In this document: piece by piece, positions 1 to 64,000 of the stretch
Numbering within the stretch: position 1 is the first letter of the stretch
Layout of the letters: the number at the start of each line of letters is the position of its first letter
Virus record (IMG/VR): IMGVR_UViG_3300042691_055965
Span: 1-64,000 of that record
Length of the DNA stretch: 64,000 bases
Reading direction: 5' to 3' (one strand)
Notes under the pieces: model-generated
What the model saw: only the letters and a program-made list of their open reading frames with translations
Database searches by the model: none
What the model was told of the DNA's origin: nothing
Made by a program: the position numbers and the translations under genes

Positions 1-453
1 ATGAAAAAAAATTTGAGAAAAGAATTACAAGAAATGAAGTTCTTGTTTGGATATGAAAGAGGTAGAGTTATTTCTGAGCAAAAAAACTTTCCAAAAGAAA
101 ACGATATGGAAATGATGGTTTCAGATGTAGAATTTGCTGAACCTGATACTGAAACAGAAAAGGAAGTTAAACCTGATGTTGATAGGGAAACAAGACCTTC
201 ACGACCTACAAGAAGAGAAAGAACATTCGATCCAAGTAGATTCGATCCGGCTACACGTCCTGAACCACACCCACAAGGTAGAGAAGAAGATGAGGTAGAG
301 TTTGAATTGGAACTTGATGACAAATACTTTGATGGTGCTGATGAAAAAATGTTTGATGCAGAAATTGATGAACCATATACTATGGACGTTGGTGATACTG
401 ATGTTGATTCTATTGAAGCTTTAGTAAAAAAATATTTAAATTCAAAAGGATGA
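1..453 (+). CDS. Acidic hypothetical protein with class-B leader (possibly head-associated)
   Basis: 150 aa ORF; N-terminus MKKNLRKELQEMKFLFGYERGRVISEQ resembles leaders at 15142-16800 and 19872; start is at the window edge. Confidence 0.7.
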   Translation: MKKNLRKELQEMKFLFGYERGRVISEQKNFPKENDMEMMVSDVEFAEPDTETEKEVKPDVDRETRPSRPTRRERTFDPSRFDPATRPEPHPQGREEDEVEFELELDDKYFDGADEKMFDAEIDEPYTMDVGDTDVDSIEALVKKYLNSKG

Positions 454-1436
454 AAAAAATAAACTTGTACGAAGCACCAATTGCTGACTATTTACCTGAT
501 GAATTCAAACAATACGCAAGACAATCTGCAAAAGAAAGTGAAGAATCAGGAACACCGGCAAACACTATGGAGTTTCAACGACTTATGATGGGGTTACCAT
601 CAATAGAAAGGGAACATAAAAGTGATTTGGTTGAATTGGCTGTAAATTCTTTTTATGAAATGTATCCCGATATTAAAAGTTGGGTTGATAAGGGAAGAAT
701 TGTAGTAGATGCAAATTTAGGTGGAGGTACTGGTGGACGTGTGTTACCTCAAACACCCGCAATGTCGGATATAGAAAAAGCAAAAGAAAAAGATCCTGAC
801 TTTGAAGAGCGTGTAAAAATGAGACATTACCAAAATGCGTTCACACAAGGTAAGGCTTGGGTTAATGGGTTTAATTATATTTTTAAAATTGATAATGAAC
901 TTGAAAATATCGACCCGAAGTTATATGATATGTATCGTTCATTTAGTAAGGGTGCTTCAAAATTCTATTGGGAAAATACAGAAATGCTTGAAAGAATGGC
1001 ACAACAAGCAACAGGTAGAGTTGCTTACTGTGATGTCACATTTTTACCTGATGGTAAAGTGAAAATTGAAGCAAGAGCCCCTGTCTTTCCTTTATTGTTA
1101 CACGAATTGGTAAAAGGTGGTGAATATTATCGTTCATTATTTTCTTTACCTAAAGATAGAGATGTAAGTAAAGCGATTACAAGTACAACCGATGTTCATA
1201 AACATGAAATTAAAAACATGAACTACGGTAGGGCTTTAGTTAATACAATTAGAGAAATTTTAAATAGAAGGGTTAAAGGGTATAGTCCTGATATGGAACC
1301 ACATTTGATGTCAGAATTGGAAGAAACTCTAACACCAAAAGAATTTAATGAAATTATGGATGGGATAGTAAGAAAAGATGAAGATAAAATCTTACGTTTC
1401 ATTATTAAATGTGAAAATATAGTAAAAGAATTATGA
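450..1436 (+). CDS. Phage hypothetical protein
   Basis: 328 aa ORF, ATGA-coupled to both neighbours; LLHELVKG motif, no confident family. Confidence 0.75.
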   Translation: MKKINLYEAPIADYLPDEFKQYARQSAKESEESGTPANTMEFQRLMMGLPSIEREHKSDLVELAVNSFYEMYPDIKSWVDKGRIVVDANLGGGTGGRVLPQTPAMSDIEKAKEKDPDFEERVKMRHYQNAFTQGKAWVNGFNYIFKIDNELENIDPKLYDMYRSFSKGASKFYWENTEMLERMAQQATGRVAYCDVTFLPDGKVKIEARAPVFPLLLHELVKGGEYYRSLFSLPKDRDVSKAITSTTDVHKHEIKNMNYGRALVNTIREILNRRVKGYSPDMEPHLMSELEETLTPKEFNEIMDGIVRKDEDKILRFIIKCENIVKEL

Positions 1437-1717
1437 GAACAAGAATAACTGAATCAGAAATTAATAGAATTGTTAAAAAAATTGTTTTAGAAGACAATCA
1501 ATTCGTTACAGGACCGGCAGCATCAGACAGAACTGAATTAGTTGATGACGTAATTAATAGAATTAATGAATTTGGTGACGAATACATTGCAGCATTAAAT
1601 GAATTAAATGCAGAATATCCTGTAAAACGATACAAACGTATGGAAAGACCTCGTAGAAGTGATTTCGAATTACCAAAAGGGGTTAGAGTACAAAGTTCTT
1701 ATTTTTCAGAAGATTAA
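1433..1717 (+). CDS. Small hypothetical protein with class-A leader
   Basis: 94 aa; starts MRTRITESEINRIVKKIVLE. Confidence 0.7.
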   Translation: MRTRITESEINRIVKKIVLEDNQFVTGPAASDRTELVDDVINRINEFGDEYIAALNELNAEYPVKRYKRMERPRRSDFELPKGVRVQSSYFSED

Positions 1718-1731
1718 AATAATCTTTTATT

Positions 1732-2373
1732 ATGGATGATAATAAGGTATTAAAAATATTTTCAAAGTTCATTGGACAAAAATATGTTAACATTGAAGGT
1801 ATTTTTTTTGAACCTGTTGAAATACTACCTACAGGTAGGGACATAGTGTTCAAAATGTACAATCCAAACGACATTTCGTATTTTGATTTAGCTTTAATAG
1901 ATGAATTGGAATCAATTTTATATGATTTCAAACAATATACCGAAATTTATTTAAAACCAATAATATCCAATTCAAAAAAAATATATTTTAATAAAGAATT
2001 GAAAGAAAAAATTGAAGAATTTTTTTCGTCTGTAAATAAATTAGATGTTTCTGACAAATATTTGAAACAAAAAATTGTAATTTACGGTAAAAGTGTGGGG
2101 TTCTATACTGAAACAGAAGAAGATAGACTTATTTTTTGGAATAAATTTATACCAAGTCGAGGATTCATTGAAAAATTACAAGACAATACAATTTTGACTG
2201 ACAATTTAGTTGAAACTATAGAAAATTATTATGATTTTTTAGAGCAAGACAGTTCTTATTGGGAATCCGAAAACATTTATATAAAAATGGATGTAATTTT
2301 GAACGATTATCCATTAGTTTCGCCTTCATGGATGGCAACTTATTATCACACAGCCTTTTTAAACTACACCTAA
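1732..2373 (+). CDS. Hypothetical protein
   Basis: 213 aa ORF; converges on and overlaps the uvrC end by 15 bp. Confidence 0.65.
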   Translation: MDDNKVLKIFSKFIGQKYVNIEGIFFEPVEILPTGRDIVFKMYNPNDISYFDLALIDELESILYDFKQYTEIYLKPIISNSKKIYFNKELKEKIEEFFSSVNKLDVSDKYLKQKIVIYGKSVGFYTETEEDRLIFWNKFIPSRGFIEKLQDNTILTDNLVETIENYYDFLEQDSSYWESENIYIKMDVILNDYPLVSPSWMATYYHTAFLNYT

Positions 2374-3639
2374 CATAGATTTACTACGTTTTTTACGATG
2401 AAAAGTGATAACAAACCTGTGAACTTCGTCTTGAATTGTTGCAAGTAGATTAAAAAACTTGGAATTTTCAAATTTTGTCATATTTCCATCAGAAAACAGG
2501 ATTTTTTCCGATTTATGTGATGAATTTTTACATATAGATATCAAATCTACCCTATTATTTAGTGAAAGTTCATCAAAAACCTTCTTTGCTACACTTAATT
2601 GTCCTTTTCCACCGTCAATTATTACTAAATCAGGGAGTTTTTTCTTTTCGGATAGTAATCTTGTAAACCTTCTACGTAAAACCTCATCAAAAGAAGCGTA
2701 ATCATCAGCACTTTCTACTGTTTTTATGTTAAATTTGCGGTATTCTGACGTGTTTTTCTTACCATTTGTATATCTAACTAAGGCAGATACCTTGTTATCA
2801 CCTCCAGTGTGTGAATTATCATACATTTCTATGTCAATCGGGGTGTTTTTTAAACCATATTTAGTTTTAAACTCGTCAGCAATCACCAAATAACTACCAA
2901 TTCTTGTAGATTCTACACATTTTTCATACTTATCTAAGGCATCTAACCTAAATTTAACACTATTTGCATGTTCAAACTCTAAATTCTTACTAAAACTATT
3001 CATTTGTCGTGTTAATTTACCTTTAACTTGACTAAAATTGAACAAAATAACCTGTTTTAAGTCTGAAATAATAGATTTATAGGTAAATTTATTGATATTT
3101 GACACACAAGGAGCGTCACAACGACCCATATGGTACTCTAAACAAGTAGAAAACTTGTTTTTTTCTATATTTTCAGGCGTGATATCGTATGAACAGGAGC
3201 GTAAATTAAAGATATCGTGTAATAATTCGTATAATTGATAACAAATATTACTACTTGACACACAAATTAGTGGTTCTGACACTAAATTAGTGTCATTTTT
3301 AACTTCTAAACGGGGAAAAACCTCATCAGTAAGGGTTAAATACCATTTTTTGGACTTATCATCCTTTAATTTGATGTTAAATTTAGGTTTGTATGACTTT
3401 ATTAAGTCATTTTCAAGTATAAATGCTGAATTTTCGTCCAAAGTAGTCAAAAAATCCACATCAACTATGGATTCTACCAATAATTTAGTCTTTTTAGGGT
3501 GATTTTTAGTAGAAAAGTAAGATTTTACCCTATTTGGAAGGTGTTTTGCCTTACCAACATAGATAATTTGTCCTTTTTTATCTTTAAAAAGGTAACAACC
3601 ACTTGATTTTGGTATATTTTTGAGTTTTTCTTCTAACAT
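2359..3639 (-). CDS. uvrC: UvrC-like excinuclease, shortened (no C-terminal HhH)
   Basis: N-terminal GIY-YIG (GCYLFKD..IIYVGKAKHLPNRVKSY), CLEYHMGRCDAPC, UVR-like helix (LEFEHA), RNase H-like domain (YDNSH, PDLVIIDGGKGQ, QDEVHRF); ends at FHRKKRSKS. Confidence 0.9.
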   Translation of the reverse strand: MLEEKLKNIPKSSGCYLFKDKKGQIIYVGKAKHLPNRVKSYFSTKNHPKKTKLLVESIVDVDFLTTLDENSAFILENDLIKSYKPKFNIKLKDDKSKKWYLTLTDEVFPRLEVKNDTNLVSEPLICVSSSNICYQLYELLHDIFNLRSCSYDITPENIEKNKFSTCLEYHMGRCDAPCVSNINKFTYKSIISDLKQVILFNFSQVKGKLTRQMNSFSKNLEFEHANSVKFRLDALDKYEKCVESTRIGSYLVIADEFKTKYGLKNTPIDIEMYDNSHTGGDNKVSALVRYTNGKKNTSEYRKFNIKTVESADDYASFDEVLRRRFTRLLSEKKKLPDLVIIDGGKGQLSVAKKVFDELSLNNRVDLISICKNSSHKSEKILFSDGNMTKFENSKFFNLLATIQDEVHRFVITFHRKKRSKSMLGVV

Positions 3640-3696
3640 TTAAGCTAAAATAACGTTTTTTTGGGTAAAATACAACAAAATTAGGTATTTATTTGT

Positions 3697-4245
3697 ATGA
3701 AAATCATTATAACAGAGTCTCAATACCGTTTTTTAGTCGAAAATAGTCAAGAAATAGACAATATATTAGACAAAATGAACGAATTTGGGTATGAAAACCT
3801 TGAAAATGACGAAAAAATGATGTTAAAAGACTATTCTGAATGGTTAAATCAAGGAAAAAAGGGTGATTTTACCCCTAAAAAACACCAAAAAATGGGTGAT
3901 TTTGACGAAAAAATGGGTAAAAAATGGAAAAAACAACTAATGGATGGTAGTGATTTTACCTTTACATTTGACTATTTTGATGTTTTAGATAATGAATATC
4001 TATTCTATGGGTTAGTAAATTGGGATGGTGAAGACTGGTATGGGTTAATTGCTACAGATAATAAGGGTAATTTAACTGAAATTGATTTTATTTCTGAACA
4101 AACAACCTTTAGTACCTATAATTTAGACGACAATGATAGGAATATAAATCAGCAAAAAGAAAAAAGACTACAGGAATCACTAGGGAAACTAATTCATCAA
4201 GTAAAATTCTTTTTCGAAGAAGAAGTTATTCCTGAATTAATGTGA
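3697..4245 (+). CDS. Hypothetical protein, class-A-like leader
   Basis: 182 aa; MKIIITESQYRFLVE; TATTTAT at 3686-3692. Confidence 0.75.
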   Translation: MKIIITESQYRFLVENSQEIDNILDKMNEFGYENLENDEKMMLKDYSEWLNQGKKGDFTPKKHQKMGDFDEKMGKKWKKQLMDGSDFTFTFDYFDVLDNEYLFYGLVNWDGEDWYGLIATDNKGNLTEIDFISEQTTFSTYNLDDNDRNINQQKEKRLQESLGKLIHQVKFFFEEEVIPELM

Positions 4246-4282
4246 TTTTTAAAAAATAAAGATATTTATAAATAAAATTATT

Positions 4283-4687
4283 ATGAAAAAGAAAGTAATT
4301 AGACTTACAGAAAGTGAATTGACAAATTTAATTCAAATTATAGTTGAGGAAGTTCAAATAGAAGAAGGTATTTTTGGACCGAGTGGTATGGAATTAGAAC
4401 AAAGAAAGATTGATTTAATTCGTGCTATTGATGATTTACTTGAAGAATACAACTTAACTGATGATGACTTATATAATAGTGTTGATTCAGTGGTAAAACA
4501 AGCGGCTGAAGACGGTTACGATGGTGAAGTTAAATTGATGCAAGGAAGAAGTGGAAACGTTGTATTAAAATTCATTGCAAATCCTACAAAATTCCAAAAA
4601 AGTAAATTCTACCAAAATGTGGTAAAACCGATGGTTGGTGGAATGAGACAAGGACACGGTTTCGGTTCAGGTAGAGGAGATCTTTAA
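4283..4687 (+). CDS. Hypothetical protein, class-A leader
   Basis: 134 aa; MKKKVIRLTESELTNLIQIIVEE; TATTTAT at 4263-4269. Confidence 0.75.
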   Translation: MKKKVIRLTESELTNLIQIIVEEVQIEEGIFGPSGMELEQRKIDLIRAIDDLLEEYNLTDDDLYNSVDSVVKQAAEDGYDGEVKLMQGRSGNVVLKFIANPTKFQKSKFYQNVVKPMVGGMRQGHGFGSGRGDL

Positions 4688-4691
4688 ATTG

Positions 4692-4717
4692 AAAAAGGGA
4701 CTATGTCCCTTTTTTTT
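4692..4717. terminator. Bidirectional intrinsic terminator
   Basis: AAAAAGGGAC-TAT-GTCCCTTTTTTTT between convergent genes. Confidence 0.8.
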
Positions 4718-5009
4718 ATAAATCATTTATTTTTTCATGAATTATTAAAAGTGCTTTATATGTGGTATAATGAAACTTTTTATAATTGTGTGATCGAATA
4801 GTTTGTTGAATAAAAACCAAAATCAGAATACCTAATACAACAATAGGAATTAAACCCAAGAAAGGATTTATCATATATGCAAATAAAATAAAACCGAAGA
4901 ACATAAGGTTTACAAGTGAAAAGGTAAATTTTTCTTTCCATTTGTTAACAACATCAAGAGCGTCCTGTAATTGTTTTTCTTGTTTTTCTTTTGTCTTTAT
5001 TGTTTTCAT
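4716..5009 (-). CDS. Small two-TM membrane protein
   Basis: Likely start MKTIKTKE at 5009, just downstream of a -7 box; two hydrophobic segments. Confidence 0.7.
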   Translation of the reverse strand: MKTIKTKEKQEKQLQDALDVVNKWKEKFTFSLVNLMFFGFILFAYMINPFLGLIPIVVLGILILVFIQQTIRSHNYKKFHYTTYKALLIIHEKINDL

Positions 5010-5022
5010 ATTTTGTTTTTTA

Positions 5023-5030
5023 CAAATATA
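5023..5030 (-). promoter_or_regulatory. Bacteroidota sigma70-type -7 element TATATTTG
   Basis: Matches TAnnTTTG, 14 nt upstream of the ATG at 5009. Confidence 0.65.
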
Positions 5031-5039
5031 CAAAAAAAA

Positions 5040-5648
5040 TTAAATAACATCTTGATTTTTTAAAAAATTAAATAACTCTTTTGCTAATTTTTTCCCGAAA
5101 CTAATATCTGATGGATAATGTGCTTTTGCCATTTGTCTTGAATAAACAATATCTTTTGCAATTTTTTCAAAATCACTTTTAAACTCAGGATACATATAAC
5201 TTAATATGTGACATAAAAGATATGATTGTGTAGAGTGTCCCGATGGGTATGCAAAACCTGTCATTGATTTTAACAAGATATCGTTCATGTCATTATCCAA
5301 TCTGAATGGACGTGGACGTTTGTAGAACATTTTTAATTCACGAACAACTTTTGATACGTCATAATGAATTTTTTCTAATTTTTCTTTTGGGTATTTTATA
5401 TTCTTTTCTTTTAAAAGTTCCACAAAATTTCCATAAATATCATCTTTTTCTTGAACAAATCTTTTGTTTAAATCTATAGTTTTTAAAAATTTAAGTTCGT
5501 TTTTTGTTTTTTGACTATTATCTGCTGGTGGGGGAAATGACTTGAATTTATTTAAATCAAACTTTTTGAACACACCCAAGTCATGTTCTTGATTATTTTC
5601 CAATAACATAAGTTTTTGGATTCTGTTTATTTTTTCATTCAATATCAT
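5040..5648 (-). CDS. PAP2-family (acid phosphatase/haloperoxidase-like) phosphatase with class-B leader
   Basis: Motifs KxxxxRPRP, AYPSGHS, SRxxAKAHYPSD; N-terminus MILNEKINRIQKLMLLE. Confidence 0.85.
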   Translation of the reverse strand: MILNEKINRIQKLMLLENNQEHDLGVFKKFDLNKFKSFPPPADNSQKTKNELKFLKTIDLNKRFVQEKDDIYGNFVELLKEKNIKYPKEKLEKIHYDVSKVVRELKMFYKRPRPFRLDNDMNDILLKSMTGFAYPSGHSTQSYLLCHILSYMYPEFKSDFEKIAKDIVYSRQMAKAHYPSDISFGKKLAKELFNFLKNQDVI

Positions 5649-5660
5649 ATTTATAAATAT
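5647..5660. promoter_or_regulatory. Palindromic double TATTTAT motif (putative bidirectional late promoter)
   Basis: ATATTTATAAATAT between divergent genes starting at 5648(-) and 5675(+); the minus-strand copy ends 4 nt before its ATG. Confidence 0.5.
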
Positions 5661-5674
5661 AAAACCAATTCATT

Positions 5675-6109
5675 ATGATAACAAAAAAAGAATTACTTTC
5701 AAATGGAGTGAAAGGTGAAAAAATGATTTCAGAACAAAAAACTAAAAAAGAATTTTCCGAAATGGTGTCTTTGATATTACATTCAAGAACACAAACCCAT
5801 ACACTACATTTACAAACAGGTTCATACGCTGAACACAAAGCATTGAATGATTACTATGATTCTATTGGTGATATCTTTGATGGATTGGTTGAATCATACC
5901 AAGGTAAATATGGAATTATTGAAAGTTATAAATCTTATGACATCGCACCATATAAAAATACGGAAACTTCTATAAAATATTTACAAGACTTGTGCAAAAA
6001 AGTAGAAAATTTGAGGGATTGTTGTGAAGATTCATATATACAAAATCAAATTGATACGGTTTGTGAATTAATTAATTCAACACTTTATAAATTAAGATTT
6101 TTAAAATAA
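5675..6109 (+). CDS. DUF5856-like ferritin/Dps-like four-helix protein
   Basis: H..HLQT.SYAEHKALNDYYD..D.LVESYQGKYG pattern typical of this phage family. Confidence 0.7.
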   Translation: MITKKELLSNGVKGEKMISEQKTKKEFSEMVSLILHSRTQTHTLHLQTGSYAEHKALNDYYDSIGDIFDGLVESYQGKYGIIESYKSYDIAPYKNTETSIKYLQDLCKKVENLRDCCEDSYIQNQIDTVCELINSTLYKLRFLK

Positions 6110-6664
6110 TTATTTTATAAAATCAACATGGACGTGATCAGTATGTGCTGATTTTCCTCCTGAAGTGTCATAATCATGCCATCCTTTTGGACTATTCCAT
6201 ATTTTATAATTATAAATCACATTTTTAACTTTAAGCTCACTCGCGTTGTCAACCAAGTAGTCAGCAAGTTTTTGCATAGTCGGATCTAAATCACCTCCTT
6301 TTGCGACATAATCCAATGCATTTCCATATGAATGTTCGGACTTTATTTTTGATCCAGCAACGTATCTATCTGCATAACCCCAAATGTTACTCCACTTTCC
6401 TTTAAATTGTGGTTGTGATAGTACATTATTTAAACAATCAACTGCCGGATCAGTCAAAGATTCTAAAGGTGGAAGTGGTTCGTCTTCCATACTTCCACCC
6501 ACTTTTATTTTTACTGGTTGATTACCTGAACGATAATCTATTGCATAATCATTTTTGAAAGGATCTGAAAGTTCTTTTCCGGTTTTTGGATCAACCGCAA
6601 ATTCAAACCCTTCAACAAGTTGTTCGTTGATAATGTCTCCTAATATCTTGACAAATTTCTTCAT
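6110..6664 (-). CDS. Putative LAS/M15-like metallopeptidase (ARB-07466-like C-terminal domain); possible cell-wall hydrolase
   Basis: SEHSYGNALDY ... HTDHVHVDF zinc-ligand pattern. Confidence 0.65.
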   Translation of the reverse strand: MKKFVKILGDIINEQLVEGFEFAVDPKTGKELSDPFKNDYAIDYRSGNQPVKIKVGGSMEDEPLPPLESLTDPAVDCLNNVLSQPQFKGKWSNIWGYADRYVAGSKIKSEHSYGNALDYVAKGGDLDPTMQKLADYLVDNASELKVKNVIYNYKIWNSPKGWHDYDTSGGKSAHTDHVHVDFIK

Positions 6665-6774
6665 TTGTATTAATATAAATATTTGATTTCCAGTAAATGA
6701 TAAAATTTAATTCAGGTTTGGTAAAAAACAACCTATTTCAAAATCTAACGTTATAAAATAAACTATTTATTATT

Positions 6775-8985
6775 ATGAAGCTTTTAAACATAATTTTCTT
6801 TTTTTTAACCTTTGTTGGTTATTCACAGTTCTGTCCAAATTTAGGACCCGATCAATATCTTGCGTGTGGTGTTGGTTCGACTACACTAACTGCGGACTTT
6901 AGTCAATGTGCACCTGGCAGTAACCCAAATCAAACAACAAACTATGGTGTAACAAACATACCATACGTGGCACAAACAAATACAGGGACATCACTTATAA
7001 TGGCTGATGATTCACAACAAGGACCTTTTAATATAGGATTTACTTTTTGTTTTTTTGGACAAACCTATACACAATTTTATGTTGGTTCTAATGGGTGGGT
7101 TTCATTTTCACCAGCTCAACCAACAACATTCACATCAACAACAATCCCATCAGGATTAGGAACAGTCCCAAAGAACTGTATCATGGGTCCTTGGCAAGAT
7201 TGGCATCCTGGAGTTGGGGGACAGATTAGATACCAAGTTCAAGGAACCGCACCATGTAGAAAATTGGTTGTTAGTTGGATAAACGTACCAATGTTTTCTT
7301 GTACTAACTTGACAGGGACATTTCATATTGTAATTTATGAATCAACAAACATTATTGAAAATCATATTCAAAATAAACCTAATTGCTTAGCTTGGGCAGG
7401 AGGAACTGCCGTACAAGGATTACATAACAACAATGGAACATTCGCAGTAACTGTACCAGGTAGAAACTCAACCCAGTGGACTGCTAATAATGATGCAAGA
7501 AGATACACACCAAGTGGGCCTACAGTTATCCCAACACCAACATGGTATCAAGTAGGTAACCCAACACCTATTGGTGTTGGAACATCTATTACGGTAACAC
7601 CACCACAAGCTGGTGCAAATTATACTTGTCAGTTAGTTTATCCTGCTTGTAACGTAGGATGGAACACTTGTAATAATATACCAGGACAAACACCTGACAC
7701 TGTATTTGTACAACCAGGTCCACCAAACCTACAACCATTAAATGTTACTTTTACAAACCCAACTTGTTTTCAAAGTTGTGATGGAACAATCGATGTTACC
7801 CCATCTAACGGAGTTGCTCCTTTTACCTATGTGTGGAGTAATGGACAAGGTACACCAAACCTTATTGATTTATGTGAAGGAATATATGATGTAACAGTAA
7901 CTGACAATCAAGGATGTGATGTAACGGCATCTGTAACACTTACTGATCCTCCACAAGTTGTTATTAATCCGATTCAATCAATCGATACGATTTGTGATTA
8001 TTCATCAAGTGAATTATATTTTGTAAACGACAACGGAAATGGTTACACATATACTTGGACAACACTTGGAAGTATTATAAACGGTCAAGGTAATGATTCA
8101 ATTTACATAAATTGGGACGATAACCCAAGTGGATTTGTTCCCCAAGGTGTGAGTGTAATTGGAATAAATTCGGATGGATGTGAAAGTTTACCTCAAGATT
8201 TTGATTTATACATTTTGGATATAAATCCAACTATACAACAAATCGGACCTTTTTGTGATTATGATGATTGTGCTGATTTGATAGTAAATCCAATTGGTGG
8301 TAATCTATCAGGTTTAGGTGTCAATAATAATCAATTTTGCCCTGATGTGTCTTTGGTTGGTAATAATTCAATTACATATGAATATACTCAAACAAATTGT
8401 ACGTTTGATACTACAATAACTGTGGTTGTAAACCCACAACCAATTTTAGATGACATTAATCCTGATGATGAAATGGTGGAATTTTGTGAAGGTGATATTG
8501 TTAATAGAATATATAGTGTAGAATCCAATTTAAATGGTGGTACTTACTATTGGATTTTAAATGGTGATACAACAGAATCTTACAGTTTAGGACAAAGTTG
8601 GGTTACTAATGGTTACTATACAATACAAGTTTATCAGGTGGTAAATGGATGTGTTTCAGAAACCCAATCAACAACAGTTAATTTGACGACTTGTCCTGAA
8701 GAATTAATTTTTATACCGAATACTTTTACACCTGATGGTGACGAATATAACCAAACATGGTTACCAATATTTACCGAAGGGTTCGATCCGTATGATTATC
8801 AATTAACTATTTTAAATAGATGGGGTGAAGTTGTTTTCGAAAGCAATAACCATACAATTGGATGGTTGGGTGATTACAACGGAAAGGCTTGTACTGAAGG
8901 TGTTTATACTTGGAAAATTGAATTTGGAAATTTAATAAACGATGCTAGAAAAGTACTAGTTGGGCATTTAACACTTATACGATGA
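6775..8985 (+). CDS. Secreted adhesin-like protein with T9SS type-B (gliding motility-associated, CHU_C) C-terminal domain
   Basis: Signal peptide; nidogen-like segment (DDSQQGPFNIGFTFCFFG..YVGSNG); SprB-like repeat (CDGTIDV..GVAPFTYVWSNG); CTD FIPNTFTPDGDEYN..LTILNRWGEVVF..GVYTW..GHLTLIR. Confidence 0.9.
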   Translation: MKLLNIIFFFLTFVGYSQFCPNLGPDQYLACGVGSTTLTADFSQCAPGSNPNQTTNYGVTNIPYVAQTNTGTSLIMADDSQQGPFNIGFTFCFFGQTYTQFYVGSNGWVSFSPAQPTTFTSTTIPSGLGTVPKNCIMGPWQDWHPGVGGQIRYQVQGTAPCRKLVVSWINVPMFSCTNLTGTFHIVIYESTNIIENHIQNKPNCLAWAGGTAVQGLHNNNGTFAVTVPGRNSTQWTANNDARRYTPSGPTVIPTPTWYQVGNPTPIGVGTSITVTPPQAGANYTCQLVYPACNVGWNTCNNIPGQTPDTVFVQPGPPNLQPLNVTFTNPTCFQSCDGTIDVTPSNGVAPFTYVWSNGQGTPNLIDLCEGIYDVTVTDNQGCDVTASVTLTDPPQVVINPIQSIDTICDYSSSELYFVNDNGNGYTYTWTTLGSIINGQGNDSIYINWDDNPSGFVPQGVSVIGINSDGCESLPQDFDLYILDINPTIQQIGPFCDYDDCADLIVNPIGGNLSGLGVNNNQFCPDVSLVGNNSITYEYTQTNCTFDTTITVVVNPQPILDDINPDDEMVEFCEGDIVNRIYSVESNLNGGTYYWILNGDTTESYSLGQSWVTNGYYTIQVYQVVNGCVSETQSTTVNLTTCPEELIFIPNTFTPDGDEYNQTWLPIFTEGFDPYDYQLTILNRWGEVVFESNNHTIGWLGDYNGKACTEGVYTWKIEFGNLINDARKVLVGHLTLIR

Positions 8986-9071
8986 ATATAGATATGTATG
9001 CTTTAGTTGTTACTCCAATTATGATTTTAGTTTCTTTTGTTCTTGTAAGTTTATATAGGAACAGAAAGTAA
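8982..9071 (+). CDS. Unannotated 29-aa single-TM peptide
   Basis: Hand-translated MNIDMYALVVTPIMILVSFVLVSLYRNRK*; ATGA overlap with the T9SS gene stop. Confidence 0.5.
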   Translation: MNIDMYALVVTPIMILVSFVLVSLYRNRK

Positions 9072-9104
9072 ATAGTTTTAGAAAGATTTGTGATATTTAT
9101 ATGT

Positions 9105-10865
9105 ATGACAAATCTTTCAAAAATTTCGTTGGTAATATCAGCCTTTCTGATGTTATTGTTCCTGTGTTCACAATCATTACTTGTTTTTCATTTTATTGAA
9201 TATGTAGATATGATAGGGTATTTTGGTTACGCCATAATACTAGCATTTATCCCATTTTTTTCTGTGTTTGCATATGAATATGTTAAAAGAAACAAAATAG
9301 GTAAGGTAAAAGGTGAATATATAAAAAAACTTAATGAAACAATAATTTCACAATCCCATAATCCATTATTTTATGATGGTGATATTTCTGAAGGAGCAAA
9401 AATTCTAACAAAAGAAGTGTCCACTAATATGGATGTTGATAGATGTTCTGTGTGGCTATACAATGAGGATAGAAGTTCAATTGTATGTCAACAACTATAT
9501 GTTAAATCAGAAAATAGTTGGTATCAGAATATTGAACTACATAAAAAAGATTATTTGGATTACTTCCTTGCTCTTTTGTTAAATCCCGTGATTGTTGCAA
9601 ATGATGCTGAAACTCACCAAGCAACTTCTTGTTTTACTGAATCGTATTTGAAACCTTTGGGTATTAAATCAATGTTGGATGTTCCAATTGTTTATAAGGG
9701 TGACACTATCGGGGTTATTTGTATTGAAAGTTTAGAACCAAAAATGTGGGACAAATGTGAAATTGATTTTGCTCAGATGTTAGCATCACTTTATTCCTTT
9801 TCATACTCCGTAAAAGAAATCAATCGTATAAACAAAACAATAGATGATATTGAGCATTTCATTGATTATTCGGTATTAGTAAGTAAGGCAGACGCAAATG
9901 GTAAAATAACATATGTTAATAAAAGGTTTGAGGATGTATCAGGATGGAAACTAAAACAAGCAATGGGTAAAGACCACAGTATTGTAAATTCAGGTTTTCA
10001 CCCAAAGGAGTTTTGGAAGGATATGTATAAGACAACCGTAAAAGATAGAAAGATATGGAATAAGGTTGTGACAAACAAAAATAGAAATGGTGAAATATAT
10101 TGGGTTGATTCTTATATCATCGCTGAGTTTGATTCTGAAACAGACAAACTAAAAGGATTTATGTCTATTAGATACGATGTAACTGACTTGATGAAAAAAT
10201 CAGAAGAGATTGAAAAAAAGAATACCTATTTGGAACACGCAGCAAAGATATTACGTCACGATATGCACTCAGGTATCAACACCTATATCCCAAGAGGAAT
10301 TAGTTCACTAGAAAGAAGATTAAATGATGATGTAATCAAGGAATTAAAAATTGAATCCCCACTTAAAATGATTAAGGAAGGATTAAAACATTCACAAAAA
10401 GTTTATAAGGGTGTTTATGAATTTACCAATTTGGTTAAAAAAGATTCAAGAATGGGTAAAACTGAATGTAACCTCAAAACTATCTTGGATGAATACCTAC
10501 AATCAACGGCATATAAAAGTCAGGTGATTATTGAGGAATTACCAGTCACTGATGTAAACGAATCTTTATTTTGCACAGCAATTGACAACCTAATCAGAAA
10601 TGGTTTGAAATATAACGATAGTGATACCAAGTTTGTTAAAATATTTATGGAAGAAGACACACTAATTCTACAGGACAATGGTAGAGGGATGACACAAAAA
10701 GATTTTGAATACTTATCCCAACCTTACACAAGAAAACAAAACCAAAAGGAAGGTGGAACGGGACTTGGATTAAACATATGTATCGCAATCTTAAATGAAC
10801 ACGGGTTCAAAATTACCTGTGAGAAAAACGATATTGGAACTAAAATGAAGATTAAACTTAAATGA
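9105..10865 (+). CDS. Sensor histidine kinase 1 (2 TM-GAF-PAS-HisKA-HATPase)
   Basis: GAF (DRCSVWL..SMLDVPI..GVICIE), PAS (ITYVNKRF..SGW..GKDH..IYWVDSYI), H-box ILRHDMHSG, N box DNLIRNGLKYN, G1 DNGRG, G2 GTGLGL; likely ATG at 9105 after TATTTAT. Confidence 0.92.
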   Translation: MTNLSKISLVISAFLMLLFLCSQSLLVFHFIEYVDMIGYFGYAIILAFIPFFSVFAYEYVKRNKIGKVKGEYIKKLNETIISQSHNPLFYDGDISEGAKILTKEVSTNMDVDRCSVWLYNEDRSSIVCQQLYVKSENSWYQNIELHKKDYLDYFLALLLNPVIVANDAETHQATSCFTESYLKPLGIKSMLDVPIVYKGDTIGVICIESLEPKMWDKCEIDFAQMLASLYSFSYSVKEINRINKTIDDIEHFIDYSVLVSKADANGKITYVNKRFEDVSGWKLKQAMGKDHSIVNSGFHPKEFWKDMYKTTVKDRKIWNKVVTNKNRNGEIYWVDSYIIAEFDSETDKLKGFMSIRYDVTDLMKKSEEIEKKNTYLEHAAKILRHDMHSGINTYIPRGISSLERRLNDDVIKELKIESPLKMIKEGLKHSQKVYKGVYEFTNLVKKDSRMGKTECNLKTILDEYLQSTAYKSQVIIEELPVTDVNESLFCTAIDNLIRNGLKYNDSDTKFVKIFMEEDTLILQDNGRGMTQKDFEYLSQPYTRKQNQKEGGTGLGLNICIAILNEHGFKITCEKNDIGTKMKIKLK

Positions 10866-12277
10866 AAAAACTATTATTATTCTTAACAACTTTTATTTTT
10901 GTTGTGAATTCTTATTCACAATTAGAGGCGACTTGGGATCAAGGTGTTCCACTTTGTCCTGAAGACAAATACATTTCAGGTTTGATTGATAAGTTGGGGA
11001 ATAAAAATCTAACAGAACTTGATAGTTTAACTGATAACACAAACCTAAAACTTTTCAGAGAAATTGGTTTTGCGTTTTATGACAAAGGTATGTATGATGC
11101 TGCCGATTGGTATCTAAAAAGAGCAAAAAGATACAAAGAAAAAATTATTGTTGAAAAAACAAAAGACAAAGAAGAAACAAAACCAGAAATATCACAAGAA
11201 GATGCCAAACAAATGAAAAAAGATTTGGAGTTTTTAGGAGGTTTACCAAAATCATATGATAATTTATCAAAAGACGATATGTTGGAGTTGGCAAAAATGA
11301 TTAATAATAAAATTAATCAATTAACTAAAGAAAGGGATTCGATACTTAAAAGTGAAAAACCAAATGAAGAATTACTATCATCAAAAAATAACACAATCAA
11401 ATCATTAGAAAAAGAAAAAGAAGTAATTGATTTAACAATTGAAAGTGATGAATTAAAAGGCGAAACTAAAATATTAAACATAGAAAAGGCGACTTTGAAA
11501 AAGTATTTAACAGGATTAATAATTGGTGCATCAGTACTTATTTTATTCATCCTTGTACTTCTTCAAAGAAAAACAATTAGAGTTAAAGATACAGAAATAG
11601 ATAAACAACTAACCGATATCAATAAGAAAAACAAATACTTAGAATATTCAGCAAGAATCATAAGACACGATATGCACTCTGGTATCAATACTTACATTCC
11701 AAGAGGTATATCATCATTAGAAAAAAGAATCACCCAGGAAGATATTGAAAATCTTAAAATTGCTGCACCCATCAAAATGATTAAAGATGGTTTGAGTCAC
11801 ACACAAAAAGTTTACAAAAGAGTTTATGAATTCACAAACCTTGTAAAACAACAAGTGGTATTAGATAAAAAAGAAACGGACACAACAAAACTATTAACAG
11901 ATTACTTCCAATCCACTTCATATAAGAATCAAGTAGAGATTAGCGAATTAGTAATACTTGATATTAACGACACATTATTTTGTAACGCAATAGACAACTT
12001 AGTTAAAAACGGATTACAATATAACGATAGTGAAGACAAATTAGTTAAGATTTATATGGATAAAAATGACTTAATTGTGGAAGATAACGGTAGAGGGTTT
12101 ACACAAAAGGAATTAGAAACGATAACAGGGAAGTATTTAACTAAAAAGGGGGATTCTGAAATTGGTTTGGGATTAAGTATTAGTAAAACCATTTTAGAAG
12201 AACACGGATTTACAATGACTTGTGAAAAAATTAACAATGGAACTAAAATAAAAATTAAGACAAAAAAAGATGATTGA
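10862..12277 (+). CDS. Sensor histidine kinase 2 (signal peptide, TPR-like/coiled-coil periplasmic region, 1 TM)
   Basis: Kinase core paralogous to HK1: IIRHDMHSGINTYIPRG, DNLVKNGLQYN, DNGRG, GLGL. Confidence 0.9.
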   Translation: MKKLLLFLTTFIFVVNSYSQLEATWDQGVPLCPEDKYISGLIDKLGNKNLTELDSLTDNTNLKLFREIGFAFYDKGMYDAADWYLKRAKRYKEKIIVEKTKDKEETKPEISQEDAKQMKKDLEFLGGLPKSYDNLSKDDMLELAKMINNKINQLTKERDSILKSEKPNEELLSSKNNTIKSLEKEKEVIDLTIESDELKGETKILNIEKATLKKYLTGLIIGASVLILFILVLLQRKTIRVKDTEIDKQLTDINKKNKYLEYSARIIRHDMHSGINTYIPRGISSLEKRITQEDIENLKIAAPIKMIKDGLSHTQKVYKRVYEFTNLVKQQVVLDKKETDTTKLLTDYFQSTSYKNQVEISELVILDINDTLFCNAIDNLVKNGLQYNDSEDKLVKIYMDKNDLIVEDNGRGFTQKELETITGKYLTKKGDSEIGLGLSISKTILEEHGFTMTCEKINNGTKIKIKTKKDD

Positions 12278-12707
12278 TTCTATTTTATTGGTTGATGACG
12301 AAGATTTATTTCATTTAGTATTTGAGGACGCTTGTTCTCTACTTGATATAAGTTTATCTCTACAATCTATTAGTAGTGCAGACGAAGCAGCAAAGATGTT
12401 TAAACAATGGTTTGACGATAAGAATACCAAAGATAAACCTGAATGTGTATTTGTTGATTTAAATATAATTGGTAGTTCTTTTGATGGAATTGAGCTTGTA
12501 AGAAGAATTAACTTTGAATATGGTAATCATGTTGTTATTGGAATTATTTCTTCATCAAACGAACCAGATGAACAAGCAAAGGCACTTCAATCAGGTGCAC
12601 AATTTTGGATTATCAAATCAGATGAAATCGAACCAAGATTGGAAGAATTTAAAAAAGATTATGAGGGGTATAAAACAAGAACCGCTCCTTTTAAAATTTA
12701 CAGATGA
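12270..12707 (+). CDS. Stand-alone receiver-domain response regulator
   Basis: LLVDDED acidic pocket, VFVDLN phospho-acceptor Asp, IISSS, IIKS; no output domain. Confidence 0.92.
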   Translation: MIDSILLVDDEDLFHLVFEDACSLLDISLSLQSISSADEAAKMFKQWFDDKNTKDKPECVFVDLNIIGSSFDGIELVRRINFEYGNHVVIGIISSSNEPDEQAKALQSGAQFWIIKSDEIEPRLEEFKKDYEGYKTRTAPFKIYR

Positions 12708-13381
12708 TTAAAATAGATAAAAATACAAAGAAAACTTTATTAGAACTATACAAAAATAAAGGTATAGGACTTGAAGGTAATATCACAAAACTCATCGATG
12801 GTGAAGACGATGAAGACTTCAAAAAGTATTTAAAAGAATGTGAAACAAAAGATTCTGAAAAAAGACGAAAACGTCTTGAAATGACAAAAAAGATTCAAAA
12901 ACAAAATGAAGATTTAAAGTCATTGAACACTCAGAATCAACAAATACTTGAGGAACTTCAAACAACACTCAAAGAAGTTGAAGATTCCAAAATGACATTT
13001 GAGGTTCAAAACAGAGAACTTAACGAATGGAAACAAGATAACCTACGACTTACCGAAGAACTTAAAAACGAAATGGTAAAGTCAGAACAGGCAAGAATAG
13101 AAGCAGAAAAGGCAAAAGAAAGTGCAATTAACGATTTGGACATTATCCAAAAAAGAAATCAAACAGAACTTATATCAACAATTGTGAAAGTTGCTCTTTG
13201 GGTAATAATTGGTGTTGGTGTTGTTACAACTGGCGTCTATGTGTTTACTTTATTTATGGAAAAAGATACACAAGTTATAAGCGCTGCTTGGTCTAATATA
13301 TTTGGGATTTTGTTAACAAATGCTTTTTCAATAGTTGGAACAATAATGGGTATCAAATATGCCACAGAAAATAAACAATAA
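12704..13381 (+). CDS. Coiled-coil protein with two C-terminal TM helices (possible holin/antiholin or relay effector)
   Basis: Long K/E/Q heptad region, then VALWVIIGVGVVTTGVYVFTLF and IFGILLTNAFSIVGTIMGI. Confidence 0.8.
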   Translation: MIKIDKNTKKTLLELYKNKGIGLEGNITKLIDGEDDEDFKKYLKECETKDSEKRRKRLEMTKKIQKQNEDLKSLNTQNQQILEELQTTLKEVEDSKMTFEVQNRELNEWKQDNLRLTEELKNEMVKSEQARIEAEKAKESAINDLDIIQKRNQTELISTIVKVALWVIIGVGVVTTGVYVFTLFMEKDTQVISAAWSNIFGILLTNAFSIVGTIMGIKYATENKQ

Positions 13382-13394
13382 ATAAATAATTAAA

Positions 13395-14216
13395 ATGTTA
13401 CTAAAAGTAGGTTCAAAAGGGGACGATGTAAAAAAACTACAAACCAAACTCGGTTTAACTGCCGATGGTTCATTCGGTCCAAACACAGAAAAGAAAGTTA
13501 AAGAATGGCAACAAGCAAATGGATTAACTGCCGATGGTATTGTTGGTTCAGGTACTTGGACAAAAATGTTTGGTGGTGAAGTGATAAAAGAAGATGTGGT
13601 AATTGCACCTGTTCAGGGATTAAACATCGAAAAACTAAAAGGGACAATTCCTGATGGTGTTATTGCACAAATTGCAGAAACCGCAAAGAAATTTAATATT
13701 ACAAACAATTTAAGACTTGCACACTTTTTAGCTCAATGTGCACACGAATCAGGTAGTTTTAAAGCGGTATCAGAAAATCTAAATTATTCCGTTGATGGGT
13801 TAAAAAAAGTATTTGGAAAGTACTTTCCTGGAAATCTTGCAGAATCTTACGCTAAACAACCTGAAAAGATTGCTTCCCGTGTTTACGGTGGAAGAATGGG
13901 TAATGGTGATGAATCAACAAAAGAAGGATTTAAATTCAGAGGAAGGGGATATATTCAATTGACAGGTAAATCAAACTACGTTAAATTTACACAATTCATC
14001 GGTGAAGATTGTGTGGCAAATCCTGATTTAGTTGCTACAAAATATCCGTTAGCATCCGCGGCGTTTTTCTTTAATAACAATAGTTTGTGGAGTATCTGTG
14101 ATAAAGGAGCTGACGATGCAACAGTAACCGCAGTCACCAAAAGAGTTAATGGAGGAACACATGGTTTGGCTGACAGAATTTCTAAATTCAAAACATATTA
14201 TAATTTATTGAAATAA
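13395..14216 (+). CDS. Modular endolysin: PG-binding domain + GH19 glycoside hydrolase
   Basis: GSKGDDVKKLQ..DGSFGPNT..DGIVG PG-binding motif; HFLAQCAHES, FRGRGYIQLTGKSNY, TKRVNGG. Confidence 0.92.
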   Translation: MLLKVGSKGDDVKKLQTKLGLTADGSFGPNTEKKVKEWQQANGLTADGIVGSGTWTKMFGGEVIKEDVVIAPVQGLNIEKLKGTIPDGVIAQIAETAKKFNITNNLRLAHFLAQCAHESGSFKAVSENLNYSVDGLKKVFGKYFPGNLAESYAKQPEKIASRVYGGRMGNGDESTKEGFKFRGRGYIQLTGKSNYVKFTQFIGEDCVANPDLVATKYPLASAAFFFNNNSLWSICDKGADDATVTAVTKRVNGGTHGLADRISKFKTYYNLLK

Positions 14217-14218
14217 AA

Positions 14219-14395
14219 TTAACATACTTCAAACAATAAACCCAACTTTAAGAATTCATCTATTGTTGGGTTTTTTGTTACCTTAATGAAATATTCATTT
14301 TTTTCACTTCTAAAAAATGCAATCCCTGAAAACATTTTTCTTAAGTTTTCATATATTTCTTTATCTTTTACTTTGTATGTTTTTAATCCCACCAT
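14219..14395 (-). CDS. Unannotated 58-aa hypothetical protein
   Basis: Hand-translated MVGLKTYKVKDKEIYENLRKMFSGIAFF...LGLLFEVC*; overlaps the end of the upstream gene and fills the gap to the endolysin. Confidence 0.55.
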   Translation of the reverse strand: MVGLKTYKVKDKEIYENLRKMFSGIAFFRSEKNEYFIKVTKNPTIDEFLKLGLLFEVC

Positions 14396-14961
14396 CTTTC
14401 TATTCTTTCTTTCAAAATTTTAAACAATAAGTCTTTTGCCTTTTGTTGGTTATGTCTTGCAATATACATACAATATTCTCTTTTTGTCCCTTGGGGATGT
14501 TCCTTATAAACCTGTCTTAAAGAGGACTTATATTTTGAAAGATATTCACCGTATCTTTCGGATTTAACATTTATTTCTAATCTTTTGTGTTTTGGAAACC
14601 CCTCAACATCTTTCATAAGATACTCACTATCCTCATAATCATGGAACTCAATTGAATAGTAATCGTTTCTTACTCTGTCAATTAAGTTAAGAACAATAGT
14701 CATATCACGGTTGTCAATATCTATTCTTGTGTGTCTGTTGGATTTAACAAGATATTCCCTTTGAAACTCTATCTTTTTTTGTATTATATTAAAAATAAAG
14801 TCACTGTCCCAATCTCTTTGTTTCCAAATTGTAGGAAACCATTTGATTATATTGGATACACCTGTACAAAAGTTACGAATAGAAGAGGGAAATTTATACC
14901 ATAGGAATTTTCTTTCCCATGCGGAATCTTTAGGTATTGGTAGTTTTTTGTAATTTTTCAT
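14383..14961 (-). CDS. Phage hypothetical protein
   Basis: Likely start MKNYKKLP; WKQRDWD and ERWWD motifs. Confidence 0.7.
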   Translation of the reverse strand: MKNYKKLPIPKDSAWERKFLWYKFPSSIRNFCTGVSNIIKWFPTIWKQRDWDSDFIFNIIQKKIEFQREYLVKSNRHTRIDIDNRDMTIVLNLIDRVRNDYYSIEFHDYEDSEYLMKDVEGFPKHKRLEINVKSERYGEYLSKYKSSLRQVYKEHPQGTKREYCMYIARHNQQKAKDLLFKILKERIERWWD

Positions 14962-15142
14962 CTTCTTTGTCTTTCCACTCCAAATATACGGCAAAAATCA
15001 TTAAGAAGTTAATCATTACACACAAAAAAATTTCTAAAAGATAATGCCAATCAATTTGGGTTACACCAACATGAGTTCCTAACCACATAAAAGAACCATA
15101 TTTATTCATTATTTGAACTATAAGGTATTTGAAAAATTTCAT
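14930..15142 (-). CDS. Small membrane protein
   Basis: 70 aa with a hydrophobic helix; TAATG-coupled to the upstream gene. Confidence 0.55.
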   Translation of the reverse strand: MKFFKYLIVQIMNKYGSFMWLGTHVGVTQIDWHYLLEIFLCVMINFLMIFAVYLEWKDKEDEKLQKTTNT

Positions 15143-16800
15143 TACCTATAAGATCTTCCGTACGTTTTTCTGTTTTGTTTATATGCTGGTATCGTGCCTG
15201 TCCTTCTGGCATAATCTCTATCGTTTGATTTATTTCTACGTCTTTGTTTACTTGCACTCATCCAATCAGATGCACCTGAATGATCAACATATTGTGCTTT
15301 CATCCTTCCAGTAGTGTAAGAATACGAACTAAAACCAAAACCTCCCCCTTGTTTTCCAATGTATTCAAGAGAAATGACATTATTAGCAATTTTACCTGTT
15401 AGTTCACTTTCTGCCGAAATTTTAATATTACCAAGAATTGTTACCCTAACATAAAAAGTAAAATTAGCATACTGACCAGGATTCGGTAAAGTTTTGGTAG
15501 GATCATTATCAAGTTTACCTCCAGTATCAGTTACTTTATAATACATATCAACATTATCATATATGTTTTCAGATACTATTATATCTGTATTTTGTTTGAA
15601 TTTTGAAACTATACTTTGTACTAAAAGATCACCTCTTTTCTTTGCAAGTGCTGCATTTTTTAAATTATTACCTGTCTTTTCTATATTTTCAATTTTTTTA
15701 ACAAATTCATCATCATTTGTGTGTGTCACGTCCAAAACATCAGTCCCCGTCCAAGTATTACTTGCTGAAGATTCTGAATATACTTTATATATTTCTATTC
15801 TATATGATACGTCACATTCACCACTACGATTACATTCAATCATTTCTTTCAGTGTTTTACTATCTGAATCACCTTTTGGTTTTTCATAATCAATTTTTGT
15901 AGAATATAAAGTGTTATATATTGTTTCCATAGCACTTTCTAAAAACGGTTTTGGGTCTGATGCCCCCGGATCATAATTTGTTTCTATTTTTGGTATTTCT
16001 ATCATTTTGGATGCTTTAGTTTCTTTTACATTTGCATCTCTTAATTTTGCGGGTTTTACTTCTTCTTCTTCAGTAGTGATTATGAAAGATAATGGTTTTT
16101 TTGTTACAGGAACATAATTAAATGTGCCATCCTCATTATTTCCTGCATAAACTGATTGAGAATTAGATAATACCACATCTTCTTCACATTCATAATCAAA
16201 CTTATTTGTTAATGCTGTTTGTAGTGCTGTTTTCAATCCGGTTAATTCTTCAGGTTCGACTTCAGCAATCAAAGACAAATCTACAGACTTGTATTCTTCT
16301 GGAAGTACTTCATTGTTCATTACAAATTTCCATCTTTGTGCTTTCTTGAAGAATTTTTTTAATTTTCTAATTTCTTTTTTTTGTGATTTGTCAGTTTGTT
16401 TAGAAATGTATACTCTTGGGTCATCCAATATAGTATTAAGTGCGTTATAAAATGCCTCACCTAATTTTATTCTTTGTTCACCTGTCAATTTATTATACTC
16501 CGCAAAAGAAGAAAGTTCGGCATTCATTTTTTGGGTGACATTCGCAGGTTTTGTTAGTTCTTCATCGACTTCTTTGTCGTATGTAAATTCCCCGCCAATG
16601 TTAAGTGAACCACGGGTTATATCTCTTAATTGATTTCTACCTCCACCTAAATTCAAATTAAAACTTTTAGTTTTTGGTTCATTAATTTCTAAAATTAAAT
16701 TTTCAGAACTCAAATCAGATTGCTCATTCAAAGTTTTACCTACTTTGTAAGAATTTAAAAAATTAATTTTATTAATTTCTTCTAACAATTTTTTGTCCAT
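15142..16800 (-). CDS. Large hypothetical protein with class-B leader
   Basis: 552 aa; MDKKLLEEINKINFLNSYKVGKTLNEQ; minus-strand TATTTAT at 16814-16820. Confidence 0.8.
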   Translation of the reverse strand: MDKKLLEEINKINFLNSYKVGKTLNEQSDLSSENLILEINEPKTKSFNLNLGGGRNQLRDITRGSLNIGGEFTYDKEVDEELTKPANVTQKMNAELSSFAEYNKLTGEQRIKLGEAFYNALNTILDDPRVYISKQTDKSQKKEIRKLKKFFKKAQRWKFVMNNEVLPEEYKSVDLSLIAEVEPEELTGLKTALQTALTNKFDYECEEDVVLSNSQSVYAGNNEDGTFNYVPVTKKPLSFIITTEEEEVKPAKLRDANVKETKASKMIEIPKIETNYDPGASDPKPFLESAMETIYNTLYSTKIDYEKPKGDSDSKTLKEMIECNRSGECDVSYRIEIYKVYSESSASNTWTGTDVLDVTHTNDDEFVKKIENIEKTGNNLKNAALAKKRGDLLVQSIVSKFKQNTDIIVSENIYDNVDMYYKVTDTGGKLDNDPTKTLPNPGQYANFTFYVRVTILGNIKISAESELTGKIANNVISLEYIGKQGGGFGFSSYSYTTGRMKAQYVDHSGASDWMSASKQRRRNKSNDRDYARRTGTIPAYKQNRKTYGRSYR

Positions 16801-16871
16801 AAATATTTTATTTATAAATATAACTATAATTAAAAAAAAAAGTGTTATATTTACTGCTCAAATCTTTCAAC

Positions 16872-17507
16872 ATGAAAACAATAATCACAATTTTAGTTTT
16901 ATTTTTGACTGTGAGTTCATATGGACAAACTCACAATTTTGATGAGGATAGTATTCAATATTACTTTCTTAAGCACTTGGATACCATGAGGAATGAATTA
17001 CATAATGGTATTCCAAAAACAATTGTGAACGATAACGCAAGTAATGCTTGTCTTCACCACAATAAATTTCTTGCTGACATTCAACAAAATGATGGTTCAA
17101 TTATTATGACTCACGATGAATTCAAAATCAAAGACGGTGTTAAATACAAAGGTAACGATACTATAATTGGGTATTATATGGATAGAAATAATTATTACAA
17201 CACAAATAAAGATTTTGCGTCGTCGGCTGAAGTTGCTGCTTGTGTTGTTTTATGGACAACCGACGACAATCAAGGAAATATTACTAATTTTATTCATCAA
17301 TATATGACAAATGAGTGGATAGGAAAAAGATTACTATATTCACTTAAACAATCAGATAGCCATAATAGAGTTATTTCAAGTTTTGGATATAATGTAGTGG
17401 CTATTGACGTGTCAATTATCAATGGGATTGTTTATTTAACTATGGTTACTGGTTCAAAAATAGAATATGTAAACGGTAAAGAGATACATATTTCAAATCT
17501 CAAATAA
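16872..17507 (+). CDS. Secreted protein, possibly CAP/SCP-like
   Basis: Signal peptide MKTIITILVLFLTVSSYG; helix/His pattern and S.SH..VI segment reminiscent of CAP domains. Confidence 0.5.
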   Translation: MKTIITILVLFLTVSSYGQTHNFDEDSIQYYFLKHLDTMRNELHNGIPKTIVNDNASNACLHHNKFLADIQQNDGSIIMTHDEFKIKDGVKYKGNDTIIGYYMDRNNYYNTNKDFASSAEVAACVVLWTTDDNQGNITNFIHQYMTNEWIGKRLLYSLKQSDSHNRVISSFGYNVVAIDVSIINGIVYLTMVTGSKIEYVNGKEIHISNLK

Positions 17508-17543
17508 TATTTATGTTTTAGGTGTAACCTATATTTATTGAAT

Positions 17544-18206
17544 ATGAAAAATTTCAAACAGTTAAATCCCGAATTAAAACCTGGCGATCGTATCATGTTA
17601 TTACATTTGGATGGAGAAGACATACCATCGGGAACAAAAGGAAAAGTTTTGAAAATAATGGATGTACCCAAATTCACAAAAGACGATCTTGGGTTCATGT
17701 ATGATATGGAATGGTACGACGACGAAGGAAAAGTTATATCAAAGTTAAGTTTGGCTCCGGAAGTCGATGGGTGGGTTTACGATAAAATGTTTTATATGGA
17801 AAATCCAACTGACATTAATGAATCCAAAATGGACAATATGGATGATGTCATGAAGGCATTCAAGATAATATCCGCTTTACCAAAGTCAGAAATGAAAATA
17901 ATCCAAACATATTTGGAATTAATTAGAAAACTTGGTATTGTAAATATGTTTCAATCACCAGGTTTATTAGGGGCGTCCAAAGACTATTTGAAAGATTTTA
18001 TAAAAATGAAATCTTATGAACGTGATTTTGATGAAGATATTATAGATGAAATACTTGATATGTCCGACACTGTAAGAAATATTTTAATATCCAAAAGTGT
18101 ACAAAACATTGAAGAAAGAGGACAAGAAATAACAATTAATAATGTGCAACGTGAAATGAAACTATTGGCTCAAGCATGTGTTAAATACTTTATGAAAATA
18201 TTTTAA
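17544..18206 (+). CDS. Hypothetical protein
   Basis: Likely ATG 17544 after TATTTAT 17532-17538; PGDRI..GTKGKV SH3-like start; GIVNMF motif. Confidence 0.7.
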   Translation: MKNFKQLNPELKPGDRIMLLHLDGEDIPSGTKGKVLKIMDVPKFTKDDLGFMYDMEWYDDEGKVISKLSLAPEVDGWVYDKMFYMENPTDINESKMDNMDDVMKAFKIISALPKSEMKIIQTYLELIRKLGIVNMFQSPGLLGASKDYLKDFIKMKSYERDFDEDIIDEILDMSDTVRNILISKSVQNIEERGQEITINNVQREMKLLAQACVKYFMKIF

Positions 18207-18243
18207 TATTTATATCAAGATAAACTTTTTAGAAAATTATAAA

Positions 18244-18723
18244 ATGAGAGGATTTGCAGGATTAACAAAAAAAGAAACTGACGATATATTAAAACAACAC
18301 AGTAAAACATATGACGGGTATGCTGTTGGAAATGTGGGAACTAATATGTACCCGATAAGTGTTTACGACGATGCAAGAGATAGTAAAGGAATAACAGTAA
18401 CTAACAATAATGTTGTAAAGACATACACCAATCATAGAATCAATGAAATAACCGCAAAACCTTTGAATTACGACGAAATAATGCCGGCATATGATTTTGA
18501 TTCACCAGGACCTCAACAAAGTATGGTTCAACCAAACCCAGGAAAAAAACCATATGATTTTACTTCGAAAGGACCTGTAGATGTTTTTGAAGATGAATTT
18601 ATTAGTTTAGATGATGCTGAAGAATTTGTTAACAAGTTAGAACTTGAAGATGAAGATGACAATATAAATGAAAGTATCGAAAAAACACTTGACTTATTCA
18701 AAAGATTTAAAAATTTTAACTAA
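18244..18723 (+). CDS. Hypothetical protein
   Basis: 159 aa; C-terminus INESIEKTLDLFKRF. Confidence 0.7.
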   Translation: MRGFAGLTKKETDDILKQHSKTYDGYAVGNVGTNMYPISVYDDARDSKGITVTNNNVVKTYTNHRINEITAKPLNYDEIMPAYDFDSPGPQQSMVQPNPGKKPYDFTSKGPVDVFEDEFISLDDAEEFVNKLELEDEDDNINESIEKTLDLFKRFKNFN

Positions 18724-19028
18724 TGGAAGTTGTTGAAATTGTTACACATTATATCGACAAAACACAAAATTTGATAAATGTGGAATTTAGGTTGTTAGGT
18801 GACGAAGAAGACGAAATCAGAGAAGATTTGATTGAGTATTCTTTCTTTGAAGAATTTGGTTTTGACAATCATAAAAATTTTGACATATTCGAGTCACTTC
18901 TTGAAGAAGAAGATGAATGGGAAGAAGATGACTATGATTATATTAATAATGAAGACAATTTAATTTCGTTTCTTAATGAATACTATATTGTTTACCCAAA
19001 AAAATTACCAAAGGTAAATTATAAGTAA
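18723..19028 (+). CDS. Acidic hypothetical protein
   Basis: 101 aa; TAATG coupling. Confidence 0.7.
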   Translation: MEVVEIVTHYIDKTQNLINVEFRLLGDEEDEIREDLIEYSFFEEFGFDNHKNFDIFESLLEEEDEWEEDDYDYINNEDNLISFLNEYYIVYPKKLPKVNYK

Positions 19029-19080
19029 AAACACCAAAAATTAGTTTTAAGGTTTCATATAATTTATTATATTTATTAAT

Positions 19081-19455
19081 ATGATAAAGAAACCCATTCC
19101 ATATCATTTTTTTTTATGTGAAATAGTTCTTAGAAAAAAGAATTGCCTTGGTATGGTTACTTCTGAAATTGCTATTGTCATTTCTTTAGATTCCAAAATA
19201 ATAATATTGAAATCAATCTTAAATAAAGATTTAAAAAAGTTTCCTTTAAAAAAATCCGATGTTTTAGATTTCGAATTACTTAAAGAGTGGATTATCGATA
19301 ACCATTATAGTATGTCATTTTACACAAAATCAAAAAAGTTGAAACTTGAAGTTGCTTGTCACTTAGACGATTTAACAAGTCGGAAAAAGTTTAAAAAATC
19401 CTTTTTCAGTAAAATAAACATTTTTAATAGGGTTAAACTATTTATTAAAAAATGA
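19081..19455 (+). CDS. Hypothetical protein
   Basis: 124 aa; TATTTAT at 19070-19076. Confidence 0.55.
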   Translation: MIKKPIPYHFFLCEIVLRKKNCLGMVTSEIAIVISLDSKIIILKSILNKDLKKFPLKKSDVLDFELLKEWIIDNHYSMSFYTKSKKLKLEVACHLDDLTSRKKFKKSFFSKINIFNRVKLFIKK

Positions 19456-19862
19456 ATTTAATTATTGAAGATATAAGAAGAATCCGACAATTGATGGTTT
19501 TAGAGGATAAATTTACGACTGACGTTGATTTAATTGATAAGGGAGATAGTCAAGAACCAATTCAAAAAGGTCCATCGTCAGACGATGGTGATAATGATGC
19601 ACCTGATGGTATGGATGAATCTGAAATTACCGAAGATGAGGCAGGTGGTGAAGGTGCAACTTCAAGTGCAGCATATCCCACTTTAAATAAATGGGCAAGT
19701 GGTAGGGCTGATGGTCCTAGTAATTCAGGTTCACTAACAAAATGGGCTGAAGTTGTTGGTTCTAAATTAGTAAAAGGACCCGGTAACAAACCAAATAAGT
19801 CAGGTGAACGAGTTTGGGTATCGGGTAGAAAATTTGGACCTACCGGAAATAATTATAAATAA
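19452..19862 (+). CDS. Hypothetical protein with class-B leader and repeated KWA/W-SG motifs
   Basis: MNLIIEDIRRIRQLMVLE. Confidence 0.7.
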   Translation: MNLIIEDIRRIRQLMVLEDKFTTDVDLIDKGDSQEPIQKGPSSDDGDNDAPDGMDESEITEDEAGGEGATSSAAYPTLNKWASGRADGPSNSGSLTKWAEVVGSKLVKGPGNKPNKSGERVWVSGRKFGPTGNNYK

Positions 19863-19871
19863 TTAATCGTA

Positions 19872-22133
19872 ATGAAAAAAATAATTGAAGAAGAAATACT
19901 AAGACAGTTACAACTTATTAATTTTGATAAAGGTAAAACTATTAGTGAACAATATATGGCTGGTGGTGGACGTGAAATTGCGGCAGCAACATATGAAACG
20001 TCAAAATACATACAAGATGAGAATAAAAAAGAAGATGAAAGTTATCAATACCTTTATGATAAATGGGCACCATATGTTTGTGGAACAGGTGGTGGTGGAA
20101 TAAGTCCTGATAATTCCTTTGGTGCGGTAGCAGGGTATTGTGATTGGGTAAAAAATGGTTTAACACCTTTTGATATTTGTAATTCTCCAATAGTTGATGT
20201 AAAATATAATCATCCAACAAAAGATTTTTACCCATTGAATTATGCTCAAGAAGTTAATAAAAGAAGAAAAGAAGGAAAAAAATACGTCCAAACAGGTGGA
20301 GGTATTGTCGTAAAAAAAGAAAAAGGATATCTTTATAATACATATTGGTGCGAATGTAAAAAAGATGTGGAATTTTATGCACCTACTGAATATAATTCTA
20401 ACTTACCTACGGGTTCATTTTTCAAATTGGACGGTCCTTTGAATTTGAAGTATGTGACAAATGTCCCAACAGTAACAAGTGTTAATGATTGGTTTGACTT
20501 GAAAAAATGTACAGCAACAAATAAAGCTGAGGAGGTTGTTGATAAATATTTTCATACAGTTGCTCCATTCATATCATTAGTGTTGAATTTTTTCGGTCCC
20601 ATTGGTATGGCTTTAGGTGCAGTTATTGAATTTGCGGATGGTGTAAAATATCAAGAAGAAGGTAATACATATGCTGCGGGTTTGTCATATACTTTTGCCG
20701 CATTAGGTCCTTTAGATTTTGGTTTGAGCCCTTTTATTAAATCAAGTGGGAATTCTTTGATAAAAAAAACCTTGATAAAATCCTCAAAATATAGTGTAAA
20801 TGAAATTAAACTTTTGCAATTTCTAAAAAATACAAACCAAACTATGCGATTGGTAAGATTGGGAACTGCTTTTAAATTTGTAAGAGTTGCTATGACATAT
20901 ATAATGAAGTCAAAAATATTCGGATTATTTCTTCTAAAACTTATTAATCTTGGTGTTGCAACAACAGCTATTTTATCGAAATTAGGTTTAATCATTGGTG
21001 GGGGGTTTATTGGTTGGGATTACATTGCATACAAATATGAAATCCAAAATACCATGCCACTTGTTGAATTAAAAAAATCAAATTGGAAAATTTTGAAACT
21101 TCTTGGTGATTTAGGTCCTCATTTACAACCGTTTACTACAGGTGTCATGTCAACAAATCCTGAAGTTGAAAAAATATTTGAAGAATTTGACAAAGAAATT
21201 TCTATGAAAAACAGAATAATAAACGTTATACAAGATAATATCGAAAGTGGTGAAGAGTTTAGTGAAAAATTATCAAAAGTGTACAGCGTTGACTTAGTAT
21301 TCATTCAAATGGCGTTAGAAAGTTTAGGGTTTGCAAAAAATATATCATCTAGTTTTACAGTATATAAAAGTTCTACTTTGTGGGGTTTTAAAAATGCCGT
21401 CAACATTCAAAAAATTCAAATGTTTGCACGTAATACTTTAACAGGAATAGGGGTACTTTCGATGAAATCATTAGAAGCTGTAGAATCAAACTTGACAGAA
21501 AAAGATGGAACGTTAGTACAAGAATGGAACCCTTATAACGGTCGTCCTATTACTTATGTTTATTTGAAAAGGGATATTGGTAAAAAACATTTTTTAATAA
21601 TAACCGACAAATTTGGTAAGAAAAAATCAATAAATTTAAATAGTTCTTTTGAAGAAATGTCATTTGGAATGAAGACTGCGGATGTTGACACAAGTTTCCA
21701 CTGGGGATTTTTTGACAATTTTACAAAGGCATCAGTTATGGAATTTCAGAAAAAAAATGGTATATCACCGTCAGATGGTATTGCAGGAACAAAAACATTA
21801 ATAAAGTTACAAAATATATTAAAATCAAAAAGTGATGAAGTTAAAAATTATGCAAACATAAATTACACTGACGAAGAAATTGATGAACTTAGAGAAGAAC
21901 TCTTAGATAGTCTTGAAGATGTTAAAAAACGTACAGATAAAAAAATGTTAATTTCTGAAAAAGATATGCAAAATGCATACATAAAACAAAAAAATGGATT
22001 AATTAATGAAGCTGAAATATTTTTAAATAAAAATTATGAAGGTCTTAATGTTTCAGACACTACTGTTTATGAAGTAGAATTATTTTTAGAAAAGGCTAAA
22101 AATGGTAGTTTAACAGAAAACGATTTAAAATAA
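19872..22133 (+). CDS. Large putative virion/ejection protein with hydrophobic helices and PG-binding-like domain
   Basis: Class-B leader; FISLVLNFFGPIGMALGAVI segment; TKASVMEFQKKNGI..DGIAGTKT PG-binding motif. Confidence 0.7.
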   Translation: MKKIIEEEILRQLQLINFDKGKTISEQYMAGGGREIAAATYETSKYIQDENKKEDESYQYLYDKWAPYVCGTGGGGISPDNSFGAVAGYCDWVKNGLTPFDICNSPIVDVKYNHPTKDFYPLNYAQEVNKRRKEGKKYVQTGGGIVVKKEKGYLYNTYWCECKKDVEFYAPTEYNSNLPTGSFFKLDGPLNLKYVTNVPTVTSVNDWFDLKKCTATNKAEEVVDKYFHTVAPFISLVLNFFGPIGMALGAVIEFADGVKYQEEGNTYAAGLSYTFAALGPLDFGLSPFIKSSGNSLIKKTLIKSSKYSVNEIKLLQFLKNTNQTMRLVRLGTAFKFVRVAMTYIMKSKIFGLFLLKLINLGVATTAILSKLGLIIGGGFIGWDYIAYKYEIQNTMPLVELKKSNWKILKLLGDLGPHLQPFTTGVMSTNPEVEKIFEEFDKEISMKNRIINVIQDNIESGEEFSEKLSKVYSVDLVFIQMALESLGFAKNISSSFTVYKSSTLWGFKNAVNIQKIQMFARNTLTGIGVLSMKSLEAVESNLTEKDGTLVQEWNPYNGRPITYVYLKRDIGKKHFLIITDKFGKKKSINLNSSFEEMSFGMKTADVDTSFHWGFFDNFTKASVMEFQKKNGISPSDGIAGTKTLIKLQNILKSKSDEVKNYANINYTDEEIDELREELLDSLEDVKKRTDKKMLISEKDMQNAYIKQKNGLINEAEIFLNKNYEGLNVSDTTVYEVELFLEKAKNGSLTENDLK

Positions 22134-22138
22134 AAATT

Positions 22139-25135
22139 ATGGAAAAGGAAATTTTACAAGAAATAACAAGGTATCAAACATTGATGGGTATTGAACCAAA
22201 AAAACCTTTGATGAACGAAGGTGCGGAATTAATGGCAATAATACGAGCATCGTCTAGTGCGGCAGCTAAAAACCTTGACGACTTGGTAAAAATAGTAAGA
22301 AAGTCGGCGGTGGAAGGTGTTGAACTTCTTGATAGTGAAATTGATGATTTAGTTGAATATGCGAAAAGTACAGGAAAATATACTGAAGATGAAATTGAAA
22401 TCTTAAGAACTTTTTTTAAAAAACCAAAAGTTAAGACTAAAATTTCTTCAGGTAATGGTTTTAGAACATTAGATGATCTTGTAGATGATATAACAGAATC
22501 AGAAGCAAAAGTTTTAACTACTTTGTATAAATTAACCGATGATGAAATTTCTTCAATAGTTAGTGTACGAAGTGATAGTTTTTTCAAAAATAAACCAAAA
22601 ACTCAATGGGAAACTGATCTTGAAACTTCAATCGTTGATTCAATGGAAAAAGGAAAAAATGAAGGGAAGATTATGGAAACTGCAGAAGTACCTTATAATG
22701 AAATAGATAAGTTAATAGATAAAAAATATCCGGTTACTGATAATATGTCTCCTGTTGAACGAGCGGTTAATGAAGGGACTAGAAAAAATCTAAAACAAAG
22801 ATTTAGGGAATCAGTTCCAATTAAAGAAAAAATAAAAGAACTTGAACTAAATGGAAATATAAAAGAATCTTCAGTAAAAGTAGAACCTATTTCAGACGTT
22901 GCATCTTCTTCTAGTAAAACCGTTAAAAGACAGGTTCCAGATCCTCAAGGGATAGGTGCACCTAGAACTGAAGAATTAGATGAACTTCTTTCAGAATTTT
23001 ACTATGACATACTTGATAAAGTTAAGACTAAAGGTGAAGAAAGTTTGACACCTATTGAAAAAGAAATAGTTGAATCTGTTGAAAATTGGAAATCTGGTAA
23101 ATCCATCGATGCTGAAAAACTAACAACCAAGTACAGAAATCAACCATCTAAATTTATTTACGACTACGTTGATGAATTGAAAAATTCTACAGACGAATTA
23201 ACACCTAACGAACAAAAGTTAGTAGATGCATTAGAAGATTTTGAAAAAAATGGAACTGAATATAAATGGTATACATTAGCTGACGAAGCAATGGAACCTT
23301 TTGTTCTTACAGTTGATAATTTAGGTACAACGTTCAAACGAATTTCCAGTGAATGGAATTTGATGTATTTACTTAAAAAAGTGTTAGTTCCGTTTGATTA
23401 TTTCTACACAGTCATCTTTCGACCGACATTAAGATGGGCAAATGCAAGTTTTGATATATTCTTACAAAATTGGTCTATGCGTATCAAAAACGGAACTTTA
23501 AAATTAGATTTTGATGTTGCTGCGCGCGAATTCACAGAAACAATGGGTAAATCTTTTGATAATTATATTAAAAGCGGGGGTAATTTAGGTTTACGAGATA
23601 TTAGAAAAATGCAAGAAAGATTAATGTATTTGAAAACATATTCACCGTTGGCTGAAGGTTCTCAGATTGAAAAAATGTTACTTGAAGAAACTTGGGAGAT
23701 TTTTAAAACTAACGCAAGAACTAAAGTACCACCAGAAAATATTAAGGATTGGGACACTTTTATTAGATTGTTTGAATCAGAAGGGGAAGGATCGTTATCT
23801 ATATCAACCCGTGAAATTTTGGGAGACGCTCCTCCTTTGAAGACTGACCCTGATCAAACAACTGTGAAAACAACTTTCAGAGAAAAAATAAAAAAGGCGT
23901 GGGCTGATGGTGTTCAAAGTAATGGTAAAACCGTTTTGAATTCACTTTTCCAAAAATTTATAGATGGATTAGGTAATCTTGTGTCTTTAGTTTTTACTGG
24001 AACGGTACTTCGACCTAAAACAATTCAAAGACAATTTTTAAAATATGGTATGACGCAAAAGAATGCTATATGTACTGCAATGTCTATATATGCGGTGCAA
24101 AAAGTTTTATTACCTATTTTAGGTGCCGTTGTCTATGGTGCTCTTTTAGGTCTCGAAAGATCTGAAGGTATTAAAAACAAATATGTTGAAAAATATGGTA
24201 CTGGTTGGGGGTATTATTGGCATTTCTATTTTGTTGATCCGGTAATTGAATGGACTTTAGGAAATGGTCCTGTTGATGAAGTTGCGTCTGTCGCAACAGA
24301 TTTGTTACCTAAAAAATGGAAAGATTCTAAAGAAATGATAAACAAAGTTGCAAAGTTGGAAATCGAAACATCATGGGGTGATTTTTTAAATTGGGCTATT
24401 GAAGGTTGGGGTGATGATATAGTCACTGAAATTATTGAACTATCATTCGTGGCAGCGACTGAAGGAGGTGATACTGTTGAAGAAATTGCAGAAATGGTTG
24501 AAATTAATAGTGTAAATCAAACAACTATCGATGAATATGAAAACTTACAGAATGAACTTAAAAATGCCGAGGAAAGACTAAAAAATGCTAAAAATGAACA
24601 AAGTAAAAATAAAGCGAAATATGATATCGCAATTGCTAACGAAAAAATTAATGGAGTACAAATTGGTGCGTTTTTAAATGAAGCAAAATATGCAATAAAC
24701 GATATTTTTGGTAAAGGTACTGACGCTGCGGAAAATATGATATCTAGACTAGAATTTGTTCCATATTTACCAAACGATTACTTAGAAAGAGTTAAGAAAA
24801 ATTTAAAAGATAATAATTATAATGTAACTTTGAAAAATTTGGCAAATTTATCAAGTGATATAAAAAATAATACTGAACTATACACTAAAAAAATTCAAGA
24901 AGAAATAACAAAAAATAGAAAAGGGTCAGTACTTATAAAAGGGGATAAGGATAAGTACTTATTAGTGGTTAATTCACCAAATTTTGAACTTGATTTAACT
25001 CCTGATGAGTTTTCGACTATATTTGATGGTGAATCTGTTGCTTGGGTGTCCCCAAGTATGAAGAACATAAAACCAAACACAGAAAGAACCTATGGAACTT
25101 TAAAAGACTTCTATAAAAATATGAAAAATTTATAA
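22139..25135 (+). CDS. 998-aa helical protein with TM-like segments (putative ejection/virion protein)
   Basis: Leader MEKEILQEITRYQTLMGI; hydrophobic segments at about aa 610-665. Confidence 0.75.
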   Translation: MEKEILQEITRYQTLMGIEPKKPLMNEGAELMAIIRASSSAAAKNLDDLVKIVRKSAVEGVELLDSEIDDLVEYAKSTGKYTEDEIEILRTFFKKPKVKTKISSGNGFRTLDDLVDDITESEAKVLTTLYKLTDDEISSIVSVRSDSFFKNKPKTQWETDLETSIVDSMEKGKNEGKIMETAEVPYNEIDKLIDKKYPVTDNMSPVERAVNEGTRKNLKQRFRESVPIKEKIKELELNGNIKESSVKVEPISDVASSSSKTVKRQVPDPQGIGAPRTEELDELLSEFYYDILDKVKTKGEESLTPIEKEIVESVENWKSGKSIDAEKLTTKYRNQPSKFIYDYVDELKNSTDELTPNEQKLVDALEDFEKNGTEYKWYTLADEAMEPFVLTVDNLGTTFKRISSEWNLMYLLKKVLVPFDYFYTVIFRPTLRWANASFDIFLQNWSMRIKNGTLKLDFDVAAREFTETMGKSFDNYIKSGGNLGLRDIRKMQERLMYLKTYSPLAEGSQIEKMLLEETWEIFKTNARTKVPPENIKDWDTFIRLFESEGEGSLSISTREILGDAPPLKTDPDQTTVKTTFREKIKKAWADGVQSNGKTVLNSLFQKFIDGLGNLVSLVFTGTVLRPKTIQRQFLKYGMTQKNAICTAMSIYAVQKVLLPILGAVVYGALLGLERSEGIKNKYVEKYGTGWGYYWHFYFVDPVIEWTLGNGPVDEVASVATDLLPKKWKDSKEMINKVAKLEIETSWGDFLNWAIEGWGDDIVTEIIELSFVAATEGGDTVEEIAEMVEINSVNQTTIDEYENLQNELKNAEERLKNAKNEQSKNKAKYDIAIANEKINGVQIGAFLNEAKYAINDIFGKGTDAAENMISRLEFVPYLPNDYLERVKKNLKDNNYNVTLKNLANLSSDIKNNTELYTKKIQEEITKNRKGSVLIKGDKDKYLLVVNSPNFELDLTPDEFSTIFDGESVAWVSPSMKNIKPNTERTYGTLKDFYKNMKNL

Positions 25136-25138
25136 AAT

Positions 25139-25996
25139 ATGGGAACAAGATTTGATGAAGATAATTACAAACATTGGAAGGATACTTTTAAATTCCAATC
25201 TTATGATGAAGAAAAAGCAGAATATAAAACTGTGAAAATTAATATGGAAGATGTAATGGATAGAATTGATCATTACAGAAAAAAATATGATGAAGACGAT
25301 GCATTTGTTCGTGCGGTTATTGACACACACGATAAAGTAGTAAGAATCATGTTTACTAAAGATTTAGCACATTTGACTGAATCGGTTCATTTAAATGGAT
25401 TTGCGGCACTTTTGAAAGTTTTGAGAGAATCAAAAGGTGAAATGGAGATTTGGTCGGTTGCAAGACCTACCGATGGTAACTGGTTTTTGGTAAAAGGTTC
25501 CTTCACCAAAAGAGAACTTGCAAATATGGATTTACACAAAAAAGAACCAAGAGACAAAAAAGAAACAAAAAAAGAAAATCCTTATCAGGAGTTAAAAAAA
25601 AAAGAAGAAAAATCGGTAGAAAGACTGAAGAATAACGAAAAAGATGGTTTTGATAGTTTACCAATTAAGGTGAAAGAGAAATTAAAAGAAAAGTTATCAA
25701 AAGGTTGGACAACTGAAGAACCATTATCTTTCTTTAAAGATTTTTATACTGAAAGTGAAATAAATTCTGTTTTCAATGACAAGATAAAAATTTATAAATT
25801 GAAGGCTACAGAAGAATTTTTTAACAAATTAAAAGAATATTCTGCACACATTCCTATAAGTAGAGGTTTTTGTAAATCGATTGTCAAATCTAAAAACGAC
25901 GCTGATATCACATCTGACGTAGAAAAATATGTAAATCACTTTGTTAAAAAGTGTAACGAAAAATACGAAGGAAAATTTGGTTTACATTCTTTCTGA
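25139..25996 (+). CDS. Hypothetical protein
   Basis: 285 aa ORF within the operon. Confidence 0.75.
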   Translation: MGTRFDEDNYKHWKDTFKFQSYDEEKAEYKTVKINMEDVMDRIDHYRKKYDEDDAFVRAVIDTHDKVVRIMFTKDLAHLTESVHLNGFAALLKVLRESKGEMEIWSVARPTDGNWFLVKGSFTKRELANMDLHKKEPRDKKETKKENPYQELKKKEEKSVERLKNNEKDGFDSLPIKVKEKLKEKLSKGWTTEEPLSFFKDFYTESEINSVFNDKIKIYKLKATEEFFNKLKEYSAHIPISRGFCKSIVKSKNDADITSDVEKYVNHFVKKCNEKYEGKFGLHSF

Positions 25997-26017
25997 TAAA
26001 GACAATATTTATTATTA

Positions 26018-28435
26018 ATGAAAAGAATTTTCACTATATCTGAACAAGAAAAAAGTGCAATATTGGAAAAATATTACCTTTTGAAAGAAGTAGATACCCG
26101 TAATTGCTCTGAAGGTGATTGTGTTGATGGTGAAGGTACACTTGTAATCAATAGTAAGTTCGGTAATGTTGAAGTAGAAAAAACTTTCATTGGTACTTTT
26201 AAAAAAAGTATTCTAACTAACGGGGAAATCACAATCAATACCGGTGTTAATACAACATATCAGAGTGGAAATTTCAAGAATGGGGAACTTTTAACTGGAG
26301 AAGGTTTGTACATACAAGAAGTACCAAGTGAAAACTTTAGACAAGTCACAAAAGGTACGTTTGTTGATGGGTATTTAACTAAAGGTACGACTGAAGTCAC
26401 TATATCTTCAATGAGTTTTACTATTAAAAGTGACAATGTTGTTAAAAACACTTATAAGGATGCTGAAATTAAATTTAATGACGGATCAATATATTATGGA
26501 GACATTACGGACAACACATCAAATTTTGAATTCAAATCGAAAACAAAGGGTTTAGAAACTGATGATTTAGTTCAATTTCATATAAAAACAGAAGGAAGTC
26601 AATCAGATGTTGAACGGACAACTAGTACACCCACAGTAACTCCAAGTGTGTCTACAAATTCTACAAATACTGATACTAAAATAACAGATGAATTAAGGGC
26701 TAAATGGACAGGTTGTGAATATACGGCTGACGACTTGTTCCGATTCAACAAACCCGAAGATGATTATGTCACAGAAATACCAGAACTAGGTTATTTCAAA
26801 TTTGAAGGTGAAGTTGATGGTAAAAACATAAAAGTAAACGCTTGTTTTGACAACTTCAAATTAATTAAAACACAAGAAGGAAATGAGACAGGTGATAGGG
26901 GTGAATTTAATGGTGTATACTATAGTGAGGATGATGGATTACCTTTAAAATTTGAAGGAGATGAATCCAAAGCTAATAAGTTCAAAAGAGGAAGATTACT
27001 AAATTCACCTGACTACGATTTTCATGTCGAAAAGTTTGAATACATAGGAACATTTGACAATGGTATCATTCATAGTCCAAAAATTAGTGAAGGTTCTTCT
27101 GTTGAAAATATATTCGCAAAATCTGAAATACTTTTCGAAGATAATTCATATTATAATGGAAATTTTGAAAATGGTAAAATAAAAGGTTACGGCATTTTTA
27201 CAATCCCAAGTAAAGGAAAATTTGAAGGCGAATTTGAACAAGTAAAAAATGATAACGGCAATACCACATATAAAGTTACATTATCGAATGGTGCGGTTAT
27301 TGAAGATTTGATGGATTATGCCTCGAAAGTAAAATTTAGTACTGATAAAACCACTGATACATATTTGGGTGTTTTAAAAGGGGCTAAAGTAAATGGAACC
27401 GTTTTTTATCAATCAGTATATACTTTGAAAACTGATGATGGAAAAAAGACAGAAAACACTTATAAGGGTGGCTTGATGGGTGCCACCGTTGTTTTAAAAT
27501 CCAAATCATCTGAAATTGAAACGGAAGGTGAAATAATAAAAGGTAAAACATTTGAAACCACCACAGATGAAAATGGTAAATTTACATTTGATGGTGTTCC
27601 ATACGGAACTTATGATATAAAAATTAGATTTGGTGATAAATTGTCACCGTATTTTAAATACGATGCTGAAAATTTAAAAATCGATTCGAATAAAACGTAT
27701 GAGATTACAACAGTTAAAACAAAAAAACTTGAAAAAAGGGAACAAGATTATTTAGATCAAGAAAGTTTCAGTGCTGAAGATTTAGAAGACTTTACAGAAG
27801 AAAATTACAAAAATCTTATTTTAAAATCATTATTGAAATCCCATAAGGATGATTCTACTTATGTTGAGGATATTTTGGATGGTACTTTTAAACAAAAATA
27901 TGGAAAAAGAACCGCTTTAAAATTTTGTACCACTCAATTCAATAATTATGCCGATGAATTGAAACAAGTGTATTTGAAAAAAGTAAGTGATGCGTCTATA
28001 AAATCCGCAGAAGAAATAGAACCATCTAAAAAAGTTTTACAATATTGTTGGAATAATTACAAAGAGGAATTATCAAAAAAAATTAAAAAGGATGACTTGA
28101 GTTTAATCCAACAACCTGGTGGAAAACTATTAGTATATCAAGTTGATTTGAAAGAAAATTACAATAGACAATATATTTATACTAAAGAAAATGATATGAA
28201 AGAAACTATAAAAAATATCATTAAAGAACATGCAAGAATTAAGAAGATTCAATCATCTACTGAATCTAAAATTATTGAAAACCGTTTGAATTTCATTTTT
28301 GAAGACAGCACGGGTTATACAACAAGAAACAAAATCAGAAAAAATTTATTGAGTGAAAAAAACCAACTCCTTTATATGGGGTATACACCAAAACTTGTAA
28401 ATGAAATTTTTAATAGGTTTATGGTAAAAATATAG
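26018..28435 (+). CDS. MORN-like repeat protein with carboxypeptidase-regulatory-like beta domain
   Basis: CSEGDCVDGEG, YYNGNFENGKIKGYG, TTTDENGKFTFDGVPYGTYDI; leader MKRIFTISEQEKSAILE. Confidence 0.7.
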   Translation: MKRIFTISEQEKSAILEKYYLLKEVDTRNCSEGDCVDGEGTLVINSKFGNVEVEKTFIGTFKKSILTNGEITINTGVNTTYQSGNFKNGELLTGEGLYIQEVPSENFRQVTKGTFVDGYLTKGTTEVTISSMSFTIKSDNVVKNTYKDAEIKFNDGSIYYGDITDNTSNFEFKSKTKGLETDDLVQFHIKTEGSQSDVERTTSTPTVTPSVSTNSTNTDTKITDELRAKWTGCEYTADDLFRFNKPEDDYVTEIPELGYFKFEGEVDGKNIKVNACFDNFKLIKTQEGNETGDRGEFNGVYYSEDDGLPLKFEGDESKANKFKRGRLLNSPDYDFHVEKFEYIGTFDNGIIHSPKISEGSSVENIFAKSEILFEDNSYYNGNFENGKIKGYGIFTIPSKGKFEGEFEQVKNDNGNTTYKVTLSNGAVIEDLMDYASKVKFSTDKTTDTYLGVLKGAKVNGTVFYQSVYTLKTDDGKKTENTYKGGLMGATVVLKSKSSEIETEGEIIKGKTFETTTDENGKFTFDGVPYGTYDIKIRFGDKLSPYFKYDAENLKIDSNKTYEITTVKTKKLEKREQDYLDQESFSAEDLEDFTEENYKNLILKSLLKSHKDDSTYVEDILDGTFKQKYGKRTALKFCTTQFNNYADELKQVYLKKVSDASIKSAEEIEPSKKVLQYCWNNYKEELSKKIKKDDLSLIQQPGGKLLVYQVDLKENYNRQYIYTKENDMKETIKNIIKEHARIKKIQSSTESKIIENRLNFIFEDSTGYTTRNKIRKNLLSEKNQLLYMGYTPKLVNEIFNRFMVKI

Positions 28436-28478
28436 AACAGTAACAATTATGAATAGAAAAACAAAACAAAATCCGTAA

Positions 28479-28600
28479 TGTCGTTAGCGGGGGAACAAGT
28501 AACGACAATTCGAAACAAGAAGTAGTTTTCGAGTTTCATAAACTGTTAAAAGAAGGAGGTGTTCATTAATCTAAGAAAGGTGTCCTGACGGACACCTTTT
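28479..28600 (+). ncRNA. Candidate structured intergenic RNA with extended SD-like element
   Basis: 8-bp stem 28479-28486/28500-28507; 6-bp stem 28510-28515/28527-28532; AAGGAGGTGTTC at 28553-28564; terminal hairpin plus U-run. Confidence 0.35.
28576..28600 (+). terminator. Intrinsic terminator (GGTGTCC/GGACACC family)
   Basis: AAAGGTGTCC-TGAC-GGACACCTTTT. Confidence 0.75.
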
Positions 28601-28623
28601 CTTGTTATCATGTATTTATCTGT

Positions 28624-29406
28624 ATGGAGTTTTTTATAAGAAAAAATAGTACACTACCACTCTTGGAAATTAATTTAATTAAAGACGGAAGAACGGATTT
28701 CAGGTACGATAAAACATCTTTGACAGCATCTACGATATATTTCAATATGAAAAATATATCTGATAATGTTTATAAAATAGCAAAAGGTGTTTGCACATAC
28801 TCCATTGATACTGATACTGTATATTATCAGTTCACCAAAAAAAATACAAATCTTGTTGGAAGATTTGAAACTGAATTTGATATTTATACAAGTCAAGGAC
28901 TTATAAAATTCCCTTTAAGGGACAAACTTTTTGTGAATGTTTTGGATTCAATAAGTAATTCTGATTTTTGTTGCGGACCTAATAAGAATATTGCACCAAT
29001 TCAAACACCAATACCAACAAGTCCACCACCAACACCGACTCCAACTCCTACACCATCACCAACGATTGGTCCGAGCAAGAGTGGTATTTACTATGGTAAA
29101 GTTACTAGTCCAACATTTACATTATCAAATTTACCATCAGTTACTTTTGTTGAAACAAATACCGCAGTTAACACTTATGTTGAATTTGCTGCAGTACCTG
29201 GTTATGGTTACACATTGATACCTGTTGGGTTTACCCAACCTAGTAAATTTGTTAATAGTACTAATGGATGTGATGGATTAAACGTTCCAACCAATAATAT
29301 TGGAACAATAGTTATTAATGACATAAACGGATTCCCTGTGACATACAATATTTATAGAACCTATTATAGTATTGTTGGTTCTTTTTATAGTTGGATGTGT
29401 AGTTAA
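28624..29406 (+). CDS. BppU-like N-terminal domain protein with Pro/Thr linker (baseplate/fibre adaptor)
   Basis: FFIRKNSTLPLLEINL..VYYQFTKKNT..GRFETEF; PTSPPPTPTPTPTPSP linker. Confidence 0.55.
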   Translation: MEFFIRKNSTLPLLEINLIKDGRTDFRYDKTSLTASTIYFNMKNISDNVYKIAKGVCTYSIDTDTVYYQFTKKNTNLVGRFETEFDIYTSQGLIKFPLRDKLFVNVLDSISNSDFCCGPNKNIAPIQTPIPTSPPPTPTPTPTPSPTIGPSKSGIYYGKVTSPTFTLSNLPSVTFVETNTAVNTYVEFAAVPGYGYTLIPVGFTQPSKFVNSTNGCDGLNVPTNNIGTIVINDINGFPVTYNIYRTYYSIVGSFYSWMCS

Positions 29407-29415
29407 AAATAAAGA

Positions 29416-31221
29416 ATGGGTACATTTAGTTTTTCAGGTGGTGTTGAAGTTACTGGATTTATATCTCCAACAGATCCGTTGGATACATATCCCGTAATCG
29501 ATCCGTTATATGGTGTAGATGGTTTAAGAAACGTTAACCTGTTAAGTGATTTAAATAATATTCCTGAACTTCGAAGAAGAGCAGGGATGGTTGTTGGTGT
29601 AAGTGGAGGGACTACGTACTATAAATTAAATAATAGTCCATGGAATTATACAATATCTGATTGGAGTATTTTTAGTAGTGGGGGTGGTGGTTTATCAGGT
29701 GATTATTTACCTTTAAGTGGTGGAACAGTAACAGGAGCAACTGTATTTAATTCAGGTTTGACTGCAAACACAATATTTGCAACAACATATTTGAATTTAC
29801 CAATAGATTTAACAATCACAGGTATTTCATATTCAAACAATACTTTAACCATTTCAAATAATAGCGGAAACACGTTATCAACACAAATTAATTCATTTAC
29901 TGGTTTAACAATCAACGGTATTCTTTCAGCGACGACAATTAGTGGTGGTACTTTATTTGGTGATGGTAGTAATTTGACGGGTATCATTACTTCGGGTGAA
30001 TTTTTACCTTTAAGTGGTGGTACAGTGACTGGTGATACTACATTTACTTTAGGTTTGAGTGCTGATACGTTCAGTGGAACAAGTATTATTGTTGATAGTT
30101 TAAATTCGACAAATAACACATTATTGAACAGTTCTACAAATGTTACTTTAGATTGGGAAAATGGGTTACTTACAAATAGTACCGGTATTGATTCTTTGGA
30201 TTGGGAAAATTTGTTATTATATGATATAAATTCTTTAGTTTCTATTGATTGGAATAGTCGAATACTTTTTGATTCTAACGGGAATGTTATTTTAGATTGG
30301 GAAAATCATGTTCTTTCAGGTATGACTAACATTTATGGTGATACTTTAAGTGCCACAACATATTTGAATTTACCTTTAGATGTTAAAATAACAGGTTTTA
30401 CGTACAATAATGCAAATACATTTACAATATCCGATAACTCAGGTTCAACGTATTCTGCAACATTCAATACTGTTACGGGATTAACTGCAACAACTATATC
30501 TGCAACCACATATCAAAACTTACCTGTAACTGCAGATACATTTACAACTGGATTTTCTTATAGCAATAACACATTTACAATAAATAGAAATCAATCACAA
30601 CCAAATCTTACGGCAACAATAAATACGATGACGGGGTTAACCGTCAATGGTAATTTTGTTGTAACAGGTACAAGTAGGGTAAATAGTATTACGGGTACAA
30701 GTGCGTTATTTTCGGGAACGGCACAAAATGTTTTAACCGTTATTGGTTCAGGTTCTACTCAACCTATTGTATCAGTACAAGGTTCATTTGGTGAATTATT
30801 TACAATTTATGACACTTTAACGGGTTCACTTTTTTCTGTTAACGATATATCAGGATTACCAATACTCGAAGTATTTTCTGATAATACAATTTTGATGGGT
30901 AGTTATGTTACCCCATCACTTAATACTACAACAAGTGTATTAGCAACAACAGGAACAACTAACGTCTATTCTATCCCTACAAGTGCGTATACAGGTGCAT
31001 TTTTCGATTATACCGTAAGTGACGGAAGTAATTTAAGAGCGGGTAACATAATTTCTACATGGAGTGGAAGTTCTGTAAATTATGCGGAAACATCAACAAC
31101 CGATTTTGGTAATACTTCGGGACTTACTTTTAATATGGTGGTAAGTGGTGGAAACGCAATATTACGTACATCGGGAGTTACAGGAAATTGGACAGTTAAA
31201 ACAATAGTAAGAAGTATTTGA
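29416..31221 (+). CDS. Tail-fibre/adhesin-like structural protein
   Basis: 601 aa, T/G/S-rich; GDYLPLSGGTVTG, SATTYxNLP and LDWEN repeats. Confidence 0.75.
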   Translation: MGTFSFSGGVEVTGFISPTDPLDTYPVIDPLYGVDGLRNVNLLSDLNNIPELRRRAGMVVGVSGGTTYYKLNNSPWNYTISDWSIFSSGGGGLSGDYLPLSGGTVTGATVFNSGLTANTIFATTYLNLPIDLTITGISYSNNTLTISNNSGNTLSTQINSFTGLTINGILSATTISGGTLFGDGSNLTGIITSGEFLPLSGGTVTGDTTFTLGLSADTFSGTSIIVDSLNSTNNTLLNSSTNVTLDWENGLLTNSTGIDSLDWENLLLYDINSLVSIDWNSRILFDSNGNVILDWENHVLSGMTNIYGDTLSATTYLNLPLDVKITGFTYNNANTFTISDNSGSTYSATFNTVTGLTATTISATTYQNLPVTADTFTTGFSYSNNTFTINRNQSQPNLTATINTMTGLTVNGNFVVTGTSRVNSITGTSALFSGTAQNVLTVIGSGSTQPIVSVQGSFGELFTIYDTLTGSLFSVNDISGLPILEVFSDNTILMGSYVTPSLNTTTSVLATTGTTNVYSIPTSAYTGAFFDYTVSDGSNLRAGNIISTWSGSSVNYAETSTTDFGNTSGLTFNMVVSGGNAILRTSGVTGNWTVKTIVRSI

Positions 31222-31222
31222 T

Positions 31223-31933
31223 ATGAGTTTTCATTATTCACCAAAAATTATAACCGATGGGTTAGTTCTTTATATGGATGCTGCAAATCCTAAATCATAT
31301 TCAAGTGGTAGTACAACTTGGAATGATTTGAGTCGTAGTTCAAATAATGGGACACTAACCAACGGTGTTAGTTTTGATACTTTAAATTACGGATCATTAA
31401 GTTTTGATGGGGTTGATGATAGGGTATCGAAAGTTGGTGCAATAAATACGGGACAAAATTTTACAGTCAACGCATGGATATACCCCACATTATTGGGTAC
31501 TACTAGAAGAGCAATTGTAGGGAACGGTTATCCTTATAGTACTAGACAAGGTTGGTTATTTTGTACTGCTGGTGCTAGTGTTAATAATACTTTTTTTATG
31601 TCTATCGGGGGTGATTTAGCGTATAGAGTCGCTGCCGCAAATACATTATCACCTAATATTTGGCAATATGTTACTGCTGTTGTTACTGATGGGGGGTTGA
31701 CTATTAGTTTATATAAAAATGGACAGACAACCAATACTTCATTTGTTTTATTATCTACCGGTACTATAACTTACAATAACACACAATTCAATATTGGTTT
31801 CAGAAATACTATATTAGACCCTGATCCTTACACGGGTAAAATTTCAATTGTAACAATATATAATAGAGCTTTAACTCAACAAGAAATTATACAAAACTAC
31901 AATGCAAATAAAACAAGATTTGGATTAACATAA
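31223..31933 (+). CDS. LamG/concanavalin A-like domain protein 1
   Basis: DGLVLYMDAANPKSY..FDGVDD..W.YVT..IYNRALT.QEI.QNYN. Confidence 0.85.
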   Translation: MSFHYSPKIITDGLVLYMDAANPKSYSSGSTTWNDLSRSSNNGTLTNGVSFDTLNYGSLSFDGVDDRVSKVGAINTGQNFTVNAWIYPTLLGTTRRAIVGNGYPYSTRQGWLFCTAGASVNNTFFMSIGGDLAYRVAAANTLSPNIWQYVTAVVTDGGLTISLYKNGQTTNTSFVLLSTGTITYNNTQFNIGFRNTILDPDPYTGKISIVTIYNRALTQQEIIQNYNANKTRFGLT

Positions 31934-31934
31934 T

Positions 31935-32633
31935 ATGTCGGGTAACGTAGCACCAAATACAGTCAAAGATGGGTTAGTTCTATATTTAGATGCTGCAAAT
32001 ATTAAATCCTACACATCAGGGTCAACTATTTGGTATGATTTAAGTAAAAGAAATAACAATTCAACCTTGGTTAATAACCCAACATTTGATTCAAGTAATA
32101 AGGGTAGTATTGTTTTCGACGGTATTGATGATGTAGGGACATTTCCTGTTTTACCCGATTTTTATTTTTTGGGAAGATCACCTTACACCTTGAGTATTTT
32201 TGCAAATATTGTATCGGCGAGTAGTACATTCCATGGATTACTTAATCGTGAATATGGTGCACCAAGAAATGGGTATAATATGTGGTTTTATAGGGACAGT
32301 CCAAATTTATTAGCCGTTGCCACAGAAAGATTTGGTGGAACAGGACAAAAAGTCGCCTTTGTTTTACTTGATAATGATAGTTGTATTAATAAATGGAATC
32401 ACTATTGTGCAACTTATGATGGAAATAATTTAAATTTTTATTTTAACGGACAGTTATCCAATGGAGTATTTGCTGACGGAAATATTACAAACACAAGTGG
32501 TACGTTACAAATAGCAAGAAGACAAACAACAAATGGTAATGTAAAAGTTTCAAATACACAAATTTATAACAGGGCATTATCTGCTTCAGAAGTTTTACAA
32601 AACTATAATGCATTAAAAGGTAGATATATATAA
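31935..32633 (+). CDS. LamG/concanavalin A-like domain protein 2
   Basis: DGLVLYLDAAN..FDGIDD..WNHYCATYDG..IYNRALSASEV. Confidence 0.85.
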   Translation: MSGNVAPNTVKDGLVLYLDAANIKSYTSGSTIWYDLSKRNNNSTLVNNPTFDSSNKGSIVFDGIDDVGTFPVLPDFYFLGRSPYTLSIFANIVSASSTFHGLLNREYGAPRNGYNMWFYRDSPNLLAVATERFGGTGQKVAFVLLDNDSCINKWNHYCATYDGNNLNFYFNGQLSNGVFADGNITNTSGTLQIARRQTTNGNVKVSNTQIYNRALSASEVLQNYNALKGRYI

Positions 32634-32635
32634 AA

Positions 32636-33361
32636 ATGCAAACTTTAAAACAAGGTCCAGGTATTATTACTGATTCATTAATTTATTATTTGGATGCGTC
32701 TAATCCAAATTCATACGTTAGTGGTTCAACATCTTGGAATAACATAAGCAACCAAACCAAAGGTAGTGGTACGTTGTTAAGTGGTGTCACTTTTTCGCAA
32801 TCAAACAAAGGTTGTCTTGCTTTGGACGGTGTTGATGATTATATTATATTACCTCAAATAACAACAAATCAAACTTTTGGTAATTATTCATTAAGTATTT
32901 GGTTTAGTCCGGCAACGACAATTACTTCGGTAATTAGTCCTAATTATATGTTGATGGAAGCCCAAAATTATGTTTTGAACGGTGTTGACAATTACATCTA
33001 TATTTTAAGTAGTACTTCAGGTAGAATCGGGTTTCAAACTTTTAATCCATTGGCGGTAACATATTCCACCACCAATTATTGGGAAGCTAACAAATGGTAT
33101 AATGTAACAGGAACATACGATATCACAACAAGTCGACTTTCATTATACGTTAATGGGATAAGAGAATCATTCACAACTATTGCGAATTGTTACTTTAATA
33201 CTAACACATTTTATGGTTTAGGTGCGTATACTGCAAACCCACCCAGAACGTGGTTTTTTTCAGGAAGATTTGCTTCACATGCCGTTTATACAAAAACACT
33301 TTCAGATGATGAGGTTTTACAAAACTATATCACATTCAAACAAAAATTTGAATTGTCATAG
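32636..33361 (+). CDS. LamG/concanavalin A-like domain protein 3
   Basis: YYLDASNP..LDGVDD..WYNVTGTYD..VYTKTLSDDEV. Confidence 0.85.
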   Translation: MQTLKQGPGIITDSLIYYLDASNPNSYVSGSTSWNNISNQTKGSGTLLSGVTFSQSNKGCLALDGVDDYIILPQITTNQTFGNYSLSIWFSPATTITSVISPNYMLMEAQNYVLNGVDNYIYILSSTSGRIGFQTFNPLAVTYSTTNYWEANKWYNVTGTYDITTSRLSLYVNGIRESFTTIANCYFNTNTFYGLGAYTANPPRTWFFSGRFASHAVYTKTLSDDEVLQNYITFKQKFELS

Positions 33362-33406
33362 ATATTTATAACAGAACATAATCTTGGATAGGGAAAAGAT
33401 TAAATT

Positions 33407-34810
33407 ATGCCGAACGAATTTGTAATAAAAAACGGGTTTATATCCCAAAATAATTCTAATGTTAGTGGATTGTTGACAACAACAACATTTAGACTAACTT
33501 CAGGCGCAACAAATGGTTATGTTCTAACTTCCGACGGTAGTGGTAATGCCACTTGGAGTCCTTTAAGTGCGACAACAGGTTACTTTGATGTATTTGTCAC
33601 AGGTGGTACGTATTCTAGTGGTACTGCGACATTTACAAATAATACTGGAGGAACATTCACGGTTACTGGGTTTTCAGTGGGTGGTGGGGGTGGTGATACT
33701 ATCACTGGTGGAACTATTGATTACTCTACCGGTACTTTATCGCTGAATTCCACAGGTAGTACTGTTTTAATCACAGGATTCACCGATACTTTTGTTACAG
33801 GGGGGACTTATTCTAATGGTACTGCAACATTTACAAATAACACGGGAGGAACATTTAATGTTAATGGTTTTTATACGGGACAAACAAGTTATGTAAATTC
33901 TGTCACTACAGGAAGTGGGTTATCAGGAGACTCAACAACAGGTAATATTACATTAGTAAACACGGCACCTGATCAAGTAGTTACATTAAACGAAGGTAAC
34001 AATATTGGTGTCCAAGGCACCTATCCTAATTTTACAATTGATGTAACAGGTTTAACAGATAACAATAGATTTGTTACAGGATTTACTTATGATGATGCGA
34101 ACACGTTTACAATATCTGACAATTCGGGGTCAACATATTCTGCAACATTTAATTATGTTACAGGTTTAACTGCAAATACGATTTCAGCAACAACGTACCA
34201 AAATCTACCAACTGACGTATTTGTTAGTGGTGGTACTTATTCTGCAGGTACTGCAACATTTACAAATACAACAGGAAGTACCTTCATGGTGACAGGATTT
34301 TCTGATTTTCAATACTTTATTTCAGGTTCATCACCAAGTGGTATTACATTAAATATCGGTGACAGGTGGTATAACTTAAATAATGGTGCTGAATACGTTT
34401 GGAATGACGACGGTAATACCACACAATGGGTACAACCTGCAGGAATACCTGGACCTCAAGGTATTCAAGGTATTCAAGGACCACAAGGTATACAAGGACC
34501 ACAAGGTGACCCAGGGTTTAGTGGTTTATTTGTTACTACGGGTATTACAGCATCCACACAAACATTAACAACAGGTTTTACATATTATGGAATCATTCAT
34601 ACAGGTAACGTAGATTTGACACTTCCATCACCAGTAGGAAACGATGGATTTAATTTGAACATCAAAGATGAAAGTGGTAATTCGGGTATTTATAGAATAA
34701 GAATAACAACACCTTCAGGAAGTATTGATGGAAATAGTTATGTTGATATGAATATAAATTATATGTCACTTCATTTTGTGGCAAGAAACAACAATTGGTG
34801 GTTGATATGA
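33407..34810 (+). CDS. Fibre protein with short collagen-like segment
   Basis: GGTYS.GTATFTNNTGGTF repeats; G-X-Y repeat at 34442-34516. Confidence 0.75.
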   Translation: MPNEFVIKNGFISQNNSNVSGLLTTTTFRLTSGATNGYVLTSDGSGNATWSPLSATTGYFDVFVTGGTYSSGTATFTNNTGGTFTVTGFSVGGGGGDTITGGTIDYSTGTLSLNSTGSTVLITGFTDTFVTGGTYSNGTATFTNNTGGTFNVNGFYTGQTSYVNSVTTGSGLSGDSTTGNITLVNTAPDQVVTLNEGNNIGVQGTYPNFTIDVTGLTDNNRFVTGFTYDDANTFTISDNSGSTYSATFNYVTGLTANTISATTYQNLPTDVFVSGGTYSAGTATFTNTTGSTFMVTGFSDFQYFISGSSPSGITLNIGDRWYNLNNGAEYVWNDDGNTTQWVQPAGIPGPQGIQGIQGPQGIQGPQGDPGFSGLFVTTGITASTQTLTTGFTYYGIIHTGNVDLTLPSPVGNDGFNLNIKDESGNSGIYRIRITTPSGSIDGNSYVDMNINYMSLHFVARNNNWWLI

Positions 34811-36027
34811 GTTTTATTTTTAATAATAAAGTTGCCTATAGTGATGGTCCGGCGATTGACGCATTTGGTAGATTAAGAACTGCAGCAGTTCAAAATTTGT
34901 TGGACATCAAACACGTCTATGATAAAAATCCACTACAGATTAATGAAGTTACTGCGGGAACTGCCACATCAATTTTCAATCCACAATTTGCAAGAGTAAG
35001 AATGTCAACTTTTGCAAATAATGATTTTGTCATAAGACAAACAAAAACACACCCAATTTACCAACCAGGTAAAAGTCAATTATATGAGGCAAGTATGTCA
35101 AATTTCCAATTGGAAACAAATGTAATCAAAAGAATAGGTGGATTTGATTCGGTACAAATATCACCATACAACTCAGGATTTGATGGATTCTTCTTGGAAA
35201 GTAATGGAGTGACAAATGAAATAAGTTTTCAGATACATAGGTCGGGAACAACAGTGTTTTCAGCATCTACAACAACTTGGGATAATAGTGGATTTAATGT
35301 AGGAGATATTGATTGGAGTAATACAAACCTAATTACAGTTGATTATCAATGGTTAGGTGTTGGTAGAATGAGATTTGGATTAAACTTATCAGGACAAACA
35401 ATTTATTTTACTGAACATAATTGCGCAAATAACGAACCTGATGTTTATATGTCTTCACCAAACCAACCAATGAGGTATGAAATAAGACAACTTGGTGCTG
35501 GTTCAGGGTATTTAGATATGTTGTGTAGTCAAACATCTACGGAAGGTGCGTTGAATGGGTTATACTCTACAGTAGGGATACAACACCCAACAACGACAAC
35601 ATTACAAAATGATGGCACAAAATATCCATACATTGGTTATAGATTAAAACAATCATATCACGCAGTAACATCACAATATAGTAGTTTGAGTGTGTTAAAC
35701 ACATCAAATGATAACTATTTAATTACCATTGAATTCAATCCTACAATATCAACAACACCTACTTGGGAATCTATTCCGAACTCACCGTTTGAATATGCGT
35801 TATTTACAGGAACAACAACTGCAACAATAACATCACCAGGACACGTAATGACATCACTTATAGGTGCATCTGGTAGTGCTGCTTTGACAACAACAAAAGT
35901 TGATGACAATCAGATTAGGGTTGGTGTAAATGTAGATGGAAGTTTAGATGAAATGTGGGTATGTATAACTCCATTAGGTGCAAATGCTGCTTTTTTGGGG
36001 ACTGCTGAAATATTATATTATTTATAA
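34807..36027 (+). CDS. Putative structural protein (DAFGRLR family)
   Basis: Likely ATG 34807 (ATGA overlap); beta-rich, lies within the fibre cluster. Confidence 0.65.
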   Translation: MSFIFNNKVAYSDGPAIDAFGRLRTAAVQNLLDIKHVYDKNPLQINEVTAGTATSIFNPQFARVRMSTFANNDFVIRQTKTHPIYQPGKSQLYEASMSNFQLETNVIKRIGGFDSVQISPYNSGFDGFFLESNGVTNEISFQIHRSGTTVFSASTTTWDNSGFNVGDIDWSNTNLITVDYQWLGVGRMRFGLNLSGQTIYFTEHNCANNEPDVYMSSPNQPMRYEIRQLGAGSGYLDMLCSQTSTEGALNGLYSTVGIQHPTTTTLQNDGTKYPYIGYRLKQSYHAVTSQYSSLSVLNTSNDNYLITIEFNPTISTTPTWESIPNSPFEYALFTGTTTATITSPGHVMTSLIGASGSAALTTTKVDDNQIRVGVNVDGSLDEMWVCITPLGANAAFLGTAEILYYL

Positions 36028-36030
36028 GAT

Positions 36031-39000
36031 ATGCCAATAAATTTTCCAATACCATCATTTGTAGGTGAACTTTACACCTTTGGACAAACCACTTGGGAGT
36101 GGTCGGGTGAATACTGGGGTGTTTACTCAGCACAAACAGGTTATGTTTATTCAGTAACAACAAGTACCGGATTATCAGGTGATACTACACAAGGTAATAT
36201 TACATTATTGAATACCGCTCCCGACCAAATAGTTACCATATCAGGTGGAACGGGAATATTGACAGGTGGAACTTACCCAAATTTTACGATAACAAATACC
36301 GCGCCCGACCAACTTGTTACACTTTCAAATGGACAATATATTACAATATCAGGAACTTATCCTAATTTTACAATAGCAACTACAGGTATAACAGATAACG
36401 ATAAATTTACAACAGGTTTTACCTACAACAACAATACTTTTACTCTTATTGATAATTCAGGTAATACCTTATCTGCAACAATCAATGATGTCACAGGTTT
36501 AACAATTAATGGTGATTTAACTGTGACGGGTAGTTCTTTTCTTAATACAATCACCGCAAATACAATAACAAACGTTGATTATATTGATTTTGATATAACA
36601 CAAACAGGAACAACCTCATCACCTGGTAGATTATTTTGGGATGTTAATAATAGAACTTTGAGTGTTGGTATGTTGAGTGGTGTAACTCAACAAATAGGTG
36701 AAGAACAATATTACTTAGTTGAAAATCAAACAACAGGAACATTATTAGATGGATATGTTGTAAGAGCAGTGGGAACAACAGGTTCAAGTGGTAAGATTCT
36801 AATTGATTATACAATTGCAAATGGAACTATACCCGCATTTACTACTTTAGGAGTTCTAACTCAAACATTATTAAGTGGGGAAACAGGTTATGTAACATCA
36901 TTTGGTTTAGTTAGAAATATAGATACGACAGGTGCTCCATATGGTGAAACTTGGAGTCAGGGTGACATTCTTTATGTTTCACCAACAATACTTGGTGGAT
37001 TTACAAATGTGAAACCAATTGTTCCAAACCAAGATATTATTATCGCTATTGTAATGGAATTGGGTGTTAACGGTTCAATATTTGTTCGTCCCGATGTTTA
37101 TCGTCCATTCAAAGACCCACAACTTCTTACGGTTGCAAAACAAAATGCGGACTTTACATCAATCAAAGATGCGGTTGATAGTATTGTAGGTTCATCAATA
37201 TCAAATAGATATGTAATAACGGTTGGGCCTGGTATCTTTGTAGAAGATGAAATTGATTTAACTACTACTCCTTATGTAAGTATTGTAGGAAGTAACATAC
37301 AAACAACACTCGTTGTTCCTAGTGGTTCAACACAACACGTATTCAAAATAGGAATAAATAACGAAATTTCATTTTTAAGTATAAGTGGGGCATCAACAGG
37401 ATATGCGGGAATATATTGTTATGATGTTGGTGATTTTGCACAGGCTCACAAAATATCAATGTATGATTGTGATACAAACGTTTGGGTAGAATCGGACACA
37501 CAAGATACGAAGTTTTATGGTGAGTATATGGACTTCAATGGAACATATACATACGGAACAAGAGTAGTAGGAAACAATGGGTTTTTAGCATTAGCCAATA
37601 TGGAAAACTACTTCAACTTTCCAACGGGGAGTAATATAACATATTGTAATCATGCGACAGGTAGTGGTGCGACAATAAACGCATTTGTTTGTGATAACGT
37701 TAGTAATGGTGTATCAGGAACTACTGCGTTTTTAATACAAGATGGTTCACAACTTAATACATCCACAGTCACTTGCGATGGTAATACCTATGGTGTAAGA
37801 AACCCTAATATTGGTTCACCTGTCAGATTTGATATTGATAACGCAAGTTTTGTTGATGGTGAATGGGATTTATATGTTGAAAGTATTGGGACATTTGGAA
37901 CATTGGGAGGTAGTTCAAACCATCAAAAGATATTCACAGCATCTGAAAACGTATATTGGGCATTTTTGGATATTGACGATGGTGAATTTGATATTACAAG
38001 AAAAGCATCCGTTACATTCACGGATGGTTCACATACAGATTTTACTACTTTAATTTTTGAAGGTGGTACTATGGGTCTTATATCTGGTGGTAGTATCACA
38101 ACTATAAGTGGGTTTACGGTTCAAGCAGATGCTGGTTTTGGTTATTTAGAAAAATCTGATGATAGTGGTATTGTTAGAAGAATTGATTGGGTAAACAATC
38201 AAATAACATTATCTGCAAATACTGACAATTATATATACATTAATGAAAATAGTAACCTTGTAAGTTCGGGAACCAAACCCATTACTTCATATAACATTCT
38301 TTTAGGTAGAGTTATTACAGATTCAACAGGTGTCGAGTTTATTGACTTGTCACCTATGAAAGCTCAACACACATCAAATAGTTTCGATAGTTTATTTACG
38401 GAAGCGTTAGGTCCAATTTATTCAGAGGGGTCTATTGTTACAGAAGGGGTGACTCCATTTACGATAGATGTTACGCAAGGAGATTATCATTTCTCAACAA
38501 ATGAATTTTTACCATCAGGAGGAACTAACATTAATTTTATACAATATTATAGAAATGGCACTGGTTCAACTTGGGTGACTTCAGCAACCACGTTAGTTAA
38601 TAACACCCAATATGATAATAATGGAACGTTAACAGGTTTAACTGCTGGTTATTTTACAAAACATACTCTTTATACTGTAGGACAAGGTTCGTATGAAAAT
38701 TACTTTTTAGTAATTGGACAAAACGAGTATACAACATTGGTTGAGGCGGAAGACGCATTATTACCAACACCGCCAACTTATTTTAGTGATGGTGTGGTAC
38801 AAATAGCAAACATTTATATCGAACAAGGTTCTTCAGGTATAACACAAGTAGAAGATGTTCGTCCAACAATTGGTTTTAGAGCGGGTGGTGTAAACGCATC
38901 GTCAGTTCACGGAAATCTTCTTGGTTTGGCGGCAGATGACCACATACAATATCTTTTGGTTAGTGGTGCTCGTGCTATGAGTGGTAACCTTGATATGGGT

Positions 39001-41463
39001 ACAAACGACATCACAAATGTCGGAACGGTTGATGGTGTAACAGTATCTGCTCACGCAACAAGACATCAATTTGGTGGGTTAGACCCTGTTGGTTCTGTAA
39101 CACCATCAGCAAACGCAATACCATATGCCGATGTTAATGGGACACTCAATGATTGGGTGTCAACAGCATCAACAACCACTTTTGGTAAAGTAAAAACATC
39201 AAGTTCAAGCACTACTGTAGTTAGTGATAACGATTCAAGATTTTTGAATTCATTTACGGGTGGTTCATATTCTAATGGTACAATATCGTTCACGAATAAT
39301 TCAGGCGGAACCTACAATGTCACAGGTTTTTTCACAGGGGGAACTGATGTATTTGTTACAGGAGGAACGTATTCAAATGGAAGTGCAACATTTACAAATA
39401 ATACTGGTGGTACATTTAATGTAACAGGGTTTTATACAGGACAAACAAGTTATGTTAATTCATTGACAACGGGAACAGGTTTATCTGCGAATACAACAAC
39501 AGGTAATATTACAATTGTTAATACTAGTCCTGATCAAACAGTAGTTCTGAATAATGGAACAGGCATTTCAACAAGTGGAACTTATCCTAACTTTACTATC
39601 ACAAATACCGCACCCGATCAAACGGTAACAATATCAGGTGGAACAGGAATATTAACGGGGGGGACTTATCCTAATTTTACAATTACTAATACTGCGCCCG
39701 ATCAAACCGTTGTATTAAATAATGGTACAGGAATAAGTGTTACAGGCACATATCCAAGTTTTACAATATCATCAACAGGAAGTACTGGTGAAACATTTAC
39801 AGGTGGTACAGTTACAGGGAACACCGTGTTTACTCAAGGATTAACTGCAACAACTATATCTGCAACTACATATCAAAATCTTCCTACAGATATTAGAGTT
39901 ACTGGAGGGACATACAATAATTCAACAGGAACTGCGACATTTACAAATAATACGGGAGGTACATTTAATGTGTCAGGATTTATTACTGGAGGGACAAGTG
40001 GTGTTAGTGGTGATTACTTACCATTAAGTGGTGGAACGGTAACAGGGAACACCGTATTTACACAAGGACTGACAGGTAATACTATTAGTGGAACAAGTAT
40101 ATTTGTAGATACTATAGATTCGTTCAATAGAATACTTAGAGAATCAAATGGTGAAACAAGAGTTGTGTGGGGTGATGGTCAACTATATAACTCATCAATA
40201 CTAAAATTAGATTGGAACAATGGATATTTAAATGATTCTTCCGGAGTTTTATCTGTTGATTGGGAAAACATGCAACTTTTTGACACAGTCACACCTATTA
40301 TTTCTGTTGATTGGAGAACTAGAAATTTAATTGATGCTGGTGGTAATATAAAATTAGATTGGCAAACAGGTGTTCTTTCGGGAATGACGAATGTACAATC
40401 AACCACCATAAGTGCAACTACATATCAAAATTTACCTACGGATATTAGAGTAACAGGAGGAACATACGACAATTTAACAGGATCGGCAACATTTACAAAT
40501 AATACAGGTGGTACATTTAATGTTACAGGATTTAGTACAGGTGGTGGAGGAACTTTTACAGGTGGTACGGTAACAGGATCAACTGATTTTACAAATGGGT
40601 TAACCGCAAATACAATAAGTGCAACCACATACCTTAACATTCCATATATTACAGGAAATACTATTAGTGTTCAAGCAAGAAGAACAACACTTTATACTTT
40701 AACAAACACATTCACAAATATAACATTCAATGTTACAGATATTGAAAATGATTCTTCAGTTATTTCCCATGACAATGTAAATACCGGTAGAATTTATATG
40801 TATGAAAGTGGTTTGTATGAAATACATTATCATGGTGATGTTGGGCACGGTACTACCGCAAACGACTTTGAAACAAGATTGTATTTGAATGATTTATCAG
40901 TGATTAATGGTGGTAGTTTAAGTGGAAAAAGTTCAAGTACAGATAGGATTACTTTCGCATCAAATACTGTCTTTTCAGCGTCATCAGGTGATTACATAAC
41001 ATTACAAGCAAGATTTCCCGCCTTAACTAGTGGTTCTATAGGGAATCTTGTATTATCTGTTAAACAACTTAAAGGGTTAAAAGGTGACATAGGTGCAATA
41101 GGTCCACAAGGACCTCAAGGTACCGGATTATTTACGGGAGGAACAATATCAAGTCCTACCGAATTTACAAATGGGTTAACCGCAAATACAATAAGTGCAA
41201 CAACATATCAGAATTTACCTATACTTTCAATGAAATCTGATACTGTAGCTGCTGGAAGTTTTACAGGTAACCCAAAAAAATATACCGTAACGTTCACAAC
41301 CGCCTATCCGAATACAAATTACACCATAAGTATTACAGGTTCAGATAACAGAACATTTACATACGAATCAAAAGCAACTACAGGATTTGTTATAAACACA
41401 AATGCGAACACCGTTTTAACAGGAAATGTTGATTGGCAAACAATTGCAATTGGTGAATCTTAA
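36031..41463 (+). CDS. 1810-aa mosaic tail fibre/tailspike with putative pectin-lyase-like beta-helix
   Basis: VAKQNADFTSIKDAVDSI..YVITVGPGIFVE motif typical of beta-helix starts; many repeats shared with neighbouring fibres. Confidence 0.75.
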   Translation: MPINFPIPSFVGELYTFGQTTWEWSGEYWGVYSAQTGYVYSVTTSTGLSGDTTQGNITLLNTAPDQIVTISGGTGILTGGTYPNFTITNTAPDQLVTLSNGQYITISGTYPNFTIATTGITDNDKFTTGFTYNNNTFTLIDNSGNTLSATINDVTGLTINGDLTVTGSSFLNTITANTITNVDYIDFDITQTGTTSSPGRLFWDVNNRTLSVGMLSGVTQQIGEEQYYLVENQTTGTLLDGYVVRAVGTTGSSGKILIDYTIANGTIPAFTTLGVLTQTLLSGETGYVTSFGLVRNIDTTGAPYGETWSQGDILYVSPTILGGFTNVKPIVPNQDIIIAIVMELGVNGSIFVRPDVYRPFKDPQLLTVAKQNADFTSIKDAVDSIVGSSISNRYVITVGPGIFVEDEIDLTTTPYVSIVGSNIQTTLVVPSGSTQHVFKIGINNEISFLSISGASTGYAGIYCYDVGDFAQAHKISMYDCDTNVWVESDTQDTKFYGEYMDFNGTYTYGTRVVGNNGFLALANMENYFNFPTGSNITYCNHATGSGATINAFVCDNVSNGVSGTTAFLIQDGSQLNTSTVTCDGNTYGVRNPNIGSPVRFDIDNASFVDGEWDLYVESIGTFGTLGGSSNHQKIFTASENVYWAFLDIDDGEFDITRKASVTFTDGSHTDFTTLIFEGGTMGLISGGSITTISGFTVQADAGFGYLEKSDDSGIVRRIDWVNNQITLSANTDNYIYINENSNLVSSGTKPITSYNILLGRVITDSTGVEFIDLSPMKAQHTSNSFDSLFTEALGPIYSEGSIVTEGVTPFTIDVTQGDYHFSTNEFLPSGGTNINFIQYYRNGTGSTWVTSATTLVNNTQYDNNGTLTGLTAGYFTKHTLYTVGQGSYENYFLVIGQNEYTTLVEAEDALLPTPPTYFSDGVVQIANIYIEQGSSGITQVEDVRPTIGFRAGGVNASSVHGNLLGLAADDHIQYLLVSGARAMSGNLDMGTNDITNVGTVDGVTVSAHATRHQFGGLDPVGSVTPSANAIPYADVNGTLNDWVSTASTTTFGKVKTSSSSTTVVSDNDSRFLNSFTGGSYSNGTISFTNNSGGTYNVTGFFTGGTDVFVTGGTYSNGSATFTNNTGGTFNVTGFYTGQTSYVNSLTTGTGLSANTTTGNITIVNTSPDQTVVLNNGTGISTSGTYPNFTITNTAPDQTVTISGGTGILTGGTYPNFTITNTAPDQTVVLNNGTGISVTGTYPSFTISSTGSTGETFTGGTVTGNTVFTQGLTATTISATTYQNLPTDIRVTGGTYNNSTGTATFTNNTGGTFNVSGFITGGTSGVSGDYLPLSGGTVTGNTVFTQGLTGNTISGTSIFVDTIDSFNRILRESNGETRVVWGDGQLYNSSILKLDWNNGYLNDSSGVLSVDWENMQLFDTVTPIISVDWRTRNLIDAGGNIKLDWQTGVLSGMTNVQSTTISATTYQNLPTDIRVTGGTYDNLTGSATFTNNTGGTFNVTGFSTGGGGTFTGGTVTGSTDFTNGLTANTISATTYLNIPYITGNTISVQARRTTLYTLTNTFTNITFNVTDIENDSSVISHDNVNTGRIYMYESGLYEIHYHGDVGHGTTANDFETRLYLNDLSVINGGSLSGKSSSTDRITFASNTVFSASSGDYITLQARFPALTSGSIGNLVLSVKQLKGLKGDIGAIGPQGPQGTGLFTGGTISSPTEFTNGLTANTISATTYQNLPILSMKSDTVAAGSFTGNPKKYTVTFTTAYPNTNYTISITGSDNRTFTYESKATTGFVINTNANTVLTGNVDWQTIAIGES

Positions 41464-41465
41464 TT

Positions 41466-42176
41466 ATGGGGCATTTTATTTCAGATAGTATTATTTCAGA
41501 AGGGGGGTTAACAGCAACCACCGCAAATATAACAACAATTAGTGCAACCACAATTTCAGGTACAACCTTTTATGGTGATGGTTCTAATTTAACAAATGTA
41601 CCCATTAATGTTACATTAACATCAAGTCAAGATGCAATTGTTTTTAATAGTGGAAACACTTTTAGTGGTCACACAAGTTTGGAATATAGTGGAGGTAGTT
41701 TGTTAATAACAGGAACAACGAGAACAAATGGACAATTTTTTTACGGAAATAGTTCAGCGGGATTAAGGTTACAATGGTTTGGAACACAAACCGCAGGAAC
41801 TGCACCTGGTATTATATGGACAAATATGCCTGCGTTACCTACAACTTGGTTACATCAAACATCAGGAACATTAACAGGAGATGCAACATATATTGTAGAT
41901 TTAACTGAATACACACAGTTCAGGTTCACATTTCAAAGACAAGTCGCAGGGGCTGCGGCAAGTAACTTAGTAATACAATACTCATTAGATAATTCAACTT
42001 GGGAAGTCACTCCATTAGTAACTTTGGCTGTGGGTACTGGTACAGGAGCAAGGGATTCGGGGTGGACAACAATTCCTGTTGGTGCAAGAACTTTTATTTA
42101 TATCAGATTGGCTGGTGCGGGAGGTAATGGTACTGCCGACCCTCGTTTTTCACCACCAACAATTATATTCAGATAA
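41466..42176 (+). CDS. Fibre-associated protein, paralog A
   Basis: FISDSIISEGGLTA..; PGIIWTNMPA; PRFSPP C-terminus. Confidence 0.7.
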   Translation: MGHFISDSIISEGGLTATTANITTISATTISGTTFYGDGSNLTNVPINVTLTSSQDAIVFNSGNTFSGHTSLEYSGGSLLITGTTRTNGQFFYGNSSAGLRLQWFGTQTAGTAPGIIWTNMPALPTTWLHQTSGTLTGDATYIVDLTEYTQFRFTFQRQVAGAAASNLVIQYSLDNSTWEVTPLVTLAVGTGTGARDSGWTTIPVGARTFIYIRLAGAGGNGTADPRFSPPTIIFR

Positions 42177-42188
42177 TATTTATATAAT

Positions 42189-42902
42189 ATGGCAGAATTT
42201 ATTTCAGATAGTATCATTTCAGAGGGAGGATTAACAGCATCTACGTCAAGTATCACAACGTTAAGTGCAACAACTATTTCAGGATCAACTCTTTTTGGTG
42301 ATGGTTCGAATATTATAAACGTTAATGGTACAGCAACACCAGGAGGGGTTAATGGTTCGATACAATTTAATAATGGAGGACTTTTATCGGGTAGTACATC
42401 ATTATTATTTACGGGAAGTGAATTACAATTTACAGGTACGACAAGACTTAATGGGCAACTTTTTAGGACAAATAGTCCAAGTGTAAAGTTAGCCCACCAA
42501 TGGGGTGGTAGTATTGCCGCTGGTACAACTCCTGGAATTATTTGGACAAATATGCCTGCAGGTATTACAACTTGGTTACATACGACTACAGCAACACTAA
42601 CTCAAGATGCAACATATGTTACAGATTTGACTGAATACACACAATGTAGATTATTTACCTCAATGCAAGTTGCAGGTGCTGCGGCAAACACATTAATTGC
42701 TGTTCAATACGCAACAACTATAGGTGGTGTATATTCCACATTAGTGTCATTAACCATTGCAAATACAACAGGTGCGAAAGATACTGATTGGCAAACAATA
42801 CCTGTTGGTGCCAATGGGTTAGTATTTATTCGTCTTATTGGGCAAAATGGTGTATCAGGGACAAACCCAAGATTTTCACCTCCAATACTATTAATTAGAT
42901 AA
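42189..42902 (+). CDS. Fibre-associated protein, paralog B
   Basis: Colinear with 41466..42176 and shares the same motifs. Confidence 0.7.
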   Translation: MAEFISDSIISEGGLTASTSSITTLSATTISGSTLFGDGSNIINVNGTATPGGVNGSIQFNNGGLLSGSTSLLFTGSELQFTGTTRLNGQLFRTNSPSVKLAHQWGGSIAAGTTPGIIWTNMPAGITTWLHTTTATLTQDATYVTDLTEYTQCRLFTSMQVAGAAANTLIAVQYATTIGGVYSTLVSLTIANTTGAKDTDWQTIPVGANGLVFIRLIGQNGVSGTNPRFSPPILLIR

Positions 42903-42927
42903 TTTAGTTTGAAGTATTTATCTTAAT

Positions 42928-44064
42928 ATGGCAAATAAAAAAATATCAGAATTACCATACATACCAGAATCACAAATTTCAGGGAATACTTTAGTACCTT
43001 TGGTTACTTATTATTCTGCCACGACAGGTGATACTGTTCATACGTATGTTTCAGATTTACAAGATTATTTATTAAGTGGGCAAACAATCACTGGCGGAAC
43101 TTATTCTGCAGGTACTGCCACTTTTACAAATAGTAGTGGTGGTACATTTGATGTTACTGGTTTTACAAGTGGTACTAATTTTGCAAATACTGATTTAACC
43201 TTTACAGGAAATAGAACACATAACACAAATAACAATTATTTGTGGTTACAAACAAATGGAACAACAAGTGGTTCTTCAATCTATATGGATTCCACAAATT
43301 GGATAGACGTAGGATTTAGTAATTCGATTTCTGTTGGTAATTTTACAAGATGGGAACCATCAATAGTAACTCACTACTACCAAACAATCGATAGATTAAA
43401 TTTAAAAAGCACGGAAACCGTTATCAATGAAACGGGTATCGATGTTGATTTTAGAGTTGAAAGTGACACAAATCCAAATATGTTATTTGTAGATGCAAGT
43501 ACAAACAGAGTGGGAATAGGTAAAAGTAACCCAACTGTGGAATTAGATATAAGTGGAGATACTACAAATTCAGGATTATTAAAATCAACTTCAATTTCAG
43601 CAACAACAGTTTCTGCAACCACAATAGTTTTAAGTGGTAGTGATATAACCTCATCTTGGACATCATATGTACCAACATGGTCATCAAATGGTATAACACA
43701 ACCAACCATAGGTGACGGTTCGATTACGGGAGCATACAAAGTTATTGGTAAAACGTGTTTTTATAGAGGTAAGTTACTTTTTGGAACAACAACATCAGGA
43801 GGGTCGGGAGCATGGGAAATTTCTTTACCTTTTACCGCCGCATCAGCAGACGGAGTTCAATTACCTGTTTCAATTTTGGATCAGGGTATTGATTGGTATC
43901 AAGGGTTAATGAATGGTTCTTACGGAGGTTTTACAACTAAAAGTTCAATACTCGCCCCATCAACATTATCCATAGGTAAAAGCTCAGGTTTGGATGCAAC
44001 TTTACCATTCACTTGGGGTAATAATGATTATTTTGTTTGGAATGGTTCTTACGAAATTGCGTAA
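42928..44064 (+). CDS. Tail fibre protein with receptor-binding-type tip
   Basis: MANKKISELP start; DFRVESD..LFVDASTNRVGIG; C-terminal WTSYVPTW..GAYKVIGKTCF..ISLPF. Confidence 0.7.
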   Translation: MANKKISELPYIPESQISGNTLVPLVTYYSATTGDTVHTYVSDLQDYLLSGQTITGGTYSAGTATFTNSSGGTFDVTGFTSGTNFANTDLTFTGNRTHNTNNNYLWLQTNGTTSGSSIYMDSTNWIDVGFSNSISVGNFTRWEPSIVTHYYQTIDRLNLKSTETVINETGIDVDFRVESDTNPNMLFVDASTNRVGIGKSNPTVELDISGDTTNSGLLKSTSISATTVSATTIVLSGSDITSSWTSYVPTWSSNGITQPTIGDGSITGAYKVIGKTCFYRGKLLFGTTTSGGSGAWEISLPFTAASADGVQLPVSILDQGIDWYQGLMNGSYGGFTTKSSILAPSTLSIGKSSGLDATLPFTWGNNDYFVWNGSYEIA

Positions 44065-44528
44065 ATCCTTTCTTTACTGCCAACAATTTGTTTGTACCAT
44101 TTACCCTTTTCATCTAACCACACATACGGATTTTCGGGATTTTCTATCCACCCATGTTTAGAATAATAATCCAAATCTTTTCGTAATAAATTTGCTCTAT
44201 GGGATGAATGAAATTCTTCATTTTCTAACCAATCGGGTAAAACAAATTCACCTTCAATTCTTTCATATTCCATAGTGTTTTTGAAACCACGCTCAACCCA
44301 CACATCGATGCAATCGTTATAGTATTGTTTTAGTGCATTTACATAAGGACGCCACATTACAGAACAAGGATGATTTAACCATCCCTTGTATGGTTTTCCA
44401 TCTTTTCGAAGTCTTCCTGTGATAGCGGATATAATTTGATATGCTTCGACACGTTGTTTACCCAAACGTTTGTTGTCTAAAGATTCTAAAGATTTTCTGA
44501 AATCGGAATATGGAAGGAATGTTTGCAT
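44049..44528 (-). CDS. MSMEG_6728-like / pyrimidine dimer DNA glycosylase (endonuclease V-like) family protein
   Basis: MQTFLP..LDNKRLGKQRVEAYQI, W.NHP..MW, SHRANLLRKD. Confidence 0.8.
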   Translation of the reverse strand: MQTFLPYSDFRKSLESLDNKRLGKQRVEAYQIISAITGRLRKDGKPYKGWLNHPCSVMWRPYVNALKQYYNDCIDVWVERGFKNTMEYERIEGEFVLPDWLENEEFHSSHRANLLRKDLDYYSKHGWIENPENPYVWLDEKGKWYKQIVGSKERIYAIS

Positions 44529-44532
44529 GATA

Positions 44533-44540
44533 CAAAGATA
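44533..44540 (-). promoter_or_regulatory. Bacteroidota -7 element TATCTTTG
   Basis: TAnnTTTG ending 4 nt before the ATG at 44528. Confidence 0.6.
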
Positions 44541-44566
44541 ATAAAATTTTTCTATAATTTTTAATA

Positions 44567-45232
44567 TTATTTTTTATTTTTCTTACTCATATATTTACCT
44601 AATTTCCATCCATTACTTAAATAAAAATTAATTTCATTAGGGTTTACCATTTTATTGTCCGTACCTTTAGTCATACACTTTTTACCATATACTGAATTTT
44701 TTTCCCCAACACCCGTACCTTTTTTCATTTCACTTAATTTTTTCTTTGTTTCATCGGTGTGTTTTTTTCCTTTCCAATCATAAAAATATTTTTTATCTCT
44801 TCTACCATCAAGATATTGTTGTTTATTCGCTTTACTTAATTTTTCTGAAAATTGTTTTCTATATTCGTCATCTTTCATTTTTTCTAAAAAGACTTCATTA
44901 CCCCGTTTACAGGTTTTTACCATATGGTTTTTATCAATGAATCCACCGCCCCCACCTAATTGTAGGTTCATACAAAGTTTTTCAGAAATCAACTGTTGAT
45001 TGACAATTTCTTTTTCTCTTTTTTTTAGAATTTCTCTGTTTTCACAAAACTCAATAATTTCTTTGATGTGATTTTCTTTTCCATGATAGTTTAATGAACG
45101 CCATAATCTTTTACCACTACCAAGATAACCATCGTTCAGTGTGTTGGTACTGTGCATACCAATATAATATTTGTTATTCAACAAACAAGTTGTTTTATAA
45201 ATGTAGTGATATTTTTTTTGTAGTCTCGCCAT
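44567..45232 (-). mobile_element. Free-standing GIY-YIG (Seg-like) homing endonuclease with NUMOD3-type tail
   Basis: YIYKTTC..KYYIGMH..YLGSG; GKKHTDETKKKLSE..GEKNSVYGK; minus-strand TATTTAT at 45248-45254. Confidence 0.8.
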
Positions 45233-45280
45233 ATCTATATTTTATATATAAATATGGCGATAAGTACAAAACTTCCGGCG

Positions 45281-45697
45281 TGGAGGTGCGGAGAGTCGAA
45301 CTCCGGTCCATAACATCCTGTCAGATAAGGACTACACGTTTAGGTTAAGGTTTTTCATACCTTCCAAAATATTTGGTTCCTATTTTGACATTGTTACCAA
45401 CAACTGTGTCGAGTTCACTTTTGTTACGGTAGCACTCTGAACGAGACCGTTTGTTTCTTTTCGGGTAGAAACCACACCTTTGTAAAGACTTCTGTTGCTA
45501 GGTTATATGTCCACCGACCCCCCGTTTCCGTGCTTAACTTAAGCTACAGTAACTTCTTCAGTTGAAATTAAACCAACCACTGAAAGGTTTTCTAAAACGT
45601 CGCCATTTGCAACTTGAATCAGTTTTTAAGGAGATTAATTCAGTCCCCACGTGCCCTTATTCTTCAGCCAATGCCTGTCAAATCCAAAACCACCCCC
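45281..45697 (-). ncRNA. ssrA: tmRNA (417 nt), tag ANGDVLENLSVVGLISTEEVTVA*
   Basis: 5' GGGGGTG..TTGGATTTGAC pairs with 3' CACCTCC-A including the G3:U70 Ala determinant; T-arm CCGGAGTTCGACTCTCCG; tag ORF 45610..45539. Confidence 0.92.
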
Positions 45698-45722
45698 ATA
45701 TTTTCAAAGAACTTTCTTAATA

Positions 45723-45730
45723 CAAATATA
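45723..45730 (-). promoter_or_regulatory. Bacteroidota -7 element upstream of the tmRNA
   Basis: TATATTTG about 25 nt upstream of the mature 5' end. Confidence 0.6.
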
Positions 45731-45773
45731 TGTATAATATTAAATATATCCAAATTTAAGTATATTTATTTAT

Positions 45774-46952
45774 ATGAAAAAAAGAAGAAAATTATTTGAA
45801 GACGAATCAGAAGAACTATCTGACTTCAAAAAAATTCTTGCAATAAATAAAAAAAGGATTTCTTATAGGGATGTTGACTTTTATAACTCAGAAGGTAAAG
45901 ATTTTTCAGATATTATTGAAATAACCCAAGACGGATTATTATTCACTTTCGATGGTGGACTTGTTGAATACTTACAGTTTTTCTTTCCTGACGAATTTGA
46001 AGAAGGTTCTGATAGTTACTATGATGCTCAAATGTATGATTATATGTATGCCGGAAATTATGATTGGTATTCTGAATTTTCTGACAGATATTATGATGAT
46101 TGGGGTGAAGGATACATATTGGATGCCTTGAATGACAATCAAGTAGATAAATTGAAAGAAATTGTATCCATAGTTTCACCCACAATGGTTAATTATTTTT
46201 ATACTTCAGATCAGGGAAGAAAAAAAATAGGTAGAGATAGTAATGAAGTACAAAAAATTATTGATTTATTGACTACATTAGGTTTTGAAAGTTCTTTTCT
46301 AGATGCATACATTGAAGGAAGTGTTTCTGCGGTTAGAAACAGTGCTGCTGAATATATAAAAGACATATATTGTAATTGTTTAAAAGAAGCTATTGGGCTT
46401 GAAAACTACAGCCAAAGATACTGTTTTTGGAAATACGAATTATCTTGGGGTGATATAGTTTTGTTATATGCTAGATTTGGTTCACCAGAAGATAATCTTT
46501 ATGATTTACTTTTTGAAGCAATAAAAAAATCAAGCATAAAACATGCACCTGAACATTATGAAATTCAACATTATGTTTGGGACAATCAAAGATTTAGTGA
46601 AACTTTCAATCCAGAAATGGATAACATTTTAGATAATAAGTATGATGAAATTTTGGATGACGAAGAGTATTCAAAAGATTATATTGACGTATTAAATAAA
46701 GTTTCATTAATTGGTGGTACTGATAGTTGGATTAAATCGAAAAATGGTAAGTATCAAATTCGTATATTAAAGATAGACCCAAAAACTTTAAAAATAGATT
46801 ATTCTGTTTCTGACAAAAGTAACAATTGGAGTTCTAAAAAAGGAAGAACAACTATTGATGAGTTAATTAATTTGTTAAACTATGAAAGTTTGTTCCATCC
46901 TTCAGAATTTCGGGAACAGTTATTAAGGAAGTTTAGAAATTCTATCCTTTAA
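45774..46952 (+). CDS. Acidic hypothetical protein
   Basis: 392 aa; overlapping TATTTAT copies at 45763-45773. Confidence 0.75.
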   Translation: MKKRRKLFEDESEELSDFKKILAINKKRISYRDVDFYNSEGKDFSDIIEITQDGLLFTFDGGLVEYLQFFFPDEFEEGSDSYYDAQMYDYMYAGNYDWYSEFSDRYYDDWGEGYILDALNDNQVDKLKEIVSIVSPTMVNYFYTSDQGRKKIGRDSNEVQKIIDLLTTLGFESSFLDAYIEGSVSAVRNSAAEYIKDIYCNCLKEAIGLENYSQRYCFWKYELSWGDIVLLYARFGSPEDNLYDLLFEAIKKSSIKHAPEHYEIQHYVWDNQRFSETFNPEMDNILDNKYDEILDDEEYSKDYIDVLNKVSLIGGTDSWIKSKNGKYQIRILKIDPKTLKIDYSVSDKSNNWSSKKGRTTIDELINLLNYESLFHPSEFREQLLRKFRNSIL

Positions 46953-47975
46953 CATTTCATAAAGAGATATACAATCTTCATTTGAAATGAAAATTGATGT
47001 ATCCACATCCATTAAAATAATACCATCTTCATATTCAGACACATCAATTTCTTCGAACTGATGGTGGGTATTTTCATTTAATTCAATTAAAGAATTCATC
47101 ACGGTTTGATTGGTATATACTATTGGTTTATATTCATATTCATATTTTTTCAAACCAAGAACATCAACCATATTTAACCCTGCGGTTAATGCTTTTTGAA
47201 CATCTTCTAATGAAATAAATTCTTGTGATGAATGCATGTTATAATATCCACAGGACATATTGATGCAAGATACATTAATTTTCTTTTTTAATTGTGAAAT
47301 GTCCGTATAAGGGTGTGATTGAACAAGCATTTCATTTCCAAATGATTTTTCAATTGTTGAAATAACTTTTTCATAAAATTCACTATTTCTATCAAATAAT
47401 CGAACTCCCGAGCATATCTCGGTAATTAAATGATTTCCTGGTGCATCATATTGTGTGATATAACCAACATCTTGTAAAAAATCTTCATCACATTTTTGTG
47501 AACCGTGGCAACCTGTTTCTTCTGAAACAAAAAGTCCAACTTTTACTTTGTCCAATCTTTTTAAAAGTTCCAAACAAATAAAAATTCCACATTTGTCGTC
47601 ACCACCAATACCTGTTGGGTTTCCATGTACATCATATGCTTTCAAACAATCAACCTTTTCACTTGTAAAAACTTTTCCAAACGTTGCGGGTCTTGTAAGT
47701 TTTTCTTTTTTTACAATTATTTTATCAATTTTGTGGTGAACGGTGTCTGTGTGAGCAACAAACATTGGGTAGAACTCTCCGTCAGAAAGTTCACCCTTTG
47801 TTGCATATATATTCATCATATTGTCCCGATAATATTTGACACCGGGAATCGTATCAAGTTCATTACAAAGATATTCAACCATATCTTCTTCTTGATACGT
47901 TTTTGATGGAACTGAAAGAAGTTCTTTAAATTTTTCTAAATTGTACACAGATATATATTTTTTATAAAAATACAA
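46923..47975 (-). CDS. M28/M20-family metallo-aminopeptidase-like protein
   Basis: VAHTDTVH, IGGDDKCG, SEETGCHGS, YTD, GYYNMHS; true start may be GTG at 47948. Confidence 0.85.
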   Translation of the reverse strand: MYFYKKYISVYNLEKFKELLSVPSKTYQEEDMVEYLCNELDTIPGVKYYRDNMMNIYATKGELSDGEFYPMFVAHTDTVHHKIDKIIVKKEKLTRPATFGKVFTSEKVDCLKAYDVHGNPTGIGGDDKCGIFICLELLKRLDKVKVGLFVSEETGCHGSQKCDEDFLQDVGYITQYDAPGNHLITEICSGVRLFDRNSEFYEKVISTIEKSFGNEMLVQSHPYTDISQLKKKINVSCINMSCGYYNMHSSQEFISLEDVQKALTAGLNMVDVLGLKKYEYEYKPIVYTNQTVMNSLIELNENTHHQFEEIDVSEYEDGIILMDVDTSIFISNEDCISLYEMLKDRISKLP

Positions 47976-47996
47976 AAAATTTTATTAATAACAAAA

Positions 47997-50045
47997 TTAT
48001 TGTGTTTTTATTTTTCTTTTTGTTGGTTTTTTTATTTTAATATCTGTTTTATCTTCTTTTTGATTGTATGATAAAATAAACTTGGAATTTTTTTCTGGGT
48101 TATCAGAAAGGATTTTATCTGTTATATAATCGTCAACCCATTTCTGAACCGTTCTTTTTAAAATCCTTGCTCCAAACCTTGTATCAGTTCCAATTGAAAT
48201 AATATGTTTTTTCAAGGTATCGTCAACCTCAACATCAAATTCAATTTTTCTAACTCTTTCATATACTTTTTCCAATTCCAAATCAATAATTTCCATCAAG
48301 TTATCTTCATCCAAATCTTTGAAATAAACAATATCATCAAATCTATTTATAAATTCTGGAACAAATCTTTTGAAAAGTTCTTTTTCCAACACTGATTTTA
48401 TTTCTTCTTCTTTTTGTTCAATTTTTGTTGCCGTCGAAAATCCTACACCTGTTCCAAATTGTTGAACGGCTCTTGTTCCAACATTTGATGTCATCAATAT
48501 AATACAATTTTTGAAATTGATTTTTCTTCCATGTCCATCGGTTAAAAATCCTTCATCGAGCATTTGCAAAAACACATTGAAGATTTCAGGGTGGGCTTTT
48601 TCAATTTCATCAAGTAAAATAACAGAATATGGTTTGTTTTTAATTTTATTCAAAAAAGGAGAACCATCATCATATCCAACATAACCTGGCGATGTTCCTG
48701 TTAATTTTGATGTTGATATTTTATCTGAAAATTCGCTCATGTCAAGTCTGATAAGAGCATCTTCTGAATTGAACATATGTTTTGCAAGTTGTTTTGCAAG
48801 TTCCGTTTTTCCAACACCGGAATTACCAATTAAAAGTCCACTGAATATCGGTCTTTTTGGATCGTTCAAACCAACTTTATTTCTTTGGATAGCTCTTGCA
48901 ATTTTTGCAATTGCATCATCTTGTCCAATAACCTTTTTATTAAGTGTGTCCTTTAATGTTTTAAGTTGTTCTGATTCATCAGTTGTGATTTTATTGATTG
49001 GAATTTTTGTCATAAGTGACACAACATCATAAACAATATCTTCTGTTACTTCTCTTTTGAAAAGGTTTCTATTTTTTTCAAATTCATCTTTTTCCTTTTC
49101 AAGCTCAAGAAGTATTTTTCTTTCTTTATCTCTTAAATTTGCTGCTTCTTCGTACTTTTGACTATTAATAACTCGAATTTTTTCCTTTTTAATGTCTTCT
49201 GCCTTTTTTTTCAAATCTTCGATAATTTCAGGTAATTTGATTTCAACTTGCGACCTGGCACCAACCTCATCGATTATATCAAACGCCTTGTCAGGAAATT
49301 CTCTATCTGTGATGTAACGATCAGCCAATTCAACACAAAGTTTTAATATGTCATCACTGTACTTTACCTTATGATAATCTTCATACCTTTCTTTTGTATT
49401 ATACAAGATTTCAAGTGTTTCTTCTTTTGTTGACGGATCTACCATTACCTTTTGAAACCTCCTTTCAAGTGCTCCGTCCTTTTCAATGTTTTTTCTATAT
49501 TCTTCAAGTGTTGTTGCTCCAATACATTGTAATTCACCACGGGACAGGGCTGGTTTGAAAATATTTGATGCATCCATTGTACCTGATGCGTTTCCTGCAC
49601 CAATCATTGTATGAATTTCATCGATGAAAATAATAATGTCAGGATTTGCATAAAGTTCTTCCATTATAACTTTCATTCTTTCTTCAAATTGTCCTCTGTA
49701 TTTTGTTCCTGCAACAACAGATGTCATGTCTAATGAAACAATTCTTTTATTTGCCAAATTTTGGGGACAATCACCTTCGAATATTTTCTTTGCAAGTCCT
49801 TCAATAATTGCTGTTTTTCCACAACCAGGTTCACCAAGAACGATTGGGTTGTTCTTTTTTCTTCTTGATAAAATCTGTGCAATTCTATTGATTTCGTTTT
49901 CTCTCCCAACAATCGGGTCTAGTTTTCCTTCTTCTGCTAGTAATATTAAATCTCTTGAAAAATTATCCAAAACGGGGGTTTTTGACGAACCTGTTGATTG
50001 TGATTTGTTTTTGGATTTTTCGTTGCTATCTGCTGAATCAATCAT
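47997..50045 (-). CDS. clpC: ClpC-like double AAA+ ATPase lacking the N-terminal Clp repeat domain
   Basis: Walker A GEPGCGKT and GNSGVGKT; Walker B IFIDEIH and ILLDEIEKAHP; UVR motif YEEAANLRD; GVGF ClpP-docking loop. Confidence 0.9.
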   Translation of the reverse strand: MIDSADSNEKSKNKSQSTGSSKTPVLDNFSRDLILLAEEGKLDPIVGRENEINRIAQILSRRKKNNPIVLGEPGCGKTAIIEGLAKKIFEGDCPQNLANKRIVSLDMTSVVAGTKYRGQFEERMKVIMEELYANPDIIIFIDEIHTMIGAGNASGTMDASNIFKPALSRGELQCIGATTLEEYRKNIEKDGALERRFQKVMVDPSTKEETLEILYNTKERYEDYHKVKYSDDILKLCVELADRYITDREFPDKAFDIIDEVGARSQVEIKLPEIIEDLKKKAEDIKKEKIRVINSQKYEEAANLRDKERKILLELEKEKDEFEKNRNLFKREVTEDIVYDVVSLMTKIPINKITTDESEQLKTLKDTLNKKVIGQDDAIAKIARAIQRNKVGLNDPKRPIFSGLLIGNSGVGKTELAKQLAKHMFNSEDALIRLDMSEFSDKISTSKLTGTSPGYVGYDDGSPFLNKIKNKPYSVILLDEIEKAHPEIFNVFLQMLDEGFLTDGHGRKINFKNCIILMTSNVGTRAVQQFGTGVGFSTATKIEQKEEEIKSVLEKELFKRFVPEFINRFDDIVYFKDLDEDNLMEIIDLELEKVYERVRKIEFDVEVDDTLKKHIISIGTDTRFGARILKRTVQKWVDDYITDKILSDNPEKNSKFILSYNQKEDKTDIKIKKPTKRKIKTQ

Positions 50046-50163
50046 ATTTTTTGTTTTTTTAAAATGTAATTAATTTTTATTCTTTTATCAATTCTTATTT
50101 TTTTGAATATCGGAAATGTTTTTTTCTTTATTGTGCATATTTATTTGGTATAAATAAAAATTT

Positions 50164-50706
50164 ATGAAAAGAATTATAAGACTTACAGAATCAGATTTAG
50201 CTCGTATTGTTAGACGAGTAATTAATGAAGATACTGAAACTACTACTATGACACCAGAAACCGTAACAGATATTACTATGAAAGATGATGTTAAACTTCA
50301 AGAGTATGCTAGTGATGCTCGTGAAGGTATTACCGCACCAAATTCACTAACTATTACGGGTAAGGCTGGTTTAAAAAATGGTGTTGGTACTGTTAATTTT
50401 AACATTACTGGTTCAGGACTCCAAGGAATTAGTAAACGACAGTGTAAAAGAACGAGTGAAGGGTTCAGTATGATAGAAAGTGCTTCTGTAACATTTTCAC
50501 AAAAAAGTGACATAAAATATTATGCCTTCAGTAGATTTTTTACTTACGATGAAACTACTAAATCTTATGTAAGTGATAGAGGTGCCAGTTTAAGAAGCAA
50601 TATTACCGACGGTGGGACAACATTTAAAAATGATAAAAAATTAGCCGAACTGACTTTAAAATACTGTAAAGCGGTGTGTGGTGATGATAAAAATAATTGT
50701 AAATAA
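50164..50706 (+). CDS. Hypothetical protein with class-A leader
   Basis: MKRIIRLTESDLARIVRRVINEDTETTTMTP. Confidence 0.75.
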   Translation: MKRIIRLTESDLARIVRRVINEDTETTTMTPETVTDITMKDDVKLQEYASDAREGITAPNSLTITGKAGLKNGVGTVNFNITGSGLQGISKRQCKRTSEGFSMIESASVTFSQKSDIKYYAFSRFFTYDETTKSYVSDRGASLRSNITDGGTTFKNDKKLAELTLKYCKAVCGDDKNNCK

Positions 50707-50712
50707 AAAGTT

Positions 50713-51213
50713 ATGAAAAGAATAATTAGATTAACAGAATCAGATTTGGCTCGTATTGTTAGACGAGTAATTAGTGAAGGAACTGAAACCACTACTATGA
50801 CTCCGGTAAGTTACACTGAATTAGATTACAATGGGAACATATATAGAGCTATGACTTCTGCAGGTTCACAATTGAAATTCAATGTTGCCCCACGTTATAA
50901 AAAAGTTACTGACAATAAAGGAAACACAACAGAAGATACCAACGTAATAGAATTAACAGTATCTGTTGAGGGTGTTTCAGAAACTTCAGGTAGATTAACA
51001 CTTGATTGTAATAGTAAAACCGCAAAAGGTACATGGAGTTCGGGAATTGTATCTAAAGATGAGAACTTTTGTATAAATGCTGGAAATAGAGGAACTAAAT
51101 GTGGAGCAGAAGCGTCTAGTACGCTTCGATCGTCATTCATACCAGCTGCAAAAGCATGGAAAAATCAAGGTATGGTAGCTGAAATGTTAACTAAATATTG
51201 TAAAAAACCATAA
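50713..51213 (+). CDS. Hypothetical protein with near-identical class-A leader
   Basis: MKRIIRLTESDLARIVRRVISEGTETTTMTP; body diverges from the upstream gene. Confidence 0.75.
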   Translation: MKRIIRLTESDLARIVRRVISEGTETTTMTPVSYTELDYNGNIYRAMTSAGSQLKFNVAPRYKKVTDNKGNTTEDTNVIELTVSVEGVSETSGRLTLDCNSKTAKGTWSSGIVSKDENFCINAGNRGTKCGAEASSTLRSSFIPAAKAWKNQGMVAEMLTKYCKKP

Positions 51214-51227
51214 AACTAAATAAAATG

Positions 51228-51257
51228 AAAAAGGACACCAACGGTGTCCTTTTTTTT
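51228..51257. terminator. Bidirectional intrinsic terminator
   Basis: AAAAAGGACACC-AAC-GGTGTCCTTTTTTTT. Confidence 0.85.
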
Positions 51258-51699
51258 AATTATAAACAATTGTACCGTTGGTGGTATTTGTTACAGTACT
51301 GATAAAGTACATTAAATAGTAAGGTTTAGTTTTATCATTCTTGTTTGTGTTCAAGTGAACAGTACTAACAACTGTTTTTCCTGTTGAAGTTTCTTTGTCA
51401 TTCATTGTAAGAACTACCGTACTCCCTTTTTTGGTGAAAGTAAGTATATCTACACTTTCGGCAAGTGTTCCAAAGTGGTATCTTTTTGCAGTTTTATTAT
51501 CCAAGTCAAAAATATATTTGTTTTTACCTACTAAATTTTTATTGACTGCAACATAATTTGTTGAATCAATTACATTGTCATAACCCCTTAACATACCCGT
51601 ATTAAAAAGCGTAAACTCATCAAATTCAATTTCAATTACTTGTGAAAAAGAAATCATGCTGACTACTGACATTACTAAAGACAAAATCAAATTTTTCAT
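51256..51699 (-). CDS. Secreted beta-rich hypothetical protein
   Basis: Signal peptide MKNLILSLVMSVVSMISFSQ. Confidence 0.7.
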   Translation of the reverse strand: MKNLILSLVMSVVSMISFSQVIEIEFDEFTLFNTGMLRGYDNVIDSTNYVAVNKNLVGKNKYIFDLDNKTAKRYHFGTLAESVDILTFTKKGSTVVLTMNDKETSTGKTVVSTVHLNTNKNDKTKPYYLMYFISTVTNTTNGTIVYN

Positions 51700-51732
51700 A
51701 ACTGTTTTTTTTAAGGGTTTATTTATATACTA

Positions 51733-51740
51733 CAAATATA
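51733..51740 (-). promoter_or_regulatory. Bacteroidota -7 element TATATTTG
   Basis: TAnnTTTG upstream of the ATG at 51699. Confidence 0.55.
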
Positions 51741-51814
51741 TATGATTTATTTTGAATGGCAAAATTTTGCATCAAGTATTTTCGAAAAAAATTAAAATTA
51801 AATATACATAAGAC

Positions 51815-52063
51815 ATGGCAGTAAAAAAAACAACCATTGAAGGAGGTAAAATAATTTGTGAAATTGATTCTTCTAATTTAAAAACCACAGAATATGACAC
51901 AGATACAAAAACACTAGTTGTCGAATTCAACAACGGTTCAAAATATGAATATGAAGAATTTCCTCATGATGTTTATGCGAGGTTTAGATTATCTGAATCA
52001 CAAGGAAAATTTTTTAATTCAGAAATATCCAAAAAATACAAATACAAAAAATTAGAACTTTAA
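51815..52063 (+). CDS. KTSC domain protein
   Basis: DSSNL..EYD..TLVVEF.NGS.YEY..P..Y..F..S.S.GKFFN. Confidence 0.85.
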   Translation: MAVKKTTIEGGKIICEIDSSNLKTTEYDTDTKTLVVEFNNGSKYEYEEFPHDVYARFRLSESQGKFFNSEISKKYKYKKLEL

Positions 52064-52085
52064 TTCTAATGAACTATTTATATTT

Positions 52086-52853
52086 ATGGCAAGTACAAAA
52101 AAAATTATAAATAGTTTTTATCTACAAGACGAACTCAATCCTGAAGTTTGGTACAATCCAAAAAAAGATAAAACAGGAAATGTTGAAGATTTGATGCTTA
52201 AACCTGAAATAAGGGAAAGGTTATTAAAAATTGCTGAATTATTTATTGATTACATTGATATTGATATTTTTGTTCACGACATAATATTGGTTGGTTCATT
52301 AGTTGGATACAATTGGAGTGAATTTTCGGATTTTGATTTACACATACTTTATGACTTTAATGATGCTGGTGATAAAAAAGAACTTTATGAAGATTTATTT
52401 AGATTAAAGAAGACGGTTTTTAATGCTGCTCACGACATTTATATAAAAGGTTATGAAGTTGAAGTTTATGTTCAGGATTTGAATGAAAAAAATGAAAGTT
52501 TGGGGGTATACTCAATAATGAATAATGAATGGGTACAAATTCCAAAGAAAGAAGAATTTACTTTAGATAAAAACAAAGTAAAACAAAAAGCAGAACAATG
52601 GATGGATATCATCGATGGTGTTTTAGAAAACGCTGAAGATGAAGAATTGGAAGATGCTGTCAAGTTAGTAAAAAAATATAGAGAAAAATTACGTAAATAT
52701 AGAACTTGTGGATTAAAGAAAGAAGGCGAATTTTCTTATGAAAACCTTGTATTCAAATTTTTAAGAAGAAACGGTTATATTGAAAAACTTGAAAACTTTA
52801 AAAACAAGATTGTTGACAAAAGATTGTCATTAGAACAAGAAAATTTCGAATAA
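52086..52853 (+). CDS. Pol-beta-superfamily nucleotidyltransferase
   Basis: LVGSLVGYNWSEFSDFDLH (GS..DxD) and third acid in VEVYVQD. Confidence 0.8.
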   Translation: MASTKKIINSFYLQDELNPEVWYNPKKDKTGNVEDLMLKPEIRERLLKIAELFIDYIDIDIFVHDIILVGSLVGYNWSEFSDFDLHILYDFNDAGDKKELYEDLFRLKKTVFNAAHDIYIKGYEVEVYVQDLNEKNESLGVYSIMNNEWVQIPKKEEFTLDKNKVKQKAEQWMDIIDGVLENAEDEELEDAVKLVKKYREKLRKYRTCGLKKEGEFSYENLVFKFLRRNGYIEKLENFKNKIVDKRLSLEQENFE

Positions 52854-52928
52854 AAAGTAAATTACCAAACAACAATATATTTATATAAAAAGTTTTTTAA
52901 AATAATTAAACATTAAAAACATTTAACA

Positions 52929-54260
52929 ATGGCGGATTTAAAACCACTAGGTAGTGAAAAATTACAAGGTATGAATAAAATTCAACGTATCCTTGAAATT
53001 GCTCGATATAATGAAACACCTAAACAGGAAGTAAATGAACTTTCTACAACTAACTATACTATCAGACTTGCTGACGGAAACACCTATGGTATTGTGAAAG
53101 AAAGATTAGGATATATAATCAAAAAGGGACTTAACGAAAGTACTTTGGACTATTCTGAACACATGAAACATAGAAAATACTATAGATCATATTCTGAAGC
53201 TATGAAAAAGTTAAATCTTATGGCGGGTGAATTGAACCGTGTTCATGAAAATGATGAAGAAATTCCTTTAATCGGAGAACAAAAATTTGTTCTTAAGACT
53301 AAAAAAAAAAGTAAACCCGTAACTGAACCTACCCCTGAACCGGCAGCACCACCTGCACCCGCCGCTCCTGCACCCGCTCCGCCAGCAGATGCAATGTCAG
53401 CACCCGCAGATATGGATACAGGTGAACCTCCTATGGGTGACCAAAACATGGATACAGGCGAACCACCTATGGGGTCTGAAGATATGGATATGGGTGCACC
53501 ACCTATGGGATCTGAAGACACGGGATCAGAACAACCACCAATGGGTGATGAAGATATGGGTTCTGAAGAACCACCAATTGGTGACGAGGATATGGGAGCA
53601 CCTCAAATGGGTGGTGAAGAAAGTGGTGAACCATCAGCATTAAAATCTATACAAAGACTTACAGGTAAACTCGGACAAAAAATCAGAGCTTACGATAAAG
53701 AAAAAGGTATGGATTCGCAAGATATTAAGTATGTTGTTAATTCTATTTTATCAGCAATTGATTTAGAAAATCTAGATGAAGACGATAAAGATGATATTTT
53801 ATCAAAATTTGAAGAAGAAGATGAATATGGTGTTGAAGGACCAGGTGAACTTGATTTAGGTGGTGAAGATGAATTTGATATGGGTGGTGAGCCTGATATG
53901 GGTTCAGAGGAACCAACATTAGCAGAACCAAAAGAAATGTATGGTAATGTAATGGATTCAATTTATACAGAATCAAGAGTAGAAAAAGTCCTATCAAAAT
54001 ATTTTGACATCAAACCAACCGAAAAAACACTTCTTGAAGAAAAAAGAAAGAAACAATTTTTAAATGAAAAATTAAATAAGTTGGAAACCAAAAAAGAAAT
54101 TGTAAGATTAAGTGAAACAAGACAACAAAAAGTTGCAGCAGAAAGACTTATTGAAGATTTTTCAGAAGCAAAATTTATTGGAATTACGAACAAGAAAAAT
54201 TTAATCTTTTCAATTGATGGGACACAAGTTAAAATTTCACCAAACGGAACACTTATATGA
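52929..54260 (+). CDS. Putative head-morphogenesis protein with Pro/Met/acidic low-complexity linker
   Basis: 443 aa; sits in the late block upstream of terminase. Confidence 0.75.
   Translation: MADLKPLGSEKLQGMNKIQRILEIARYNETPKQEVNELSTTNYTIRLADGNTYGIVKERLGYIIKKGLNESTLDYSEHMKHRKYYRSYSEAMKKLNLMAGELNRVHENDEEIPLIGEQKFVLKTKKKSKPVTEPTPEPAAPPAPAAPAPAPPADAMSAPADMDTGEPPMGDQNMDTGEPPMGSEDMDMGAPPMGSEDTGSEQPPMGDEDMGSEEPPIGDEDMGAPQMGGEESGEPSALKSIQRLTGKLGQKIRAYDKEKGMDSQDIKYVVNSILSAIDLENLDEDDKDDILSKFEEEDEYGVEGPGELDLGGEDEFDMGGEPDMGSEEPTLAEPKEMYGNVMDSIYTESRVEKVLSKYFDIKPTEKTLLEEKRKKQFLNEKLNKLETKKEIVRLSETRQQKVAAERLIEDFSEAKFIGITNKKNLIFSIDGTQVKISPNGTLI
53412..53625 (+). repeat. Degenerate ~12-aa coding repeat (MDTGEPPMG[DS]ED-like), about 6 copies
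   Basis: Seen directly in the translation. Confidence 0.75.
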
Positions 54261-54676
54261 AGTTGATTTATATTAATGAATTAGGTCCGAACTATAAAGG
54301 TGATAATATATATGAATTCATCTTTTCTGACTTGGACGATGTGTGGGGTGAAGATTGGGATTCGGAACCAGCATCAGGAAAACCACAACCACCTGAAATT
54401 CAGTTTATTAAAAGAGTTGGAACTTTGAAAAATTCGTTGATTGAATTAAATCTTATACAAAATTCCGATTTCTTTGGTGTGTATGATTCAGTTGATGGTG
54501 TAATTGCTCTTGGATGGGAAAGGTCTGATAGTGACGAAATATTAATAAAAAAGAAAAAAAGATTGGTTTTCAATTTTGGTGAAACAGAAAAGGAAATCGA
54601 AAACAAATTATATGAACGAGATATCGTATTAAAATGGGAAAAAACTTTAGTGCAAGATGAAACATATGAATCCTAA
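54257..54676 (+). CDS. Hypothetical protein
   Basis: 139 aa; overlaps both neighbours. Confidence 0.75.
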   Translation: MKLIYINELGPNYKGDNIYEFIFSDLDDVWGEDWDSEPASGKPQPPEIQFIKRVGTLKNSLIELNLIQNSDFFGVYDSVDGVIALGWERSDSDEILIKKKKRLVFNFGETEKEIENKLYERDIVLKWEKTLVQDETYES

Positions 54677-55187
54677 ATTGGCTAAACTTCTTTATGAAGG
54701 ATTTTCAATTAGTACCTTGGAAAAATTGGATGGGAAACAATTAAATGCTTTGTATAAAAAAATTGTTGAACAATCAACAGGTGTTCTGAATATATCTAAA
54801 TCAGATACTGCGGCGATTGCCAATGCTAAATCAAAAAAAACACCATTTGTTACATACGAAGAAGAAATGGAAGAAGGTGAAATGACAGAAAAGGCGGTTT
54901 CTAAACAACAACAAAAAATAATGGGTTTAGCTTTATCAGTCAAAAGAGGGGATACACCTAAATCTAAAGTTTCAAAAAAAGTTAAAGACATGGCAAAAAA
55001 AATGTCTGAAAAAGATTTAGAAGATTTCGCATCAACAAAACATAAAGGACTTCCAAAAACTAAAGAAACAGAATCAAAAGAAGAAGTTAAAAAGTTGGAA
55101 GAAAGTATTCTTAACATTTTGGAAAAACATTTACCACCACATACAACAAAGGGTGAATTAATCAATATGATTAAAAGAAAAATCTAA
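54657..55187 (+). CDS. Protein containing a DUF3008-like domain
   Basis: AVSKQQQKIMGLALSVKRG..MSEKDLEDFASTKHKGLP. Confidence 0.7.
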   Translation: MKHMNPKLAKLLYEGFSISTLEKLDGKQLNALYKKIVEQSTGVLNISKSDTAAIANAKSKKTPFVTYEEEMEEGEMTEKAVSKQQQKIMGLALSVKRGDTPKSKVSKKVKDMAKKMSEKDLEDFASTKHKGLPKTKETESKEEVKKLEESILNILEKHLPPHTTKGELINMIKRKI

Positions 55188-55191
55188 ATGA

Positions 55192-56967
55192 ATGGCGTTA
55201 TCAAAAGAACAAGCACTATTAGAATATGCAAAATGTGTAAAGGACACACCCTACGCACTTAAAACATATTTGCAAACTTACGATAACACACAATCAAAAT
55301 ATGTTCCGTTAGAACTGTTTAATGATCAAGTAACACTTGTAAAAGATTACGATGAATGTGAAGAAAACATCGCACTTAAATATCGACAAGCAGGTGTATC
55401 AACAGTAACATCTGCATGGGCTTCCAAAAGACTTGTTTTTGCAAGAAAGGAAAAACCTGAAAAAATTCTTATAATCGCTAACAAATTGGACACGGCAGTC
55501 GAAATGGCAAACAAAGTTCGTGCGTTTGTTGATCAGTGGCCGAAATGGATGGGTGTAACATTTTCAAATGAAAAAAATTCACAAAGACACTTTAAATTAA
55601 CTAATGGGTGTGAAGTGAAGGCGGTTGCAACATCAAAAGATGCACTTCGTGGTTATACACCAACGATACTAATATTTGACGAAGCGGCGTACATTGATGC
55701 CGATGAAGATTTTTGGTCTGCGTGTATGGCGTCTTTATCAACAGGGGGTAAAGTTATTGTAATTTCAACACCAAACGGATTCGACCCAATTTACTACTCT
55801 ATATACAGTCAAGCAATCAAAGGAATGAATGACTTTAGAATAACAGAAATGTATTGGTATCGTGATCCACGATATTCAAAAGATTTAAAACTTATAAAAT
55901 GTGATGACATTGTTCACTATATGCTGAATAGAAGTGATTATAATGATAATGAAATCACATTAGACTATAGTCAAATAAAAGTTAGTGACAGAAATTTTCC
56001 TGAAATAAAAGAAAAAATTGAAAATGGTTATAAGGCATATAGTTCTTGGTTCGAGGCTATGGCTAAAAAACTTAAATTCGATAAGAGAAAAATTTCACAG
56101 GAATTAGAATGTAACTTTTTAGGTTCAGGGGATAATGTAATCCCACCTGAAACTATGAAAAAAATAAAAGAAAACCATATCAAAGAACCTGAAAATAAAT
56201 TTATGGGTGGTGCTCTTTGGCAATGGAAAGAACCAATTGCAGGACACCGATATATTATGGGTGTTGATGTATCAAGAGGTGATAGTGAAGATTTTAGTAC
56301 AATATCAGTGATTGATTTTGACAATAGGGAACAAGTATTAGAATACATGGGAAAAATTCCACCTGATGTACTTGCAGAAATCGCATATAAATGGGGAACT
56401 ATGTATAACGCCTTTATTGTTACCGATATAACGGGGGGTATGGGTGTTTCTACATCAAGAAAACTACAAGAACTAGGATATAGAAATTTATATGTTGATG
56501 GAGTAAATCCAGCAGATAAATGGAAGTGGAACCCTAAGGCACAAGATAAAATACCGGGAATTAATTTTAATGCAAAAAGAGTTTTAATTATACAAGCGTT
56601 TGAAGAAGCGTTAAGATATGACTTTTCTTTAAAATCACAAAGATTATTTAATGAACTAAATACGTTTGTATATGTGAATGGTAGACCTGATCACCAAAAA
56701 GGACAACATGATGACTTAATTATGTCTTTTGCAATGGCGATATATGTTGCTGAAACTTCTTTTGCACAATTGGAAAAAGCAACAGAACAAACTAAGGCAA
56801 TGATTGAATCTTGGCAAGTTGAATCAAAGGTTCATGCCGATCCAACAAGAAGTTTTAATCCAGGTATACCTGTTGATGTTTATGGTATGAACAATTTCCC
56901 AAAAAGTGGACCGACTAAAAGTGACTATGAAAACTATTTATGGTTATTCGGTAAAGGAAGGGTTTAG
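55192..56967 (+). CDS. terL: Terminase large subunit (T4 gp17-like)
   Basis: KYRQAGVST Walker A, ILIFDEAA Walker B, VISTPNG, nuclease GVDVSRG and HDDLIM. Confidence 0.95.
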   Translation: MALSKEQALLEYAKCVKDTPYALKTYLQTYDNTQSKYVPLELFNDQVTLVKDYDECEENIALKYRQAGVSTVTSAWASKRLVFARKEKPEKILIIANKLDTAVEMANKVRAFVDQWPKWMGVTFSNEKNSQRHFKLTNGCEVKAVATSKDALRGYTPTILIFDEAAYIDADEDFWSACMASLSTGGKVIVISTPNGFDPIYYSIYSQAIKGMNDFRITEMYWYRDPRYSKDLKLIKCDDIVHYMLNRSDYNDNEITLDYSQIKVSDRNFPEIKEKIENGYKAYSSWFEAMAKKLKFDKRKISQELECNFLGSGDNVIPPETMKKIKENHIKEPENKFMGGALWQWKEPIAGHRYIMGVDVSRGDSEDFSTISVIDFDNREQVLEYMGKIPPDVLAEIAYKWGTMYNAFIVTDITGGMGVSTSRKLQELGYRNLYVDGVNPADKWKWNPKAQDKIPGINFNAKRVLIIQAFEEALRYDFSLKSQRLFNELNTFVYVNGRPDHQKGQHDDLIMSFAMAIYVAETSFAQLEKATEQTKAMIESWQVESKVHADPTRSFNPGIPVDVYGMNNFPKSGPTKSDYENYLWLFGKGRV

Positions 56968-57007
56968 TTTATAGGTAAACCTATTTAATTTTTTAAAAAA
57001 GAAAATA

Positions 57008-58807
57008 ATGGCACAAGACAAATATACAATATGGCAAAGGTTGAGTAAGACATTCGGTCCAAGTGCTACACTCGATCAACAATCACCCGTATTCAAGTTC
57101 GATAAAAAAGAACTATTAAAAACAACAGATAAACAAGAATATGAAGTTGAAAAACTTCAAGCACAACAAACTGTTTATTTGGGTAAACAATGGCAAAAGG
57201 TTGAATCTAACCTTTACCAACAAGCAGTATATTATGAACCAACAAGAATGGCTTCATATTATGACTATGAATCAATGGAATATACACCTGAAATATCGGC
57301 AGCTCTTGATGTTTATGCTGAAGAATCTACAACACCCGATAAAGATGGTGATATATTAAAAGTTTATTCTGAATCAAAAAGAATTAAATCTGTTTTGACT
57401 GATTTATTTGTCACCAGAATGGATATTAATACAAATCTCCCAATGTGGACAAGAAACACTTGTAAATTTGGTGACAACTTTATTTATTTGAAATTGGATC
57501 CAGAAAAAGGTGTTGTAGGATGTCAACAATTACCGAATATCCAAATTGAAAGATTGGAAAAAGGGATGCGTTTTCAACCTGACAAGTATTCACAAGAAAT
57601 GGAAAACGATGCATTGAAGTTTGTATGGAAAGAAAAAAACATGGAATTCAATCTTTGGGAAGTAGGACATTTCAGAATATTAGGTGATGACAGAAAACTT
57701 CCTTACGGAACATCTATGTTAGAAAAAGCAAGAAGAATTTGGAAACAATTATTACTTTCTGAAGATGCTATGTTAATATACAGGGTGTCAAGAGCACCTG
57801 AAAGAAGAGTGTTTAAGGTATTTGTTGGAAACATGGATGATAAAGATGTTGACCCATATGTACAAAGAGTTGCAAACAAATTCAAACGAGATCAGATTGC
57901 TGATCCCAAAACAGGTAACGTTGATATGAGGTACAATCAGTTGGCAGTCGATCAAGACTTCTTTATTCCTGTTAGAGATCCGGCACAAACAAACCCAATA
58001 GAGACATTACCTGGTGGTACAAACTTGGCGGAAATCGCAGATATTGAATATATCCAAAAGAAATTGGTTACCGCACTTCGTGTACCAAAGGCTTATTTAG
58101 GTTTTGAAGAAGCGGTGGGTGATGGTAAAAACTTATCATTACTTGATATTAGATTTGCAAGAACAATCAATAGAATCCAAAAATCAATGTTGGCGGAATT
58201 GAATAAAATTGCGATTATACATTTATTTTTGTTAGGGTTTGAAGATGAATTAACAAATTTCAGTCTTGGACTTCACAACCCATCCAAACAAGCAGATTTA
58301 CTTGGTGTGGAAGTATGGAAAGAAAAAATTACGTTATACAAAGACGCTGTTGCACCGATTCAAGATTCAGTTGCTCCTGTTTCAGCGTCATGGGCTAAGA
58401 AACACATACTTGGATTTAGTGATGAAGAAATTAGACTTGACTTACAACAACAGAGGGTTGAAAGAGCGGTTGCTGCTGAACTTGGTAAAACTGCAGAAGT
58501 TATTACTAAAACAGGATTATTTGATAATATCGATAATTTATATGGTAAAAAGGATTCTGAACCTGCAGGGGCACCTGCTGAAGGTGGAGGAATGCCTCCT
58601 GAACCAGGAGGTGGGGCACCTCCACCACCGAGTGAACCACCAGCAGGTGGTGAAGCCGCAGTAACACCTGAAAGATTTGTTAAAGATGGGTTAGATTTGA
58701 TACTAGAAGAAACGTTATTTTATGGAAATGATACACTAGATTTGTCCAAAGGAAAAAATTCTCTTGTAGAAATAAATGAAAAACTTAACGATTTAATCAA
58801 CAAGTAA
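57008..58807 (+). CDS. Portal protein (T4 gp20-like)
   Basis: YGTSMLEKARRIWKQL.L.EDAMLIYRVSRAPERRVF, ETLPGG.NL.EIADIEY..KKL..AL.VP. Confidence 0.95.
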   Translation: MAQDKYTIWQRLSKTFGPSATLDQQSPVFKFDKKELLKTTDKQEYEVEKLQAQQTVYLGKQWQKVESNLYQQAVYYEPTRMASYYDYESMEYTPEISAALDVYAEESTTPDKDGDILKVYSESKRIKSVLTDLFVTRMDINTNLPMWTRNTCKFGDNFIYLKLDPEKGVVGCQQLPNIQIERLEKGMRFQPDKYSQEMENDALKFVWKEKNMEFNLWEVGHFRILGDDRKLPYGTSMLEKARRIWKQLLLSEDAMLIYRVSRAPERRVFKVFVGNMDDKDVDPYVQRVANKFKRDQIADPKTGNVDMRYNQLAVDQDFFIPVRDPAQTNPIETLPGGTNLAEIADIEYIQKKLVTALRVPKAYLGFEEAVGDGKNLSLLDIRFARTINRIQKSMLAELNKIAIIHLFLLGFEDELTNFSLGLHNPSKQADLLGVEVWKEKITLYKDAVAPIQDSVAPVSASWAKKHILGFSDEEIRLDLQQQRVERAVAAELGKTAEVITKTGLFDNIDNLYGKKDSEPAGAPAEGGGMPPEPGGGAPPPPSEPPAGGEAAVTPERFVKDGLDLILEETLFYGNDTLDLSKGKNSLVEINEKLNDLINK

Positions 58808-58827
58808 ATATTTATTGTAAAAACAAT

Positions 58828-59556
58828 ATGAATACTTTTGGAAATATTAAATCAAAAATAGAAAAAGCATCAATTGAATTGTATGGGAAACCTCAATTCA
58901 AAATGTTTATGAATCAATTTAAATCTGTGGTTTTAGAAAACAAAGATTTATCTGAATTGTATTTCATTTATGATGATTTGTCCACAAATAAAAACTTACC
59001 GAACGACATTGCTGATGATTATATCAATGAATCAATAGAATATGCTCAAATATTGATTGAAAACAATGACGAAGAACTTGGTATGGTAAACTATTGGATT
59101 AGTAATATCGTAAAAAAAGATTCAAACAACTATAATGATATTGATACTATCATTTACAACAATAGTATCAAAAATTTAGAAACAGTTTTAGAATCTAAAA
59201 AAAATATCAAAAAAATTATTACTGAAAGTAAAAAAGAAAAAGAAATCGAAAAAATAAATGTTCCAATTAGTTCAATGGTTAAAATTGCAAATTCAACTTT
59301 AACTAATCGTTTTTCTAATTTAAGTGAACAAGAAAGAAAAGAATTAAATTCAATCGTAAAATTATCGACAAAAGAAATAAAAAAAGAAATGGACAACTTG
59401 AAAGAACAAGCAATTTCAAAATTAAAAATGAGTTTGAATGAGTCCAAAGATACTGAACTTACAAAGGCAGTTAATGATACAATACAAAAAATAAAAGAGT
59501 CGAAATACGATTATTATAATTTATATAAACTAAGAAATTTAAATGCGGGATTATGA
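58828..59556 (+). CDS. Head-cluster helical hypothetical protein
   Basis: 242 aa between portal and protease; TATTTAT at 58809-58815. Confidence 0.75.
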   Translation: MNTFGNIKSKIEKASIELYGKPQFKMFMNQFKSVVLENKDLSELYFIYDDLSTNKNLPNDIADDYINESIEYAQILIENNDEELGMVNYWISNIVKKDSNNYNDIDTIIYNNSIKNLETVLESKKNIKKIITESKKEKEIEKINVPISSMVKIANSTLTNRFSNLSEQERKELNSIVKLSTKEIKKEMDNLKEQAISKLKMSLNESKDTELTKAVNDTIQKIKESKYDYYNLYKLRNLNAGL

Positions 59557-59795
59557 AAAATTTTATAGTAAAACTATTGAGTGATGAATCAGGTAGTATT
59601 TCATCAAAAAGATTATCAGGATTGATTTGTGTATTATTTTTAAATGTTACACTTCTTGCTAATTCATTTTCACATGGTGAAATTGCACCATCAGATATGC
59701 TAGTTGAAACTGTTGGGTTACTAGCGTTTGGTACATTAGGTTTAACTTCTACTGAAAGAATTTTTGGGAAAAGGGATTCAAAAAAGAGCGAATAA
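59553..59795 (+). CDS. Small two-TM protein, holin-like
   Basis: SISSKRL followed by two hydrophobic helices and a charged tail. Confidence 0.55.
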   Translation: MKNFIVKLLSDESGSISSKRLSGLICVLFLNVTLLANSFSHGEIAPSDMLVETVGLLAFGTLGLTSTERIFGKRDSKKSE

Positions 59796-59978
59796 TTAGT
59801 TCTTGTTTTTTTGAATATGAATAGCCTTATTTTTCTGTGAGCGTTTTTTCACTGAAGGTTTTACATATTCTTGCCTATTTTTCAAAATTTCATTTTGCTT
59901 TGTTCTATAAACTTTAAATTTATAGGTTTTCAAAGCGCTTTCAATAGAATTCGCATTCTTTACTTCTACTATAATCAT
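59796..59978 (-). CDS. rpsU: Ribosomal protein bS21
   Basis: SIESALKTYK..EILKNRQEYVKPSVKKR matches the S21 pattern; minus-strand TATTTAT at 59998-60004. Confidence 0.85.
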   Translation of the reverse strand: MIIVEVKNANSIESALKTYKFKVYRTKQNEILKNRQEYVKPSVKKRSQKNKAIHIQKNKN

Positions 59979-60085
59979 ATTTTTTGTCGTTATTGATATA
60001 AATATAAGGGATTTTTTTAAATTTTGACATATCCTTAATAATTTTTTATATTTAACTAAAACAATAAACGATTAAGTTATGAAAA

Positions 60086-60535
60086 ATGAAAAAAGGAAAA
60101 ACGTCAAAATTAAACATTTTTGATGATGCAAAGTGTTATTACGGCACAGTCGATTCCAAAGAGTTCAAATCTTTATACATTGTTATACAGACTTGGATTG
60201 AACCAAATGACGATTACACAAATTGGACAAAAATTACAGGACAAATTAAAAGACAAATATTACACAACCTGTTAGAAGTAGTCGAAACAAACACCTTCGA
60301 AAGAAAACAAATAGTAGATTTAGATTTAAGAACAAGTGGAATACAAAAGAACAAAAAAAGTTTTCTAAATTTAGAAATCACCCTTTTTATCCATAACAAA
60401 GATTATGATTTCAAATCCCTTATTTTAAGAAACAAAATTAAAAAAATTGCACAATCGGTATACTTTGACGAACTGAAAAATTCTAAATACTTTACCTTAA
60501 GCAAGACAAAAATCAAAGAATTCAGTATGATATAA
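60086..60535 (+). CDS. Hypothetical protein
   Basis: 149 aa ORF. Confidence 0.7.
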   Translation: MKKGKTSKLNIFDDAKCYYGTVDSKEFKSLYIVIQTWIEPNDDYTNWTKITGQIKRQILHNLLEVVETNTFERKQIVDLDLRTSGIQKNKKSFLNLEITLFIHNKDYDFKSLILRNKIKKIAQSVYFDELKNSKYFTLSKTKIKEFSMI

Positions 60536-60556
60536 TATTTATACTTAAAAAGTATT

Positions 60557-61264
60557 ATGAAAATATTAGGACCTAGTGATATTGGTAAAGGGATTTTAAT
60601 TGAACACGACGCAGGATTAATCAGTTTAAATGATGTAAGAAATAATAAAACAATAAATGAATCCTACGGACAATTAGATTATTCTAAACCATTTGTATTT
60701 TATGCGACACTACAAAAATACGGTGTACCAAACAGAAACGGAAGGGTATACCCTGAAAAAATATTGAAAAGAGAAGCCGAAAAGTACAAAGAAATGATTA
60801 ATAAAGGGATGTCAATTTCGGAATTAAATCACCCTGAATCATCTTTAATTGATTTGGACAGAGTTTCACATTTAATAACAGATGTATGGTGGGAAGGTAA
60901 CGTACTTATGGGTAAAATTAAATTACTTACAACACCAGGATTCCATGAAAGAGGTATTGTATCGTCTAAAGGCGATATTGCAGCAAACATGATGAGACAA
61001 GGGGTTACTATGGGTGTGTCTTCGCGTGGGGTTGGTTCATTGGTTAAGAAAGGTGAACAAAATGAAGTGCAAGAAGATTTTGAACTAATATGTTTCGACT
61101 TGGTATCTTCACCTTCTACACCTGGAGCATATCTATACTTAAATAAAGAAGATAGACCTAAATATGAAGAAAAACTTACAGAGCATGAAAATGTAAATTC
61201 TTTTGGCGGTTTAGAAAAATCAGTTGACTTAATGAAAAGATTATCCGATTATTTGGGTAAATAA
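60557..61264 (+). CDS. Prohead core protease (T4 gp21-like)
   Basis: NRNGRVYP, ELNHP, VSH, GVSSRGVGS, FDLVSSPSTPGA. Confidence 0.95.
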   Translation: MKILGPSDIGKGILIEHDAGLISLNDVRNNKTINESYGQLDYSKPFVFYATLQKYGVPNRNGRVYPEKILKREAEKYKEMINKGMSISELNHPESSLIDLDRVSHLITDVWWEGNVLMGKIKLLTTPGFHERGIVSSKGDIAANMMRQGVTMGVSSRGVGSLVKKGEQNEVQEDFELICFDLVSSPSTPGAYLYLNKEDRPKYEEKLTEHENVNSFGGLEKSVDLMKRLSDYLGK

Positions 61265-61270
61265 AAATTT

Positions 61271-61486
61271 ATGGAACAAGGAGAAAAATATTTTGTAGCA
61301 AAAATTACTTCTGATTTATTGGATACTGAATCAGGTAAAGTAAAAAAGATGAAAGAAGAAAAATTGGTTTTGGGTTATTCACCGACTGACGTTGAAGCAA
61401 AAGTTACCAAAGTTTATGAAAACTATACAATGGATTGGAGAATAACTTCAATTACAGAAAGTAAAATTGATGAGGTAATTGAATAA
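61271..61486 (+). CDS. DUF4494-like small protein
   Basis: YF.AKI..GKVKK.KE..LV...S.TDVEAKV..W.I.SI.ESKI pattern. Confidence 0.55.
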   Translation: MEQGEKYFVAKITSDLLDTESGKVKKMKEEKLVLGYSPTDVEAKVTKVYENYTMDWRITSITESKIDEVIE

Positions 61487-61509
61487 TCAATTAAATTTTT
61501 AAGGTTTAG

Positions 61510-61530
61510 AAGGACACATTACGTGTCCTT
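61510..61530. terminator. Hairpin terminator, left copy of a 21-bp inverted pair
   Basis: AAGGACAC-ATTAC-GTGTCCTT plus T-run. Confidence 0.8.
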
Positions 61531-61582
61531 TTTTTTTTTAACTTATATTTATTATTAAAATAAAAAAATTAAAAATAAAATT

Positions 61583-61879
61583 ATGAAAAAAATTAACCGT
61601 CTGACTGAAAGAGATTTAACACGAATTGTTAAACGTGTAATCAAAGAAGAAGAAGATGATAATAAAAAGGAAAGTAAAGGAATGTCTATAACAATAAAGG
61701 ATGTGTTTGATGAAGTTGTTAACGCACTTAAGGAGTTAGGGGATTACGATGACTCGATGAAAGGAAAAGCAATGAAATTGGCTAAAAAAATTATGTCTAA
61801 TTTCAAAGATGATTTGGCTTATATTTCTGATAACCACGAGGACGAATTATACGATATTCTTGGTGAAGAAAATTATTGA
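61583..61879 (+). CDS. Small protein with class-A leader
   Basis: MKKINRLTERDLTRIVKRVIKEE; TATTTAT at 61546-61552. Confidence 0.75.
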   Translation: MKKINRLTERDLTRIVKRVIKEEEDDNKKESKGMSITIKDVFDEVVNALKELGDYDDSMKGKAMKLAKKIMSNFKDDLAYISDNHEDELYDILGEENY

Positions 61880-61902
61880 TAAACTATTCTTTTAAGGATT
61901 GA

Positions 61903-61923
61903 AAGGACACGTAATGTGTCCTT
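61903..61923. terminator. Hairpin terminator, right copy (exact reverse complement of 61510-61530)
   Basis: AAGGACAC-GTAAT-GTGTCCTT plus T-run. Confidence 0.8.
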
Positions 61924-61990
61924 TTTTTGTTTTATTGAACTTTTTTTTGTCTGACATTATCCAAAAATAAACTTTTTTTAACTTGCTACA

Positions 61991-61997
61991 TATTTAT
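61991..61997 (+). promoter_or_regulatory. TATTTAT putative phage late promoter (representative of >20 copies)
   Basis: Recurs 4-45 nt upstream of start codons of structural/late genes on both strands. Confidence 0.6.
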
Positions 61998-62032
61998 TTG
62001 GTAAATAAACGCATAATGTATTGCATTTAAAA

Positions 62033-63580
62033 ATGGGAATAAATGAAAATAAATCGGTAGTTGAAGAGGCTTTATTACAAATAAAGAACCTTGAAGACGC
62101 TATCAATGAAAACGCAAAAGGAATACTTGCTTCAACTATGAAGGAAGAAATCAGTGAATTAGTAAAAGAATCATTAGGTGGTTACAAAAAAAATCTACGG
62201 GAACAAGACGCTCCTGAAGAACCAGAAGGTGAAGAAGAAGTTGATGTTGACTTAGAAGACGAAACGGAAGTTGAACCTGAAGGTGAGGAAATTGACTTTT
62301 CTGCGGTAGAAAAATTTAATGAACCGCAAGGTGATGAAGAAGTAGGCGATTTTTCCGACCTAGAAGAACCTATGATGGGTGATAATGAAACGGGTAATGA
62401 AATGCCACCACTTGATATGACATCAGCTTCCCCTGAAGAAATTTTGAAAGTATTCAAAGCGATGGGTGATGAAGATGGAATCATTGTTAAAAAAGACGAT
62501 GATTATATCCATTTGTCAGATAATCAAAAGGATGTTGAATATCTTATAAGTGTTGGTGATGAACCCGAAGAAACAGAAGAAACTCAAATGGCAGAAAATG
62601 TGATATATGAGTTAGAAGTTGAAGAATCAGAAAACATGGACTTTAATTTGTTTATGGACGAAGAAGAAGAATTTGAAGGTATGTACATGGACGAAGAAGA
62701 AGAATTTGAAGGTATGTACATGGACGAAGAAGAAGAATTTGAAGGTATGTACATGGACGAAGAAGAAGAACAAGAAGAAACAGTTTATGAAATCGATGAA
62801 GAAGATTTGGAATCCGTAATGGAGGCATTCAAAGCTGTTGGACTTGGTTTTGGAAAACCGATGAAAACTTTTTCTAAAATGGAAGTAAACGACAAAGGAT
62901 TCAAGGATGATAAAAAACAAGGTGAAAATCTGAAAAGAAAAGGTCCGAAGTTTAAATATCCAAAAATCAAACATGGTGTTACTGAAATGGAAGATAAAGA
63001 AATGGATGAAGAATGGAATGAAGAAGAATACAACGAAGGAATGGATTACCATGAAGAAGAAGCAGAAACAAAAGAAGCTGCTAGAACATATGGTAAAGGT
63101 TCTAAACGTGGTAGAGGCTTAAGAAAAGGGGTCACTCCAAACAGAAACTTAGTTTACGGTGAAAACGGTGTTCATTCTGAATCAGTACAAAATGAAATCA
63201 ATGTTTTAAGAGAAAAAAATGAAGAGTACAAAAAGGCTCTTGACTTCTTTAGAAACAAATTGAATGAAGTTGCTGTATTTAATTCCAATTTGGCGTATTC
63301 AACAAGATTGTTCACTGAACATTCAACTACTAAACAAGAAAAGATTAACATTCTTAGAAGATTTGACGAAGTCGATACTTTGAAAGAATCAAAATCTTTG
63401 TACAAAACAATTAAAACAGAATTAGATGGAAAAGGTTCATCTAATACAATAAAAGAATCTATCGAAAGACGAGTTGTTAAAACACCATCTAATGGTTCAT
63501 CAACAAATCTAATCGAAAGTAAAACGTATGAAAATCCACAATTCTTAAGAATGAAGGATTTGATGACAAAAATAAAATAA
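62033..63580 (+). CDS. Prohead scaffold/core protein (T4 gp22-like)
   Basis: Highly acidic with coiled-coil C-half; located between protease and MCP; likely ATG at 62033. Confidence 0.8.
   Translation: MGINENKSVVEEALLQIKNLEDAINENAKGILASTMKEEISELVKESLGGYKKNLREQDAPEEPEGEEEVDVDLEDETEVEPEGEEIDFSAVEKFNEPQGDEEVGDFSDLEEPMMGDNETGNEMPPLDMTSASPEEILKVFKAMGDEDGIIVKKDDDYIHLSDNQKDVEYLISVGDEPEETEETQMAENVIYELEVEESENMDFNLFMDEEEEFEGMYMDEEEEFEGMYMDEEEEFEGMYMDEEEEQEETVYEIDEEDLESVMEAFKAVGLGFGKPMKTFSKMEVNDKGFKDDKKQGENLKRKGPKFKYPKIKHGVTEMEDKEMDEEWNEEEYNEGMDYHEEEAETKEAARTYGKGSKRGRGLRKGVTPNRNLVYGENGVHSESVQNEINVLREKNEEYKKALDFFRNKLNEVAVFNSNLAYSTRLFTEHSTTKQEKINILRRFDEVDTLKESKSLYKTIKTELDGKGSSNTIKESIERRVVKTPSNGSSTNLIESKTYENPQFLRMKDLMTKIK
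62654..62770 (+). repeat. Perfect 33-bp tandem repeat x3.5 (MDEEEEFEGMY)
   Basis: ATGGACGAAGAAGAAGAATTTGAAGGTATGTAC repeated in frame. Confidence 0.95.
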
Positions 63581-63613
63581 ACAAATAAATAAACTCAAAT
63601 TAAAAAAATAAAA

Positions 63614-64000
63614 ATGGGAGCATTATTAGAATCAGGTCTTGTTGGTAACATCGGTCTTAAGCACCTTAAAGTTATCAAAGAAGATACAATTAACAAATGG
63701 GATAAATTAGGATTCCTAGACGGTCTTAAAGGACACATCAAAGAGAACATGGCACAATTATATGAAAACCAAGCGTCTCACCTAATTAACGAAGCCGCGT
63801 CAACTGATAGTTCAGGTTCTTTCGAAACTGTAGTTTTCCCTATCGTTCGTCGTGTATTCTCTAAATTGTTGGCTAACGACATCGTTTCTGTACAAGCAAT
63901 GAACTTACCTATTGGTAAATTGTTCTACTTCGTACCTAAAATCCAAGGTTACACAACTGCAAATCCTACCACAAGTGCAATTCACAACCAACCAATTGGT
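63614..64000 (+). CDS. Major capsid protein (T4 gp23-like), 5' partial
   Basis: Hand-translated MGALLESG..KWDKLGFL..QLYENQ..LINEAAS..VFPIVRRVFSKLLANDIVSVQAMNLPIGKLFYF; runs off the window. Confidence 0.95.
   Translation, partial: MGALLESGLVGNIGLKHLKVIKEDTINKWDKLGFLDGLKGHIKENMAQLYENQASHLINEAASTDSSGSFETVVFPIVRRVFSKLLANDIVSVQAMNLPIGKLFYFVPKIQGYTTANPTTSAIHNQPIG

What the first reader, a model, noticed from the sequence alone, without database searches (positions are those of the whole stretch)
28479..28600. Structured intergenic RNA with a 12-nt perfect complement to the Bacteroidota 16S 3' tail
Seen: two stem-loops, then AAGGAGGTGTTC (28553-28564) with no ATG/GTG at normal SD spacing, then a terminator. 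Established: Bacteroidota 16S rRNA ends ..GAACACCUCCUUUCU; its anti-SD is normally sequestered by bS21/bS18/bS6, and these hosts rarely use SDs (the Flavobacteriales rpsU autoregulatory SD is an exception). A G-rich 12-mer like this is expected well under once per 64 kb at ~30% GC (rough estimate). Inference: a ribosome-binding decoy or sensor RNA (or 3' UTR) acting together with the phage bS21, for example on bS21-deficient 30S subunits.
Basis: partly seen in the sequence, partly recalled or inferred. Interest (0 to 1): 0.62.

Follow-up and report, generated by a model that had tools for sequence, protein, structure and literature searches.

The report
Phage RNA with orphan ribosome-docking site
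A giant freshwater phage of Bacteroidota carries a conserved, folded, non-coding RNA that displays a very strong ribosome-binding sequence with no gene behind it, which probably docks onto the small set of host ribosomes lacking protein bS21 and may help the phage take over translation.

Summary
AAGGAGGTGTTC sits at 28553-28564 and is unique in the 229-kb phage genome. It is the strongest complement to the Bacteroidota 16S 3' tail anywhere in that genome. It lies in a 188-nt gap between two + strand genes, after two hairpins and before an intrinsic terminator, with no ATG/GTG/TTG at SD spacing.

It is not a one-off. I found 28 distinct copies in related freshwater jumbo-phage contigs, always one per genome and always directly upstream of the same gene. 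Both hairpins and the terminator show compensatory base changes. The purine box has no supported internal partner. It keeps -20 to -26 kcal/mol predicted pairing with the 16S tail in 27 of 28 copies, as strong as or stronger than 30 Flavobacteriaceae rpsU (bS21) leaders (-17 to -22). An invariant AUC-UAA sits roughly where those leaders carry AUG. No Rfam family matches and no paper I searched describes it.

Best reading: an RNA module, probably the 3' end of the upstream gene's transcript, that docks ribosomes whose anti-SD is exposed, without initiating. It would compete with host rpsU mRNA or help displace bS21. Binding is inferred, not shown. The proposed link to the phage's own bS21 is not specific. 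Phage bS21 occurs in relatives that lack the element. One 96%-complete genome with the element has none.

The parts
26018..28435 (+). Upstream gene (805 aa, function unknown). The element most likely forms the 3' untranslated end of its transcript.
   Evidence: ORF list. Positional orthologues lie upstream of the element in relatives, e.g. 31% identity to the 885-aa gene of L004. No PHROG or NCBIfam match. An RNA-library contig spans 28380-28535 across the stop codon into SL2.
28480..28506 (+). Stem-loop 1: 7-bp stem, 13-nt loop.
   Evidence: Folding. All 4 modelled pairs show changes on both sides across 28 copies. In some relatives the last codons of a longer upstream ORF overlap this hairpin. 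In the window it survives as non-coding sequence.
28510..28537 (+). Stem-loop 2: outer helix GAAAC/GTTTC enclosing a near-invariant GTAG motif.
   Evidence: 6 of 8 modelled pairs have changes on both sides. G, T and A of GTAG are invariant or nearly so.
28537..28543 (+). Invariant single-stranded CATAAAC; partner unknown.
   Evidence: Invariant in the 18 copies found without using this motif; the 10 further copies were retrieved with a pattern that requires it. No convincing complement in 16S rRNA.
28550..28564 (+). Purine box, an orphan extended SD. 28553-28564 is the perfect 12-nt complement of 16S GAACACCUCCUU. With a G-U pair, 13 consecutive pairs are possible.
   Evidence: It is the strongest tail complement in the 229-kb genome at -22.7 kcal/mol. 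The family range is -15.6 to -26.2 kcal/mol. The two short helices predicted to involve it show no compensatory changes.
28569..28575 (+). ATCTAAG. AUC lies 9 nt after GGAGG (8-9 nt across the family), near where host rpsU leaders carry AUG, and is followed at once by UAA.
   Evidence: Found in every copy recovered, but every retrieval pattern required this motif, so its invariance is partly by selection. Host rpsU spacing is 9-10 nt in 29 of 30 leaders and 7 nt in one. It mostly lies outside the terminator stem found.
28573..28603 (+). Intrinsic terminator. The lower stem has a fixed sequence (AAGAAAGGTG / CACCTTTTCTT), the upper stem varies, and TTTTCTT follows.
   Evidence: Terminator scan. 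100% of cells are paired and 4 upper-stem pairs have changes on both sides.
28613..28619 (+). TATTTAT motif 4 nt before the next ATG. Probably a phage promoter or start-site signal for the downstream gene.
   Evidence: Within 40 nt upstream of 63 of 221 crude gene calls, in two spacing classes. Conserved before this gene even in distant relatives that lack the element.
28624..29406 (+). Downstream gene (260 aa, function unknown, in a tail or virion gene region). The element always lies directly upstream of its orthologue.
   Evidence: Neighbouring genes match virion-structural and tail-fibre PHROGs.
59796..59978 (-). Phage bS21 gene (60 aa). This is context only: a possible functional partner, not part of the element.
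   Evidence: TIGR00030 match at 32 bits, above the curated cut-off. Translation. No SD upstream.

Best explanation
Positions 28476-28605 encode a conserved structured RNA of about 130 nt. It is most likely the 3' end of the upstream gene's transcript. It consists of two hairpins, an unpaired CAUAAAC, a purine box, an invariant AUCUAAG and an intrinsic terminator.

The purine box is an orphan extended Shine-Dalgarno sequence. It can form 13-14 consecutive pairs with the 3' tail of Bacteroidota 16S rRNA.

Proposed mechanism (inferred, not shown): the box docks onto 30S subunits or ribosomes whose anti-SD is free, meaning those without bS21. It may also drive the tail out of its pocket, as host rpsU mRNA does. 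No start codon follows the box. AUC-UAA sits roughly where rpsU has AUG, so the complex cannot initiate.

In these hosts rpsU is essentially the only SD-dependent gene. The RNA would therefore compete specifically with host rpsU mRNA and hold down the resupply of host bS21. It could also keep the bS21 site open for exchange. Translation of the SD-less phage and host mRNAs would be unaffected.
For: Shown here:
- 28 distinct copies, single copy in this genome (CM) with no second copy seen in five relatives (pattern), fixed position.
- Covariation in SL1, SL2 and the terminator: 96.7% of cells are paired against 52-62% when partners are slid by 1-3 columns, and 0 of 500 shuffles reach the observed covariation score.
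- The non-coding core is far better conserved than the flanking proteins, which are 31% and about 55% identical.
- The box is the best 16S-tail complement in 229 kb, and none of the 30 strongest sites lies at SD distance from a start.
- Box variation is mostly GGAGG to GGGGG, which keeps a G-U pair with CCUCC.
- In the 18 copies found without using it, the 3' half TGTT(C/T) stays constant while the terminator arms vary. Pairing with the terminator's 3' arm therefore cannot explain it.
- Predicted duplexes are -20 to -26 kcal/mol in 27 of 28 copies, against -17 to -22 for 30 Flavobacteriaceae rpsU leaders.
- No conserved start codon or ORF follows the box.

From the literature:
- Bacteroidia ribosomes are blind to SDs, except that bS21-free ribosomes translate rpsU through an extended SD (PMC9976891).
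- The 13-bp SD-ASD helix and bS21 are mutually exclusive on the ribosome (PMC13000457).
- These phages belong to the described group of freshwater bS21 phages of Bacteroidetes (PMC9723584).
Against: - No binding or expression data exist. The only RNA evidence is one 151-nt contig in a metatranscriptome, which could be DNA carry-over and does not cover the box.
- The box is only moderately accessible in silico, with a mean unpaired probability of 0.45.
- One copy (L007) has GGAGA, which leaves a mismatch in the core and -15.6 kcal/mol.
- The conserved SL1, SL2, CATAAAC and ATCTAAG are not explained by a simple decoy.
- The strict link to the downstream gene hints at a cis role.
- The element is absent from many bS21-encoding relatives, and present in one near-complete genome without bS21.
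- The fixed lower stem of the terminator resembles the box, so part of the purine conservation could reflect alternative pairing or a duplication.
Confidence: 0.42

Rival explanations
1. The element is a cis-acting control of the terminator, i.e. a leader or attenuator for the downstream 260-aa gene. A ribosome or another factor docked on the box would cover the 5' arm of the terminator, which starts 8-10 nt downstream. That would prevent hairpin formation and allow read-through into the virion genes.
For: The element always lies directly upstream of the same gene, while the C-terminal end of the upstream gene varies between copies. Box-to-terminator spacing is conserved to within 1 nt. A 30S docked on the box would be expected to cover the 5' arm, which is my inference from known ribosome footprints.
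Against: No alternative antiterminator pairing with covariation was found. A candidate TCTTAG/CTAAGA pairing exists in only some copies. A TATTTAT signal, shared with about 60 other genes and with relatives that lack the element, lies between the terminator and the ATG. This suggests the gene has its own start signal. Docking would have to beat hairpin folding kinetically.
Confidence: 0.17
2. The element is a 3'-UTR module that works without 16S pairing. It could be a stabilising or termination structure, or a protein-binding site. One option is an SD/ASD-duplex mimic that binds bS21 itself, as in OLE RNA P6. The purine box would then be an alternative or duplicated terminator arm.
For: The lower terminator stem (AAGAAAGGUG / CACCUUUUCUU) has a fixed sequence and looks like an SD-ASD helix. 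The box resembles the 5' arm of that stem. bS21 binds such a mimic in OLE RNA (PMC12054373). G-rich terminator arms occur elsewhere in this genome, e.g. at 148321.
Against: The 3' half of the box, TGTTC, does not follow the variable inner terminator arms, yet it matches the 16S GAACA exactly. A 12-14-nt perfect complement to the tail is very unlikely as a by-product. An ordinary terminator does not need two extra covarying hairpins and invariant single strands.
Confidence: 0.25
3. The box is a working RBS for a tiny or non-canonical reading frame. Candidates are an AUC-UAA 'start-stop', or the window's AUU-initiated 7-codon frame at 28565-28588.
For: AUC-UAA is present in every copy and sits 8-9 nt after GGAGG, close to the spacing of AUG in host rpsU.
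Against: No canonical start codon is present. The AUU of the window is not conserved. No peptide-coding frame is shared among copies. AUC is generally a very poor initiator, which I state from general knowledge rather than a test here.
Confidence: 0.07
4. The match is a chance G-rich sequence in an ordinary intergenic spacer with no function.
For: None beyond the low complexity of purine-rich sequence.
Against: About 0.003 copies are expected per window. The box is kept in 28 diverged copies whose flanking proteins are 31-59% identical, and three helices covary.
Confidence: 0.01

Closest known systems
Extended SD of rpsU (bS21) mRNA in Bacteroidia: the autoregulatory translation initiation region read by bS21-free ribosomes (McNutt 2023, PMC9976891; Arpin 2026, PMC13000457)
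   Same: Both have 12-14 consecutive pairs with the 16S 3' tail and predicted energies in or above the rpsU range. Both have an A-rich purine 5' flank. One host leader reads CTTAAAGAAAGGAGGTG against the phage CTTAAAGAAAGGGAGGTG. A codon sits 8-10 nt after GGAGG in both.
   Different: There is no AUG and no ORF; AUC-UAA stands in their place. The box is not next to any bS21 gene: the phage bS21 gene is 31 kb away and has no SD. The pairing is shifted towards 16S positions 1529-1542, rather than reaching the 3' end. The box is embedded between covarying hairpins and a terminator.
STAB-SD of Bacillus thuringiensis cry3A mRNA (Agaisse and Lereclus 1996, as reviewed in PMC4113751)
   Same: Both are SD-like sequences that do not direct initiation. 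STAB-SD acts by binding the 3' end of 16S rRNA in a 30S subunit, which is also proposed here.
   Different: STAB-SD lies near the 5' end of a 5' UTR and blocks a 5'-3' exonuclease in an SD-using Gram-positive host. The phage box lies just before a terminator at a transcript's 3' end, in a host whose ribosomes normally ignore SDs, and it is part of a larger structured element.
SD/ASD duplex mimic in OLE RNA P6 that binds bS21 (PMC12054373)
   Same: Both are non-coding RNAs carrying SD- or ASD-like sequence in a bS21-related setting. The fixed lower stem of the terminator resembles an SD-ASD helix.
   Different: OLE carries the ASD strand paired internally and binds the protein. Here the best match is an SD strand with no supported internal partner. 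No homology was found: the region has no Rfam match.
Freshwater bS21-encoding jumbo phages of Bacteroidetes (Chen 2022, PMC9723584)
   Same: Same kind of phage: bS21 on the reverse strand among structural genes, a genome above 200 kb, occurrence in lake metagenomes, and His or Tyr at bS21 position 54.
   Different: That paper does not mention SD-like elements, intergenic RNAs, promoters or terminators.

Membership tests
Functional Shine-Dalgarno / RBS of a translated ORF | Complementarity to the 16S anti-SD | tested here: met
   12-nt perfect complement; -22.7 kcal/mol.
Functional Shine-Dalgarno / RBS of a translated ORF | Canonical start codon 4-12 nt downstream, opening a conserved ORF | tested here: not met
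   No ATG, GTG or TTG. Stops occur in all three frames before 28624. No frame is shared among the 28 copies.
Bacteroidia rpsU-type extended SD | 9-13 or more consecutive pairs with the 16S 3' tail and dG below -13 kcal/mol | tested here: met
   13-14 pairs. Family range -15.6 to -26.2 kcal/mol, against -17.1 to -21.6 for 30 host rpsU leaders. Criterion taken from PMC13000457.
Bacteroidia rpsU-type extended SD | Located in the translation initiation region of a bS21 gene | tested here: not met
   The phage bS21 gene is at 59796-59978 (-) with no SD upstream. The genes flanking the element are unrelated to bS21.
Bacteroidia rpsU-type extended SD | Preferential engagement by bS21-free ribosomes | not testable with these tools
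   Needs toeprinting or binding assays with bS21-depleted ribosomes.
STAB-SD-type mRNA stabiliser | SD-like sequence that does not direct initiation | tested here: met
STAB-SD-type mRNA stabiliser | Position near the 5' end of the stabilised transcript | tested here: inconclusive
   Transcript ends are unknown. The box lies 10 nt before a terminator and downstream of an 805-aa ORF, which argues for a 3' rather than a 5' position.
Intrinsic (Rho-independent) terminator | G+C-rich hairpin followed by a U-tract | tested here: met
   Stem 28575-28600 followed by TTTTCTT. The upper stem shows compensatory changes.
Intrinsic (Rho-independent) terminator | Actual 3'-end formation | not testable with these tools
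   Only assembled contigs of RNA libraries were available, and they cannot show ends.
Any described RNA family (Rfam 15) | Score at or above the family's gathering threshold | tested here: not met
   The best match is MicX at 23.6 bits against a gathering score of 75, and on the opposite strand. The only Rfam match in the window is a tmRNA elsewhere.
Riboswitch / transcription attenuator leader | Conserved structured domain followed by a terminator upstream of a constant gene | tested here: met
Riboswitch / transcription attenuator leader | Mutually exclusive antiterminator pairing supported by covariation | tested here: not met
   The two small helices that involve the box have no compensatory changes. 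A candidate antiterminator is present in only some copies.
OLE-like bS21-binding SD/ASD mimic | Internal duplex of an SD-like and an ASD-like strand | tested here: inconclusive
   The lower terminator stem AAGAAAGGUG / CACCUUUUCUU has a fixed sequence and resembles such a duplex, but it lacks the CCUCC core.
OLE-like bS21-binding SD/ASD mimic | Direct binding of bS21 | not testable with these tools

The most novel reading that the evidence does not exclude
This would be a virus-encoded RNA that targets a specialised ribosome population. It pairs with 13-14 nt of the 16S 3' tail. By doing so it either traps bS21-free 30S subunits, starving the host's rpsU autoregulatory loop, or actively pushes host bS21 off replete ribosomes so that phage bS21 can take its place. 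Either way it would be an RNA 'exchange factor or decoy' for a ribosomal protein. The disabled start (AUC-UAA) would make the complex non-productive by design.
Probability: 0.3. Interest if true: 0.9.

Novelty: new variant of a known kind. Interest (0 to 1): 0.68.

Why it matters
Why many aquatic phages carry bS21, and how it gets into host ribosomes, is an open question. McNutt et al. (PMC9976891) speculated that such phages encode products that help bS21 exchange. They also suggested that host rpsU autoregulation is a counter-measure.

This element is a concrete, sequence-defined candidate for such a product. In a host where essentially only rpsU depends on SD-ASD pairing, an orphan SD of equal or greater strength would be a very selective inhibitor of host bS21 resupply.

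The hypothesis can be tested directly in the existing F. johnsoniae in vitro system. Whatever the mechanism turns out to be, this is a new, well-supported structured RNA family in jumbo phages.

Tried and rejected
1. Small ORF behind the box. There is no canonical start, the window's ATT is not conserved, and no frame is shared.
2. SD for the downstream gene through a hairpin-bridged 'split' RBS. With the hairpin formed, the effective spacing is still about 33 nt (read from the sequence).
3. N-terminal extension of the downstream ORF. Stops occur in all frames in the window.
4. Function on the minus strand. Many G-U pairs in the helices would become A-C mismatches.
5. A second copy in the genome. 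The covariance model finds one copy only. A second strong intergenic 16S-tail match at 148321 is just a terminator arm. Other RGGRGGTGTTY hits in relatives are coding or unrelated.
6. Analogous orphan SDs in relatives that lack the element. There was 1 hit in 5 genomes, equal to the reversed-pattern control.
7. Origin in bacterial genomes.
8. Rfam: no match.
9. Specific co-occurrence with phage bS21: not found.
10. Complementarity of CATAAAC or ATCTAAG to 16S rRNA: nothing above noise.
11. Pairing of the box with the terminator's 3' arm as the reason for its conservation. This explains GGTG and the A/G run, but not the constant TGTTC.
12. Annotation of the flanking proteins through PHROGs, NCBIfam and PDB sequences gave nothing useful.
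13. The 805-aa protein found no relatives in viral contigs by the peptide-pattern search. Relatives were reached through synteny instead.

Full report
**Setting.** The window is the first 64 kb of a 229,188-bp IMG/VR virus record with 31% G+C. The record encodes bS21 on the minus strand at 59796-59978 and a tmRNA. Its DNA recurs in freshwater, lake and plankton metagenomes. This fits the freshwater bS21-encoding jumbo phages of Bacteroidetes described by Chen et al. 2022 (PMC9723584). That paper does not mention SD-like elements, intergenic RNAs, promoters or terminators.

**The observation.** The finding lies in the 188-nt gap between an 805-aa ORF (26018-28435) and a 260-aa ORF (28624-29406), both on the + strand. 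AAGGAGGTGTTC is at 28553-28564. It is unique in the window and in the whole genome. From the base composition I expect about 0.003 exact copies per window.

I read the 16S 3' end directly from four Bacteroidota genomes. All six copies found end in GGAACACCTCCTTTCT, so the 12-mer is a perfect complement. With one G-U pair, 13 consecutive pairs are possible.

A sliding scan of both strands of the 229-kb genome ranks this site first, at -22.7 kcal/mol. The other 29 of the 30 strongest sites are inside genes, apart from one at 148321 that is the G-rich arm of an ordinary terminator. None of the 30 strongest sites lies at SD distance from a gene start, and the upstream regions printed, including that of the bS21 gene, show none. 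This is as expected for a Bacteroidota host.

No ATG, GTG or TTG follows at SD spacing.

**Conservation.** The 260-aa protein recovered 80 related viral loci. In the closer relatives (53-73% identity in the N-terminal domain) the upstream region holds the same element. In more distant ones (45% or less) the preceding gene ends a few bases before a shared TATTTAT motif, and the element is absent.

Pattern scans of viral and metagenome contigs that did not constrain the purine run raised the count to 28 distinct copies. Each lies directly upstream of the orthologous gene. The covariance model finds a single copy in this genome, and motif hits elsewhere in five relatives are unrelated sequence. 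The 151 other pattern hits have no purine box and no terminator.

The upstream gene is a positional orthologue in the relatives examined, but it is only 31% identical to that of L004. In L004, L007 and others it carries an extra C-terminal extension whose last codons overlap SL1. The window's gene lacks that extension, yet it keeps the SL1 sequence as non-coding DNA. Selection therefore acts on the RNA, not on the peptide.

In the 18-copy alignment, 38 of the 127 nt of the window's copy are invariant. These include CATAAAC, most of the box, ATCTAAG and CCTTTTCTT.

**Structure.** RNAalifold and an explicit pair count on 28 copies support three helices.
- SL1: all 4 modelled pairs have changes on both sides.
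- SL2: 6 of 8 pairs do.
- The upper terminator stem: 4 pairs do.

Overall, 96.7% of cells are paired, against 52-62% when partners are slid by 1-3 columns. None of 500 shuffles reaches the observed covariation score. Frequent G-U pairs fix the strand as +.

The two tiny helices predicted to involve the box show no compensatory change. The box's unpaired probability is middling, at 0.45. No Rfam family matches.

**What the box conserves.** The variants are AAGGAGG, AGGGAGG, GGGGGG, one GGAGA, and one with extra Gs. The common A-to-G change keeps a wobble with the U of CCUCC.

In the 18 copies found without using it, the 3' half TGTT(C/T) is constant, although the inner arms of the adjacent terminator differ between phages (TCC/GGA, TTCC/GGAA, TTTC/GAAA, ACTC/GAGT and others). 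Pairing with the terminator's 3' arm therefore cannot explain it, whereas the 16S GAACA does.

Predicted duplexes with the tail are -20 to -26 kcal/mol in 27 of 28 copies, and -15.6 in L007. Against full-length 16S rRNA the 3' tail is the top site, and CATAAAC and ATCTAAG find nothing notable.

**Comparison with host rpsU.** In Bacteroidia the anti-SD is buried by bS21, bS18 and bS6. Essentially only rpsU carries an extended SD, which bS21-free ribosomes read (PMC9976891). On that mRNA a 13-bp SD-ASD helix forms and sterically excludes bS21 (PMC13000457).

I extracted 30 rpsU leaders from Flavobacteriaceae genomes. All have extended SDs of -17.1 to -21.6 kcal/mol by the same calculation. GGAGG lies 9-10 nt before ATG in 29 of them and 7 nt in one.

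The phage boxes are as strong or stronger. Their 5' flank resembles these leaders: one host reads CTTAAAGAAAGGAGGTG. However, 8-9 nt after GGAGG they carry AUC followed directly by UAA.

Much of the resemblance is forced by complementarity to the same tail. I therefore treat common descent from an rpsU leader as possible but unproven.

**Link to phage bS21.** bS21 was detected in 4 of 5 large element-bearing genomes and in 5 of 5 element-lacking relatives. The 96%-complete 281-kb genome holding L006 has the element but no credible bS21. The phage bS21 gene has no SD upstream. The element is thus a lineage-specific addition within a wider bS21-encoding group, not an obligate partner of the phage protein.

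**Transcription.** Only assembled contigs of RNA libraries were available. One metatranscriptome holds a 151-nt contig covering 28380-28535, from the end of the 805-aa ORF into SL2, with a 5-nt deletion. This is weak support for co-transcription with the upstream gene, and it says nothing about ends or abundance.

TATTTAT lies between the terminator and the next ATG. The same motif precedes 63 of 221 crude gene calls, at 4-6 or 12-16 nt. It probably marks a separate start signal for the downstream gene.

**Interpretation.** What is shown is a new, conserved, structured + strand RNA element. Its most conserved purine segment, which has no supported internal partner, is an orphan rpsU-class complement of the 16S tail.

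What is inferred is that it docks ribosomes with an exposed tail and forms a non-initiating complex. Given the published biology, the most specific consequences would be competition with host rpsU mRNA or promotion of bS21 loss or exchange. I put this at about 0.4.

The main rivals are:
- a ribosome- or factor-dependent switch of the adjacent terminator controlling the downstream virion gene (0.17);
- a 3'-UTR or protein-binding module, perhaps a bS21-binding SD/ASD mimic like OLE P6 (PMC12054373), in which 16S pairing plays no part (0.25);
- a start-stop micro-frame (0.07).

STAB-SD is the nearest precedent for an SD that binds 30S without initiating. It differs in position, host type and architecture.

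**Verdict.** The element is a new variant of a known kind, an orphan 16S-binding SD, and it offers a plausible and testable route into the open question of how bS21 phages manipulate Bacteroidota ribosomes.

Noticed in passing
window 45278-45697 (-): A phage-borne tmRNA gene (Rfam RF00023, 97.3 bits). ARAGORN predicts the tag peptide EKKQTVSFRVLP.
   Followed up: no
window 28613-28619, and genome-wide in G000: The motif TATTTAT lies within 40 nt upstream of 63 of 221 crude gene calls, in two spacing classes: 4-6 nt and 12-16 nt before ATG, often as TATTTAT-N3-TATG. It is also conserved before the 260-aa gene in more than 60 distant relatives. It is likely a phage promoter, or a start signal for leaderless or short-leader mRNAs.
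   Followed up: partly
window 28453-28570 (+); L004 3600-3880: The upstream 805-aa gene lacks the ~90-aa C-terminal extension seen in its L004 and L007 orthologues. The last codons of that extension (KIRNVVSGG) survive in the window in a stop-to-stop open frame with no start codon, which coincides with SL1.
   Followed up: partly
window 59796-59978 (-): The phage bS21 (60 aa) has His where F. johnsoniae bS21 has Tyr54 (AIHIQ), a variant noted by Chen et al. 2022. The gene has no SD, unlike host rpsU.
   Followed up: partly
window 26018-28435 (+): The 805-aa protein contains MORN-like repeats (YxGxFxNGxxxGxG) and a stretch resembling a carboxypeptidase-regulatory-like beta-sandwich. I read these by eye from the translation. 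No PHROG or NCBIfam match was found.
   Followed up: no
window 28458: A metatranscriptome contig of a close strain carries a 5-nt deletion in the A-rich spacer between the upstream stop codon and SL1. This suggests that the spacer is not constrained.
   Followed up: no
G000 148321-148360 (outside the window): The only other intergenic site among the 30 strongest 16S-tail complements is simply the G-rich arm of a terminator (GGGGGTGT...ACACCCC plus a T-run). G-rich terminator arms can therefore mimic weak SDs in this genome.
   Followed up: yes

What the first reader, a model, noticed from the sequence alone, without database searches (positions are those of the whole stretch)
45281..50045. Candidate phage proteostasis module: N-domain-less ClpC + M28 peptidase + tmRNA
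Seen: three co-oriented minus-strand genes within 5 kb, interrupted by one plus-strand ORF. The ClpC starts almost directly at the D1 module (PVLDNFSRDL), so it lacks the adaptor/pArg-binding N-domain, but keeps the UVR/M domain and the GVGF ClpP loop. Inference: an adaptor-independent unfoldase that recruits host ClpP, possibly recognises the phage tag, and feeds peptides to the aminopeptidase, recycling amino acids or removing host defence proteins.
Basis: partly seen in the sequence, partly recalled or inferred. Interest (0 to 1): 0.6.

Follow-up and report, generated by a model that had tools for sequence, protein, structure and literature searches.

The report
Phage N-less ClpC, aminopeptidase, tmRNA cluster
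A roughly 290-kb T4-like phage of freshwater Bacteroidota carries, side by side, a ClpC unfoldase that naturally lacks its regulatory N-domain, a zinc aminopeptidase and its own tmRNA with an unusual 21-residue tag; these look like a phage-owned ribosome-rescue and protein-recycling kit, but no experiment yet shows that the parts work together.

Summary
The minus strand carries a tmRNA (45278-45697), a clan-MH metallo-aminopeptidase (46923-47948) and a 682-aa ClpC (47997-50045). The ClpC starts 23 residues before D1 and keeps the M-domain, both pore loops and the VGF ClpP-docking loop. One conserved plus-strand ORF of unknown fold (45774-46952) lies between the tmRNA and the peptidase.

Two corrections:
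- The peptidase is M42/PepT-like, not M28.
- ARAGORN's tag is wrong. Comparison gives (A)GDVLENLSVVGLISTEEVTVA, unlike the 9-residue ...LAA tags of Bacteroidota.

The DNA is phage, not host. It has a T4-type portal and terminase, and relatives include a 321-kb genome with terminal repeats. A type IX secretion sorting domain and the ClpC tree point to a Bacteroidota host.

All 77 complete cellular relatives examined keep the N-domain; at least three phage groups lack it. The cluster is conserved across a phage family down to 57% ClpC identity, with the peptidase in either orientation. It is absent around the N-less ClpC of other phage groups, and part of the conservation is general synteny beside the terminase/portal block.

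Sister lineages encode their own ClpP; the window's lineage does not, so it would have to use host ClpP. Functional coupling of tag, unfoldase and peptidase is plausible and fits published ΔN-ClpC biochemistry, but it is inferred.

The parts
45278..45697 (-). Phage tmRNA (ssrA), one-piece. The acceptor stem has a G3-U pair. The CCA end is not encoded.
   Evidence: Rfam RF00023 scores 97.3 bits, model positions 1-374; ARAGORN also finds it. The sequence was read. Homologues lie next to the orf392 homologue in 36 of 36 distinct close loci and within 10 kb in 17 of 22 loci of the deeper family.
45539..45604 (-). Tag reading frame of the tmRNA: resume codon GGC, 21 codons, then TAA. It encodes GDVLENLSVVGLISTEEVTVA, preceded by the Ala carried on the tmRNA.
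   Evidence: An alignment of 34 distinct tmRNAs has no indels across the 63 nt. Column entropy by codon position is 0.53 / 0.16 / 0.69. The bases upstream read YANNY-GGC. ARAGORN itself finds equivalent long G-start tags in deeper relatives.
45774..46952 (+). Conserved ORF of 392 aa with unknown function and no recognisable fold, convergent with the peptidase.
   Evidence: No Pfam, PHROG or NCBIfam hit. The AF2 model has pLDDT 88.5. Foldseek against the PDB finds nothing at E<=0.001, the best VIA-wide Z is 5.8, and the ESM Atlas finds nothing. Homologues of 22-55% identity sit beside the peptidase in both family groups.
46923..47948 (-). Clan-MH di-zinc-type aminopeptidase (M42/PepT-like), 341 aa from the GTG start. 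The ORF listing gives a TTG start at 47975.
   Evidence: phrog_4191 'peptidase', E 2.7e-40. Pfam M42 scores 25.5 bits, just over its cut-off. NCBIfam PepT-like hits fall below their cut-offs. The AF2 model (pLDDT 75.8) matches TET M42 aminopeptidases, PepT and the DapE catalytic domain. H75, D77, D126, E152, E153, D177 and H248 are invariant in 16 homologues. The start codon was checked.
47997..50045 (-). ΔN-ClpC: a class-I Hsp100 unfoldase with D1, a short M-domain and D2, but no Clp_N domain.
   Evidence: All 77 complete cellular relatives are 807-910 aa and carry a 137-212 aa N-terminal extension. No Clp_N domain is present in five phage genomes.
49041..49238 (-). M-domain coiled coil (about residues 270-335), with the tip aromatic Y298 at 49152-49154.
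   Evidence: Aligns to the S. aureus ClpC M-domain with a single one-residue gap; Y298 corresponds to F436. The Y or F is conserved in 159 of 163 viral ClpC copies examined.
48438..48446 (-). V534-G535-F536, the ClpP-docking tripeptide in D2.
   Evidence: Position confirmed against S. aureus ClpC. [VILM]-G-F is present in 79 of 81 close copies and 43 of 45 copies of the deeper family; most copies without it come from loci that stop short. The docking mechanism is described in PMC11005422.

Best explanation
This is a phage-owned trans-translation and proteolysis gene cluster in a T4-like jumbo phage (about 290 kb) that infects freshwater Bacteroidota.

Shown by sequence:
- The phage encodes a complete tmRNA whose tag frame is under protein-level constraint. 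It specifies a 21-residue tag ending in ...EEVTVA. Bacteroidota tags are 9 residues and end in [LM]AA.
- It encodes a ClpC derived from Bacteroidota ClpC that has lost the N-domain. It keeps both ATPase modules, both pore loops, the M-domain and the VGF ClpP-docking loop.
- It encodes a clan-MH aminopeptidase with an intact metal site.
- These genes, together with one unknown ORF, are kept together across a deep phage family.

Inferred mechanism:
- During infection, host AlaRS charges the phage tmRNA and host SmpB delivers it. None of the five phage genomes searched has smpB.
- The tmRNA frees ribosomes stalled on damaged or truncated mRNAs and marks the nascent chains with the phage tag.
- The ΔN-ClpC hexamer has no N-domain, the part that represses ClpC and gates its pore. 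It docks on ClpP without the usual N-domain-binding adaptors. In this lineage the ClpP is the host's; in sister lineages it is phage-encoded.
- The hexamer threads substrates recognised directly at the pore, probably including proteins carrying the phage tag.
- The aminopeptidase trims the released peptides to amino acids for phage protein synthesis.
For: Phage context:
- T4-type portal and terminase lie at 55-59 kb.
- The same arrangement is seen in more than 100 IMG/VR contigs, including a 321-kb genome with direct terminal repeats.

Host:
- A phage ORF carries an SprB repeat and a CHU_C type IX secretion sorting domain.
- The nearest cellular ClpC are Bacteroidota.
- The nearest cultured-phage peptidases are in Cellulophaga phages.

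ClpC:
- establish the domain architecture and the loss of the N-domain.

ClpP:
- It is absent from the window's record and from relatives that are 99% and 96% complete.
- It is present once in each of five sister-family genomes and in three huge phages with N-less ClpC. So N-less ClpC and ClpP go together in phages.
- Complex prediction on ClpC D2 with two copies of B. thetaiotaomicron ClpP gave weak support: score 0.40, best control 0.00. The runs agreed in at least 90% of contacts and the partner's pLDDT was at least 70. In the calibration, 51 of 78 solved complexes and 2 of 108 mismatched pairs reached the mark, but scores of 0.60 or under are more often wrong than right without a strong prior.

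Literature:
- S. aureus ΔN-ClpC binds ClpP without an adaptor and has raised ATPase activity. The ssrA degron is read by the pore, not by the N-domain. ΔN-ClpC-F436A degrades GFP-ssrA as well as MecA-activated wild type (PMC12583610).
- The Mtb ClpC1 N-domain is dispensable for ClpS-mediated control of ssrA-substrate unfolding (PMC6274998 abstract).
- LGF-loop docking on ClpP is shown structurally (PMC11005422).

Tag:
- define it; host-phylum tags are.

Linkage:
- In the close group, 22 of 22 distinct loci have the peptidase downstream of clpC and 36 of 36 have the tmRNA next to the orf392 homologue.
- In the deeper family, 21 of 25 have the peptidase and 17 of 22 have the tmRNA within 10 kb.

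No ClpS or MecA was found in five phage genomes.
Against: - No experiment or expression data exist. No RNA run holds the region.
- Linkage is not specific proof. In the deeper family the upstream genes up to the terminase and portal are conserved as well, so much of the signal is ordinary synteny.
- The peptidase is on the opposite strand in 13 of 21 deeper loci. In close relatives up to 5 kb of unrelated genes on both strands separate it from clpC.
- Other phage groups with N-less ClpC have no peptidase or tmRNA within 10-20 kb.
- The peptidase family occurs in many small phages that lack ClpC.
- In S. aureus, ΔN-ClpC with an intact M-domain tip aromatic is proteolytically inactive and forms ClpC/ClpP rods. 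The phage keeps that aromatic (Y298).
- Nothing shows that ...TVA is a degron for any Clp ATPase.
- The complex prediction gives only weak support.
Confidence: 0.45

Rival explanations
1. The genes are independent auxiliary genes that are merely co-inherited. The tmRNA only recycles ribosomes. The ΔN-ClpC is a general unfoldase or protease partner, used for host takeover, chaperoning or removal of misfolded phage proteins. The peptidase has its own role. They sit together because this stretch lies beside the conserved terminase/portal block.
For: - Upstream neighbours up to the terminase and portal are conserved in 16-19 of 22 deep-family loci, about as often as the peptidase.
- The peptidase flips strand and tolerates inserted genes.
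- Peptidase homologues occur in about 350 phage records, most of them small phages without ClpC.
- N-less ClpC in other phage groups has no tmRNA or peptidase nearby.
Against: - The genes on the other side (denV, the 378-aa ORF, tail genes) are lost in the deep family, while the peptidase, orf392 and tmRNA stay within 4-8 kb of clpC despite rearrangement.
- The three functions form a known pathway in bacteria: trans-translation, then Clp proteolysis, then peptide trimming.
Confidence: 0.3
2. The ΔN-ClpC is a saboteur rather than a working protease. Either it ties host ClpP up in inactive head-to-head ClpC/ClpP rods, or it mixes into host ClpC hexamers and deregulates them. Either way it disables or misdirects host Clp proteolysis, for example to protect phage proteins or to blunt a ClpP-dependent defence.
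For: - S. aureus ΔN-ClpC forms ClpP-bound rods through M-domain tip contacts and is proteolytically inactive. Deregulated ClpC mutants are toxic (PMC12583610).
- The tip aromatic is conserved in the phage proteins.
- The phage ClpC is 50-56% identical to Bacteroidota ClpC, which may be close enough to co-assemble.
Against: - Sister lineages and huge phages with N-less ClpC bring their own ClpP. That makes sense for a working protease, not for a ClpP sponge.
- Walker motifs and both pore loops are strictly conserved, as expected for an active threading machine.
Confidence: 0.12
3. The phage tmRNA's long non-canonical tag is not a degron. It rescues ribosomes while keeping products away from host ClpXP, or it competes with host tmRNA for SmpB so that host quality control is re-routed. 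ClpC would be unrelated to it.
For: - The tag ends in TVA, not LAA, and is 12 residues longer than the host-phylum tags.
- No smpB was found in the five phage genomes searched, so the phage RNA must compete for host SmpB.
- A tmRNA-like molecule consisting of little more than the tRNA-like domain strongly inhibits tmRNA, perhaps by titrating SmpB (PMC4131195).
Against: The whole 21-residue tag, not only the tRNA-like domain, is conserved at the protein level across the family. That argues some partner reads the peptide.
Confidence: 0.1
4. The region is host DNA at a prophage border, or an assembly chimera. ClpC and the tmRNA would then be host genes, since tmRNA genes are classic integration sites.
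For: - IMG/VR labels the record 'provirus'.
- ClpC and tmRNA are typical cellular genes.
Against: - Phage structural and packaging genes lie on both sides and GC is uniform at about 30%.
- The same arrangement occurs in more than 100 viral contigs from 14 or more studies, including a complete genome with terminal repeats.
- All 77 complete cellular ClpC examined have the N-domain.
- The host-phylum tmRNAs differ in tag and sequence.
Confidence: 0.03

Closest known systems
Bacterial ClpC (S. aureus and B. subtilis ClpC, Mtb ClpC1; Bacteroidota ClpC)
   Same: It is 50-56% identical to Bacteroidota ClpC and nests among them in the tree. The best PDB matches are ClpC in one stretch. D1 and D2, the KYRG and GYVG pore loops, the short M-domain with its tip aromatic and the VGF loop are all present.
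   Different: It lacks the roughly 140-170-residue Clp_N domain. That domain binds MecA, McsB/phospho-arginine and cyclic-peptide antibiotics, and it stabilises the resting state. Only a 23-residue Ser/Lys-rich leader is left, corresponding to the linker between the N-domain and D1.
Engineered ΔN-ClpC of S. aureus (PMC12583610) and ΔN-ClpC1 of M. tuberculosis (PMC6274998)
   Same: The architecture is the same: linker, D1, M-domain, D2. The laboratory constructs bind ClpP without an adaptor, have raised ATPase activity and, with the M-domain tip mutated, degrade ssrA-tagged GFP.
   Different: The phage protein is a natural, conserved gene in at least three phage groups. It keeps the tip aromatic, which makes the S. 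aureus construct form inactive rods. Its activity is unknown.
Phage-encoded tmRNAs (mycobacteriophages such as Bxz1, Bacillus phage G, huge phages)
   Same: It is a complete one-piece tmRNA in a large phage genome (PMC4131195; PMC7162821).
   Different: Here the tmRNA sits next to a Clp unfoldase and an aminopeptidase. Its family-conserved 21-22-residue tag ends in V-x-V-A rather than LAA. No phage smpB is present, whereas some huge phages carry one.
M42 TET aminopeptidases and peptidase T (M20B), clan MH
   Same: The fold matches (Foldseek probability 1.00, E 1e-9 to 1e-8). The invariant H/D/E/D/H pattern fits a co-catalytic metal site.
   Different: Sequence identity is only 13-18%. Only Pfam M42 passes its cut-off, and only just; NCBIfam PepT models fall far below theirs. 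There is a C-terminal extension of about 70 residues, partly modelled with low confidence.
ClpCP systems of huge phages (LR745206, LR756502, LR756508)
   Same: Their ClpC is also N-less (49-55% identical) and has the G[VI]GF loop.
   Different: Those phages carry 1-3 clpP genes of their own. They have no peptidase or tmRNA near clpC, and only LR756508 has a true tmRNA, about 360 kb away.

Membership tests
ClpC (class-I Hsp100/Clp ATPase that partners ClpP) | Two AAA+ modules with Walker A/B motifs and the pore loops KYR (D1) and GYVG (D2) | tested here: met
   Pfam AAA, AAA_lid_9, AAA_2 and ClpB_D2-small. The motifs are visible in the alignment to S. aureus ClpC and conserved in 162 of 163 (KYRG) and 160 of 163 (GYVG) viral copies.
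ClpC (class-I Hsp100/Clp ATPase that partners ClpP) | Short single coiled-coil M-domain with a UVR-like motif and a tip aromatic (not the long ClpB M-domain) | tested here: met
   Aligns to the S. aureus ClpC M-domain with a single one-residue gap; Y298 corresponds to F436. ClpB structures match only in two separate stretches.
ClpC (class-I Hsp100/Clp ATPase that partners ClpP) | ClpP-docking (I/L/V)-G-F loop in D2 | tested here: met
   V534-G-F536, conserved across the phage groups. Actual binding was not measured. The complex prediction gave weak support only: 0.40 against a best control of 0.00.
ClpC (class-I Hsp100/Clp ATPase that partners ClpP) | N-terminal Clp_N repeat domain (the site for adaptors and phospho-arginine) | tested here: not met
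   The ORF starts 23 residues before D1. PF02861 is absent from five phage genomes. It is present in all 77 complete cellular relatives.
ClpC (class-I Hsp100/Clp ATPase that partners ClpP) | Phylogenetic placement among bona fide ClpC | tested here: met
   FastTree places the phage clades inside Bacteroidota ClpC. The branches are long and the tree is a quick one.
tmRNA (Rfam RF00023) | Covariance-model score above the gathering threshold, over the full length | tested here: met
   97.3 bits against 47, model positions 1-374.
tmRNA (Rfam RF00023) | tRNA-Ala-like domain with a G3-U pair in the acceptor stem | tested here: met
   Read directly from the sequence: 5' GGGGGUG pairs with CACCUCC at the 3' end, giving G3-U. 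Aminoacylation itself cannot be tested with these tools.
tmRNA (Rfam RF00023) | Internal tag reading frame with a resume codon and an in-frame stop | tested here: met
   GGC at tmRNA position 94 through TAA at 157-159. Substitutions are periodic by codon position and there are no indels in 34 sequences. ARAGORN finds the same frame in relatives.
tmRNA (Rfam RF00023) | Canonical C-terminal degron (...[AV]LAA or similar) | tested here: not met
   The tag ends in EEVTVA. Family variants end in AVA, VVA, VAA, VLA or VEA. Bacteroidota tags end in LAA or MAA.
tmRNA (Rfam RF00023) | SmpB partner | tested here: not met
   No PF01668 hit in the window's record or in five related phage genomes. Host SmpB would be needed, which is an inference.
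Peptidase family M28 | Match to the M28 profile | tested here: not met
   The Pfam scan returns only M42 (25.5 bits, cut-off 23.2) and M20 (22.7 bits, below its cut-off of 24.6). No M28 hit. An M28 structure (Vibrio aminopeptidase, 3b3v) ranks below M42 and M20 in Foldseek.
Clan MH metallopeptidases (M20/M28/M42) | Alpha/beta catalytic fold with co-catalytic metal ligands (H, D, E, D/E, H) and a general-base Glu | tested here: met
   Foldseek probability 1.00 to M42, PepT and DapE. H75, D126, E152/E153, D177 and H248 are invariant. Assigning each residue to a ligand role is an inference.
Peptidase family M42 (TET aminopeptidases) | Self-compartmentalising dodecamer with an inserted PDZ-like dimerisation domain | not tested
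   Only a monomer was modelled, and the oligomeric state is unknown.

The most novel reading that the evidence does not exclude
The phage runs a private degradation channel. Its tmRNA adds an orthogonal 22-residue degron (A-GDVLENLSVVGLISTEEVTVA) that host ClpXP reads poorly. The phage's deregulated, N-domain-less ClpC reads it directly at its pore. Stalled-ribosome products, mostly host proteins from degraded host mRNAs, are then shredded on ClpP and trimmed to amino acids by the neighbouring aminopeptidase. The N-domain was lost, possibly more than once, during phage capture of clpC because that loss removes host control over the unfoldase.
Probability: 0.2. Interest if true: 0.8.

Novelty: new variant of a known kind. 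Interest (0 to 1): 0.62.

Why it matters
ClpC is normally held in an inactive resting state by its N-domain and switched on by adaptors. Removing or drugging that domain deregulates the protease and kills cells, which is how several anti-tuberculosis natural products act. Phages appear to have made the same cut in nature, in at least three groups. In one large freshwater family they keep the cut gene beside their own tmRNA, with a non-host tag, and an aminopeptidase.

If the parts cooperate, this would be the first viral system that both labels proteins and degrades them on its own terms. It would explain why big phages carry tmRNAs. It would also supply a natural adaptor-free ClpC and an orthogonal degron for targeted protein degradation in Bacteroidota.

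If the parts do not cooperate, the finding still documents three things. There is a widespread natural ΔN-ClpC. ARAGORN misreads or misses most of these phage tmRNAs and their tags. And the host phylum of an abundant, uncultured jumbo-phage family can be named.

Tried and rejected
- ARAGORN's tag EKKQTVSFRVLP was rejected. The program flags it as not identified and it is not conserved. ARAGORN found the tmRNA in only 11 of 80 close loci; nhmmer found it in about 52.
- The 'M28' label was rejected.
- The host-DNA or prophage-border reading was rejected (see the rival explanations).
- orf392 stays unexplained: Pfam, PHROGs and NCBIfam, the ESM Atlas, Foldseek against the PDB and VIA-wide (best Z 5.8) gave no usable match.
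- Genes inserted between clpC and the peptidase in relatives are not ClpP or adaptors. They give no hits or DUF2927 only.
- ClpS, MecA, SmpB, Clp_N and ClpP were not found in the window's lineage. A weak tblastn ClpP hit at record position 176720 lies in an unrelated 249-aa ORF that does not resemble ClpP.
- The sigma-70 promoter scan is not above chance (31 sites against 36 expected) and found no intrinsic terminators. The Bacteroidota -7 box TAnnTTTG is not enriched in the window (131 against 115 ± 9.6), so the transcription units remain undefined.
- No RNA run holds the region.
- Complex prediction on ClpC D2 and B. thetaiotaomicron ClpP gave weak support only (0.40, best control 0.00). The reference CLPP_FLAJ1 is not held.
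- Rfam finds no intron in the clpC interruption seen in relatives.
- The first IQ-TREE-style build did not finish, so FastTree was used instead.
- An early nhmmer run on the distant loci had failed silently. It was repeated properly and found no tmRNA there.
- The large representative-protein search was not used, because the word search and the locus scans answered the question.
- Literature searches for phage-encoded ClpC, ClpP or ClpB, or for this gene combination, found nothing. That library covers open-access papers only.

Full report
**What is there**

The window is the first 64 kb of a 229-kb IMG/VR virus record, estimated 76% complete. Between 45.2 and 50.1 kb the minus strand carries three genes.
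- A tmRNA at 45278-45697. ARAGORN finds it, and Rfam RF00023 scores 97.3 bits against a gathering score of 47, full length.
- A 341-350-aa peptidase at 46923-47948, with an alternative TTG start at 47975.
- A 682-aa Clp ATPase at 47997-50045.

A 392-aa plus-strand ORF (45774-46952) lies between the tmRNA and the peptidase. It is convergent with the peptidase and overlaps it by 30 nt. Next to the tmRNA are a NUMOD3-type homing endonuclease (44567-45232) and a denV-like pyrimidine-dimer glycosylase (44049-44528).

**Phage, not host**

- A T4-type portal (57008-58807, Pfam Portal_T4, E 4.5e-75) and a T4-type large terminase (55192-56967) lie just beyond the cluster. Tail-like genes lie on the other side.
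- GC is uniform at about 30%.
- The same arrangement recurs in more than 100 viral contigs. These include genomes rated 96-100% complete, one of them 321 kb with direct terminal repeats.
- The stretch is present in DNA from 14 freshwater or lake studies.

**Host**

The host is very probably a member of Bacteroidota.
- The phage ORF at 6775-8985 has an SprB repeat and a CHU_C type IX secretion sorting domain.
- The closest cellular ClpC are almost all Bacteroidota.
- The closest cultured-phage peptidases are in Cellulophaga phages.

**The ClpC**

- It aligns in one stretch to S. aureus ClpC residues 145-807 (E 5e-204) and to B. subtilis ClpC residues 143-798. ClpB structures match only in two pieces.
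- Walker A and B motifs, the KYRG and GYVG pore loops, and the short M-domain (QKY298EEAANLRD, where Y298 corresponds to S. aureus F436) are all present. So is the ClpP-docking tripeptide V534-G-F536.
- Only 23 Ser/Lys-rich residues precede D1. Upstream is a 118-nt AT-rich spacer leading to a divergent gene.
- No Clp_N domain is encoded anywhere in this record or in four related genomes.
- All 77 complete cellular relatives examined are 807-910 aa with a 137-212-residue N-terminal extension.
- The close phage relatives (83-95% identical) are all about 671-701 aa.
- N-less forms also occur in a deeper family (57-63% identical), in a huge-phage group that includes LR745206 and LR756502, in LR756508, and in a further IMG/VR group.
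- A FastTree places the phage clades inside Bacteroidota ClpC on long branches. Well-supported branches force at least two gains or losses of the phage label. LR756508 is a very long branch, so this should not be over-read.
- The VGF-type loop, the M-domain tip aromatic and the pore loops are conserved in nearly every viral copy.

**ClpP and adaptors**

- No ClpP is present in the window's record or in two relatives that are 99% and 96% complete. This holds for the Pfam profile and for a sister-phage ClpP used as query.
- Five genomes of the deeper sister family each encode one bona fide ClpP, 25-50 kb from clpC.
- The three huge phages encode one to three ClpP copies.
- So phage N-less ClpC usually travels with ClpP. 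The window's lineage would have to use the host's ClpP; B. thetaiotaomicron gives a ClpP hit in the control set.
- ClpS, MecA and SmpB are absent from five phage genomes.
- A complex prediction of ClpC D2 (residues 395-665) with two copies of B. thetaiotaomicron ClpP gave weak support only. The score was 0.40 and the best of three controls was 0.00. The runs agreed in at least 90% of contacts and the partner's pLDDT was at least 70. By the tool's calibration, 51 of 78 solved complexes and 2 of 108 mismatched pairs reach the mark, but passes at 0.60 or under are more often wrong than right unless the guess was already likely. A solved ClpC-ClpP complex also exists, so the model may be recalling it.

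**What the literature says about this architecture**

- For S. aureus ClpC, deleting the N-domain destabilises the resting state. It raises ATPase activity and allows ClpP binding without MecA.
- The ssrA degron is read by the central pore, not by the N-domain.
- ΔN-ClpC-F436A degrades GFP-ssrA as well as MecA-activated wild type and is more toxic than F436A.
- ΔN-ClpC with the intact tip aromatic forms head-to-head ClpC/ClpP rods and is proteolytically inactive (PMC12583610).
- The Mtb ClpC1 N-domain is dispensable for ClpS-mediated control of ssrA-substrate unfolding (PMC6274998 abstract).
- LGF loops dock into pockets formed between adjacent ClpP subunits (PMC11005422).

The phage gene is therefore a natural counterpart of a well-studied laboratory deletion. 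One open question remains: the tip aromatic is retained.

**The tmRNA and its tag**

- ARAGORN's tag for the window is flagged 'Tag not identified'.
- An alignment of 34 distinct family tmRNAs shows a frame from a conserved GGC (tmRNA position 94, window 45604) to TAA (window 45541-45539). The frame has no indels, and column entropy by codon position is 0.53 / 0.16 / 0.69.
- The five bases upstream read YANNY. From my own knowledge, this resembles the UAGUC before the E. coli resume codon.
- The encoded tag is GDVLENLSVVGLISTEEVTVA.
- Family variants keep three features: G-[ND] at the start, a central G-L-[ILV], and a hydrophobic V-x-V-A-type end. ARAGORN itself reports the long G-start tags in several deeper relatives.
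- Four Bacteroidota genomes give 9-residue tags: GENNYALAA, GENTYALAA, GNTQYAMAA and DNTSYRLAA.
- The phage RNA resembles these host tmRNAs only in the tRNA-like ends.
- The record has no tRNA genes.

**The peptidase**

- phrog_4191 'peptidase', E 2.7e-40.
- Pfam M42 is just above its cut-off, M20 is below its cut-off, and M28 gives no hit. NCBIfam PepT-like models fall far below their cut-offs.
- An AF2 model (pLDDT 75.8) matches M42 TET aminopeptidases, peptidase T and the DapE catalytic domain at Foldseek probability 1.00. An M28 enzyme ranks lower.
- H75, D77, D126, E152, E153, D177 and H248 are invariant in 16 homologues, as expected for a co-catalytic metal site.
- Homologues occur in about 350 phage records, most of them small phages without ClpC.

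**The plus-strand ORF**

It is conserved beside the peptidase at 22-55% identity and folds confidently (pLDDT 88.5). It has no family or fold match. Its role is unknown. An adaptor or regulator role is possible, but that is speculation.

**Linkage**

Close group (ClpC at least 80% identical):
- 22 of 22 distinct loci with enough flank have the peptidase downstream on the same strand. The gap ranges from 25 to 5124 nt.
- 36 of 36 have the tmRNA within 64-1069 nt of the orf392 homologue.
- The inserted genes are unknown ORFs on both strands.

Deeper family (ClpC 57-63% identical):
- 21 of 25 loci have the peptidase next to clpC, 13 on the opposite strand and 8 on the same strand.
- 17 of 22 have the tmRNA within 10 kb.

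Counter-evidence:
- In that deeper family the upstream genes up to the terminase and portal are conserved about as often (16-19 of 22). The genes on the far side (denV, tail genes) are not.
- In the other N-less-ClpC groups no locus has the peptidase downstream of clpC (0 of 24) or a family-type tmRNA within 10 kb (0 of 19).
- LR745206 and LR756502 have no true tmRNA at all. LR756508 has one about 360 kb from clpC.
- So linkage is real and old within one family, but it is not universal and part of it reflects general synteny.

**Conclusion**

Every functional link (tag to ClpC, ClpC to host ClpP, ClpP products to the peptidase) is inferred.
- I put about 0.45 on the integrated pathway, about 0.3 on independent co-inherited genes, and smaller weights on a ClpP/ClpC-sabotage role and a non-degron tmRNA.
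- I found no description of this gene combination, or of natural phage ΔN-ClpC, in the searchable literature. Phage tmRNAs as such are known.

Noticed in passing
L067:7995-10529, L064-L066, L070, L076, L079; L063:6094-9824 and L068: In some close relatives clpC is broken inside the Walker-A codons (window ClpC residues 75-80). The insert is about 0.48 kb in one set and about 1.7 kb, with extra ORFs, in another. The first 133 residues of the downstream piece hit Pfam Intein_splicing weakly (E 2.6e-4 and 8.9e-3, below the cut-off), and Rfam finds no intron. This looks like an intein or a 'fractured gene' with a split intein. The window's own clpC is intact.
   Followed up: partly
L014:12341-12758 and 15009-15095 (same in L078); also L021 and L042: A second, partial copy of the tmRNA 3' end (positions 324-410) lies 2.3 kb downstream of the full gene, with two unknown ORFs (282 and 384 aa) between them. 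This att-like duplication suggests a small element has inserted into the phage's tmRNA 3' end.
   Followed up: partly
window 6775-8985 (+): A phage ORF carries an SprB repeat and a CHU_C type IX secretion sorting domain. This is a host-phylum marker for Bacteroidota, and the protein may be exported by the host's T9SS.
   Followed up: partly
window 2359-3639 (-) and 44049-44528 (-): The phage encodes a UvrC-like protein (GIY-YIG plus UvrC RNase H endonuclease domain) and a denV-like pyrimidine-dimer glycosylase. These are UV-repair genes, fitting a surface-water lifestyle.
   Followed up: no
window 44567-45232 (-): A NUMOD3-type homing endonuclease (phrog_314, E 2.8e-35) lies directly next to the tmRNA. 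It is present at that spot in only a subset of relatives (for example L020, L050, L051, L053, L071, L077), so it is a mobile insertion.
   Followed up: partly
window 45723-45730 (-) and 47992-47999 (-): Matches to TAnnTTTG, the Bacteroidota -7 promoter box, lie 25 nt upstream of the tmRNA 5' end and over the clpC stop codon just upstream of the peptidase. The motif is not enriched in the window overall (131 against 115 ± 9.6), so this is only a hint.
   Followed up: partly
window 9090-10865 and 10862-12277 (+): Two adjacent paralogous ORFs match phrog_857 and a PHROG annotated as kinase (phrog_10912) in their C-terminal parts.
   Followed up: no
whole record (G000) and loci L002-L081: ARAGORN detects the tmRNA in only 11 of 80 related loci and mis-calls or truncates the tag in most. 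A profile search finds it in about 52. Surveys that rely on ARAGORN probably under-count phage tmRNAs. The 229-kb record also has no tRNA genes at all.
   Followed up: yes
L210:6984-7374 with ClpP at 8881-9450 and full-length ClpC at 10007: An IMG/VR 'viral' contig carries a full-length ClpC, a ClpP and a tmRNA with a 25-residue canonical-ending tag (...QYAVAA). It looks like cellular DNA or a different kind of element, and shows that the viral collection contains host-like ClpC loci.
   Followed up: no

What the first reader, a model, noticed from the sequence alone, without database searches (positions are those of the whole stretch)
45281..45697. Phage tmRNA with a long, non-canonical degradation tag
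Seen: 417-nt tmRNA, CCA not encoded; predicted tag (A)ANGDVLENLSVVGLISTEEVTVA, 23 codons, ending VTVA. Established: bacterial tags are usually ~10 aa and end in a YALAA-like ClpX degron. Inference: the tag may avoid host ClpXP or be read by another protease, so rescued ribosomes are freed while products go to a phage-chosen fate. The resume codon is inferred from context.
Basis: partly seen in the sequence, partly recalled or inferred. Interest (0 to 1): 0.62.

Follow-up and report, generated by a model that had tools for sequence, protein, structure and literature searches.

The report
Jumbo-phage tmRNA with private long tag
A large freshwater phage carries its own ribosome-rescue RNA (tmRNA) that adds an unusual, conserved 21-residue tail ending in VTVA, and the gene always sits beside a phage-encoded ClpC unfoldase and a peptidase, which suggests, but does not prove, a phage-owned protein-disposal route.

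Summary
The tmRNA is real. It lies at window 45281-45697 on the minus strand (Rfam RF00023, 97 bits, E 1e-36) and keeps the G3:U70 pair. Its T-arm, P2 and PK1 pair in all 30 relatives aligned, with compensatory changes. The GGC two codons downstream keeps GG in every sequence, with A at -4 in 66/66 sequences, which is the known frame-setting position. The tag is therefore (A)GDVLENLSVVGLISTEEVTVA, 21 codons.

Synonymous codon turnover shows the peptide itself is under selection. No tmRNA with this tag turned up in representatives of 185,579 bacterial species. Seventy sampled Bacteroidota tags are 8-10 residues ending in [LM]AA; ARAGORN read two more as non-standard.

The gene sits inside a T4-like jumbo phage of about 230-300 kb. 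In 57 of 57 independently found loci it lies downstream of a phage ClpC that lacks the N-domain but keeps the ClpP-docking VGF loop, together with an M20/M42-like peptidase. A private degron for the phage ClpC is the best hypothesis but is untested. I rate this a new variant of a known kind.

The parts
45281..45697 (-). One-piece tmRNA (ssrA) gene, 417 nt up to the discriminator A. CCA is not encoded; the next bases are CGC.
   Evidence: Rfam RF00023 97.3 bits, E 1e-36. ARAGORN. Homologues in 177 viral loci. Contigs from four lake or river metatranscriptome runs lie only within 45285-45693.
45691..45697 (-). 5' strand of the acceptor stem (GGGGGUG), which pairs with 45282-45288 (CACCUCC). G3:U70 is the alanine identity pair.
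   Evidence: Sequence. G3:U70 is kept in 30/30 aligned relatives, and pair 5-412 switches G-C to C-G.
45615..45648 (-). Pseudoknot 1 (GGGGA/UCUCC and UGAAUUA/UGAUUCA).
   Evidence: Stem 1 pairs in 30/30 at all five positions, with G-C, A-U and C-G alternating at the first pair. Stem 2 pairs in 29-30 of 30.
45608..45608 (-). Frame-setting adenosine at -4 from the resume codon, the counterpart of E. coli A86.
   Evidence: A in 66/66 unique family sequences, with a pyrimidine at -5 in 66/66. The role of A86 and its 4-nt ruler is described in PMC2481249.
45602..45604 (-). Most likely resume codon, GGC (Gly), 10 nt after PK1.
   Evidence: GG is 66/66 and the third base is C in 65 and A in 1 (synonymous). 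The PK1-to-GGC spacer is 10-12 nt. The two codons upstream vary freely: T/I/L/S/A and T/I/Y/D/N.
45539..45604 (-). Tag reading frame of 21 codons plus TAA, encoding GDVLENLSVVGLISTEEVTVA*.
   Evidence: The same length and frame hold in 33 of 34 unique relatives found through ClpC. Summed entropy by codon position is 14.7, 5.8 and 18.0. V3, L4, G11, L12 and A21 are invariant residues written with 2-4 synonymous codons each. The other two frames carry stops in 39/39 and 35/39 sequences.
45556..45586 (-). Helix-5-like hairpin inside the tag frame. Codons 8-10 pair with codons 13-16, with the loop at G11-L12.
   Evidence: Rfam aligns its helix 5 here. A hairpin is predicted at this place in most tag types (20 of the 22 folded), with compensatory changes between types.
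45532..45544 (-). Terminal hairpin GCUUA-AGU-UAAGC that holds the stop codon.
   Evidence: Sequence. GCCUA/UAGGC variants compensate in relatives. The helix shifts in one subgroup.
44567..45232 (-). Free-standing homing endonuclease immediately 3' of the tmRNA.
   Evidence: phrog_314 E 2.8e-35 and the NUMOD3 motif. TIGR01453 group I intron endonuclease, below its cut-off. All 20 family loci that have it lack an encoded CCA, and none of the 96 CCA-encoding loci have it.
45774..46952 (+). Conserved 392-aa protein of unknown function between the peptidase and the tmRNA.
   Evidence: Homologues at 24-55% identity in most family loci. AlphaFold2 pLDDT 88.7. No Pfam, PHROG or NCBIfam match. No fold match: Foldseek E above 0.1 and VIA Z at most 5.5.
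46923..47975 (-). M20/M42-like (PepT-like) metallopeptidase.
   Evidence: Peptidase_M42 E 8e-6 and Peptidase_M20 E 1e-4. phrog_4191 peptidase E 2.7e-40. Weak PepT-like match. Present in 57/57 pattern-found loci.
47997..50045 (-). Phage ClpC unfoldase without the N-terminal domain, 682 aa.
   Evidence: S. aureus ClpC (6em9) 682 bits, aligned to its residues 145-807. Both Walker sites, the pore loops KYRG and GYVG, the M-domain/UVR region and a VGF ClpP-docking loop are present. No Clp_N anywhere in the record. Bacteroidota ClpC homologues are 50-55% identical and lie in open frames of about 830-920 aa.

Best explanation
This is a working tmRNA encoded by a T4-like freshwater jumbo phage.

Shown. 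The RNA has every structural hallmark of tmRNA, and those hallmarks are kept by compensatory changes across a large phage family. Its tag frame is a conserved 21-codon open frame that starts at GGC and ends in VTVA, and the peptide itself is under purifying selection. The gene is embedded among phage structural and packaging genes. It always lies 1.8-7.4 kb downstream of a phage ClpC that lacks its N-domain, on the same strand, together with an M20/M42-like peptidase.

Inferred. The phage encodes no SmpB, ClpP or CCA-adding enzyme, so the RNA would be matured, given CCA, charged with alanine and delivered to stalled ribosomes by host enzymes and host SmpB. It would free ribosomes that stall during infection, for example on cleaved host mRNAs. 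It would add A-G[DN]VL..[ML]...GL....[EQ]VTVA to the unfinished chains.

Most likely fate of the tagged chains (hypothesis). The tail is a degron matched to the neighbouring phage ClpC. That ClpC has lost the adaptor-binding N-domain but kept the VGF loop, so it could dock on host ClpP. The peptidase would then trim the released peptides to amino acids. Together this would be a phage-owned rescue-and-recycle module.
For: Gene and structure.

Resume codon: A at -4 in 66/66, GG in 66/66, a 10-12 nt spacer after PK1 and non-conserved upstream codons. The A86 rule is taken from PMC2481249.

Peptide-level selection: synonymous turnover at invariant residues, lowest variability at the second codon position, and stops in the other frames.

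Phage context: virion proteins at 33-36 kb, T4-type terminase and portal at 55-59 kb, no tRNAs and no integrase next to the gene.

Among bacterial genomes there were only two matches, and neither is a tmRNA. The 70 Bacteroidota tags are 8-10 aa, and 68 end in [LM]AA.

Linkage: 57 of 57 loci found through the tag alone, each with at least 5 kb of upstream sequence, carry ClpC on the same strand plus the peptidase. This holds even where ClpC is only 49-60% identical and the peptidase gene is inverted.

ClpC anatomy. No Clp_N, ClpP, Lon, SmpB or PolyA_pol.

Expression: contigs from four lake or river metatranscriptome runs lie only inside the gene.
Against: No experiment or structure links the tag to ClpC. 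Conserved gene order within one phage family can be inherited rather than functional. More distant huge phages with a ClpC 49-55% identical do not keep the pairing: LR756508.1 has its tmRNA about 360 kb away from its ClpC, and LR745206.1 has no tmRNA above the cut-off.

From my own knowledge, N-domain-less ClpC is poorly active in Bacillus without MecA, so the phage protein may need an unknown partner. The host is unidentified, so its own tag and protease set are unknown.

Codons 8-10 and 13-16 are also constrained by an RNA hairpin, so part of the apparent peptide conservation may be an RNA effect. The metatranscriptome data are assembled contigs at 90% identity or more, not reads. They cannot prove transcription or define the RNA ends.
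Confidence: 0.5

Rival explanations
1. The tmRNA works as described, but the tail is read by host proteases (ClpXP, ClpAP/ClpCP, Lon or a tail-specific protease). It may even copy the tag of an unsampled host lineage. The neighbouring phage ClpC and peptidase would then serve other purposes, and the linkage would be inherited gene order.
For: The tag ends in a small hydrophobic residue with a free carboxylate, as canonical tags do (PMC4131195). From my own knowledge, the engineered ssrA variant ending LVA is degraded in E. coli; PMC9382460 lists it among the variants in use. Phage tmRNAs are usually thought to be captured from hosts (PMC9004378). Distant huge phages with ClpC do not keep tmRNA next to it.
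Against: No tmRNA with this tag pattern occurs in representatives of 185,579 species. The candidate host phylum uses 8-10 aa [LM]AA tags, and the phage family profile matches those bacterial tmRNAs almost only in the tRNA-like 3' part. ClpC linkage is 57/57 across deep divergence and local rearrangement.
Confidence: 0.3
2. The RNA serves only to release ribosomes. The tail would be no degron at all. It could instead mark, aggregate or relocate the truncated chains, or be conserved mainly because the tag region must fold as RNA.
For: A hairpin with compensatory changes occupies codons 8-16. Ribosome release, not tagging, is the function needed in several phage assays (PMC2481249).
Against: The ends of the tag lie outside the hairpin and show amino-acid conservation with free synonymous change: V3 is written GTT, GTA or GTG, L4 is written TTA, CTA, CTT or TTG, and A21 is written GCT, GCC or GCG. 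Tag length is fixed at 21 codons in all but one variant.
Confidence: 0.12
3. One reading: translation resumes at GCA (45610-45608) and gives a 23-codon tag, ANGDVLENLSVVGLISTEEVTVA.
For: In this window GCA is preceded by AGUU, which resembles E. coli's AGUC, and Rfam aligns it to the consensus GCA. No in-frame stop lies between GCA and GGC in any relative.
Against: G at that position occurs in 1 of 66 sequences. The A four bases upstream of it is not conserved (A 26, C 9, T 6, G 5 of 46). The two codons vary as non-coding sequence would. GCA lies only 4 nt after PK1, whereas E. coli has 12 nt (PMC2481249).
Confidence: 0.08
4. The gene is host DNA: an ssrA at a prophage border or an attachment-site remnant, not a phage function. 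IMG/VR labels this record 'provirus'.
For: The record is classed as a provirus. Mobile elements often integrate into ssrA (PMC9004378). Decayed copies of the tmRNA 3' end occur downstream in some relatives.
Against: The gene lies 45 kb inside the record, between virion genes and terminase/portal. It is full length and structurally intact. It is present at the same place in more than 170 viral contigs, including linear records of 274-304 kb rated 93-100% complete. No integrase is adjacent.
Confidence: 0.02

Closest known systems
Bacterial one-piece tmRNA (ssrA, Rfam RF00023) with the canonical ANDENYALAA-type ClpXP degron
   Same: It shares the tRNA-like domain with G3:U70, PK1, an A four bases before the resume codon, a short open frame closed by a stop in a hairpin, and downstream pseudoknots. 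It presumably depends on SmpB in the same way.
   Different: The tag is 21 codons rather than about 8-14. It ends VTVA rather than [LVM]AA. A helix-5-like hairpin lies inside the frame. The gene is phage-encoded, and CCA is not encoded in this copy.
Phage-encoded tmRNAs (mycobacteriophage Bxz1 group, Bacillus phage G, Melnitz and pelagimyophages, huge phages)
   Same: A tmRNA carried by a large lytic-type phage without its own SmpB. A role in keeping ribosomes free, or in recycling host protein, has been proposed before (PMC9004378, PMC7162821, PMC4131195).
   Different: No similar sequence exists among 50,697 deposited phage genomes. Melnitz-type RNAs are two-piece and resemble alphaproteobacterial tmRNAs. 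Here the tag matches no known bacterial tag, and the gene is tied to a phage ClpC and a peptidase.
Mollicutes ssrA tags read by Lon (Mesoplasma florum mf-ssrA)
   Same: A long tag whose determinants are not the ClpX LAA motif. This is the precedent that a lineage can re-aim the tag at a different AAA+ protease (PMC9382460).
   Different: That tag ends NYAFA and belongs to bacteria that lack an active ClpXP. There is no sequence similarity to it that I could defend, and no Lon is encoded by the phage.
ClpC of Firmicutes, Actinobacteria and Bacteroidota
   Same: The neighbouring phage protein aligns over both AAA modules, the M-domain and the VGF loop, with about 50-55% identity.
   Different: It lacks the roughly 145-residue N-domain, which binds adaptors such as MecA and phospho-arginine substrates.

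Membership tests
tmRNA (RF00023) | The covariance model scores above the curated threshold over the full length. | tested here: met
   97.3 bits against 47, model positions 1-374 of 374.
tmRNA (RF00023) | A tRNA-like domain with an acceptor stem carrying G3:U70, plus a T-arm. | tested here: met
   G3:U70 in 30/30 relatives. All 5 T-stem pairs are paired in 30/30, with double compensatory changes.
tmRNA (RF00023) | A resume codon preceded by a conserved A at -4, a short distance after PK1. | tested here: met
Met for GGC: A at -4 in 66/66 and a 10-12 nt spacer.
tmRNA (RF00023) | A tag frame that is the most conserved reading frame and ends at a stop codon. | tested here: met
   The comparative criterion follows PMC4131195.
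tmRNA (RF00023) | An encoded 3' CCA, or CCA added after transcription. | tested here: inconclusive
   Not encoded here (the bases are CGC). Encoded in 109 of 155 relatives. Addition by a host enzyme is assumed. No PolyA_pol family gene was found in the record.
tmRNA (RF00023) | Works with SmpB and is charged with alanine. | not testable with these tools
   No SmpB in the record or in five near-complete relatives. Use of the host protein is inferred.
Canonical ssrA degron read by ClpX | A C-terminal [LVM]-A-A carboxylate. | tested here: not met
   T-V-A in all 39 unique tag sequences.
Canonical ssrA degron read by ClpX | Degraded by ClpXP. | not testable with these tools
   Needs a degradation assay.
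Mollicutes-type Lon tag | A long tag ending in NYAFA, in organisms that lack an active ClpXP. | tested here: not met
   The length is comparable, but the end is EVTVA. The host is unknown.
ClpC (class I Clp/Hsp100 unfoldase) | Two AAA+ modules, an M-domain and a ClpP-docking (I/L/V)GF loop. | tested here: met
   Alignment to S. aureus ClpC residues 145-807. The VGF loop is present.
ClpC (class I Clp/Hsp100 unfoldase) | An N-terminal Clp_N repeat domain. | tested here: not met
   The protein starts at the equivalent of residue 145. No Clp_N in the record.

The most novel reading that the evidence does not exclude
A widespread family of freshwater jumbo phages runs a private proteolysis channel. 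Its own tmRNA writes a degron that only its own adaptor-free ClpC recognises, working on host ClpP. Chains from ribosomes stalled during takeover would then be destroyed and recycled without competing with, or being controlled by, the host's ClpXP/SspB system. This would be the first natural orthogonal tmRNA-tag/unfoldase pair carried by a virus.
Probability: 0.3. Interest if true: 0.8.

Novelty: new variant of a known kind. Interest (0 to 1): 0.55.

Why it matters
Phage tmRNAs have been listed in genome surveys, but what their tags do has not been worked out, and ARAGORN could not identify this one.

This study fixes the tag of a large, environmentally common phage family by comparative analysis. 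The tag has no bacterial counterpart in the collections searched. It is genetically tied to a trimmed ClpC and a peptidase.

That gives a concrete, testable model for why a virus would carry a ribosome-rescue RNA: to clear stalled ribosomes and route the products to a disposal path of its own choosing. If the tag-ClpC match holds, it would also offer a compact orthogonal degron system for synthetic biology, in the way the Mesoplasma Lon tag is used now.

Tried and rejected
- **ARAGORN's tag.** EKKQTVSFRVLP is flagged 'Tag not identified' and lies in a region that varies by non-triplet indels among relatives.
- **ARAGORN's short tag in relatives.** ATEQVTVA or ATEEVTVA is only the end of the conserved frame, because upstream codons show peptide-level conservation.
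- My first degenerate DNA pattern was one N short and found nothing (error found). The corrected pattern was used.
- **The two bacterial pattern hits.** Both come from Chitinophagaceae genomes assembled from metagenomes and are not tmRNAs. ARAGORN, nhmmer and Rfam were all negative.
- **Deposited phage genomes.** blastn of the locus against them found no match.
- **Host identification.** The portal is only 37-39% identical to Microcystis and Flavobacterium phages. ClpC is about equally similar to Bacteroidota homologues (50-55% identical) and to the Firmicutes ClpC structures that top the PDB search. The host stays open.
- **'Moraphages' (PMC12619734).** They share a ClpA-like ATPase and a peptidase as core genes, but this record has no HSP70, so I do not claim membership.
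- **The 392-aa neighbour.** The model is confident but has no fold match, so I assign it no role.
- **Genes sought and not found.** Phage ClpP, SmpB, Lon, Clp_N and a CCA-adding enzyme.
- **Natural proteins of the phage ending like the tag.** One 85-aa ORF (genome 80652-80909) ends LTVA, which is within chance.
- **Promoter and terminator scan.** One weak sigma-70-like site 28 nt upstream, no better than in shuffled sequence.
- **Whole-RNA MFE fold.** z = -0.33, uninformative for a pseudoknotted RNA.
- **Complex prediction.** Not used. The tag is shorter than the tool's 30-residue minimum, and I do not claim a tested interaction.
Full report

ARAGORN finds one tmRNA in the window, on the minus strand at 45280-45697. 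It is also the only tRNA-like gene in the whole 229,188-bp virus record. Rfam's tmRNA model RF00023 matches 45278-45697 end to end at 97.3 bits against a 47-bit threshold, E 1e-36.

Read on the minus strand, the RNA begins GGGGGUG and ends CACCUCC-A. This gives a 7-bp acceptor stem with the G3:U70 pair that marks alanine acceptors.

After pseudoknot 1 the sequence reads AGUU GCA AAU GGC GAC GUU UUA ... GUU ACU GUA GCU UAA. ARAGORN reports a different peptide, EKKQTVSFRVLP at gene positions 236-274. It labels that call 'Tag not identified', and the stretch lies in the pseudoknot 2-3 region, which differs by non-triplet indels among relatives. I reject it.

**2. Where is it?**

The record is an IMG/VR virus sequence of about 31% G+C, estimated 76% complete. 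Annotated genes around the tmRNA:

| Window coordinates | Strand | Feature |
|---|---|---|
| 33-36 kb | + | Tail-fibre-like and virion structural proteins |
| 44049-44528 | - | Pyrimidine-dimer glycosylase |
| 44567-45232 | - | Homing endonuclease, directly 3' of the tmRNA |
| 45774-46952 | + | Conserved 392-aa protein without any family match |
| 46923-47975 | - | M20/M42-like peptidase |
| 47997-50045 | - | Two-ring Clp ATPase |
| 55192-58807 | + | T4-type large terminase and portal |

The tmRNA is therefore inside a T4-like jumbo-phage genome and not at a prophage edge.

The nearest cultured portals belong to Microcystis phage Mel-JY01 (39% identity) and a Flavobacterium phage (37%). No deposited phage genome has a similar tmRNA.

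**3. Relatives**

Searching IMG/VR with the Clp ATPase gave 80 loci. nhmmer with the window's tmRNA found homologous tmRNAs in most of them, 34 of them unique.

My first attempt at this pattern was one N short and found nothing. In all, 177 loci hold the RNA. They include linear records of 274-304 kb rated 93-100% complete.

In an alignment of 30 members, the T-stem, the CACGU/ACGUG part of P2 and stem 1 of PK1 are paired in 30/30, and stem 2 of PK1 is paired in 29-30 of 30. There are double compensatory changes, for example C-G to G-C and G-C to A-U in the T-stem, and G-C, A-U and C-G at the first PK1 pair. G3:U70 is invariant. The rest of the acceptor stem comes in two complementary versions, GGGGGUG/CACCUCC and GGGCCUA/UAGGUCC. 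The RNA is clearly under selection as a tmRNA.

**4. The tag and its start**

From GGC the frame is 21 codons in 33 of the 34 unique relatives found through ClpC; one adds a terminal Tyr. It is also 21 codons in all 172 loci that match the pattern.

Among 39 distinct tag sequences, variability is lowest at second codon positions. Summed entropy is 14.7, 5.8 and 18.0 bits for positions 1, 2 and 3. Several invariant residues are written with several codons:

| Residue | Codons seen |
|---|---|
| V3 | GTT, GTA, GTG |
| L4 | TTA, CTA, CTT, TTG |
| G11 | GGA, GGT |
| L12 (one Phe, TTT) | TTA, CTT, CTA |
| A21 | GCT, GCC, GCG |

The other two frames contain stops in 39/39 and 35/39 sequences. The pattern search forces some of these residues, but the 34 sequences found through ClpC show the same behaviour. 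This is the comparative criterion used to settle difficult tags, such as that of Carsonella (PMC4131195).

The start needs correction. In E. coli the frame is set by A86, four bases before the resume codon. That base is nearly universal, the distance from it to the codon is critical, and the distance from PK1 is not (PMC2481249).

In this family, A at -4 from GGC is 66/66, the base at -5 is a pyrimidine in 66/66, and GG is 66/66, with one GGA. The PK1-to-GGC spacer varies between 10 and 12 nt.

Elsewhere that codon is ACA, ATA, TTA or TCA and the next one is ACT, TAC, GAC, AAT, ATT, ATC or AAC. The base four before it is not conserved. No in-frame stop separates the two candidates, so the earlier start is not excluded outright, but I put it at about 0.08.

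The tag is therefore most likely (A)GDVLENLSVVGLISTEEVTVA. The family consensus is G-[DN]-V-L-x-[KN]-[ML]-x3-G-L-[ILV]-x3-[EQ]-V-T-V-A.

One caveat applies. Codons 8-10 pair with codons 13-16 in a hairpin whose loop is the G11-L12 codons, with compensatory changes between tag types. Rfam aligns its helix 5 there. The correlated residue changes in the middle of the tag are therefore probably driven by the RNA. The peptide-level argument rests on the two ends and on G11-L12.

**5. Is the tag unusual?**

The same pattern scanned over one genome for each of 185,579 bacterial and archaeal species gave two matches, both in Chitinophagaceae genomes assembled from metagenomes. Neither is a tmRNA by ARAGORN, nhmmer or Rfam.

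I sampled 151 Bacteroidota genomes, a plausible host phylum, and read 70 of their tmRNAs. Sixty-eight tags are 8-10 residues ending [LM]AA, with resume positions at 90-103. ARAGORN read the other two as non-standard. The phage family profile matches these bacterial tmRNAs almost only in the tRNA-like 3' part.

The tag is therefore non-canonical and, in the collections searched, specific to this phage family. Two limits apply. The pattern is strict, so a diverged bacterial version could be missed. And long or odd tags do exist: Mollicutes use a longer tag ending NYAFA that Lon reads (PMC9382460), and one Carsonella tag ends in Lys.

From my own knowledge, a C-terminal VA does not by itself predict escape from ClpXP, because the engineered LVA variant is degraded efficiently in E. 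coli. PMC9382460 lists LVA among the variants in use.

**6. The neighbours**

The Clp ATPase is a ClpC. It scores 682 bits against S. aureus ClpC and aligns to residues 145-807. It has both nucleotide sites, the pore loops KYRG and GYVG, the M-domain/UVR stretch and a VGF tripeptide at the ClpP-docking loop. The whole N-domain is missing, and no Clp_N domain is encoded elsewhere in the record. Bacteroidota homologues are 50-55% identical and lie in open frames of about 830-920 aa.

No ClpP and no SmpB are encoded in this record or in five near-complete relatives. No Lon and no CCA-adding enzyme are encoded in this record. Any ClpP, SmpB, AlaRS or CCA-adding activity must come from the host.

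Linkage is complete. Among loci found through the tag alone, 57 of 57 with at least 5 kb of upstream sequence have ClpC on the same strand plus the peptidase. ClpC identity in these runs from 49% to 95%, and in the more divergent group the peptidase gene is inverted. Across all loci with at least 9 kb upstream (74 of 74 carry ClpC), the gap from ClpC to the tmRNA is 1.8-7.4 kb, median 2.4 kb.

The 392-aa protein is present in 64 of those 74 loci. It folds confidently (pLDDT 88.7) but matches no solved fold, so I give it no role.

The pairing is not kept in more distant huge phages that have a ClpC 49-55% identical. LR756508.1 has its tmRNA about 360 kb from its ClpC, and LR745206.1 has none above threshold.

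**7. Expression**

The locus is present in DNA runs from many freshwater studies. I laid four lake or river metatranscriptome runs, from four studies, on 45100-45900. Their contigs lie only within 45285-45693. The longest is 376 nt at depth 257, and coverage on both flanks is zero.

This fits a stable RNA of about 400 nt. The limits are that these are assembled contigs matched at 90% identity or more. The flanks also diverge more than the gene does among relatives, so their absence from the data is weak evidence, and the RNA ends cannot be read from contigs.

**8. How it most likely works**

Shown: a structurally intact, selected tmRNA; a 21-codon selected tag; phage context; obligatory linkage to a ClpC without its N-domain and to a peptidase; and absence of phage SmpB and ClpP.

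Inferred: host enzymes mature and charge the RNA, and host SmpB delivers it. It frees ribosomes that stall during infection and appends the tail.

Hypothesis: the tail is a degron for the phage ClpC docked on host ClpP, and the peptidase finishes the recycling. The earlier suggestion that phage tmRNA might tag host proteins for amino-acid recycling (PMC9004378) gains a concrete gene set here.

I put the whole statement at 0.5. The RNA, tag and resume-codon part stands at about 0.85, and the ClpC pairing at about 0.35-0.4.

The rivals are these:
- Host proteases read the tag and the linkage is inherited gene order (0.3).
- The RNA only rescues ribosomes and the tail is not a degron (0.12).
- The gene is a host remnant (0.02).

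**9. Novelty**

Phage tmRNAs are known, in about 2.3% of phage genomes (PMC9004378), and re-aimed long tags are known in Mollicutes. What is new here is a family-wide tag that no program identified, the lack of any bacterial counterpart for it, and its fixed association with a truncated ClpC and a peptidase. A paper on large aquatic 'moraphages' lists a ClpA-like ATPase and a peptidase among core genes but never mentions tmRNA, and I could not show that this record belongs to that lineage. I rate the finding a new variant of a known kind, interest 0.55.

Noticed in passing
window 44567-45232 (-) and the tmRNA 3' end at 45278-45281; family loci, e.g. L101, L105, L158: A free-standing homing endonuclease (phrog_314, NUMOD3) sits within 50 nt of the tmRNA 3' end. 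All 20 family loci that carry it lack an encoded CCA, and none of the 96 CCA-encoding loci have it. The element therefore appears to have inserted right after the discriminator, at the cost of the encoded CCA.
   Followed up: partly
L014:17009-17095 (also L078, L042, L021): A decayed second copy of the last ~90 nt of the tmRNA lies about 2.2 kb downstream of the intact gene. Two opposite-strand ORFs (282 and 384 aa) lie between the copies. It looks like the scar of a cassette that inserted into the 3' end of ssrA.
   Followed up: partly
alignment A2 (30 family tmRNAs); e.g. L044 against the window and L003: The acceptor/T-arm type, the tag type and the pseudoknot 2-4 type are combined differently in different family members. 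This indicates recombination between tmRNA modules.
   Followed up: no
window 45556-45586 (-): The hairpin that Rfam aligns as helix 5 lies inside the tag frame rather than at its end. The UAA in its loop is out of frame in this window. A second hairpin (45532-45544) holds the real stop codon.
   Followed up: partly
L283:1501-1944 (LR756508.1 92434-92880, a 484-kb uncultured phage): Another huge phage has a tmRNA (72 bits). Its frame after AACU|GGC runs 36 codons and ends KPAAV*. ARAGORN offers only an unidentified guess there too. Long tags that programs cannot read may be common in huge-phage tmRNAs. This is a single sequence and was not verified.
   Followed up: no
window 45774-46952 (+): A conserved 392-aa protein sits between the peptidase and the tmRNA in most family loci. 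The AlphaFold2 model is confident (pLDDT 88.7, mixed helical plus a C-terminal beta domain). It has no Pfam, PHROG or NCBIfam match and no solved-structure match.
   Followed up: yes
window 47997-50045 (-): The phage ClpC lacks the adaptor-binding and phospho-arginine-binding N-domain but keeps the M-domain and the VGF loop. No ClpP is encoded in six family genomes, so the phage protein presumably uses the host's ClpP.
   Followed up: yes
G000 genome coordinates 80652-80909 (+), outside the window: An 85-aa hydrophobic ORF ends ...SKILTVA, which resembles the tag's end. One such ORF among 324 is within chance.
   Followed up: no
L050:2407-2492, L051, L071: Some relatives carry an 86-nt tRNA-Gly(UCC) about 6.5 kb upstream of the tmRNA. 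This record has no tRNA at all.
   Followed up: no
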